A stretch of DNA of 32,000 nucleotides, from the NCBI RefSeq assembly GCF_017876815.1, contig NZ_JAGIOS010000003.1:630001-662000 (forward strand), given 5' to 3'. Of this stretch, positions 1-32,000 are shown piece by piece. Both the position numbers and the translations under genes were made by a program. The notes beneath the pieces are model-generated. The model saw nothing but the letters and a program-made list of their open reading frames with translations, ran no database searches and was not told where the DNA came from. How positions within the stretch are numbered: the stretch's first letter is position 1; every line of letters starts with the position of its first letter. The stretch comes from Sinorhizobium meliloti (GTDB lineage: Bacteria; Pseudomonadota; Alphaproteobacteria; Rhizobiales; Rhizobiaceae).

Positions 1-463
1 TGACCGTGTCGCCGGCGTAGTCGACGAACAGCTTGTCGCCGGCCGCGTGATCCTGCCGCATCGTCACAGGCAACTTCATCGCCCAGCCGCGGTAGAGGTC
101 ACAGAAGCGACTGTAACGATAGCCCTCCGGATAACGGCTGATGTATTCGTCCCAAAGGATCTGCAGCGTCATATGCTTGCGCTTCAGCTCGCGGTGGACC
201 TGCGTCCAGTCCGGCTCAGGGCTCCGACGATGACCCGTCTTCGTCCCGGCTGCCTTGTAAAGCGCCGCTTCCAGGACTGCATCGCTGATGTCGTCACCCA
301 ACGGCCACGATAGCTCCGCAATGGCCGCACGCCGAAGCGTCTCGCGCACCGTCGATGGCGCAGCTCCAACCCGAACCGCGATCGACTTGTGGCCAAGTCC
401 TTGTTCGAAGCGATATCTCAATATCTCGCGGACACGCCGCATCTCCAGTCTCTCCGCAGGCAT
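1..463 (-). CDS. istA: IS21-family transposase IstA, N-terminal part (partial, open to position 1)
   Basis: Reverse translation from the ATG at 463-461 gives MPAERLEMRRVREILRYRFEQGLGHKSIAVRVGAAPSTVRETLRRAAIAELSWPL... This is the HTH N-terminus typical of IstA. It is absent from the ORF track because it has no stop within the window. Confidence 0.85.
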   Translation of the reverse strand, partial: MPAERLEMRRVREILRYRFEQGLGHKSIAVRVGAAPSTVRETLRRAAIAELSWPLGDDISDAVLEAALYKAAGTKTGHRRSPEPDWTQVHRELKRKHMTLQILWDEYISRYPEGYRYSRFCDLYRGWAMKLPVTMRQDHAAGDKLFVDYAGDTV

Positions 464-536
464 CCCGTTCCTTCCTCGTCACGTCGAAGGAAGAAACTTC
501 ACACCAGCAGAACACCCACGCCAGATGCTTTCCGAT

Positions 537-634
537 GGGGGCGGCATCATCTCGGAATCAGGGGGCGACTATTTCTCGGAATTGGGGGGCGAGATCATTT
601 CGGAATCAGGGGGCGGATTGCCTCGGAATTTGCA
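537..634. repeat. Four tandem ~23-25 bp terminal repeats of the IS21-family end (GGGGGCG-N8-10-TCGGAAT)
   Basis: Copies lie at 537-560, 561-583, 584-608 and 609-631, followed by the terminal GCA. The same motif recurs at 16247-16273 and 20441-20491. Confidence 0.65.
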
Positions 635-922
635 GAATGCGGGGGATGACGCATCGTGCGCAAACCCGAGCACGTCAGCAGCGGCCACGTTAAGCGGCGA
701 TTCTCATGCGTTCAGAGGATGGCGTTCAGGCGGCGGCACAACCCGAAGGATGTTCCATAGGGCAATACCCACCACATCATGCTGCACAAACGCTACGGAT
801 TACCCAACGAGTGCAATCAGAAGAAGGGAGGCGCCAGTCCGCTGGCGGCCAACGAGCAGATCTGAGAGCCAGTGTGAGGTGGGTTGAGGCAGCCTTCGTC
901 GCGGATCGTAGTCGTAACCTCG

Positions 923-1618
923 TCAGTCGCCCGTCTGCTGCGCTGAGAGTACGGCCTCCGCGATGACGGAAGCTCTGGCGACATGATCAAGGGCAGCCTT
1001 GTAAGCCGCTTCACCGTCGCCTTTTCGGATGGCCTCAACGATCTTTTCCATCTGTGCCGGTCCTTCGACGTCACGATTCCTAGTCTTGATCGTCATGGAA
1101 CGGAGATGGTTGATCCGGACGGTCAGCAGGCTGACGACACCCCAGGCAACGTGGCGATCGACCTTGGTAAAAAGCGTCTGGTAGAAAGCGGAGGTGTGAT
1201 TGAGAACCGCGGGCATATCCTTAGCAGCATAGCTCTGGCGGATGCCTTCCAAGGACGCGTCAAGGGCTGCAACAATGGTCGAGTCTTTTCGCTCCGCACA
1301 AAGTCGGGCGGCCATCCCTTCGAGGGCGCCGCGAATTTCGTAGATCTGCTTCGCTTCATTCAGATCTAGACGCGCGACGATCGGCCCTTTGTTAGGCAAG
1401 TTCGCGACGAGGCCCTCGGATTCGAGGTGCCGCAGCACCTCACGGACGATTGTACGACTGACACCGAGTTGCGCACACAGATCGCGCTCGACAAGGCGAT
1501 CACCCGGTCTGAAATAACCGTCTACAATAGCGTCCCGCACCTTGTCGAGCGCCAGTTCCCGCAATGTCTTTGTCGGGCGCTCTACCCGAATGGCATTCCC
1601 TGCCAGTGCATCGTTCAT
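923..1618 (-). CDS. GntR-family (FadR/FCD-type) transcriptional regulator
   Basis: Winged-HTH LVERDLCAQLGVSRTIVREVLRHLESEGLV followed by a helical C-terminal domain. I prefer the ATG at 1618, which has GAGGTG 6-7 nt upstream. The track ORF begins at a TTG at 1645. Confidence 0.85.
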   Translation of the reverse strand: MNDALAGNAIRVERPTKTLRELALDKVRDAIVDGYFRPGDRLVERDLCAQLGVSRTIVREVLRHLESEGLVANLPNKGPIVARLDLNEAKQIYEIRGALEGMAARLCAERKDSTIVAALDASLEGIRQSYAAKDMPAVLNHTSAFYQTLFTKVDRHVAWGVVSLLTVRINHLRSMTIKTRNRDVEGPAQMEKIVEAIRKGDGEAAYKAALDHVARASVIAEAVLSAQQTGD

Positions 1619-2751
1619 CGGCTCACCTCGTCTAAATCCGCCCAATCAGGTATAAGCTCCGCACGAGAACGAATCCGCCCTGCCGTATTATGGCGTACCA
1701 GTATATAACCTGGATGCCCCGCTTAAGGCAACTGCCATGACCAGTTGCTCGCGATCACTATCGCGTCGATGTTTCCGATGCGTAGCAACGGGACTCGTGA
1801 AGTCCGAATTGCTGGGCCGTGGCCGCACCTATTTATGATGCTTGATATCACCGCATTGAGCCAGGCTCATGATGTCAAAGTTCCGCCGCGGGGCGTGCTC
1901 ACCATCTCGAGGAGTCGCATTTGACCCCTCGATCACTCCATTATCGCGCCATCGCGTGAACCCTTCGAGCATACAAAAAAATTGAGAAAGGCGAACTACG
2001 GCATATCCTGCAATGCAGTGCCGTACCGCGACCGTCGTGCAGGTCTCAATGGGCGTGAAGGTGTCGCCTCGTGCCGCGCGTACATTGAACAATCCATCGG
2101 CGGTTGCTACTCAGTGAAGTGCTACTCCTTCGTTCGGAACCACGTTGTATCGTCGGCTCACGACGTGTTCGAGAGGATAGTCGAGAGCCTTGATCCTTTG
2201 GCGGGCGGTCGTACACCCAGCTTTGCCGAAGAGAAAATGCCGAACGAGACGCAAAGCGCGTCCGTTCCAGGCAACACCACGCTGTCCGGTCTAATCATTT
2301 CCGTACCCGAGACCGCCAGTGGTCCATTCCCTCCCCTACCCTTGGAGAACAAGGGCGAGTTTGTCGACGTCGACAGTTGCGCGGTTGAAAGGTTGAACGG
2401 ACCGTGGCCACACAGACTTGCTTCTCGCTTCTAAGGTAGCGTGTTCGTTCCTAAATAGCTGAAACATAGCCAATTATCTCTTGATCGACTGATGCGAGCC
2501 AATTGGCCTGACTCTTCAACGTTTACTTGTAGGCGCGCAAGCGATAGCGCGGAGATTAGCTCTTTCGCAAGCTGAGAGCGATTGACCCTGCCCGCAAGTT
2601 TATCCAATTTTCGCTCCAGCCGTTTCGGGTTGCCCATTCCTAGCGGCGAGTTGCGGTGCGGAGCCATTTCGGCTGCGCAGAAAGTGTGTGGGCCGTGGGG
2701 ATCTAATGGGAGGCCCGCTGAAGCGATGAGTCCGCCGATGCAGGCGAGTGA

Positions 2752-4413
2752 TCAATGGGATGCGTCAAAGTCATGCATCGGCATTATAGCAACGTGGTCT
2801 GGGTCGGTAATGGGTGCGTACACTGCTGGATCGTCAGATTTACCCTGCATAGATCCTACTACGGTCGGGGCAACCTCTGATACATTGCCACGGAACAGAG
2901 AAGCGTTTAACCACTGGACCGAGCGTAGCTTGTAGTCCGTACCCGTCGCCACGCCCGGCTTTCTGACCGCGTAAAGAGCGGAATAATTGTCGACGTAATC
3001 CCTCGGAGACATAGTCTCGACATTTCTACCCGCAGAAATACGTGAGCCGTGGTCGCCATGAACGACTATCGTAGCGTCCTGAAATCTCTTATCGCTGAGA
3101 ACCGCATTAAAGAACTTATCTAGTTGCTTGGCGAGACACAGCGTTTGAGCGAAATAGAATCCATATTCTTTCACCCGCGCTTCATCTAGCTCTTGACCTG
3201 CCAACCCGCGGACTTCCGTAAGATAGGACCTCTCAACCCAACGGTTCGTTGGTTTGCAATCTTTGTTGTAGACCGAGGGACTATGCGGAAATAGAAAATG
3301 TGCAAAAAAGGCGTTTCCACGACCTTTATCTAGAATCATGTTCTGAAACTGTCCGAGCCAGTAAGGGAAGGCTAGTTGGTCGTAAGATCGCGGGTGCCAT
3401 TCTTGAAGTGCCGTCTCCTTCGTCTCCAGCAAGTTGGAGGCCACGAAGCCAACGGCTGCCATTGCAAGGCTTTGCCTGTTTCCCTCGACCAGCGCCTTAA
3501 CATCCGCCAGCGAAGCGGAAGCGGGTGGAACGTCCCGGTATGGGCCGCCCTCGATCCGCTGCCGTTGAATAAATCTACTTCCGTCAAATGATGCGAAGGT
3601 GTGACAGTCGACTAGCGCTTCAGTTTTGCAGTAATCAAGATGCGCAGACTGGAAGACATTGACGGATAATCCTTGTCGATGCCACAGATTGAATAACAAC
3701 AGTTCCTTGAACTTTGTTACCTCCCCCGGGTAGGCATAACGCGATCTATCGCCGGGAAAATTATAAGAATAGTCCATGTTCAAGGCGGCTGGTACTGAAA
3801 CCTGAGTCAGAATGTGGCGACTGAAAGCCTTGGAATGGAGCCGAAACCCATGTTTCTGGAAAACCCGCGACAATGCGGCTTTGGCTTCTGCTCCATGGGG
3901 TAATCTTGTGTCGATCCCGGAAATGCCGATCATTTCATCAGTCACGATATAAATCACGGCCGGCGCGGGTTCTTCGGCGCTCGCCTCAGTAATCAAGCCG
4001 CGATCAAGAACTGTAGAGCCCAGTAGGGCTACGGCAAATGCGGCCATCATACGGGGCACAGCGGCCATGAGCTTGAATAGGATAAGAATAAGTACAACCA
4101 GTCCAGCAAACGCCAATGCGGCGGCGCCCCCCATTCCGATGTGGTCTGCTAGTCTCCAGAAAACACCGTATGAAAGATCGCCAAAAAGGAAAAGGGTAAC
4201 GGCGAGTGTGCCTGCTGTTACGACGTTGCCAACAGCTCCCCTTTTATAGCAAACGGTTGCAATCATGCCCAGGGCGAGCCCAATTACGGCAACACAAGCG
4301 ATGACGGCGTACCCTGCATCGCTTCTGGGGTCAATATACACTCCCTGAAACGCGTCAATGATCGGGCTAAGCAAGATTACCAGAGGTGATAGCAGCAAGA
4401 CGATTCGCTTCAT
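2752..4413 (-). CDS. noeB: Membrane-anchored alkaline-phosphatase/sulfatase-superfamily protein; likely NoeB by operon position
   Basis: 553 aa with about 5 N-terminal TM segments. The periplasmic domain has HFLFPHSPS and [10 protein letters not shown] motifs (sulfatase / LtaS / phosphoethanolamine-transferase-like). It starts 6 nt after the noeA stop, with GGAG upstream. It is the third gene behind the nod box and nodL. Confidence 0.65.
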
Positions 4414-4419
4414 TTCTGC

Positions 4420-5850
4420 TTACTCCGATCTTTCGAACGTGTACAAAGTTCGTTTGCTGCCAGGTATTAGGTGCTTGCGCACCACCCGGGCTTTCTGGCT
4501 GAGCGCGCTTGCAAAAGCTTCTTCGTTGTAGTCACTGAAGATGTCCTCTCGACCCGCCAACATGCGTCGCACAGTCTCGTCCTCCTTCGGAACGAATTCG
4601 ATAATGCCCTTTGGTGCAACTTGGGTCACCCATGCGACAACCTCGGCAAGGGGAACGTTGTGAGCGATTGCCAAATGATGTTCGAAGGCTAGCGCCAGAA
4701 CAGCATCTGCCGAAAACCTTGAGCTGAACCCTTGACGCTCCCGTTCGCCCCACCCTTGGCTCGGCGATGGATTACGTGCATCAAGGTAGAGTGGAAGAAA
4801 GTTCTTTGATGTCTGAACTGACCGGTCGAACGCGGCGTCGAGCGCGTGCGGGTCGAAGTCAAAGCCTATCGCCTTCTCTGCACCATTCTCCAAAGCTACG
4901 TAGCTAAAGTCACCGGTATTGCAGCCAAGGTCGATTATAGTCCGCGGCTTATGTTGAGCGACAAACTCTGCGACGTACTGCCCTTTATCGCTTCTCTGGG
5001 TAGCTGTGTACGTGTTGTTCGCAGCGTATCCTTGCCAAACCGATTGTTTTCCAACATCAACTTTCAGTCCGCTAATCCAGCTGTAAAGTTGGGCGAGCAT
5101 GGCGCGGAAGGCATCCTTGGGAAGCCGTCTCGCACGAGAGTCTCCAAGATCTACCTTGGTCTGCGATGTCCTAGATGACTGCAGCTTTGCAGGCAAAATG
5201 ATATGCATGAACAACTTGTGGGAAAACCAATGTCGGGTACTCAGCAGCTTCACGAAATCCGCACTCGGCACCCCTTCGAGATTGCCGCGATACCAGCTGT
5301 GATGCGTGATGTCGAAAACGGATCGTAGTAACAGTGGAACGAGGAACTGCTCACAAAACTGCTTATGTCCATACCAAAGCTGTCCATCGCGGTACGGCTT
5401 TATCGACAGATGATCGATGAAAGTTGGTCGTGACCCTTCAAACTGAACGTTATAAGCGGTCGCATCCGACAGGCAAAAACCCTGATCAAGTAGATCAAGC
5501 TGCAGTTGAAGATGAAAAAGCGCCGCCGCCTTCAATCCAGCAAACGACCACTCGTATGGGTAGGTGATTTGCTCCAGGAGGGGATGCTGCAGAACTCGAG
5601 CAATGCTCCCTTGAAAAAGCTGATGAAGGCTCGGCTCCGCGTCTGAGAAGTCGACGAGTCGCCCTTCAACCACGAGCTGTCGCATTACTCTCTCAGCACT
5701 GGCAAACTCGATTGCAGCAGCCGAATCCATTGTCCGCAGAATGCGATCCTGGAAGTGGAAGACTTGACCAGAGGGATCTCTAAAGGAACCGGCGACGCGT
5801 CCGGGTCTCGGTGCGGCCGCCACCAACTTACTTTCCGCCATTCTTGCCAT
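4420..5850 (-). CDS. noeA: Class I SAM-dependent methyltransferase with a large N-terminal domain; likely NoeA by operon position
   Basis: 476 aa. SAM motif I is IIDLGCNTGDFS. The N-terminal domain has FRDPSGQVF and YPYEWSF motifs. GGGAG lies 5 nt upstream of the ATG. It follows nodL in the nod-box operon. Confidence 0.65.
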   Translation of the reverse strand: MARMAESKLVAAAPRPGRVAGSFRDPSGQVFHFQDRILRTMDSAAAIEFASAERVMRQLVVEGRLVDFSDAEPSLHQLFQGSIARVLQHPLLEQITYPYEWSFAGLKAAALFHLQLQLDLLDQGFCLSDATAYNVQFEGSRPTFIDHLSIKPYRDGQLWYGHKQFCEQFLVPLLLRSVFDITHHSWYRGNLEGVPSADFVKLLSTRHWFSHKLFMHIILPAKLQSSRTSQTKVDLGDSRARRLPKDAFRAMLAQLYSWISGLKVDVGKQSVWQGYAANNTYTATQRSDKGQYVAEFVAQHKPRTIIDLGCNTGDFSYVALENGAEKAIGFDFDPHALDAAFDRSVQTSKNFLPLYLDARNPSPSQGWGERERQGFSSRFSADAVLALAFEHHLAIAHNVPLAEVVAWVTQVAPKGIIEFVPKEDETVRRMLAGREDIFSDYNEEAFASALSQKARVVRKHLIPGSKRTLYTFERSE

Positions 5851-6043
5851 TGTTCTCCCGGCCTAAAAAAGATCTGACAGCCCATCTGATCTTATTCCAG
5901 TATCCGGAGACAGCTGCTCCGCCGATCGCCAACGCACCGATCAAGCCCTGAACGAGCATGCTGCCCGTGCCGGGGTCGAGATATGCATGAGCTGGCACAA
6001 TAGAAAGGATGAGAAATCCCACAACACTCATAATTATCGGCAT
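5828..6043 (-). CDS. Small membrane/secreted protein (71 aa) with a YLDPGTGS motif, between nodL and noeA
   Basis: MPIIMSVVGFLILSIVPAHA-YLDPGTGSMLVQGLIGALAIGGAAVSGYW... It has a signal-like segment plus one TM. GAAGGGGA lies 8 nt upstream of the ATG at 6043 (the track start is 6076). Its 3' end overlaps the noeA start by 23 nt. Confidence 0.55.
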   Translation of the reverse strand: MPIIMSVVGFLILSIVPAHAYLDPGTGSMLVQGLIGALAIGGAAVSGYWNKIRWAVRSFLGRENNGKNGGK

Positions 6044-6239
6044 CGATATCCCCTTCGCATGTTGGTTGTTATTCAAGTTTTAACGGCGGTCAATTTCCTG
6101 TGCCTTCAGTGGCTGGTCCTGATTCTGTTGCGCCCCGAACGTACGCATGGAAGCGTCGCGGCCTCAGCACAGGATACTGTCGGCTGAGCGCCTAGAGAGC
6201 TCGAACCATCTGGCAAGCGCGCCACCAAGGAGCCGAAGG

Positions 6240-6791
6240 TCAGCCCCTTACCCGAGCTGGGCTTCCCATTACTTTTGCGCCCGCAGGGACGTCGCGCGTG
6301 ACTACGCTGCCCGCGCCAACGACCGCATGATCGCCAATGGTCACGCCCGGGAGGATGATCGCGCCACCGCCAATCCATACGTGCTTTCCAATGCGGACGG
6401 GTCGCCCGAGCTGCAGCCCCGCCTGCCGCTGCTCGGGGTCATCCGGATGATCGGCGGTATAGATCTGCACAGCAGGCCCAATTGCGGTCCCATCGCCGAT
6501 CGTCACCTTTGCCACGTCGAGGATGACGCAGTTGAAGTTCATATAGGCGTGGGCTCCGATACTGATGTTGAAGCCGTAATCGCAGTGAAAGGGCGGACGG
6601 ATAACCGCTCCAGGCCCAACCTCGCCTAGCCGTTCGCGGAGGAACAAATGCCACTGCTCGGCGGAGTCGCCCAAAGTACTATTGTAGCGCTTCAGCCAAG
6701 CCCCAGCGGCCAGCAAGTCGGCTTGGATTTCTGGATCCGCTGCATTGTACATCTCGCCTGCGAGCATCTTCTCTTTTTGAGTGCGTGTCAT
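6240..6791 (-). CDS. nodL: Hexapeptide-repeat O-acetyltransferase (Maa/LacA/NodL family); Nod-factor 6-O-acetyltransferase NodL by context
   Basis: 183 aa, MTRTQKEKMLAGEMYNAADPEIQADL..., with left-handed beta-helix repeats. It is the first gene downstream of a complete nod box, 147 nt away. Confidence 0.8.
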   Translation of the reverse strand: MTRTQKEKMLAGEMYNAADPEIQADLLAAGAWLKRYNSTLGDSAEQWHLFLRERLGEVGPGAVIRPPFHCDYGFNISIGAHAYMNFNCVILDVAKVTIGDGTAIGPAVQIYTADHPDDPEQRQAGLQLGRPVRIGKHVWIGGGAIILPGVTIGDHAVVGAGSVVTRDVPAGAKVMGSPARVRG

Positions 6792-6937
6792 CGTCTCCTC
6801 TCAGAACGTCTTTGATGGTTGATAGGGGGTTGCCGATGTTGACTATTGCATCGCCTTGACTATGCCCGGCGTCTTTAGTGCACGGGCCCGCACTCACTTG
6901 AATTCTTTCACCTTGTCTCCTATCGAGCACACTTGAT

Positions 6938-6984
6938 GATTAGTAAAATCGATTGTTTGGATCACCTTCATCCGCGCGGTGGAT
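6938..6984 (-). promoter_or_regulatory. nod box (NodD-dependent promoter) driving nodL-noeA-noeB
   Basis: The minus strand reads ATCCACCGCGCGGATGAAGGTGATCCAAACAATCGATTTTACTAATC. Both ATC-N9-GAT modules and the AAACAATCGATTTTAC core of the 47-bp nod box consensus are present. Confidence 0.85.
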
Positions 6985-6997
6985 GACACCGGCTTAG

Positions 6998-8053
6998 CGC
7001 CCTCCCGCCTTCGGCCGCCTCCATCAGCCCCATGATCTCGGCAAGGAAGGAGTTGCGCGCGTTTGCCGTCGCCCGGAGCACCAGCGGGCCGGTAAGGTTG
7101 AGCGTGCCGGCCTCGACCGCGTCACCCGAGCTGTCCGAAATCGGCTCGCTCTCGCCGTTGACCGAGCGGTCCAGGTCGCTGGTGCCGGATACCACGCAGC
7201 CGTCGACCGGTATTCGTTCGCCTGCAGCGATCATCAGTCGCTCGCCGGGTTCGATCTCACTGACGGCGCGATATTCCGGCGAGCCGTCGGCATGCAGGAC
7301 TGTCGCGCCACGCGGCGATAACCGTGCGAGGCCTGATCGCGGATCGTGCGCGGCCGCGCATCATATGGTCGAGCGTCGGCCGATGAGCAGGAAGAACAGA
7401 AGGGTCACGGTCGCGTCGAACCAGGCATGCTCCCCATGGCCGATCGTCTCGTATAGCGACATGGCATAGGAGAGAGTGACGGCAAGTGCGATCGGCAAGT
7501 CCATGTTCGTCCGCCCGTGGCGGAGCGCATTCCAGGCGGACTGATAGAAGAAGCGGCCGGCGGTAGATCAGCATCGGCCCTGCGATCATGGCCGAGACCC
7601 AGTGGAAGAGACCGCGTGTGGCCGCGTCCGCACCCGACCAGACGGACACGGAAAGCAGCATGATGTTGGCCGCAGCAAAGCCCGACACCGCGACCGCACG
7701 GATCAACTGCTTCAGAACGGCATCCCCTTCCCCTCACCGTGCGTGAGATGTGCGTCTCGTGGCCGCGCTCGCTGATCGCGCGCACCAGTTCTCCAGGGTC
7801 GCTGCGCTTTCCAGCGACCTCCTCTTTCCAGACGATCGAGATGCGGCGGGTGGAGAGATTGACGCGTGCCCGTTCGACTGTTCGACTTGGATCTTTCCCG
7901 CAACGCCGTCTCGATGGTGGTGATGCAAGCACCGCAGTGAACGCCGGGCACGCTGAGATCCGTCTGGCGCAACCCGCCTCCAAGTGCCCGGCTCGTCAGC
8001 CAAAGTTCTTCGGAAGAAGGGAGCCACTGACCCGCCCGCGGCAGTGAACAACT
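6998..8053 (-). pseudogene. fixI: fixI-like P-type (copper) ATPase remnant, multiply frameshifted and 3'-truncated
   Basis: Pieces lie in three frames: [38 protein letters not shown] (HMA domain), [66 protein letters not shown], and EIMGLMEAAEGGRA. A TGA sits where the start codon is expected. Homology stops at about 6998, next to the nod box. Confidence 0.8.
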
Positions 8054-8117
8054 TCACAGAGGGAAGTCGCTGCGCCGGCCACACCGCTCTCGTTCGGCCG
8101 ACGGGATCTCGTATCCG

Positions 8118-8981
8118 CTACTCGCCGCCGCCGAGCGAATGAACGAAGACCGCAAGCTCTTTCACCACCGGATCGCCGATGCGCTGCAACCAGGCTGGCA
8201 TGACGCCATGCTTCGGCGATTTCATCTGATCGATGATCGCCTGCTCCCCCTCGCCGTTCAGCCAGATCGCGTCGGCAAGATTGGGCGCACCGAATTCGCG
8301 GGTGCCTTTCGCATCCGCTCCATGGCACGAGGCGCAGTTCTCGGCGAAGAGCTGCTTGCCGGGTTCCACGAGCGCCGGGTTGGAGGGTGTTCCGGTGAGG
8401 CTGGCCACGTAGGCTGCGGTCGCCCGTACCTCGCGCGGCGCCAGCATGTCGGTAAAGGCCGGCATTTCCGAAACGCGCGTCTCTCCGTCTCCGCTGTAGC
8501 GGATGCCATGCGCAATCGTTTGGTAGATCTCCTCAGGCTTGCCGCCCCAGAGCCACTCGTCGTCGTTCAGGTTCGGGAAACCTTTCCCGCCGGCCGCACC
8601 CGACCCATGACATTGTGCGCAATTCACCTTGAAGGCAGATGCACCGGCCGTGATCGCGAACTGCTTCAGTTCCGGGTTGGCCACGATGTCCTCGACCGCA
8701 CTCGAAGCGATGCGCTCAAGGTTACCCGCCTGAGCTGCCTTCGCTTCGGCCAGTTCCGCACTGACCTCGGCGCGGCTCGAATAGCCGAGCACGCCCTTGG
8801 TCGCTTCCGTCAGCATTGGCCATGATGGATAGGCGATCGCATAGCCGATCGCCCAGATGATCGTCGCGTAGAAGCTGTAGACCCACCAGCGTGGCAGAGG
8901 ATTGTTGAGTTCGCGGATGCCGTCCCATTCATGCCCGGTTGTCTCTACGCCGCTTATCTCGTCAATGTGCTTGTCGGCCAT
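8118..8981 (-). CDS. fixP: cbb3-type cytochrome c oxidase subunit III, dihaem cytochrome c
   Basis: 287 aa with an N-terminal TM and two CxxCH motifs (CAQCHG, CASCHG). It follows fixQ by 3 nt. Confidence 0.95.
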   Translation of the reverse strand: MADKHIDEISGVETTGHEWDGIRELNNPLPRWWVYSFYATIIWAIGYAIAYPSWPMLTEATKGVLGYSSRAEVSAELAEAKAAQAGNLERIASSAVEDIVANPELKQFAITAGASAFKVNCAQCHGSGAAGGKGFPNLNDDEWLWGGKPEEIYQTIAHGIRYSGDGETRVSEMPAFTDMLAPREVRATAAYVASLTGTPSNPALVEPGKQLFAENCASCHGADAKGTREFGAPNLADAIWLNGEGEQAIIDQMKSPKHGVMPAWLQRIGDPVVKELAVFVHSLGGGE

Positions 8982-8984
8982 GGA

Positions 8985-9137
8985 TCAGTCCTCCTTCAAC
9001 GGGATGACAGACGCCTGAGCGGCAGCGTTCTTGGCGCCGGGGCGGAATATGAAAAAGACGACGCCGAGGAAGAACAACGTCATTGCGAGCAGTCCCCAGC
9101 TATCGGCGAAATGGCGCATGGCCGTGTACGTTTCCAT
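8985..9137 (-). CDS. fixQ: cbb3-type oxidase small subunit FixQ/CcoQ (50 aa)
   Basis: Hand translation gives METYTAMRHFADSWGLLAMTLFFLGVVFFIFRPGAKNAAAQASVIPLKED. It has a single TM and sits between fixO and fixP. It is too short for the ORF track. Confidence 0.85.
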   Translation of the reverse strand: METYTAMRHFADSWGLLAMTLFFLGVVFFIFRPGAKNAAAQASVIPLKED

Positions 9138-9149
9138 GTTGCCTCCTTC

Positions 9150-9881
9150 TCAGCGGTAGCCGGCGGCGTCGTCATAGGTGGAGAAGTCGACGAGGGTGCC
9201 GAGCATCTGGAGATAGGCGATGAGCGCATCCATCTCGCTCAGCCGCTGCGAATCGCCGTCAAAGTCGGCGAGCTTGGCTTTGGGGTAGCGTGACTCCACG
9301 CCGGAAGCATCGGCATCGGGATCCGCCTGGGCCTTTAGGTCGGCCGTCGCGTTGTCGATCATCTCATCAGTGTAGGGAACGCCGACCGCCCTGTTTGCCT
9401 CGAGGTTCATGGCAATATTCGTCACCTCGAGCGGCGTTTCCTTGAGGAAGGCATAGCTCGGCATCACAGATTCCGGCACGACCGAGCGAGGTTCGATCAT
9501 GTGCTGCACGTGCCATTCGTTGGAGTAGCGGTCGCCGACGCGGGCGAGATCCGGTCCGGTTCGCTTGGAACCCCACTGAAACGGGTGGTCGTACATCGAC
9601 TCCGCCGCCAGTGAATAGTGACCGTAGCGCTCGACCTCGTCTCGGAACGGGCGGATCATCTGGCTGTGGCAGACATAGCAGCCTTCGCGAACGTAGATGT
9701 CGCGTCCGGCGAGCTCCAGCGGTGAATACGGCCGCATGCCCTCGACCTTCTCGATGGTGTTTTCGAGATAGAAGAGTGGTGCGATTTCCACGATGCCGCC
9801 GATGGAGACGACGAGCAGCGAGCCAACGAGGAGCAACGTGGCGTTCCGTTCGAGTAGCGCATGTTTATCGAGAATGGACAT
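9150..9881 (-). CDS. fixO: cbb3-type cytochrome c oxidase subunit II, monohaem cytochrome c
   Basis: 243 aa with an N-terminal TM and a CYVCHS haem motif. It follows fixN directly. Confidence 0.95.
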
Positions 9882-9892
9882 AATCTGCCCTC

Positions 9893-11512
9893 CTATTTCG
9901 CCGGTGCCGGCAGCGGCGCGGCATCCAGGGCCGCGGCCTCATCGCGCACGCAGCCGAGGATGGTCATTGTTACGTTGAAGGCCATGAGGAGCGCGCCGGC
10001 GAGGAACAGGGCGCCGCCGGCGGCGCGCATGACGTAGTACGGGAACATCGCCGCCACCGACTCCGCAAAGGAGTAGACGAGGAAACCCTGATCATCGTAT
10101 TCGCGCCACATCAGCCCCTGCTGGATGCCCGCTACCCACATGGTGGCGGCATAGACGACGATGCCTAGGGTCGCGAGCCAAAAGTGCCAGTTGACCATTT
10201 GCAGGCTGTAAAGACGCTCCCGGTTCCAGAGCTTCGGCACCAGATAGTAGATCGCGCCGAAGGTGATCAGTCCGTTCCATCCGAGCGCGCCGGAATGGAC
10301 GTGACCGATGGTCCAGTCGGTATAGTGGCTCAGCGAATTGACGGTCTTGATCGACATCATGGGCCCCTCGAAGGTCGCCATGCCGTAGAAGGCGACGGCC
10401 ATGACCATCATGCGGACGACCGGATCCGTACGGATCTTGTCCCAGGCACCGGAGAGCGTCATCAAGCCGTTGATCATGCCGCCCCAGGAAGGCATCCAGA
10501 GCATGATGGAGAAGACCATGCCGAGCGTCTGCGCCCAATCCGGCAATGCCGTGTAGTGCAGGTGGTGGGGACCTGCCCAGATGTACATGAAGATCAGCGC
10601 CCAGAAATGGATGATCGACAACCGGTAGGAATAGACGGGGCGATTCACCTGCTTCGGGATGAAGTAGTACATCATTGCCAGAAAGCCGGCGGTCAGGAAG
10701 AAGCCGACCGCGTTGTGGCCGTACCACCATTGCGTCAGCGCGTCCTGGACGCCGGCGAAGGCCGAATAGCTCTTGGAACCCATGAACGATACCGGCACCG
10801 CCAGGTTGTTGACGATGTGCAGCATGGCGATCGTCACGATGAAGGCGAGATAGAACCAGTTCGCGACGTAGATGTGCGGCTCCTTGCGCATCAGGATCGT
10901 GCCGAGGAAGACGGCCAGATAAGCGACCCATACGATCGTCAGCCAAAGATCGACGTACCATTCCGGTTCCGCGTATTCGCGCGACTGCGTGATGCCGAGC
11001 AGGTAGCCGGTCGCTGCAAGCACGATGAAAAGCTGATAACCCCAGAAAACGAACCAGCCGAGATCTCCGCCGAAGAGGCGCGCTCGACTCGTGCGCTGAA
11101 CCACATAGAAGGACGTGGCGATCAGTGCGTTGCCGCCGAACGCGAAGATCACGGCCGACGTGTGGAGCGGCCGCATGCGGCCGAAGCTGAACCAGGGCTC
11201 CACATTGAGGTCGGGGAAGGCAAGTTGCAGGGCAACGACGACGCCTACGAGAAAGCCGACCACGCCCCAGAATACCGTGGCGATGACGCCGTACTTCACG
11301 ACCTCGTCGAAATATTCCGTCTCTCCGGCCCGGCGACCCGCGGCAGCCGGACGGAAATCAACACGGCGCAGGAGCACCAATGTGCCGCCGAGCAGCACGA
11401 AGAACAGTACCCACATGTGCGCGCCGAAAAGGCGGTCCTGGGCGAGGCCTGCTCCGACCAGCGCCAGGAAGGCGCCGACGGCAAGTACGACCATCTCGAC
11501 TGTGTGTTTCAT
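9893..11512 (-). CDS. fixN: cbb3-type cytochrome c oxidase catalytic subunit I
   Basis: 539-aa polytopic haem-copper oxidase subunit. It is the first gene of fixNOQP, with a perfect FixK box about 100 nt upstream. Confidence 0.95.
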
Positions 11513-11604
11513 GGTTGGACCCCAACTTCTTTTCTAATCGCTGACGGTGAACGCTTGCGCGCAAGCCGCCAACGTCGTTCGAGAATTGCCATAGCTTCGG
11601 CACC

Positions 11605-11618
11605 TTGATTCAGATCAA
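11605..11618 (-). promoter_or_regulatory. FixK box (anaerobox) upstream of fixN
   Basis: TTGATTCAGATCAA is a perfect match to TTGAT-N4-ATCAA. Its centre is about 100 nt upstream of the fixN ATG. Confidence 0.85.
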
Positions 11619-11770
11619 GACAATGGGAGCGTCGCCGCGCATGCCTCGGAAACCGGAGTGACCGCGACGTCGGAAACATGGCAGCCAGGCCCCTGTTCGC
11701 GGGACCGGTGACCCGGGCACATTGCGGTCTTGATGCAAGCTCCGCGCGCAGTACGCCGGATACAGCAGCG

Positions 11771-12167
11771 CTTGCTGCCCGGGCCGCTATCTCGTCCATC
11801 TCAACGCAGACGAAGATGTGGGCAGACGGCTTTGCTACAGGTTTGAGACCGCCTGGCTTCCACCAATTTGGCTTTTTTTCGCGCAAGGACCAGGCGTGTA
11901 TGCGCTCATCATGGTGGTCGTGCGCCGCCGTTGGTTCGCGGCAACGGCCAAACACGGCCGCGCTTTTCCATTGGCGGTTGCTGGCAAACTCCTCTATCTG
12001 GAGCGACATCTTTGATTGTTGCGCGTCCAATCGATCTTCTGGCCGGACATGGAAGAACAGTAGATGCAATTGCCCAAGAGCGCGTACCTGATCGGCACGA
12101 TGTAGGGCTGGCCGTCCCTGCAACAACCCAATCGCGCCAGATCTCCAGCGGCGACTATCCGTGACAT
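11771..12167 (-). pseudogene. Pyridoxamine-5'-phosphate-oxidase-like FMN-binding protein, frameshifted
   Basis: Frame 1 (12167-11994) reads MSRIVAAGDLARLGCCRDGQPYIVPIRYALLGNCIY... then stop. A second frame continues VSLQIEEFASNRQWKSAAVFGR...ERIHAWSL.EKKPNWWKPGGLKPVAKPSAHIFVCVEMDEI. No native stop remains, and the read-through produces the artefactual 252-aa ORF 11509-12267. Confidence 0.5.
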
Positions 12168-12274
12168 TCAACACAAGAAATCTCCCATACGAACATAGCT
12201 TTTCCCCTGCTCCCACCACGCCCGGTCGGCTGCTGCAACCCGGGGAGAGGGCTGAGCGCGCAACCACTGCAGGG

Positions 12275-12910
12275 TCAATCGCAGAGCGAACGCAGAGCTT
12301 CCAGCCTCACGATGTCGATCGTCCTTGCGTCCCTAAGCGCGATGACGCTGCGCGCCTTCAGTTTCGTCACCACGCGCGACACTGTTTCGATCGTCAGGCC
12401 GAGATAGTCCGCGATATCCTGTCGCGACATGGGCAAGCGTAGCTGCCTGCATCCTCCCTGACGCTCGCAAAGATCGACGAGGAATGCGGCAATCCGTTCC
12501 ACGGCACATTGCCTGCCGATCACCAGAAGATGCTGCTGAGCCCGTGCCATGCCGGTCAAGGCGAGCGCGAGAAGCTCCCGCGAACGCTCCTGCATATGCC
12601 GGCGACCGAAGACGCCCAGTGTTGTTTCCGTGATGGCTTCGGCAAAGAATGCATGGTTGGGTCCCGCTTCGAACCCGAACATTTCGCCTGGGAGATGAAA
12701 GGATACGACTTGTCGGCGTCCATCTGAAAGGAGGCGGTAGACACGCACGGCTCCGGTCGAAACCTGATAGCACTTGTCAATCAGATCACCCTGGGCATAG
12801 ATCTCGCGACCCGGCTTGTAGGTGGCGACAAGATGGGGCCCAGAAATTGGGGCCGGTCCAAGGTGTTCGGCCTCAATGGACTGTGGTTTGGCGGTTGCAG
12901 CGGCGTACAT
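12275..12910 (-). CDS. fixK: Crp/Fnr-family transcriptional activator FixK
   Basis: 211 aa, MYAAATAKPQSIEAEHLGPAPISGPHLVATYKPGREIYAQGDLIDKCYQVSTGAVRVYRLLSDGRRQVVSFHLPGEMFGFEAG..., with C-terminal HTH RQDIADYLGLTIETVSR. As I recall it, this is nearly identical to S. meliloti FixK. Confidence 0.95.
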   Translation of the reverse strand: MYAAATAKPQSIEAEHLGPAPISGPHLVATYKPGREIYAQGDLIDKCYQVSTGAVRVYRLLSDGRRQVVSFHLPGEMFGFEAGPNHAFFAEAITETTLGVFGRRHMQERSRELLALALTGMARAQQHLLVIGRQCAVERIAAFLVDLCERQGGCRQLRLPMSRQDIADYLGLTIETVSRVVTKLKARSVIALRDARTIDIVRLEALRSLCD

Positions 12911-12989
12911 GGATTATCCCCCGTTCGATGTGGGGACAGATTGCCAATTCGCGTGACCCGGGGATATTCGGTTAGATCACTAAAGGGAA

Positions 12990-13337
12990 CTACTTAGCCG
13001 CCTCGATCAGGCTGTTGATCACGCCGAGCAGGTCGGCACCGGTGAACGGTTTCGTCAATGTCGTGTAATCCACACGTTGCTGAAGGGCCGACAGGCCATC
13101 AACCAGCAGGATGGCCGGGCCCCCGCGATTGCTAAGGAATTGCGCGGCGGCCTGAGGCTCGGATCTGAGTATGTCGTCGTCCAGGACCGTGCAGAGCGCC
13201 AGCCGGGAAGCATCTTCGGCTGTCCGCAAGGTGTCGTACGACTGGGTCGCATATCCTTCGACCTCAAGCGCGAATGCCACGGACCGCCGGAGGCCCTGGT
13301 CCGCCGCGACGACGATGATGGTTTTCGCATCCAACAA
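12990..13337 (-). CDS. fixT: FixT, receiver-domain-like inhibitor of the FixL kinase
   Basis: ...LLDAKTIIVVAADQGLRRSVAFALEVEGYATQSYD...LTKPFTGADLLGVINSLIEAAK. It lies between fixJ and fixK. The start is uncertain. The ATGs at 13412 and 13385 lie inside or too close to the FixK box, so I prefer the TTG at 13337. Confidence 0.75.
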   Translation of the reverse strand: MLDAKTIIVVAADQGLRRSVAFALEVEGYATQSYDTLRTAEDASRLALCTVLDDDILRSEPQAAAQFLSNRGGPAILLVDGLSALQQRVDYTTLTKPFTGADLLGVINSLIEAAK

Positions 13338-13411
13338 TTTGAGTCCCGCGCAATGTGACGTGCATCTGCCGCAATGAGCCGCCATTACGCCCCTTGCGGC
13401 AACGCGCCGCA

Positions 13412-13425
13412 TTGCGCGAGATCAA
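13412..13425 (-). promoter_or_regulatory. FixK box upstream of fixT
   Basis: The minus strand reads TTGATCTCGCGCAA (TTGAT-N4-CGCAA). It sits in the fixJ-fixT intergenic region. Confidence 0.7.
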
Positions 13426-13434
13426 CTCGGTGGA

Positions 13435-14047
13435 TCAGGAAGGACCGAAGCCACCGGCGAGAGCCATTCGCACGAGGTGGGGAAGGCTCTTCGCCTTCAT
13501 TTTGGCCATGACGTTCGCGCGATGCACCTCGACGGTGCGAGGACTGATGTCCAGGTCATAGGCAATCGACTTATTGGGGAGGCCCGCCACTACAGCCGAT
13601 AGCACCTGGCGTTCTCTCTCGCTCAGCGTCTGGAGCCTTGCTCGGATATGGTTGCCTTCGCCCGCATCGGCTTGCGGAACGACCAGATGTTCAGATGCCC
13701 TCTCGATTGCCTCGATGATCACGGTATCCCTCGAAAGGTTTTTCGATGAAATCCACGGCTCCCGCTTTCATGGCCTCTACCGCCATGGGTACGTCGCCGT
13801 GCCCGGTAATCACGATCGAGGGTATATTGATCTTGTGATCGCCGAGATTGCGCAGGAGGTCCACACCGGACATCTCCGGCATTCTCAGATCCATCACGAG
13901 GATGCCGTTTCTGACGTTCGGCGCGAAAGCCAGAAAGGCCTCGGCCGATTGATGCATTTTCGCGGCGAATCCGTTCATTGTCATGAAGGTCAGCGACTTC
14001 CTGACCGGCTCTTCGTCATCAACAATGTGCACCGTATAATCAGTCAT
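13435..14047 (-). pseudogene. fixJ: Response regulator FixJ, disrupted by a 1-nt insertion (or a sequencing error)
   Basis: The receiver domain [17 protein letters not shown]...AVDFIEKPFE is in one frame. The LuxR-type HTH domain IIEAIERASEH...LSERERQVLSAVVAGLPNKSIAYDLDISPRTVEVHR... is in another. The switch is at GAGGGATACC (13728-13730), where GAG GAT ACC is expected. Confidence 0.85.
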
Positions 14048-14285
14048 TTGCAACGATCCGTTCATCTACATAGGCGGGAAGCGTGAACCGGAAAGTGGCT
14101 CCGCCGACCGCATTTTTCGAGACAGCCATTTCACCGCCGTGCGCCTCGACGATCTGCTTCGAGATGGACAGCCCGATACCCATTCCGCTTGCCTTTGTGG
14201 TCACAAATGGCTTGAAGAGCTGACCGCCGATTTCCTCCGGAATGCCCCCACCCGTGTCTTCAACGACAACGGCAATTCCCCGCAT
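14040..14285 (-). pseudogene. fixL: fixL 3' fragment (last ~80 codons, HATPase domain only)
   Basis: ...[76 protein letters not shown]. It overlaps the fixJ ATG by 8 nt. Homology and base composition break at about 14285. No PAS or haem domain is present. Confidence 0.85.
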
Positions 14286-14689
14286 CGGCCGGCATTATGT
14301 TCCGAGGACTATTTACCGCTGCAATGCCTAGCGCTTTGCTGGTTTCAACCATGCGACCCTTCCTAGACCATGCTGGCGTAAGTAGCCAACCCGCTCCTTG
14401 CAATTGTCTGAGGACGGAAGATGGCTGCGACCTATTTGATAGTGACGTACAAGGCAATCCTCCTCGCAATTTAAGTCAGCCAGTTTGAAGATGACCTAAA
14501 CGCGGCGGCAGATCATTGTGCAGTTGAGGATGCGCACCGCCGCGAATGCTGCGATGAAAGCAATGAAGATTTACCCGGCGTTAGACGCCTAAGATCAAGC
14601 GCTCGGCGCGAGCCCAAGGCTCGAGATCGCGGGGCGCAAAGACCGTAGCTTGATCAGTGCCGATCGTCGCCGAATGAAAACCCTTCCGT

Positions 14690-15045
14690 CGCGGGCTCAA
14701 GGGCAAATTCTACGCATTCGTCGACGCCCATGTCGGCCCAACGTCATCTGACCAGCCGCAAATCTCCGACTGCACCGGCCCAACGCGCTGCCGCATGACC
14801 TCGGCCAGGACGATATCGTGCTAACTGGCAGGTTAGTGATACTATCTTGCTAAGGCCGCCGAGCAAAATCCTAGGCCAACATCCCGCCAAGGACAAACGA
14901 GGGTCATTCGTTTTCTCGCGCTGGTCTATCGGCAGCGGAACCTTCTAGAGCAGTGTCAACGGCGCTGTGAGGCATCGCGACCAGTACAATCTCCGAACAG
15001 TACTCCATGCAGTAGAGCAATCGGTGCGGAGCTAGGGTGTCATAA
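14690..15045 (+). mobile_element. Degenerate IS5-family transposase remnant
   Basis: Broken frames read KGKFYAFVDAHVGP...QISDCTGP...IVL(A)..., NPRPTSRQGQTRVIRFLALVYRQRNLLE and GIATSTISEQY. These resemble the IS5-family DDE region and the Y-x-x-R-N-x-I-E ... IATRYDK tail. Several stops and frameshifts are present. Confidence 0.5.
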
Positions 15046-15131
15046 TGAGGAGCAAACGCTCTAGATGCGCAACCTGAGCAGGTTACCCTCGGTCAGTCCG
15101 AGTCTGTGATCGTAGCCCGCCCGCTTGGTCC

Positions 15132-15824
15132 TTAAAGATCGAGCAGAGAAAACCAATCGTGGACGCTCAGTCCCAATTGTTCGAGGTGGGACGCCAGCGT
15201 CTTTGCTGGGTCACCGCCCCCGGCGCTGTAACTCGGAAGGGACAGATTATCGTCGCCCAATGGAAAAAGCGCACCGTGGCGCTCCAACACCGCGGCGGCG
15301 CCGATCTCTCCGCCCGCTGCAGAGGAATTGGCCTTTGCCGCGACTCTCGGAGTGAAGTAGCCGCCGCGAGCATAGCCCAGACCATTCAAGCCGCTGCTTT
15401 CGAAGGCTGTCACGCGACCGACCATCATGACATGGTCGCCCGCCTCGATAACATCATGCATCGAACATTCAAACCACGCCGCCACCTGCGCGAATATCGG
15501 ACAGCCGTTCGGACCCCTCGCCCAGTCGACAGCAGCGAAGCGATCTTCGGCGGGGCGGGCAAATTTAATGGACACATCCTTCTGCGCCTCTGACAATATG
15601 TTGATGGCGAAGTGCTCGGCTGTGGTCATTGTCGAGTAGTCGCGCGCAGTCTTGGGAACGCAAACGAGCAGCAGCGGCGGATCCAAGGATACAGATGTAA
15701 AGGACTTGGCAGTGAAACCAACCGGTCTGTCCGCCGGACCGGTGGCTGTTATGACCGTCACTGCGGTTGGAAACGCTCCAAACGCCTCGCGCAAAGCTCT
15801 CGGGTCGAAAACGTCCGCCTTCAT
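15132..15824 (-). CDS. Flavin reductase-family (HpaC/NtaB-like FMN-binding) protein with a C-terminal extension
   Basis: 230 aa. LREAFGAFPTAVTVITATGPADRPVGFTAKSFTSVSLDPPLLLVCV is the flavin reductase signature. The last ~65 aa loosely resemble a Nudix-like segment. Confidence 0.8.
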   Translation of the reverse strand: MKADVFDPRALREAFGAFPTAVTVITATGPADRPVGFTAKSFTSVSLDPPLLLVCVPKTARDYSTMTTAEHFAINILSEAQKDVSIKFARPAEDRFAAVDWARGPNGCPIFAQVAAWFECSMHDVIEAGDHVMMVGRVTAFESSGLNGLGYARGGYFTPRVAAKANSSAAGGEIGAAAVLERHGALFPLGDDNLSLPSYSAGGGDPAKTLASHLEQLGLSVHDWFSLLDL

Positions 15825-16009
15825 GTCCTTTCCCTCCTTGCGCGCCAGCTATTCTGCCATCGTCGCATAGACGGCTTCTGCAGGCAGATTCACCATGTGT
15901 TCGGCCCGCCGCGGATCGCCAACGATAGGGCCTTTCTGTCGACTTGAGACCTCCAGCACTTCCCTGCGTATTCGAGCGGCCATCGGTAGCCGTCTTCTAG
16001 ATTACGTCT

Positions 16010-16273
16010 CATGGTATGCCATATTACGTTCCTGTCAAGCGACTCTTCAATGCGGGACCTGATGCCCGGCCAAACGCCTGACCGCGGCGACCCAACCTAT
16101 GCCGATGCCATACTCGATAGGTTGGTCCACAATGCCCACCGCATCGAATTGAGCGGCGATAGTTTGCACCGAAATCTGCCGCGCAAAGCTTGAGACCTCG
16201 CCTGAATGAACTGACAACAATCATCGCCTGCAGACCCCACTAAACAGGGGGCGAGATCATCCCGGAAACCGGG
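16010..16273 (+). mobile_element. istB: Remnant of a second IS21-family element: degenerate istB 3' end plus the start of its terminal repeat region
   Basis: GDPTYADAILDRLVHNAHRIELSGDSLHRN is the IstB C-terminal signature (16083-16193). It is followed by GGGGGCGAGATCATCCCGGAA. The end is interrupted at 16273/16274 and resumes at 20441. Confidence 0.7.
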
Positions 16274-16324
16274 TGTCAATGCCGCTGTAAATTTCCCCAA
16301 AAGTGCCGAAGTAAAATTCCCCAA

Positions 16325-17203
<879 letters not shown>

Positions 17204-17207
<4 letters not shown>

Positions 17208-17986
17208 GGGCGGTTCTCCCGTGCCATGGCTTTGCCCACGGCGTCATAAAACGCCAGCGACCGATGAGAGACTCTGTCGCCAGCGCCCTGAAGAACGACG
17301 CTGCTATCGGTGGACGGCGGCAGTGAACGCTGGCAGGCCATGCTTCGACGATGATCGGGGTGGATGTGTCGTTGCCTGCGCCCCTCGAGGACAGGATGGA
17401 CGGCGATCAGCGTGCCGTTCTCGAAGATGCGGACCTCGTCCGCGAGCGAATGGACTTCGACCATCCGGCTGCCGGTCGCGTCGGGAACACTGTAGGCATT
17501 GCCGCCGACGCTGACCATGCCTTCGCGGGAGATGCGGCGCTCCAACTTCAGAACCGAGCGGAAAGCGGCGAGCGGAAGCGGTCGCAAATGCGGCCGTTCT
17601 TCGGCGAAAGCCTCATTGACGACGCGTAAGGTGGTGGCATGCGTGCGCGGATTGGCGACGCTGTCCAACCAGTGCCGCAGTTGAGCGTTGAGGTCGTCGA
17701 GGTTGCGGAACGAGCGCGCCAGGAAGAAGTCTTCCCGAATATAGCGAAACGGTCTCTCGACCTTGCCCTTCGTCTTGGCCCGATAGGGACGGCATGCCCG
17801 GGGATGAAAGCCGTAGTGACGCGCGAGATCAACAAGCGCACGGTTATAGACAATACCCTCTGTCTCGCCCTCGCCGATGACTGCCGTCTTCATCCGATCG
17901 TACAGGATCTCGCGCGGAACGCCCCCAATCGCCTCGAAGGCGGCGACATGGCAACGCAGCACGGTCGGCAGGTTCTGATGATCGGC
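17204..17986 (-). CDS. istA: IS21-family transposase IstA, 3' exon (downstream of the group II intron)
   Basis: ADHQNLPTVLRCHVAAFEAIGGVPREILYDRMKTAVIGE... It is 261 codons including the stop. The part of track ORF 17204-18655 upstream of 17986 is read-through into the intron. Confidence 0.85.
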
Positions 17987-19810
17987 ATAGGGGCGGCCGT
18001 TGTGACCGCGCCCCTGCCACACCACCCGGCATGCGGGTCCGCACCGGGCGGTTCGAAGAGTTGAGGTCAGGCGAGGCGGGGGATACGGAGGGCATCCATC
18101 CACCTGAGGGTTAGGACCGAATTGAGCAACATGCCGCTGTTGCGCCACCATCTGCGGCTGTTGACCGCGATCTGCCGTGCCACTTCGGGCTTGGCGCCCT
18201 TGGCAAGCAGGGCCTTGTAGGTGGTCTTGCCACGCTTCCAGTGCTTGAGCTGGATCGCGCGCACCCGGTGACGCATCCACTCCTCCAGCTCCTTGAAGAG
18301 CCTTGGAGTTTGTGCCAGCCGGAAGTAGGCTTTCCAACCCAGAACATAGACGCGCAGGCGCTCGGCCACTTCCGCCATGCTGCGCCCGCCCGAACGGCGG
18401 GTCAGTTGCCGGACGCGGCGCTTGAACGCCTTGAGCGGCTTGTCGGCCACCCTGCGCTTGACCGCGCCATCCCGGCCCCGCCAGAAGCTGAAGCCGAGGA
18501 ACTTGCGGCCAAACACACTGGTAACCGCGCTCTTGCCCTCGTTGATCGTCAGGTGCAGCCGTCCGTAAAGCCGCCGCAGAAGCGCCATGACCCGTTCGCC
18601 CGCCTTGCGGCTGCCAACGTAAACGTTGCAGTCGTCCGCATAGCGCACGAAGCAATGGCCCCGGCGTTCCAGTTCCTTATCCACCTCATCGAGCAGCACA
18701 TTGGCCAGAAGCGGCGACAGCGGCCCGCCTTGCGGCGTGCCCATCACCCGCTCCTGGACCACGCCATGGTCCATGATGCCGCTGTTCAGATAGGCCCGGA
18801 TCAGGCGGATAACCCGCTTGTCCGATACCCGTTTGCTGAGGCGGTCGATCAGGATGTCGTGGTTGACCCGGTCGAAGAACTTCTCCAGGTCGACGTCCAC
18901 GACAATCCGCCGGCCCGACTGCACGTATGACTGCGCCTCGAGGACAGCGTCATGCGCACTACGGCCCGGCCGGAAGCCGTGGCTGTGCTCGCTGAAAGCG
19001 GGATCAAGGAGCGGCTGCAGCACTTGCAGCAGCGCCTGCTGGATCAAGCGATCCGTCACCGTCGGGATGCCGAGCTCGCGCTCGCCCCCATCCGGTTCGG
19101 GATCGTCACCCGTCGCACCGGCATCGGCCGGTACGTTCCCGCCAGAACCCGTTCGCGGATGCCAGGCCACGACGTGCGCAGATGAGCCGCGGTCGCCTCG
19201 ATGGACAGACCGTCCGCACCAGCCGCGCCCTTGTTGGCCTTCACCCGTTTCCAAGCTCTTTGCAGGTTCTCGCGCGCCAGGGCCGCTTCCAGCAGCCCCG
19301 GCCCTGTGCTCTGCGCGTCACAGCGCGGGCAGGTCGCTTCATCGCTGCCCGGTTCAGACAGGGCTTCACCCTGTCTCCCCACGGACCGCCCCGCTCTCGC
19401 GGGCATCTGATGCCTGGCTTCCTGCATCGCTATGCCTCAAGCACTCCTCTTCGTTCGGTCCTTCGCCGCGGATACGGCTACTACGACCTCTGCTGACTTC
19501 TCGCTCCGGCTCGACACCGTCGCCCTTTCAGGCGCAAGGCGAGATCTCCCCGGGTAAGAACGCATTCCTTCACCGCACCACCGCCGGATCTACGCCGCCG
19601 CCCCTTGGTCACGAGAGCTTCGCGGTTCATGGCCCGCTCGCCCTGGTCGGCACCGCCTCATATCCGGTTCTTGTTCATCGGCACGCGGTTTACGCTCCAC
19701 GCTTCCTCCCCACGCTCGGTCACCCTCACGCAGTTGCGCTTCACTTCACTCGCTGTGACCAGCTCGTGGCGGGACTTCCACCCGCAGGAATGCGCCCATG
19801 CCGGGCGCAC
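17987..19810 (-). mobile_element. Bacterial group II intron (1824 nt) in the sense strand of istA
   Basis: The 5' end is GUGCGCCCGGCAUGGG. There is a domain V-like hairpin ACCGCCCGGUGCGGACCCGCAUGCCGGGUGGU and a domain VI stem AGGGGCG...CGCCCCU, with the intron ending AU. An RT/maturase ORF occupies domain IV. Removing the intron joins the istA exons in frame (...ARFVM|ADHQNL...). Confidence 0.85.
18067..19427 (-). pseudogene. Group II intron-encoded reverse transcriptase/maturase, one-base frameshift; no endonuclease domain seen
   Basis: The N-terminus LLEAALARENLQRAWKRVKANKGAAGADGLSIE...YRPMPVRRVTIP is in one frame. DGGERELGIPTVTDRLIQQALLQVL...RYADDCNVYV (the YADD motif) is in another. The break is at CCGAACCGGATGGG (19096-19097), where AAA is expected. 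The length is 1361 nt, which is not a multiple of 3. Confidence 0.85.
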
Positions 19811-20296
19811 CATGACGAAGCGCGCCCAGATGAGGCGGCTGTAGCCGAGCACCATGGAAAACAACCAGACGATCCTCGGCGTCGTCGGTTCATCGGTGAA
19901 CACGACATGAAACTGGGCAAAATCGACCTGCGCCTGCTCGCCCGGCGGCGTCTCGAAGCGAACCTCGAACCCTTGCTCGCTCGGTGGTCGAACGTCACGC
20001 AAGAAGTCGGTCAGCGCCGTGTAGCCGCCGGAATAGCCGAGATCCTTGATCTCGCGGAAAAGCCGCCGCGCTGTCAGGCCGGGATAGGCCTGCACGCGTT
20101 CGCGAAGATAGGCCGCGAACGGGTCGATCACCGTCGCTCTTGGCTTGCGCGGGCCATAGACCGGAGCCTCCAGCCCGCGCTCGATGTACTTGCGCACCGT
20201 CTTGCGATCGATACCAGCCTGCCTGGCGATCGCTGACACCGACAGACCTTGCCGATGTAGATCCAGGATCATCATCATCTCCCTCAGCTTGATCAC
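19811..20296 (-). CDS. istA: IS21-family transposase IstA, 5' exon
   Basis: (V->M)IKLREMMMILDLHRQGLSVSAIARQAGIDRKTVRKYIERGLEAP...LFSMVLGYSRLIWARFVM. The GTG at 20296 has AGGGGG 7 nt upstream (the track start is 20341). This exon has 162 codons, giving 422 aa with exon 2. Confidence 0.8.
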
Positions 20297-20440
20297 CGAA
20301 ATCCCCCTTCCGACCATCGGAAGCAGTATCGGTGATAACATGTGACCGATCTTCCGGGGCGCGCGCCGGAAGACCGCTCACGGCGCAAACTGGGGAAGAT
20401 TCAAACGGCACATTTGGGGAGTATTGTTCCGGTATCCACA

Positions 20441-20491
20441 CCGGGGGCGCAATCATCTCGGAACAAAGGGGCGGCTTCATCGGAATCGGCA
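20441..20491 (+). mobile_element. Terminal piece of the interrupted IS21-family remnant (continuation of 16010-16273)
   Basis: CCGGGGGCGCAATCATCTCGGAACAAAGGGGCGGCTTCATCGGAATCGGCA. It carries the same repeat motif as 537-634 and ends in CA at 20491, where the IS630 reading frame is cut. Confidence 0.65.
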
Positions 20492-20965
20492 TGGAAAGAC
20501 CCATCTCGTCTATGAAGACGAGGCGGGCTGGATCGAGGTCAAGCTGTGCATCGAACCAGTCCTGAAGCCGCTTCAGGAGGTCTGGCCGCTCCTGCTCCAA
20601 TGCGCTTTTTTTGAATGTGAAGCCGCGCTTGCGCAGCCAGACGTCGAGGGTGCTGCGGCCGATAGAGACGGATCGGTCCTCTTCCAGACGCAAAACCATC
20701 TGTTCAGAGTGATGTCCTTCGACGCCTCGATCATGCCGATGATGAAAGCCTCATGATCGTCGAGACGGGAACCTCCAGGTCGACCCTGCTTGGCAGCGCT
20801 CACCTGCCCCTGCCGGGCGCTCGCGATCCAGGCAATCGCCGTCGAAATCCCGATCCCGAACCGCGCTGCAGCCGACCGCGCGGACATCCCACTAGCCGAC
20901 GCAGCAAAAACCCGGTGGCGAGGGCGGCTTGTAGGCGCGCTTCTGGCCGCGACCTTGAAGATGAC
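20492..20965 (-). pseudogene. IS630-family transposase, frameshifted and 3'-truncated by the IS21 end
   Basis: ...RHRVFAASASGMSARSAAARFGIGISTAIAWIA...HEAFIIGMIEASKDITLN, then a frame switch to MVLRLEEDRSVSIGRSTLDVWLRKRGFTFKKSA.EQERPDLLKRLQDWFDAQLDLDPARLVFIDEMG. It is cut at 20491/20492. Confidence 0.75.
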
Positions 20966-21056
20966 AAGGCCTGACGATCACGCCTATCGGCGGATGCATT
21001 TTGATCCCATGAAGTACAGTCTCGACGAGAAGCCAGTTAATGTCGTTTGGGGGCGC

Positions 21057-21983
21057 CTAAGACATTTCTCCCTGAAATTCGCTGCGCGAGGCTTCCTGCA
21101 AGAGTAACTCCCGGATCCAGACATTTCCGGGATCCTTGTCGTGGAGGGCGGGCCACTGGACAGCCTCAGTGAACCAGAGGGGTGGCAGCGGATGCTTGAC
21201 GATCCGCAGGGGTATCGTTTGTTCGAAATACTTTACCAGGCGCAATGGGAGAATGGCTATACGATTGGTGCCCGGCAGCAACGGCGGAATCAAGGTAAAA
21301 CCTGGCACGACAAGTTCGACACGTCTCTTGAAGCCGTGCTCCAGCAATAGCCATTGTTCGAAGGAGGGCTTCAAGGCACGCCCGAACTGGGCTGCAACAT
21401 GCCCCATCGATATATATCTTTCGAAAGAGAGATCCCCAAGCAACTGCTCATTCGTCGGGCAGCCGACGCACACGAGTGGCTCGGCAAACAGCTTCGCTTT
21501 AGGGTGCGCACTCGACATGAACAAGTCCGGAAGAATTAGAAAATCAACATCACCGCGCCGGAGAAGCTCATAGGGATCGTCGTCTAGCGGCAGCAACTCG
21601 AAGCTGACGCCAGGAGCCTCCCGAGCCAAGCGCTCCACAACCCGCTCAAAGAATACAAGTGTCATGAAGTCCGAAAGGATGATCCTGAAACGGCGATCCG
21701 ACTGGGCTGGGTTGATCGGATCCCAAGCAATGATGGAGAGCTGAATGTGCAGTAAGGCCTCACGCACCGCAGGGGCGAGCGCTTCGGCACGCGGTGTCGG
21801 GATAAGATCGCGGCCCTGCATCGAAAACAGCTCGTCGCCAAAATAGGTGCGCAGGCGCGCGATAGCCGCGCTCATGGCCGGTTGACTGAGCTTGACCCTG
21901 CGTGCGGCGGCCGTGAGCTTGCGCTCGGTCATCAGTGCGTCGAGCGCGACGAGGAGGTTTAGATCTAGGCCCCTAAAACGCAT
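21057..21983 (-). CDS. nodD: LysR-type nodulation regulator NodD (probably the nodD2 paralogue, judged by its position next to the fix repeat)
   Basis: 308 aa, [58 protein letters not shown]... It is collinear with NodD over its full length. Confidence 0.95.
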
Positions 21984-21990
21984 GTGCGGT

Positions 21991-22037
21991 ATCCATAGCG
22001 GAGATGATTGTTCCCAAACAAACGATTTTCACACTCC
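21991..22037 (+). promoter_or_regulatory. nod-box-like sequence divergent from nodD, partly degenerate
   Basis: ATCCATAGCGGAGATGATTGTTCCCAAACAAACGATTTTCACACTCC. The first ATC-N9-GAT module is intact. The second module is degenerate (TTC...GAT). By eye, about 33 of 47 positions match the consensus. Confidence 0.6.
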
Positions 22038-22736
22038 CATTAGAGAACCCTGAAGTTAACGAAATCAAGCTTCAGTGAAGGATTCTTTCCTCATGACCTC
22101 GCTGGACTGACATTTCATCCCTCATTCAATTCATCGATCGCCGGACGGGGCCGATTTTCCTGCCAAGCAGGCAGGCGAGTCAAAGACCAGGCGTCAAGGT
22201 CATTTTTCAGTTGCTCAGGGCTCCGCTTGGACTTACCGCCACGGCCGTTGCCGACCCCCCCTTGCCGTAGAACGCGATCTAACGCTGAGCTGCCACCTTG
22301 TTTCCTTCGTTGTTTGAAGCATCTCGGTCGTTCGGACACATGCAGCAGGAGATTTCCGCTTTTACTAAGCAGCTTGCCTCGGCCGGCGCCGACGAAATCG
22401 GCCAGTGCATCGAACGCCTCAGGAGCGGCGGCATGCGGATCTCCGAAACGATCACTGCTGCAAACCCGGTCGAAGAATACCGGGAGGTGTAATGGTAGGT
22501 CGACCGCTCAAGTCGAGTGCGCCGCAAGCACGCCGGATCGAGATCGTCCAATCCCGGCACATACCCTTCACCACCTCCCGCTTCCGAGCAGGCCTTGAAG
22601 CTTCGCCGAATGACATCCTGCAACATCTCGAGGTCCAGCGTATGCGGCGTCCACGCCCCATCGATTATTCAGTTGCGGCGATCTGAGGTTGATCGACGGG
22701 CCGTCAAATGAGCTCACCGAAGAGTATCTGACGAGC

Positions 22737-22954
22737 TCATTGTGAGGCCTGGATGCGAGCGGCATAGGCCCATGGCATCAGGGCATCGATGTCTTTGGCG
22801 AGGTGGCCGTTTGCGAGGCGGGTGAAGAGGTTGCACAGATAGGCGTAGGGCTCAACGCCGTTCATTTTACAAGTGCCGATCAGGCTGGCAAACCGGGCCC
22901 AATTGCGGCCCCCTTCATCGTGCCCCGCAAAGAGCGCATTGCGGCGGTTCATGG
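22737..22954 (-). pseudogene. tnpC: IS66-family transposase TnpC, C-terminal fragment
   Basis: MNRRNALFAGHDEGGRNWARFASLIGTCKMNGVEPYAYLCNLFTRLANGHLAKDIDALMPWAY. This is the conserved IS66 TnpC tail. It continues the frame of 25542-26955 exactly. Confidence 0.9.
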
Positions 22955-22957
22955 CCA

Positions 22958-23440
22958 TTGCAAGGTCATTCTACCCATATCGGCGAATATGTGACCATTC
23001 ATTACCCACATCATCCGCTTTTTGGGAAGCGCGTGAGACGTCAGGGCGTCGATCATCGCAAAGGCGGGGCGGTCGCGCACATCGAGACGACGCCCGGTAA
23101 TGTCATTGTCATTCCGACGTGGATGCTGGATCCGATTGCCTGTGCGGGCATGGAGATTGGCGAGCCCCGTGCTTCCCTTGAAGCGCTCATTGAACTCGCC
23201 AGTCTATTGACCCCTCAAGGTGAGAGGGCACCCTCGTCAACTGCCAAAGCAGTTGACGAGGAGGTTCCAGATGAAACTGCCAACGCCAATTCCACCCGAG
23301 GGTCCGCGCCAGATGATCATGGCGTTCGACTCGGTGAAGACGCGTGGGATGAGCCCGCGCCAAAGGGAAGCCGCACTGATGGCATTGGCCATGTTGTTGA
23401 TGGAGGCGGCCTGTGTAGCGGAGAAGGAGGCGCCGCATGA
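22958..23440 (+). CDS. Hypothetical protein upstream of the recombinase (structured N-terminal ~75 aa, low-complexity tail)
   Basis: VTIHYPHHPLFGKRVRRQGVDHRKGGAVAHIETTPGNVIVIPTWMLDPIACAGMEIGEPRASLEALIELASLL. Its stop overlaps the recombinase ATG (ATGA). It has no clear SD. Its 3' half competes with ORF 23268-23450. Confidence 0.4.
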   Translation: MQGHSTHIGEYVTIHYPHHPLFGKRVRRQGVDHRKGGAVAHIETTPGNVIVIPTWMLDPIACAGMEIGEPRASLEALIELASLLTPQGERAPSSTAKAVDEEVPDETANANSTRGSAPDDHGVRLGEDAWDEPAPKGSRTDGIGHVVDGGGLCSGEGGAA

Positions 23441-23450
23441 ACGCGTTTAG
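23268..23450 (+). CDS. Hypothetical 60-aa helical protein overlapping the recombinase start
   Basis: MKLPTPIPPEGPRQMIMAFDSVKTRGMSPRQREAALMALAMLLMEAACVAEKEAPHERV. A strong SD GAGGAGG lies 8 nt upstream. It is in an alternative frame to the tail of 22958-23440. Confidence 0.45.
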   Translation, partial: QMKLPTPIPPEGPRQMIMAFDSVKTRGMSPRQREAALMALAMLLMEAACVAEKEAPHERV

Positions 23451-25512
23451 CCCTCTGCCGCCAGCGCTTCTGAAGCGTAAAGCCGTCGTCTATGTGCGAC
23501 AATCGAGCCAAAGCCAGGTCATGCAAAATCTCGAGAGCCAACGGCGCCAATACGATCTTGTGGATGCTGCGCGCCAGCACGGTTTCCGACGGGTCGAGGT
23601 GATTGATGATGACCTCGGATTGTCGGCGAGCGGCGCGGTCGCCCGTCCGGGGTTCGAACGTCTTGTCGCCTGGCTCTGCGCCGGAGACGTCGGCGCCGTT
23701 TTGTGTTTCGATGCTTCGCGTCTCGCCCGAAACGGGCGTGACTGGCATCATTTGCTCGAACTTTGCGGCCTCGTGGACGCCCGCGTCATCGACCAGGACG
23801 GCGTCTATAATCCGTGCTCTCCTAATGATCGTTTGCTTTTGGGCATGAAGGGCACGATCAGCGAGTTCGAGCTTGGCATTATTCGCGCGCGCATGCTCGA
23901 CGCTGCGCGTGCCAAGGCCAGACGCGGAGAGCTGCGCATCAGCGTTCCTATCGGTTATATCTGGTACCGCGATGCGGGCCTTGGTTTCGATCCGGATCTG
24001 CGCGTGCAGGAAGCCGTCCGTCTGATCTTCAGCCGGTTTCGAGAGCTGAGAAGCGGTCGCCAGGTACTGTTGTCGCTGACGGAAGACAAGCTTTGCTTCC
24101 CACGTCCGACGGACGGACGCAACACGACGACTTTCGACTGGACACCGATCCGATATCGCAATGTCATCTCGGTGCTAAAGAATCCGTTTTACGCTGGCGT
24201 TTATGCTTACGGCAAAAGCGAGAAGCGCACCGAGATTATCGATGGCCGCGCCCGCAAGACCTATGGCCATGGCAAACCGAAGGAGGAGTGGGAAGTTTTT
24301 CTCAAAGATCACCACGACGGTTATATCGAATGGGACGAATATGAACGCAACCAGGCGCTGCTCGCCGCCAACGCCTATGGGCAAAAGGGCGGTGCAAAAT
24401 CGGGCCGCGGTGGGCGTGCGCTGCTTTCTGGGCTCCTTTCCTGCGGTCGTTGCGGGCGGCGCCTGTGCGTCGCCTATACCGGCAAAACGCCACGTCCGGT
24501 TTACCGCTGCGAACGCCCCAATTTGATGTTAGGACTCAATCGATGTCTTGGCTTCGGCGGCCCGCGAATTGACAAAGCGGTTGCCGCGGAGCTTCTGCGC
24601 GTAGTCCAGCCGATGGCGATAGAGGCGGCGATGCAAGCTGAACACATGCAGTCTGAGGCGCGAGCTGAACGCCGCCGCGCCGCTGAACTCGACCTGCAGA
24701 AGGCGCAATATGAAGCTGCGCTCGCAGAACGACGCTACGCCGCCTGCGATCCCGACAATCGCCTGATCGCGGCAACGCTGGAGAAGAACTGGGAGGTCGC
24801 TTTAAAACGCCTGGAGGCCTGCAAGACACGCCTTGACGCCGAACAGCTCCCGGATACCCCGGCAAAGCTGCCTGATTTAGATGGCTTGGCGGAAGATCTG
24901 CAGGCCGCCTGGAATGCGCCGGGCGTCAGCACGCGGGCGCGGCAGCGCCTCGCGCGGGCGCTGATCAAGGACATCATCGCTGATGTCGACGAAGAAGCGC
25001 GCGACGTCGTCCTGACAATCCATTGGCAGGGTGGTCAGCACTCGCAACTGCGCGTCAGAAAGCCCAAGACCGGCGAACATGGTTGCAATACGTCCGAAGA
25101 CGCTCTTGAGGTCATGCGTTCCATGGCTGGAAGATGGAGCGACAGCGATATCGCAGCCACTCTCAATCGCATGGGCATACGCACAGGCTTTGGCCACACC
25201 TGGACGGCTCACCGCGTCTCTTCGATCCGCCGTGTCAACGATATTCACGCATACTTTTCTGCCGAAAAGAGCGGCAAATGGCTGACGATGACGGAGGCGG
25301 CCACCAAACTCGGCGTGACAAACCACGTCATCCGCAACCTGATCAAGGCAAAAATCCTGCCGGCCGAACAAGTCGTGCCCAGAGCGCCTTATCAGATTAA
25401 AGCCGTTGATATCGAACGCGAAGATATCATTGAAGCGATTAACAATAGACGACGGAAACGCCCATATCGCGACCCTCGGCAAATCGCCCTTCCAATAAAT
25501 TCAATTACTTAG
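23437..25512 (+). CDS. Large serine recombinase (resolvase/invertase catalytic domain + recombinase domain + zinc ribbon + coiled coil)
   Basis: 691 aa. The catalytic N-terminus is AVVYVRQSSQSQV...RPGFERL...CFDASRLARNGRDWHHLLELC. The zinc ribbon is CGRCGRRLCV...YRCERP. A long helical region follows. GAAGGAGG lies 7 nt upstream. Confidence 0.9.
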   Translation: MNAFSPLPPALLKRKAVVYVRQSSQSQVMQNLESQRRQYDLVDAARQHGFRRVEVIDDDLGLSASGAVARPGFERLVAWLCAGDVGAVLCFDASRLARNGRDWHHLLELCGLVDARVIDQDGVYNPCSPNDRLLLGMKGTISEFELGIIRARMLDAARAKARRGELRISVPIGYIWYRDAGLGFDPDLRVQEAVRLIFSRFRELRSGRQVLLSLTEDKLCFPRPTDGRNTTTFDWTPIRYRNVISVLKNPFYAGVYAYGKSEKRTEIIDGRARKTYGHGKPKEEWEVFLKDHHDGYIEWDEYERNQALLAANAYGQKGGAKSGRGGRALLSGLLSCGRCGRRLCVAYTGKTPRPVYRCERPNLMLGLNRCLGFGGPRIDKAVAAELLRVVQPMAIEAAMQAEHMQSEARAERRRAAELDLQKAQYEAALAERRYAACDPDNRLIAATLEKNWEVALKRLEACKTRLDAEQLPDTPAKLPDLDGLAEDLQAAWNAPGVSTRARQRLARALIKDIIADVDEEARDVVLTIHWQGGQHSQLRVRKPKTGEHGCNTSEDALEVMRSMAGRWSDSDIAATLNRMGIRTGFGHTWTAHRVSSIRRVNDIHAYFSAEKSGKWLTMTEAATKLGVTNHVIRNLIKAKILPAEQVVPRAPYQIKAVDIEREDIIEAINNRRRKRPYRDPRQIALPINSIT

Positions 25513-25541
25513 AAAGGGGGTGCATAATGACTCATGTCCGG

Positions 25542-26955
25542 CAATGGGGCGCAGGGCCCGTTCGGCGGCGTTGTTATCCATGGCGACGCGACCGTCTTCG
25601 AGGAATAGGCAGAATGAGTGCCAGCGGCTCAGGCCGTAACGGAAGGCGCTCGCCAGATCGCCCTTGCCCGGAATACGGGTCAGTTGCGCTTCAGCCCAGA
25701 CGCGCAAGGCTTCGACCTTTGCTGTGCTGTGCTTCTGACGAGCAGCAAGGCGGATATCGGCAGGCTGGCCTGCAATGTCGCGCTCGATGTCGTAAATCGC
25801 GCCGATACGGTCGAGAGCCTCGCGCGCGATCTCGGATTTGTTCGAGATCCAGATATCATGGAAGTCACGTCGCCAATGCGCCCAGCAGGCCGCTTCCCGG
25901 AAGCGGCCTGTGCCGTCCGCTCCTGGCTCATAAAGCTTCCCGTAGCCTTTGTAGCCGTCAGCTTGAAGGATGCCGCTTGTCTGCCTGAGGTGATGGTGGA
26001 CGTGCTCTTCCTTCCAGTCGGAAGCAAAGTAGTAGACCGTTCCCGGTGGAGCAGCGCCCGCCCAGGGACGCTGATCGCGGACATAGGTCCAGATCCTGCC
26101 CTTCTTCACGCCTTTGCCCAACCCCTTATCCCGAAGAGAACGATCGAGCACCCGGATCGGGGTGTCGTCGGCATGGAGAAGGTCACTGCTCATGACCACC
26201 GCCTCGATCCGCTCAATCAGCGGCTGGAGCACCTGCATGGCGCGACCGCACCAATCGACCAGCGTGCTGTCCGGAATGTCGGCGCCCATGCGGGCGAAGA
26301 TCTCGTTCAGGCGATACAAAGGCAGGTGATCGTCGAACTTCGAGACCAGAATGTAAGCCAGAAGCCCAGCACCTGCCATGCTGCCCGGTATCGGACGGCT
26401 CGGCGCCGGCAACTGCACCATCTTCTCGCAGCAACGGCAGGACTTCTTCAATCGGGCGACCTCGATGACCTTCATCTGCGCAGCGATCATGTCGAGGATT
26501 TCGCTGGCGTCCTCGCCGACAAGGCGCAATTCACCGCCGCAATCGGGGCAGCAGGTACCCGGATCGAGTTCTTTGCGCTCGCGCGCTGCCTTTTCCGATA
26601 CCCGCGGACGGCGGCGCATGGTCTTCTCGGGCCTGCTTGCCACAGGCGCGGCAGGCACTGCCGCATCGACCTCATCGAGCGGCTTGGTGCTGTTTTCCGC
26701 TGCGGCGATTAAAAGATCCTCCAGCGCGAGTTCCAGCTGCTGGATTTCCCGTTCGATCTTTTCCGAGGACTTGCCGAAGACCTGTTTCTTCAGCTTGGCG
26801 ATGCGCAGTCGCAGTTCCCCGATCAATTGGTCGTGCGCCTGCAACGTCGCCGACATCTTCGCGTTTTCCGCCTGCAAGGCGGCGATCATCGCCTTCAGGA
26901 AGGCCGGATCGTCGGGAAGATTTTGGCTCGCGTTTGACATCATCCTGACTACCAT
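25542..26955 (-). pseudogene. tnpC: IS66-family transposase TnpC, N-terminal 471 codons (interrupted)
   Basis: It has a leucine-zipper-like N-terminus, zinc-finger CPDCGGEL...CRCC and the DDE region ...LHADDTPIRVL...LQADGYKGY...DNNAAERALRPIA. The frame then runs into the inserted element (track ORF 25501-26955). Confidence 0.9.
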
Positions 26956-27003
26956 AGGTCAGGACGAGTATCCATAAAAACAAGCAGATTCAGTGAGATA
27001 AAA

Positions 27004-27351
27004 TCAACCGACACGCGCCGGCGGAGCGCCCCAGTTGGGCCGTCGCCAATCAATCCCTTCCCAAAGCATGGCCAGTTGCGCGGTTGTCAGCCGGGCCGTT
27101 CCATCGGCTGCTGAAGGCCATGGAAAACGCCCCCTCTCCAAAATTTTATAGTACAGGCAGAAGCCCTGGCCATCAAAATACAGGAGTTTCAAACGATCGC
27201 CCCGTCTGCCTCGAAACGCGAAGACTGCACCTCCCGTCGGCTTCTGGCGCAGCACATCCTGCGCAAGCGCAGCCAAACCTTCTACCCCTTTGCGCATGTC
27301 CGTGGCTCCGCAAGCGAGATACACTCGAACACCGGTTCCTGGTCCAATCAT
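27004..27351 (-). CDS. tnpB: IS66-family accessory protein TnpB (Orf2)
   Basis: 115 aa, VRVYLACGATDMRKGVEGLAALAQDVLRQKPTGGAVFAFRGRRGDRLKLLYFDGQGFCLYYKILERGRFPWP. Its start overlaps the tnpA stop by 4 nt. Confidence 0.9.
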   Translation of the reverse strand: MIGPGTGVRVYLACGATDMRKGVEGLAALAQDVLRQKPTGGAVFAFRGRRGDRLKLLYFDGQGFCLYYKILERGRFPWPSAADGTARLTTAQLAMLWEGIDWRRPNWGAPPARVG

Positions 27352-27722
27352 GCTGCTTCAACCGCCCGGATGAGCCGAGTGAGGACGGCGGGATCGACGC
27401 CACTGTCGAAGCGAAGGCTGCGCCCATCGTTCAACCGCAACTCGATCATTGCAGACACGCGCGCAACGTCCTCACGCACCAGCGGGGCGCCATGCATGGC
27501 GGCCATGTCTACGGGAACGAAGACCGTATCGGCCGTGGACGGCAACAAACCCTTCTTCTTCAGCTCATGCCGCCAGGCGTAAATCTGCTGCCGGCTTACA
27601 TCGTGCCGATGGGCAACCTCCGTGACCGTCGCACCGTCGAGCCCAATCGACATGACAACGTCGAGCTTCTTCGCGTCACCCCAACGCCGCCGCCGTTCCT
27701 GACCAAGAATTTCGACACGCAT
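27348..27722 (-). CDS. tnpA: IS66-family accessory protein TnpA (Orf1), HTH
   Basis: MRVEILGQERRRRWGDAKKLDVVMSIGLDGATVTEVAHRHDVSRQQIYAWRHELKK. The ATG at 27722 has GGTGAGG upstream (the track start is a GTG at 27734). Confidence 0.85.
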   Translation of the reverse strand: MRVEILGQERRRRWGDAKKLDVVMSIGLDGATVTEVAHRHDVSRQQIYAWRHELKKKGLLPSTADTVFVPVDMAAMHGAPLVREDVARVSAMIELRLNDGRSLRFDSGVDPAVLTRLIRAVEAA

Positions 27723-27821
27723 CCCATACCTCACCTAAGACACGTCGCTAACGACGTCGTTAATGACGTGTCTTAGGTCATCAAGGCGCTATCCGGCAGG
27801 CGGTGCCAATCGGGTGCTTAC

Positions 27822-27921
27822 GCTTCAAGGAAGGCAATGCCACGCAAACCGGAAGGTCAACCACCAATGCCAAGGAAAGTGCTGATTCTGCTTGAAGGCA
27901 CTAGAATGGGTACTGGTCAGC
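27822..27921 (+). repeat. Copy A of a reiterated ~70-100 bp segment (RBS + first ~18-25 codons of the ATP-grasp gene)
   Basis: GCTTCAAGGAAGGCAAT...GGAAGGTCAACCACCAATGCCAAGGAAAGTGCTGATTCTGCTTGAAGGCACTAGAATGGGTACTGGTCAGC. It is closely similar to 31491-31587 and more distantly to 30960-31030. It begins at the base immediately after the IS66 terminus. Confidence 0.8.
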
Positions 27922-29105
27922 TATACGTCCAAGCGGCGAAGCTTCTTGGATTGCACCCAATTGTCCTGTCAGCTGACCCGGCACGTTACAACTATCTTGC
28001 AACGGAAAACGTCGAGGCTATCCGTGTCGACACGGACGATCTCGACGCGCTGATCCGTGAATGCTCCCGGCTCCGGGAGACCTATGACATTGTCGGCATT
28101 ACGGGCCTTCCAGTCCCCGGCGAGGCGGTCTATGCGACCGTTGCCAAGCTCTGTCGGCATTTCGGTCTACCGGGACCAAACCCCGCATCGATTGATCAAT
28201 GCTGCGACAAATTCATCCAGCGTCAACTGCTCGCGGAGGCTGGTGTTCCCGTACCTGTCTGTCGCATGGCAACGAATGCGGCGGAGGTAGAAAGTGCTGC
28301 CGCGGAGATCGGCCTGCCAGTGATCCTGAAACCTGCCGCTGGCAACGGAAGCACCGGTGTCCGTTTGTGCCGCGATGCCGAGGAGCTAGCCGAACACACG
28401 GTTTATCTGCTGGGCGGAACGTACGAATGGCAGACTTCGCCGAGGATACTGGTCGAAGAATTCGCAGAGGGGCCCTATTTTATTGCTGATATAATGGGGA
28501 ATACTATCATTGAGATAGGCGCCGGTGATTTCGGACCCCCGCCGAATTTCGTCTATCGTGAGTACACCTATCCGGCCTCGCTGACTGATGACCAGCGGAC
28601 GCGTATCACCGATGTTTCGCTGAGCTGCTTAGGCGCTCTCGACCTTAACTGGGGACCAACGAACATTGAATTCCGGTGGACAGAGCGTGGCCTGGTTGTC
28701 ATTGAAGTCAATCCGCGTCTTGCTGGCTCGCCCGATCCTCAGCTGATTCAGCTGGCTTGCGGTGTCGATCTTGTCATGGAGCACATCAAGCTTGTCATTG
28801 GCGACGAATGCGATTTGCGCAAAAGGCATTCGCAGACTGCGTCCGCACGGTTCCTGGTTCCGGATCGAGCCGGCACCCTCGACCGTATCGATGGCGCCGA
28901 TCAGGCAGCTGGTGTACCGGGTGTCGCCGAGGTCACATGGTATATTAAGCCCCCGACGCCGATCATCATGAAAGGCGACTGCCAAGACTGTATCGGACAT
29001 GTCATCGCCGCTTCTCCAAACCCTACCCAAACCTCGGCGATACTTCAGCGTGCAGTCGACTCAATCACCTGGTCGATTACACCGTTTCCGACCATCGACG
29101 ACTAG
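27867..29105 (+). CDS. ATP-grasp domain protein (carboxylate-amine / L-amino-acid-ligase-like)
   Basis: MPRKVLILLEGTRMGTGQLYVQAAKLLGLHPIVLSAD..., LPVILKPAAGNGSTGVRLC, VVIEVNPRLAG. The ATG at 27867 is the start position conserved in repeat copy B. An alternative ATG lies at 27837. Confidence 0.85.
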   Translation: MPRKVLILLEGTRMGTGQLYVQAAKLLGLHPIVLSADPARYNYLATENVEAIRVDTDDLDALIRECSRLRETYDIVGITGLPVPGEAVYATVAKLCRHFGLPGPNPASIDQCCDKFIQRQLLAEAGVPVPVCRMATNAAEVESAAAEIGLPVILKPAAGNGSTGVRLCRDAEELAEHTVYLLGGTYEWQTSPRILVEEFAEGPYFIADIMGNTIIEIGAGDFGPPPNFVYREYTYPASLTDDQRTRITDVSLSCLGALDLNWGPTNIEFRWTERGLVVIEVNPRLAGSPDPQLIQLACGVDLVMEHIKLVIGDECDLRKRHSQTASARFLVPDRAGTLDRIDGADQAAGVPGVAEVTWYIKPPTPIIMKGDCQDCIGHVIAASPNPTQTSAILQRAVDSITWSITPFPTIDD

Positions 29106-29201
29106 GAACAATCCGTTACCTGCACCAGCGCAGGTGGACTGGGCTCCGGAATTGGGAAAAGGGGATAAGTGGGGTTCTGCGCGGCTGCGAACAGGGAGAC
29201 G

Positions 29202-29370
29202 ATGAGCAAGAAACCCGGCCGGAACCACCCCCGGGCTTTCAAGGGAGAAGTGGCCTGGTCGCCGTGAAGCGCAAGAAGACTCTGCCGAACTGGTCCAACG
29301 GTCTGATGTGCATCCCAACCGGATGAGCCAGTGGAGGGCCCAACTCCGAGGCGGCGCAGCCGGCGGTGGG
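29202..29370 (+). mobile_element. IS3-family orfA remnant, multiply frameshifted
   Basis: MSKKPGRNHPRAFKGEVA / LVAVKRKKTLPELVQRSDVHPNRMSQWRAQL spread over three frames. This resembles the IS3-family OrfA signature RNHSPAFKAKVAL...GEKTLAEL...FDVHPNQI..WK.QL. Confidence 0.55.
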
Positions 29371-29538
29371 GCATTGGGCTTATACACCTATCTGCATCGA
29401 GAGCGGCATGGCCCAGTTCCGCGTTTGCCGGCGCAGTGAATCGACGGTGGCGACTAAAAAACGCTTTACCGTCCTTCGTCACGGCTCTCCAGTACCTGAG
29501 TGCTGACTTTCCCCGGTTAGGGAAATTCCACTCTCATC

Positions 29539-30879
29539 GGTAGTGTGCTGAAGGTTCTGCAAATTCACTGAGAGAGGCGGTCATGGCAGGCTGGTGATGT
29601 TGAACGTCACCTGATTCCCTGGAAGGAACGCCACCATGACCAAGACTGAAGGTAGGACAGCCAGCGCCGCCGTCAAAGACATTTTGCTTTCGAACCCCGA
29701 TGGGCTGCGCGAGGTGATCCGCACGGTGATGCAGGAGGTGCTGGAAGCGGAGATGGACGAGGCGCTGGGAGCTGCGAAAGGCGAGCGCACGCCGGAGCGG
29801 CTCGGCTACCGTTCGGGCCACTATGGCCGCACGCTGATCACGCGGGTGGGCAAGCTCGAGCTGCGGGTGCCGCAGGATCGCTCGGGGCACTTCTCCACCG
29901 AATTGTTCGAACGCTACCAGCGCTCCGAGCGGGCGCTGGTGGCAACCTTGGCGGAGATGTATGTGCAAGGGGTGTCGACGCGGAAGGTCAAGGCGATCAC
30001 CGAGGAGCTGTGCGGCCATGCCTTCTCGGCGTCATCGATCTCGGCGATCAACAAGCGGCTGGACGAGAGCCTGAAGGCCTTTGCCGAGCGCTCGCTTCAA
30101 GAGCCGTTTGCCTACCTGATTCTCGATGCCCGTTATGAGAAGGTGCGCGAGGCCGGTGTGGTGATGAGCCAGGCGGTGTTGATCGCTGTCGGCATCGACT
30201 GGGACGGACGGCGGCAGATCCTGTCGGTCGAGATGGCCGGCCGTGAAAGCCGTTGCGCCTGGAAGGACTTCCTCGTCAGGCTGAAAGGGCGCGGTTTGAA
30301 GGGCGTCGAACTGGTGGTCTCCGACGACCATGCCGGTCTCGTCGCGGCAATTGGCGAGGTGATTCCGGAAGCTGCCTGGCAGCGCTGTTACGTGCATTTC
30401 CTCAGGAACGCCCTCGATCACCTGCCGCGCAAACATGGCGACGATTGCTTGCAGGAGCTTCGATGGCTCTATGATCGCCGCGACCTTGATGAGGCGAAGG
30501 CCGATCTCGCCGCGTGGCTGGGAAAATGGTCGGTCCGCTATCCGCGCCTGACCTCCTGGGTTGAGGAAACCATCGAGCAGACGCTGACCTTCTTTCGTCT
30601 GCCGCGCCAGCATCACAAGCACCTCAAGAGCACCAACATGCTGGAACGCCTCAACGAGGAAATCCGCCGCAGAACCTACGTCGTGCGCATCTTTCCCAAT
30701 ACCGAGAGCTGCCTACGCCTCGTCCGCGCGCTCGCCGTCGAAACCCACGAAAACTGGATGGAGGCCAATCGCTACATCAACATGGACGACCTGCGAGAGC
30801 ACAAGAAACTCGCACTCCGTCAAGCCGCATGACCAGCACGCATGACCGCCCAATTTTGCAGAACTTGACGCACACAACC
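29539..30879 (+). mobile_element. IS256-family insertion sequence (1341 bp; ISRm3-like) with an 8-bp target duplication
   Basis: The terminal inverted repeats are GGTAGTGTGCTGAAGGTTCTGCAAATT and GGTTGTGTGCGTCAAGTTCTGCAAAATT. The direct repeat CTCTCATC lies at 29531-29538 and 30880-30887. Confidence 0.9.
29636..30832 (+). CDS. IS256-family transposase
   Basis: 398 aa, ...EAEMDEALGAAKGERTPERLGYRSGHYGRTLITRVGKLELRVPQDRSGHFSTELFERYQRSE...MYVQGVSTRKV...DARYEKVRE...VVSDDHAGL... This is the mutator-type DDE signature. Confidence 0.95.
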   Translation: MTKTEGRTASAAVKDILLSNPDGLREVIRTVMQEVLEAEMDEALGAAKGERTPERLGYRSGHYGRTLITRVGKLELRVPQDRSGHFSTELFERYQRSERALVATLAEMYVQGVSTRKVKAITEELCGHAFSASSISAINKRLDESLKAFAERSLQEPFAYLILDARYEKVREAGVVMSQAVLIAVGIDWDGRRQILSVEMAGRESRCAWKDFLVRLKGRGLKGVELVVSDDHAGLVAAIGEVIPEAAWQRCYVHFLRNALDHLPRKHGDDCLQELRWLYDRRDLDEAKADLAAWLGKWSVRYPRLTSWVEETIEQTLTFFRLPRQHHKHLKSTNMLERLNEEIRRRTYVVRIFPNTESCLRLVRALAVETHENWMEANRYINMDDLREHKKLALRQAA

Positions 30880-30959
30880 CTCTCATCCATTTGTCGGCAG
30901 TGATCGCCGAAATTTCCAATCGGGGGCGCCATGACATTTCCACGGGACGAAGCGGTGAA

Positions 30960-31030
30960 CCTCAAGGAAAGGTCAACACCAATGAAACGACGAGCACTTG
31001 TGTTGGTCGAAGGATCAACGGGTAATGGCC
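30960..31030 (+). repeat. Copy B (most diverged) of the ATP-grasp 5' segment
   Basis: CCTCAAGGAAAGGTCAACACCAATGAAACGACGAGCACTTGTGTTGGTCGAAGGATCAACGGGTAATGG encodes MKRRALVLVEGSTGNG. The ATP-grasp N-terminus is MPRKVLILLEGTRMGTG. Homology is lost before the NifA UAS. Confidence 0.6.
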
Positions 31031-31098
31031 TACTAGACGTGCGCATATGCGGACCCTGGACGCGTGGCGACCAGGCATACGACATTGTCCGTCGCTTT

Positions 31099-31114
31099 TG
31101 TCGGCTTTACGACA
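31099..31114 (+). promoter_or_regulatory. NifA upstream activator sequence (TGT-N10-ACA)
   Basis: TGTCGGCTTTACGACA lies about 90 bp upstream of the -24/-12 promoter. Confidence 0.75.
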
Positions 31115-31199
31115 CAGATTGTTCCTCCAACCGTGCGGCCACTTTCCGATCTAACTCTCTGAAAAACAGCCATTAGCATTATTAGTAACTCCCTCGGCC

Positions 31200-31215
31200 T
31201 GGCACGACTTTTGCA
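31200..31215 (+). promoter_or_regulatory. Sigma-54 (-24/-12) promoter of nifH type
   Basis: TGGCACGACTTTTGCA matches TGGCAC-N5-TTGCA exactly. It is followed by a nifH-like leader and start codon. Confidence 0.85.
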
Positions 31216-31295
31216 CGATCAGCCCTGGGCGCGCATGCTGTTGCGCATTCATGTGTCGGAACAATCGAAATAGTTTAAACAACAAAGGAAGCAAG

Positions 31296-31604
31296 ATGGC
31301 AGCTCCGCGTCAGATCGCGTTCTACGGTAAGGGGGGTATCGGCAAGCCCACGCGGAAGGCTGAGCTGGTAACCGCGCCCATCGAAGATCGCAGCCTCGGC
31401 TCTCCGTCAAAAAACGAGGCGCACTTCCACAGCCGCATGAACGTCATGGCTAACATGCGCGGCGGCCACGGCTTCCGCGTTCCATCCGCAGCTTCAAGGA
31501 AGGCAATTAAACACAAATGGAAAGGTCAACCACTGCCGAAGAAAGCGCTGATTCTGCTTGAAGGCACTAAAATGGGTACTGGTCAGCCGCCAGTGGCGTC
31601 ATGA
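31296..31604 (+). CDS. Chimeric ORF: first ~17 codons of nifH fused to unrelated sequence and to copy C of the ATP-grasp 5' segment (mos ORF1-like)
   Basis: [17 protein letters not shown] (the NifH N-terminus and P-loop), then [16 protein letters not shown]..., ending [27 protein letters not shown]. It has RBS AAGGAAG. Its stop overlaps the next ATG (ATGA). Confidence 0.6.
31491..31587 (+). repeat. Copy C of the ATP-grasp 5' segment
   Basis: GCTTCAAGGAAGGCAATTAAACACAAATGGAAAGGTCAACCACTGCCGAAGAAAGCGCTGATTCTGCTTGAAGGCACTAAAATGGGTACTGGTCAGC. By eye it is about 85% identical to 27822-27921. Confidence 0.8.
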
Positions 31605-31798
31605 TCAGCGACTCCTCCGACCACCGCTTCGATGCAATGCCGTTTGGCGGTTTCAAATATGACGGCATGGACCGCGAGGGCGTCCGATTTGCCTCTGAGG
31701 ACATGACGCAGCCGAAGGTGGTGTGCATCAACCGCATGAAAACACAGAGCCACGCCTGCTCAAATCCATCCACAACTCAAGGGGCAAAGAATGTTTGA
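31601..31798 (+). pseudogene. Aldehyde dehydrogenase C-terminal remnant kept as a short coupled ORF
   Basis: [39 protein letters not shown] matches the ALDH C-terminal PFGG-K-SG-GRE ... E-K motif. Only about 40 homologous codons are present. Its stop overlaps the next start. Confidence 0.6.
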
Positions 31799-32000
31799 GG
31801 GTTCGATTACCGCGCTTGTCACGCCTTTTGCTGATGATCGCATCGATGAGGTTGCATTGCGCGACCTCGTCGAGTGGCAGATCGAAGAGGGATCCTTCGG
31901 TCTCGTTCCATGCGGGACAACAGGGGAAAGCCCGACGCTCAGCAAATCCGAGCATGAGCAGGTGGTCGAGATCACGATCAAAACCGCAAACGGGCGTGTG
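31791..32000 (+). CDS. mosA: 4-hydroxy-tetrahydrodipicolinate synthase (DapA) family protein, N-terminal part; MosA-like by context (partial, runs off the window)
   Basis: [70 protein letters not shown]. The DapA signature GTTGE is present. RBS AAGGGG. It lies downstream of the nifH-type promoter mosaic. Confidence 0.7.

Follow-up and report, generated by a model that had tools for sequence, protein, structure and literature searches.

Large serine recombinases act as transposases in the clostridial 'serine transposons' Tn4451/Tn4453 (TnpX) and Tn5397 (TndX), elements of 6–21 kb that carry resistance and mobilisation genes, have a GA crossover core and insert at loose targets resembling their own joint; in Tn4451 the circle junction turns on expression of the recombinase through a junction promoter. 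Serine integrases of the classical kind leave mismatched cores unligated, in those that have been characterised orientation cannot be set by a palindromic core, and SPbeta SprA is served by a small directionality factor, SprB (58 aa). Among IS-sized elements, the IS607 family combines a serine recombinase and a circular form with low target specificity. Homing into other mobile elements is known from the group II intron RmInt1, which occupies ISRm2011-2 in Sinorhizobium meliloti, from the Tn5053/Tn402 'res hunters', and from streptococcal IMEs, which are larger, carry mobilisation genes and have serine integrases that target ICE genes. For such elements a conserved site in another mobile element is a safe, multi-copy and horizontally spreading landing pad.

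Here we describe an apparently undescribed serine-recombinase mobile element of 2,587 bp, found within the S. meliloti window (the whole 32,000-bp stretch of DNA that was analysed), where an in-frame piece of IS66 tnpC flanks it on either side; it carries no cargo genes. We consider it highly probable that this unit is an autonomous mobile element with a large serine recombinase (LSR) as its only enzyme, an excision circle, an attachment site (attB) in IS66 tnpC and a gene layout that depends on the circle. If this reading is true, it is to our knowledge the smallest autonomous large-serine-recombinase element. In the literature, searched mostly outside subscription journals, we found no prior description of the element and none of any that targets IS66 tnpC, and a large LSR survey does not mention IS66 as a target in its main text or supplements (PMC10083194). 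The features of the locus, in window coordinates, are as follows.

22639..22953, minus strand: last ~316 bp of an ISRm14-like IS66 (IS66-X), with the attL B arm and Pfam DDE_Tnp_IS66_C
22737-22953 plus core, minus strand: IS66-X tnpC C-terminal fragment, in a segment that also holds the IS end
22954..22955, no strand: attL crossover core GC, placed by the fixed geometry in ~58 elements and by attL/attR concordance
22956-25542: mobile unit of 2,587 bp
22956..22977, plus strand: left end, variable 10-nt inner arm CATTGCAAGG then conserved subterminal repeat TCATTCTACCCA
22956..23440, plus strand: ORF1 body, codon 6 to the TGA stop
23271..23450, plus strand: ORF2, 59 aa, conserved at the protein level in this frame only
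23437..25512, plus strand: LSR, 691 aa, recognised by Pfam domains
25512..25530, plus strand: right-end part, containing the right subterminal repeat GTGCATAATGA (25520-25530)
25512-25520, plus strand: putative ORF1 ribosome-binding site GAAAGGGGG, with the ORF1 ATG at 25527-25529
25531..25540, plus strand: right-hand variable inner arm of 10 nt, CTCATGTCCG, which in the circle would encode ORF1 codons 2-5
25541..25542, no strand: attR crossover core GC
25543..26955, minus strand: IS66-Y tnpC, N-terminal 471 codons, with the attR B' arm and Pfam DDE_Tnp_IS66, zf-IS66 and LZ_Tnp_IS66
27004..27822, minus strand: rest of IS66-Y, with tnpB at 27004-27351, tnpA at 27348-27734 and the IS end near 27822

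In agreement with the initial annotation, the minus-strand tnpC frame breaks off at 25542/25543 and is taken up again at 22954/22955, leaving parts of 1414 nt and 218 nt that together encode 543 aa plus a stop (protein ...DNNAAERALRPIA|MNRRNALFAGHDEGG). Its account of the 2,587-bp insert, with a 691-aa LSR whose stop codon is 29 bp short of the right end, small ORFs starting at the left end and AATGA...TCATT arms around the joined ends, was likewise borne out. The description of the termini required revision. Said to be free of DDE-type terminal repeats, they do contain an inverted repeat, subterminal, conserved and 11 nt long (GTGCATAATGA / TCATTCTACCC), 10 nt off the core; the junctions do share bases, but these are GGC rather than GG, and family-wide symmetry sets the 2-bp crossover at GC. 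A GG core was rejected: at the IS66-Y junctions it would give attB TC, attL TG and attR GG, a poorer fit than GC, and it lies off the symmetry centre. Scanning for sigma-70 promoters gave none on the plus strand, either inside the element or at its ends, and no RNA family in the element was matched in Rfam, leaving a guide or bridge RNA unsupported.

The LSR contains the Pfam domains Resolvase (the catalytic domain, PF00239, E 6.9e-24, aa 16-165), Recombinase (PF07508, E 3e-17), Zn_ribbon_recom (PF13408, E 1.3e-6) and HTH_17; beyond the catalytic, recombinase and zinc-ribbon domains it has an extra C-terminal excisionase-like HTH at aa 615-660, and residues R21, Q22 and S23 are invariant among 16 homologues. 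The order of resolvase, recombinase and zinc ribbon is that of the phiC31, Bxb1, SPbeta SprA and A118-family integrases, and phage and ICE serine integrases likewise use imperfect-palindrome att sites of ~40–50 bp with a central dinucleotide. Unlike these integrases, the LSR has the extra HTH, resides in a 2.6-kb element without phage or conjugation genes, targets another mobile element, and belongs to a family in which the core varies and is often palindromic. With Tn4451 and Tn5397 the element shares a large serine recombinase, a 2-bp crossover and the lack of target duplication beyond the core, and would share the excision circle; the catalytic domain of TnpX is among the nearest solved structures, although the similarity is weak (E about 2e-4) and limited to that domain. 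It differs from them in its size of 2.6 kb, the absence of cargo, a target of one IS66 tnpC codon and a core of GC or a variant thereof. Scores against NCBIfam XisF and CcrA/B/C fell far under the cut-offs. An IS607-type element was rejected (NF033518, 16.9 bits against a cut-off of 110; no TnpB): IS607 elements are similarly IS-sized, with a serine recombinase and circular form, but their TnpA is small and has an N-terminal MerR-like HTH. Pfam detected no DUF4368 in the LSR, a domain common in the multi-targeting LSR clade (PMC10083194).

Matches at E < 1e-20 number at least 8,000 proteins, relatives occupy at least 585 loci in species-representative genomes, spanning Alpha-, Beta- and Gammaproteobacteria, Acidobacteria, Gemmatimonadota and others, and a relative is present in 226 plasmid records; many contigs equal the element in length. 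About 58 elements have symmetric ends and lengths of 2,577–2,625 bp, with the end consensus GnGCAnAATGA-N10-NN-N10-TCATTCTGCCC. The initial annotation had proposed that other copies and their flanks be compared. The relatives all proved to be about 2.6 kb long and devoid of phage or ICE genes, and the comparison revealed neither IS66 tnpC genes that normally contain the segment nor a family confined to larger prophages or ICEs. A prophage or ICE integrase was rejected, with ~58 loci bounded at 2.58–2.63 kb by conserved ends and tnpC halves. Fragments of tnpC adjoined the element at 63 of 80 loci, 57 of the 63 showing the same arrangement, antisense to tnpC. The reconstructed targets all read ...ER..R..[A/V/G/C/K]..RKN.LF..., and the core follows the target codon, with GC at Ala, AC at Val, CC at Gly, CA at Cys and TT at Lys codons. 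Among 40 non-redundant insertions, attL and attR had the same central dinucleotide in 34 and differed by 1 nt in the other six. The commonest core, GC, is a palindrome, yet nearly all insertions are antisense to tnpC. The variable 10-nt inner arms do not co-vary with their own target flanks (cognate 6.7 versus non-cognate 6.4 of 20). Annotation pipelines label these loci as IS66 pseudogenes and 'recombinase family protein', and miss ORF1 almost wholly.

Four IS66 types in Sinorhizobium carry the element at the homologous codon, in copies that are 100% identical over 2,589 bp: X (locus L001), Y (L007, L010), W (L011, L095) and Z (L002). Uninterrupted X copies read ggttcatgGCcggtcgg, a junction spanned by 100 records, whilst uninterrupted Z and Y copies read ctcgtaatcGTttggggcc and ccgattCCaatgggg, respectively. 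Insertion is thus base-precise in X (ISRm14-like) and Z, whose empty sites hold a single copy of the core, and precise but for one core base in Y: the GC-core element has GC at both Y junctions and intact Y copies read CC, implying that a mismatch is tolerated, that the target was a variant or that repair followed. The identical copies in four tnpC types and the precise empty sites uphold the earlier proposal of a minimal element moved by its own LSR rather than by a prophage integrase. They also argue against the notion of a recombinase that is a passenger in, or has been domesticated by, a special IS66 subgroup, serving for instance as a resolvase or invertase and moving only with its IS66. 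Such a notion draws on IS66::element composites, which transpose as units (one of 5,394 bp stands at two loci of a single genome), and on automatic annotation, which often calls the whole region an IS66 family transposase. We find it scarcely credible: the four IS66 types that hold the identical unit are unrelated at the DNA level, uninterrupted copies of each type are common, the element splits tnpC within the transposase, a few elements lie in non-IS66 genes (L013, L060, L090), and contigs with joined ends exist. The latter are metagenome contigs L093, L096 and L097, accompanied by one genomic fossil (L094); in these the right and left ends are contiguous, although tandem dimers would look alike.

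On our preferred reading of an autonomous element, the LSR would excise the unit as a circle whose ends join into an imperfect palindrome of ~44 bp, the predicted attP (GTGCATAATGA-CTCATGTCCG-GC-CATTGCAAGG-TCATTCTACCC). It would then recombine attP with attB, the DNA encoding the conserved ...ERxxRxx[A]xxRKNxLFAG... motif of IS66-family TnpC, through a 2-bp staggered exchange at the central dinucleotide. With attB inside the TnpC motif, the element resides in IS66 copies and inactivates their tnpC. It may also travel passively when an interrupted IS66 is transposed in trans. The mechanisms of RmInt1 and Tn5053/Tn402, retrohoming and DDE transposition, differ from this one.

The flanks of the copy in the window are, as judged from sequence identity, hybrid, with IS66-X to the left and IS66-Y to the right, and this copy is thus not the clean insertion into one tnpC that had been described. 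The left flank is 99.7% identical to that of L001, L003 and L004, and intact ISRm14-family copies span this segment. The right flank is 99.9% identical to intact copies in L006, and its identity with L005 and L006, where TnpB and a transposase are annotated, ends at 27822. The IS66 target retains the tnpA-tnpB-tnpC layout, with tnpC parts from different family members; the empty site reconstructed previously, TTCATGG|CAATGGGG, is consequently a chimera. It was spanned by 0 of 72,556 plasmid records, none of which covers at least 80% of the reconstruction, and no uninterrupted IS66 containing GGTTCATGGCAATGGGGCG with this left and right flank was found. A single clean insertion into one intact tnpC would account for the way the two parts combine into one reading frame for a TnpC-like protein of 543 aa that includes the conserved motif, a property that hybrid flanks share because every copy inserts at one same codon. 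We regard it as very improbable. Intact Y copies continue as ...RPIGIGRKNWLFAGADTG... with ...ttcttccgattC|CAATGGGG, and have a different junction sequence and an unrelated C-terminus; in L001, L003 and L004 the N-terminal part belonging to the ISRm14-like left flank is found on the right side of the element; and SM11 and RU11/001 pair the Y right flank with its own native left flank.

Window positions 19338-22641 match SM11 1,074,000-1,077,303, and positions 22951-32000 match SM11 from 1,141,790. The hybrid most likely arose by recombination between two co-oriented copies, with the removal of ~64 kb relative to SM11. Alternatively, two loci may have been mis-joined during assembly across a 2.6-kb multi-copy repeat whose copies, 100% identical over 2,589 bp, invite such errors; the arrangement is absent from SM11 and RU11/001, and its two sides lie ~64 kb apart in SM11. 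We consider this artefact unlikely. In SM11 the DNA beside the left-flank IS66-X end is uninterrupted and the IS66-X site is empty, so the source genome truly differs from SM11 here, and comparable rearranged flanks occur elsewhere, with tnpC C-terminal fragments on both sides of the element in L017, L035 and L040. The window also holds a second nest, an IS21 istA gene that has a group II intron within it.

ORF1 is a conserved open reading frame of ~166 aa in which the att site makes a cut: the ribosome-binding site and ATG lie at the right end of the element, the body at the left. The conserved N-terminal domain (~95 aa; HSAHIGxxVxVHYRWHPLyGrrV...WMLDP..CA), which is followed by a poorly conserved tail, begins one codon inside the left end, where there is no conserved start codon. 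Gene callers seldom find ORF1, and the starts they assign are arbitrary. Joining the ends leaves ORF1 open in 49 of 51 elements, with an in-frame ATG in all 49 junctions and an RBS-like motif at the correct distance in 47. Of 48 elements, 34 have an ORF1 stop that overlaps the LSR ATG, and a further 11 have one that lies 5 nt upstream of it. ORF2 has a ribosome-binding site of its own (GAGGAGG), overlaps both the LSR start and, in a different frame, the tail of ORF1, and shows the conserved pattern RQ[ML]x[ML]xFD...L.G[ML]S..ER......LA.LLMEAAGV..EE.DDDER; the annotation of L002, L004 and L005 lists it as a hypothetical protein. This layout yields an ORF1-(ORF2)-LSR cistron string that is complete only when the element is excised, so that, unlike in Tn4451, the circle junction also completes a coding sequence. 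The complete string may raise or modify recombinase activity after excision and thereby favour re-integration.

The junction-spanning ORF1 could instead be a by-product, the right-end ATG and purine-rich run being kept only as a recombinase binding site and ORF1 translated, if at all, from other starts. The AATGA is indeed part of the symmetric binding motif GnGCAnAATGA / TCATTnTGCnC, and GC-rich DNA is poor in stops: in 48 of 49 cases one alternative frame, too, is open over the 30 nt of the junction, so a stop-free segment is not significant alone. The LSR, moreover, has its own ribosome-binding site and need not depend on ORF1 for translation. Set against this are the median open length of 167 codons in the ORF1 frame versus 42 in the other open frame, the domain that starts one codon inside the left end without a conserved internal start, the correctly spaced RBS-like motif in 47 of 49 junctions and, for 45 of 48 elements, an ORF1 that ends on the LSR ATG, which together leave the by-product view rather doubtful.

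Sequence and structure searches assigned no function to ORF1. Pfam, NCBIfam, PHROGs and a PDB profile search gave no credible family; an AlphaFold2 model (mean pLDDT 52, weak) shows a small beta-barrel at residues 11-53 and one helix, and Foldseek against the PDB returned nothing under E = 1. ORF2 had no Pfam, NCBIfam or PHROG match, and neither protein has homology to a known directionality factor. As a small upstream ORF, ORF2 could be a directionality factor as SprB is, and appears to be the best candidate; ORF1 is a candidate as well.

A broader reading, which in our judgement may equally well hold or fail, is that these elements form an unrecognised class spanning at least five or six phyla: a hyperparasitic, cargo-free 'IS of an IS' that senses its own state through an att-split gene and can be retargeted. 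ORF1, and by translational coupling the recombinase, would be fully expressed from the excised circle only, a form of directionality control unlike that by classical directionality factors. Since the crossover dinucleotide tracks the target codon and single mismatches are tolerated, the element could retarget among IS66 subfamilies.

For genome engineering, the family offers thousands of compact LSRs with known attP/attB pairs and naturally varied cores. Its members also amount to natural experiments on points regarded as strict in serine integrases, namely core matching, orientation with a palindromic core and directionality, and the split ORF provides a ready hypothesis for how directionality is controlled. 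The element would parasitise one of the commonest IS families on a wide scale, inactivating the IS66 copies in which it resides, and its identical 2.6-kb repeats can drive large rearrangements of symbiosis plasmids, the window being without ~64 kb relative to SM11.

An IS66-family tnpC reading frame of the window, a stretch of a pSymA-type replicon of Sinorhizobium meliloti by comparison with the plasmid collection, is interrupted by a 2.6-kb element carrying a large serine recombinase (LSR):

26955 down to 25543, then 22953 to 22737, minus strand: IS66-family tnpC frame in two parts (ORF reading)
within the 2.6 kb separating the tnpC parts, plus strand: LSR, 691 aa (Pfam domains)

The long tnpC part holds the Pfam domains DDE_Tnp_IS66, zf-IS66 and LZ_Tnp_IS66 and the 73-aa part DDE_Tnp_IS66_C. 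Consistent with the initial annotation, the joined parts form one frame of 543 codons and a stop, reading ...DNNAAERALRPIA|MNRRNALFAGHDEGG, while the element ends proposed there lie at most one base from the 2-bp crossover cores, which we place at 22954-22955 and 25541-25542. By its domain composition (Resolvase, E 6.9e-24; Recombinase, 3e-17; Zn_ribbon_recom, 1.3e-6; C-terminal HTH_17), the 691-aa protein is a large serine recombinase, with a C-terminal HTH that is excisionase-like according to NCBIfam and PHROGs.

In Sinorhizobium, copies of the element occupy the equivalent site in four IS66 types that are unalignable with one another as DNA, namely IS66-X (ISRm14-like; strain SM11), IS66-Y (L007, L010), IS66-W (L011, L095) and IS66-Z (L002). 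Over 2,589 bp the copies in these types match at every base (100%), except for one attR-core base in the IS66-Z copy, and their movement must therefore have been recent. SM11 and RU11/001 contain three identical copies apiece. Uninterrupted IS66-X reads ggttcatgGCcggtcgg, a junction spanned in 100 records, and uninterrupted IS66-Z reads ctcgtaatcGTttggggcc. Occupied sites differ from empty ones by the element and one additional copy of a dinucleotide, nothing more; the comparison is base-precise for X and Z and off at one core base for Y, where the window-type element shows GC at both junctions versus CC in intact copies. As judged from these comparisons, the element is mobile and site-specific. 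A diverged relative (L005), missed by megablast, occupies the same IS66-Y site:

417-3001 of NC_010865.1 17671-24070 (S. meliloti SM11, pSmeSM11b): diverged element in IS66-Y

Its CC core exactly fits intact IS66-Y; with an annotated length of only 371 aa, its recombinase may be decayed. One strain thus harbours two lineages of the family.

The empty site that the initial annotation had reconstructed from the window was spanned by 0 of 72,556 plasmid records, and the flanks come from different insertion sequences. To the right, 25542-27822 is IS66-Y, copies of which are common in the plasmid collection at 99.9% identity; uninterrupted, it continues ...ttcttccgattC|CAATGGGG, encoding RPIGIGRKNWLFAGADTG..., with a C-terminus unrelated to the window's left flank. 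That left flank (22639-22953) comprises the last 316 bp of IS66-X; where L001 (SM11), L003 and L004 (S. medicae) have this flank and the element, the N-terminal part of X itself comes next, ...IDSNLVENAIRRP. Where the element carries the window's right flank in SM11 and RU11/001, its left flank is native Y (...cttccgattG|CCATTGC). On this sequence evidence the window copy is a hybrid, IS66-X on the left and IS66-Y on the right, and its tnpC parts join in frame only because all copies occupy the same codon. The surroundings are as follows:

21057-21983, minus strand: nodD2-type LysR regulator, directly left of the IS66-X remnant; matching region annotated NodD2 in relatives
27837-29105, plus strand: ATP-grasp/L-amino-acid-ligase-type gene (CPSase_L_D2, LAL_C2), immediately past IS66-Y
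29636-30832, plus strand: intact IS256-family (Transposase_mut) gene, right of the element

With nodD2 on one side and the IS256-family gene on the other, the element sits in an IS-dense part of the symbiosis plasmid. In SM11 and RU11/001, a paralogous stretch 80% identical to the 27837-29105 region is found at a distance of ~13 kb.

Window 19338-22641 corresponds to SM11 1,074,000-1,077,303 and window 22951-32000 to SM11 1,141,790 onward, and SM11 is without IS66-X at 1,077,304. In the simplest history, an X::element copy would have inserted beside nodD2 and then recombined with a co-oriented Y::element copy with loss of ~64 kb, either homologously over 2.6 kb of identity or, via a tandem intermediate, by LSR action. 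Hybrid flanks could also arise from mis-assembly over the 2.6-kb repeat, which we consider unlikely. Recombination between copies is indicated again in L017, L035 and L040, where TnpC C-terminal fragments lie on both sides of the element.

Across the family, TnpC fragments adjoin the LSR in 63 of 80 loci (tblastn), 57 of which share the window's layout: a TnpC C-terminal fragment (~aa 464-530) roughly 480 bp ahead of where the LSR starts, a TnpC N-terminal part, ending near aa 464-482, 30-100 bp past the LSR stop, or both, each on the strand opposite the LSR. Because the TnpCs at these loci share only 28-78% identity with X, Y or Z, the insertions are independent. Three elements (L087, L088, L091) lie in the same codon in opposite orientation. 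One genome has a 5,394-bp IS66::element composite at two of its loci (L082, L089), which shows that the element hitchhikes too. A few elements were found outside IS66 targets:

L090, 209-2788: interrupts the ORF …LVKPETVIRWHHQGFKFYWRWRSR…, putatively the N-terminal part of a transposase of the rve type (IS481/IS3-like); core GG
L013, 3518-6099: in an unrelated plasmid-type ORF
L060, 377-2971: in an ORF outside IS66; discordant AT/AA cores

Family elements are 2,577-2,625 bp long and their joined ends share GnGCAnAATGA-N10-NN-N10-TCATTCTGCCC, by sequence a 44-bp imperfect palindrome of the type that LSRs use as attP; the predicted circle junction of the window element is GTGCATAATGACTCATGTCCGGCCATTGCAAGGTCATTCTACCC. 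The core NN is present at both junctions, concordant in 34 of 40 non-redundant IS66 insertions (GC 26, AC 5, TT 1, CA 1, CC 1) and different at one base in the other 6. In tnpC sense, the core supplies bases one and two of the codon that lies four residues ahead of RKN, with GC corresponding to Ala, AC to Val, CC to Gly, CA to Cys and TT to Lys. Insertions are strongly orientation-biased although the commonest core, GC, is palindromic. The 10-nt inner arms differ among elements, and no co-variation of these arms with the targets was found. Copies of one IS66::element composite within a genome, L082 versus L089 (MAG JBBCGS01) and L055 versus L056, differ at one core base (attL, AC versus CC; attR, GC versus AC), which could be the trace left when a mismatch was resolved following recombination between unlike cores.

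The att site also splits a reading frame. A conserved ~95-aa domain, HSAHIGxEVEVHYRWHPLYGRRV...WMLDP..CA...PRV.L.AL..L..LL., is encoded in the ~480 bp ahead of the LSR. It starts one codon in from the left end, where this frame (ORF1, ~166 aa) lacks a conserved start codon. An in-frame ORF1 ATG lies in the right-end motif (window 25527-25529), and 47 of 49 junctions have a purine-rich ribosome-binding site ahead of it. When the right end, the core and the left end are put together, 49 of 51 elements show an uninterrupted frame of 164-179 codons. Its stop overlaps the LSR ATG (ATGA) in 34 of 48 elements; in a further 11 it is found 5 nt before that ATG. ORF1 is seldom annotated (19 proteins in a word-indexed search versus thousands of LSRs) and its called starts are arbitrary, the junction-type ATG being used in only 5 of 164 ORF1-family proteins inspected. 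Two of these five were traced to contigs L096 and L097, in which the LSR 3' end continues through joined ends into ORF1; a pattern scan of metagenome contigs yielded a third such contig (L093), and L094 is a fossil junction in a genome. Joined ends of this kind represent circles or else tandem dimers. The tail of ORF1 is weakly conserved and overlaps a second small frame:

23271-23450: ORF2, 59 aa, in another frame than ORF1, with its own ribosome-binding site and clear protein-level conservation

Searches of Pfam, NCBIfam and PHROGs gave no family for either ORF, and a profile search of the PDB with ORF1 returned nothing credible; the ORF1 structure model, of low confidence, suggests a small beta-barrel.

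What the sequences show is a unit with an LSR as its only enzyme, LSR-type att architecture and a shared 2-bp core. The LSR would excise the element as a circle, the only form in which the ORF1 cistron, with its coupling to the LSR, would be complete, and would then integrate attP at the conserved tnpC site of another IS66, with direction presumably set by ORF2 or ORF1. The element works much as Tn4451 and Tn5397 do, two serine transposons of clostridia, and shares its chemistry with the phage serine integrases, but it belongs to neither group, nor to IS607; its strategy resembles that of elements homing into other mobile elements. The literature searched, including a large LSR survey (PMC10083194), contained no report of an LSR element targeting IS66 tnpC, although mention elsewhere is possible. 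The window has a second nested arrangement of mobile elements, a group II intron within the transposase gene istA of an IS21-family element:

16356-20341, minus strand: IS21/intron nest, with istB at 16356-17207
18067-19254, minus strand: intron reverse transcriptase/maturase ORF
19458-19729, minus strand: group II intron domains D1-D4 (Rfam)
17204-18655 (rve/Mu-C part) and 19658-20341 (HTH part), minus strand: split istA

Overall, at least 8,000 LSR homologues were detected at E < 1e-20. Among the matches listed, the best 120 have lengths of 688-710 aa and identities of 70-100%, and often lie on 2.2-3 kb contigs, as expected from collapse of a multi-copy repeat. A scan of one genome per species gave at least 585 loci, and the 80 inspected for taxonomy and flanks span Alpha-, Beta- and Gammaproteobacteria, Acidobacteria, Gemmatimonadota, Verrucomicrobia and a planctomycete MAG. 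Relatives also occur in 226 plasmid records, chiefly of rhizobia. A second tier of plasmid-borne recombinases (H162-H173), 39-46% identical and of the same length, was found in Paraburkholderia, Mesorhizobium, Bradyrhizobium, Novosphingobium and Sinorhizobium, and may represent sister families with other landing sites. In several RefSeq records (H150, H154-H157, H159), the region of the recombinase match bears the single annotation 'IS66 family transposase', probably the result of a pseudogene call spanning the insertion, which would leave these elements largely invisible in current annotation.

Follow-up and report, generated by a model that had tools for sequence, protein, structure and literature searches.

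The window (the whole stretch of 32,000 nucleotides analysed here) ends in a nifH-derived promoter cassette, a 102-aa mosaic leader ORF (ORF1), the remnant of an aldehyde dehydrogenase (ALDH) gene and the start of mosA, a gene of the DapA/dihydrodipicolinate synthase (DHDPS) type. An ATP-grasp gene and an insertion sequence lie upstream. The features are as follows.

27837-29105, + strand: ATP-grasp (L-amino-acid-ligase-like) gene with Pfam domains CPSase_L_D2, LAL_C2 and ATP-grasp_4; donor type for the 3' part of ORF1
29539-30879, + strand: insertion sequence of the IS256/Mutator family (Transposase_mut, E 1.6e-163), downstream of the ATP-grasp gene and upstream of the mos cassette
31058-31352, + strand: nifH-homologous block of upstream region, leader and 19 codons (BLAST, 84.8% to strain 1021 nifH over 31059-31352)
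31099-31114, + strand: NifA upstream activator sequence TGT-N10-ACA, TGTCGGCTTTACGACA, 101 bp before the -24 element
31200-31215, + strand: sigma-54 (RpoN) -24/-12 promoter TGGCAC-N5-TTGCA, TGGCACGACTTTTGCA, a perfect consensus match
31216-31295, + strand: nifH-type 5' leader with 2 mismatches to RU11/001 nifH
31296-31604, + strand: ORF1, made of NifH codons 1-19, segment B and an ATP-grasp N-terminal fragment in a single frame; 102 aa, ending in ATGA (31601-31604)
31353-31490, + strand: segment B, ~90% to ml56 (L002, 6877-7392) and to RU11 (L003, 3146-3571)
31491-31587, + strand: copy of the ATP-grasp ribosome-binding region and first ~28 codons (direct repeats D1 and D2), in frame with ORF1
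31588-31593, + strand: recombination junction between ATP-grasp-derived and ALDH-derived DNA, the alignments ending and starting on either side
31601-31798, + strand: 65-codon ORF, the 3' remnant of an ALDH gene that lacks its original stop and reads on for 22 codons into mosA
31792-32000, + strand: mosA, first 70 codons, assigned by orthology to SM11 and RU11/001; the gene continues past the window

RU11/001 (pSymA) and SM11 (pSmeSM11c) match the last 9 kb of the window (22951-32000) at 99.9% identity. No plasmid record was collinear with the whole window, which alone has the junction at 22641-22951. The region has the make-up usual for a symbiosis plasmid, with a fixNOQP copy, a fixK-like gene, nodD2, IS21, IS66 and IS256 elements and a group II intron. 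The IS256-family element has an 8-bp target duplication (CTCTCATC), is missing from ml56 and leaves the promoter untouched.

We compared the cassette with nifH. The first-pass annotation, made from the letters alone, had claimed a TGT-N10-ACA NifA site at 31099-31114, a perfect TGGCAC-N5-TTGCA promoter at 31200-31215, and a nifH leader followed by 17 nifH codons. Both motifs are present as described. The promoter is a perfect match, with GG at -24 and GC at -12, and the NifA site falls inside the ~80-150 bp range upstream of it; TGTCGGCTTTACGACA aligns with the nifH site TGTCGGCTTAGCGACA. The homology of the leader and coding start was also borne out, but it extends to codon 19 (57 bp), with Leu4 changed to Pro and Ser18 changed to Pro. 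The proposed alignment to nifH gave high identity over 31200-31352, with 149/153 positions identical in RU11/001 nifH and 148/153 in strain 1021 nifH, where as in the window the distance from the -24 element to the ATG is 96 nt. An AGGA ribosome-binding site (31286-31289) lies 7-10 nt before the ATG at 31296. The sequence upstream is more diverged from nifH (~72-80% identity over 31059-31199; 103/143 positions by global alignment from the NifA site to the -24 element). Across nine aligned paralogous copies of the cassette the NifA site is retained in 9/9 and the -24/-12 element is invariant in 9/9, nifH included; these copies precede nifH, a second 1021 copy, two ATP-grasp genes, an amidase gene and three mos loci. 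The S. meliloti nifH (P1) promoter and paralogous copies such as P2 (fixABCX) are said to have been described by Better et al. in 1983. Like nifH (P1), the mos cassette has its NifA site ~100 bp upstream, an identical -24/-12 element and a near-identical leader and ribosome-binding site; unlike nifH (P1), it would drive non-nif genes, and its coding sequence departs from nifH after codon 19. The nifH gene of RU11/001 is absent from the 100 kb around its mos locus and was located elsewhere by a search with the 1021 gene. No RNA family was found in the leader with Rfam.

ORF1 is 90% identical over 100% of its length to Swiss-Prot entry Q07602 ("Uncharacterized protein in mosA 5'region"), both proteins having 102 aa, and the published ORF1 is already of three-part make-up. 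We sought donors for the parts that follow the NifH codons. The copy of the ATP-grasp gene 5' segment that had been claimed for ORF1 is real, and lies at 31491-31587, with 86-92% identity to the 5' end of the ATP-grasp gene at 27822-27921 (86% over 100 bp). A search of the 50 kb of nif-fix DNA in strain 1021 (word size 9) returned nothing for segment B, whose only other occurrence is in the leader of the cassette copy that precedes a second ATP-grasp gene. The entire stretch 31076-31587 is ~90% identical to that cassette (ml56, L002, 6877-7392), of which the RU11/001 copy is interrupted by an inserted element at L003 3571. In the uninterrupted form of this cassette a single reading frame runs from the nifH ATG through segment B into the ATP-grasp gene, and the mos ORF1 thus corresponds to the first ~95 codons of a NifH'-ATP-grasp leader. 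The cassette of the second ATP-grasp gene, found in S. meliloti pSymA accessory regions, lies in tandem ~3.7 kb upstream and shares segment B and the ATP-grasp start with mos. However, its ORF runs on to a full enzyme, whereas the mos ORF breaks off after ~28 codons of ATP-grasp sequence and continues into the ALDH stump. We found no literature on this ATP-grasp cluster. The claim that nifH had been recruited to drive the operon therefore stands as to the derivation of the cassette; its immediate donor, to judge from these alignments, was probably an existing nifH-type cassette before the adjacent ATP-grasp gene and not nifH itself. A patch of ORF1 at ~31360-31380 matches the neighbouring ATP-grasp cassette and not other mos alleles, which points to gene conversion between the tandem copies.

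Past the junction, the DNA from 31594 on is 88.7% identical to the end of an ALDH gene (last ~160 bp), the spacer and the start of dapA on R. leguminosarum plasmid pRLN3, where the ALDH gene is intact (472 aa). The 65-codon ORF had been described as retaining only the C-terminal motif of an ALDH and as overlapping the start of a DapA-family gene. Both descriptions agree with our results: the ORF matches positions 424-461 of the 461 of the Pfam Aldedh profile (PF00171; E 0.004, 16.1 bits, below the cut-off of 23) and has a stronger NCBIfam aldehyde dehydrogenase match (5e-12), which together with the DNA match to the intact junction identify it as an ALDH end, and it overlaps the mosA ATG (31792) by 7 nt. 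It is visibly decayed, with the catalytic ALDH motif GSMGREG changed to DGMDREG, and a mutated ALDH stop codon lets its frame extend into mosA. Its ATG corresponds to the Met codon within the ALDH motif GGVMIND (Val-Met-Ile). This bears on the "preserved translational coupling" noted in the first-pass annotation: the ATGA and the overlap are both there, and the ATGA may allow translational coupling, but it is inherited ALDH sequence read in two frames. We considered conserved coupling as a sign of function and rejected it, because the ATGA comes from the ALDH gene and the alleles are too similar for a test of selection.

The R. leguminosarum ALDH-dapA pair resembles mos at the protein level as well, with MosA clustering with those DapA proteins at >90% identity. 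In contrast to mos, the pair has no nifH cassette; mos keeps only the last ~43 ALDH codons, without their stop. The pRLN3 cluster consists of genes for homoserine dehydrogenase, ALDH, dapA and aspartate ammonia-lyase, and may resemble the cluster for homoserine catabolism of Vanderlinde et al. 2014 (cited in PMC10228743).

The full mosA product was examined in SM11 and RU11/001, the 99.9% identical genomes. The protein of 292 aa is identical at 289/292 positions to PDB 2VC6, which we take to be MosA of strain L5-30 (Phenix et al. 2008, cited in PMC6668481). The RU11/001 protein scores 305.8 bits against PF00701 and 333.7 bits against TIGR00674 (cut-off 206), above the cut-off of each model. 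The MosA of complete loci carries H24 and I127, and that of the SM11/RU11 allele R24 and V127; the window itself encodes R24.

From these data we conclude that the sequence at 31058-32000 very probably belongs to a truncated allele of the rhizopine-synthesis (mos) locus of S. meliloti and forms its 5' end. The mosaic of nifH and mos is already known, having been published for strain L5-30 in 1988 and 1993. Murphy et al. reportedly described the L5-30 locus as ORF1-mosABC in those two papers (PNAS 85:9133 and J Bacteriol 175:5193), and the abstract of the second is said to mention homologies to nifH, fixA, fixU and nifT in mos. In the genomes we compared, fixA 5' sequence recurs in the spacer that separates mosA from mosB, and mosB opens with sequence matching the fixU/nifT region of strain 1021, in line with the homologies attributed to the 1993 paper. 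The earlier suggestion that this is the mos locus is thus upheld by the likeness of ORF1 to Q07602 and of the DapA gene to 2VC6, by the gene with NifT/FixU and DegT domains after mosA, and by the fixA-derived spacer. The locus has since been extended to mosDEF (Geddes et al. 2019; PMC6668481), and rhizopine synthesis is NifA-controlled (PMC6668481).

Both S. kummerowiae CIP 108026 and the KH35c strain of S. meliloti have a complete locus, with 96% identity across window positions 31076-32000 and 97.8% identity to RU11/001 over the 2.9 kb in common. Its order is ORF1, mosA, mosB (520 aa), mosC, mosD, mosE and mosF. The encoded domains are NifT/FixU and DegT (mosB), MFS (mosC), Gluconate_2-dh3, gluconate 2-dehydrogenase subunit 3 (mosD), GMC oxidoreductase (mosE) and cytochrome c (mosF). 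The locus in the window is like that of L5-30 in its nifH-derived promoter, leader and 57 bp of coding sequence, its 102-aa ORF1, its mosA protein (99% identical), its fixA-derived spacer and a mosB that opens with a NifT/FixU domain. It differs in four respects: ORF1 bears the patch apparently acquired by conversion from the ATP-grasp cassette nearby, the NifA site has an IS256-type element ~215 bp upstream of it, and, judging by the closest genomes, mosB is broken, and dgcN and unrelated genes replace mosC and mosDEF. What the present analysis adds to the published locus is modest, namely the donors for two previously unassigned pieces of ORF1 and for the stump before mosA, and the truncation of this allele.

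Since the window stops at mosA codon 70, the truncation was read from the genomes that are 99.9% identical over the last 9 kb. The first-pass annotation had proposed a look for mosB and mosC beyond the window and would have taken their absence as a refutation; the outcome goes half against it. In RU11/001 and SM11 a mosB-like gene does follow mosA, starting with NifT/FixU and DegT domains, but it carries a 5-bp frameshift deletion and loses homology to complete mosB at ~codon 307 of 520 (L003 ~15110; DegT profile position ~187 of 360); dgcN follows directly and mosC is absent. The assembly collection has the exact ORF1 protein of the window in 46 blocks. In each of the ten contigs examined (10/10) the order is ORF1, 65-aa ORF, DHDPS, NifT+DegT, DegT fragment, DUF1611/dgcN and pyridoxal kinase, and 0/10 carry an MFS transporter gene (mosC) or dehydrogenase genes (mosDEF). 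Searched at the protein level, the mosB' fragment matched only aminotransferase clusters that were unnamed or generic, and S. kummerowiae MosB and MosC had no exact match in the protein collection. On this gene content in near-identical genomes, the allele would be a relic of a mos locus and not a working rhizopine pathway. Mutants in mosB and mosE make no rhizopine (Geddes et al. 2019; PMC6668481). Because both genes are needed, and the truncated allele has a broken mosB and lacks mosDEF, strains carrying it should make no rhizopine. We found no literature on the truncated allele in SM11.

The truncated allele could nevertheless be expressed. From the 97% identity to nifH and the published work on L5-30, we infer that the genes downstream of the cassette would be under NifA/RpoN control and transcribed in nitrogen-fixing bacteroids. 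NifA/RpoN-dependent transcription is predicted to start near 31226 and to read through into mosA, mosB' and dgcN; the stretch from the promoter to dgcN showed no terminator-like site. In nodules the promoter probably drives mosA, with mosB' and dgcN by read-through.

Such expression raises an alternative reading, that the truncated allele is a maintained NifA-driven module supplying bacteroids with MosA as a second dihydrodipicolinate synthase, perhaps together with DgcN, independently of rhizopine. In its favour, mosA is intact in 15/15 loci examined, an identical MosA protein occurs on 168 contigs, and the promoter is intact in 7/10 examined contigs bearing the exact ORF1 of the window. In addition, a role for mosA in rhizopine synthesis has been questioned, and the gene is missing from many rhizopine loci (PMC6668481). 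However, in indel-free alignments the truncated alleles show no more than 0-35 mismatches per 2.8 kb. This near-identity means that the truncation is recent, and that intact mosA cannot serve as evidence of selection. Moreover, the related genomes ml56, L010, L011 and L016 lack window positions 31152-31294 through a 143-bp deletion that removes the promoter and leader and keeps the genes, so that expression is dispensable at least in those four genomes. We therefore consider a maintained module unlikely, and we are more doubtful still of the specific proposal that the ORF1-mosA-mosB'-dgcN allele, which is common in S. meliloti field strains, is kept for a NifA-driven role of its own that MosA, a genuine dihydrodipicolinate synthase, would have in bacteroids.

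A complete, working mosABCDEF operon just past the window, as in L5-30, would also fit the orthology of the cassette, ORF1 and mosA to the complete loci. Against this, all 10 of the 10 examined contigs with an identical ORF1 have a frameshifted and truncated mosB followed by dgcN. The complete loci are also distinguishable from the window allele, in ORF1 (88-91% identity) and in MosA, where they have H24 and I127 and the window has R24. It is very unlikely that a complete operon follows.

We also asked whether ORF1 might be a functional small protein, a chimera of NifH P-loop and ATP-grasp sequence. Its frame is open at 101-102 codons in all alleles seen, and the 3-bp deletion in KH35c is in-frame. 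However, no domain in ORF1 exceeded threshold in Pfam or NCBIfam: residues 5-27 align with positions 1-23 of the 271 of Fer4_NifH (PF00142) at 17.7 bits, below the cut-off of 25, and the Walker A serine is replaced by proline. Compared with the S. kummerowiae copy, ORF1 differs at 20/309 nt, with 9 nonsynonymous and 7 synonymous codons, and mosA at 4/879 nt; ORF1 is thus 13-fold more diverged (6.5% versus 0.5%), with nonsynonymous exceeding synonymous changes. Part of its sequence was also apparently overwritten by conversion from the neighbouring copy. The 1993 abstract of Murphy et al. reportedly states that the ORF1 product was undetected in nodules and that an ORF1 frameshift did not abolish rhizopine synthesis. 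A functional ORF1 protein is accordingly highly improbable, and ORF1 is most likely a translated or untranslated leader and not an enzyme.

By themselves the promoter motifs are not significant, the sigma-54 motif having a single match in the window even at 1 mismatch (1 versus 0.72 expected) and TGT-N10-ACA having 4 sites versus 3.4 expected; the reality of the observation rests on homology. The notion that such chance-frequency motifs mark unregulated junk between insertion sequences has next to no probability, and is already refuted by the 97% identity over 153 bp to resident-type nifH and the conservation of the block in nine paralogous copies.

The truncated mos allele is best explained as follows. 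A duplicated nifH regulatory cassette, comprising NifA site, sigma-54 promoter, leader, ribosome-binding site and the first 57 bp of nifH, would place the genes downstream under NifA/RpoN control in bacteroids. Translation would begin at the nifH ATG and proceed through the 102-codon patchwork of ORF1, beyond which lie the dead 3' stump of the ALDH gene and then an intact mosA of the dihydrodipicolinate-synthase type. The mosaic probably formed by recombination among symbiosis-plasmid repeats, in which the leader of the ATP-grasp gene next to it would have supplied a copy of the cassette, segment B and the ATP-grasp 5' end, which was joined to an ALDH-dapA pair resembling the intact pair on the R. 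leguminosarum plasmid. In this lineage the locus would then end within mosB, with the 5-bp deletion and the loss of homology at ~codon 307, and dgcN would come next.

Regulatory capture has a textbook example in the nifH-mos fusion, in which a biosynthetic locus has come under a copied nitrogenase promoter together with its leader and first codons; what the mos locus gained by it is nodule-specific expression. If MosA did have a NifA-driven role in bacteroids, this would explain the purpose of mosA, whose part in rhizopine synthesis is questioned. SM11 and RU11/001 are well-used strains that carry only a broken mos locus, which calls for caution in work on rhizopine signalling and wherever strains are scored as "mos-positive" by mosA or ORF1 alone.

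In S. kummerowiae, an inverted 2.4-kb duplicate of the entire nifH-fixA intergenic region (locus L007, 9440-11825) precedes the complete mos (rhizopine-synthesis) locus. The duplicate shows 95% identity to this region of S. meliloti strain 1021 and extends over 36 bp at the start of nifH and approximately 130 bp of fixA. Another nifH-type cassette, with 91% identity to window positions 31076-31348, directly precedes an amidase-family gene in S. meliloti RU11/001 (locus L005, 26049-27783). Within the window, a degenerate copy covering the nifH leader and initial codons (22248-22342, minus strand) is located upstream of a nodD2-type LysR gene (21057-21983, minus strand). This copy shares 84% identity with 31250-31345, is interrupted by an in-frame stop and lacks a -24/-12 element.

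The mos alleles of S. meliloti ml56 (L002, 9171-9273) and of three related genomes (L010, L011 and L016) lack window positions 31152-31294. This 143-bp deletion takes out the sigma-54 promoter and leader, and leaves both ORF1 and mosA intact. Just 5' of the mos cassette, at approximately 30968-31040, the ribosome-binding site and 5' coding region of the ATP-grasp gene recur in a third copy that has strongly diverged, which suggests nested partial duplications.

The window carries the following other features.

8118-12910, minus strand, fixNOQP-type cbb3 oxidase gene set and Crp/FixK-type regulator gene
18067-19254, minus strand, reverse transcriptase/maturase ORF of a group II intron
19458-19729, minus strand, group II intron RNA domains (Rfam)
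23437-25512, large serine recombinase
25501-27734, minus strand, IS66 element
27837-29105, ATP-grasp gene (accessory cluster next to mos in ml56, L002 3186-8576, and in RU11/001, L003 16-3571)
29539-30879, IS256/Mutator-family insertion sequence, with 8-bp target duplication CTCTCATC

The recombinase and the IS66 element lie within a block inserted at 22951-27821, which separates the ATP-grasp gene from its own nifH-type cassette, cut at 27822. Strain ml56 does not have the IS256/Mutator-family element at the corresponding site. The junction at 22641-22951 had no match in any plasmid record, and the sequences flanking it match segments located approximately 60 kb apart in RU11/001. The source strain is rearranged here in comparison with RU11/001 and SM11.

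The S. meliloti accessory region adjoining mos contains two paralogous ATP-grasp (L-amino-acid-ligase-like) genes, both with a copy of the nifH-type cassette upstream, and a lysine-2,3-aminomutase-like radical SAM gene. A literature search for such a cluster next to mos found nothing. Its product could be an uncharacterised nodule-specific compound.
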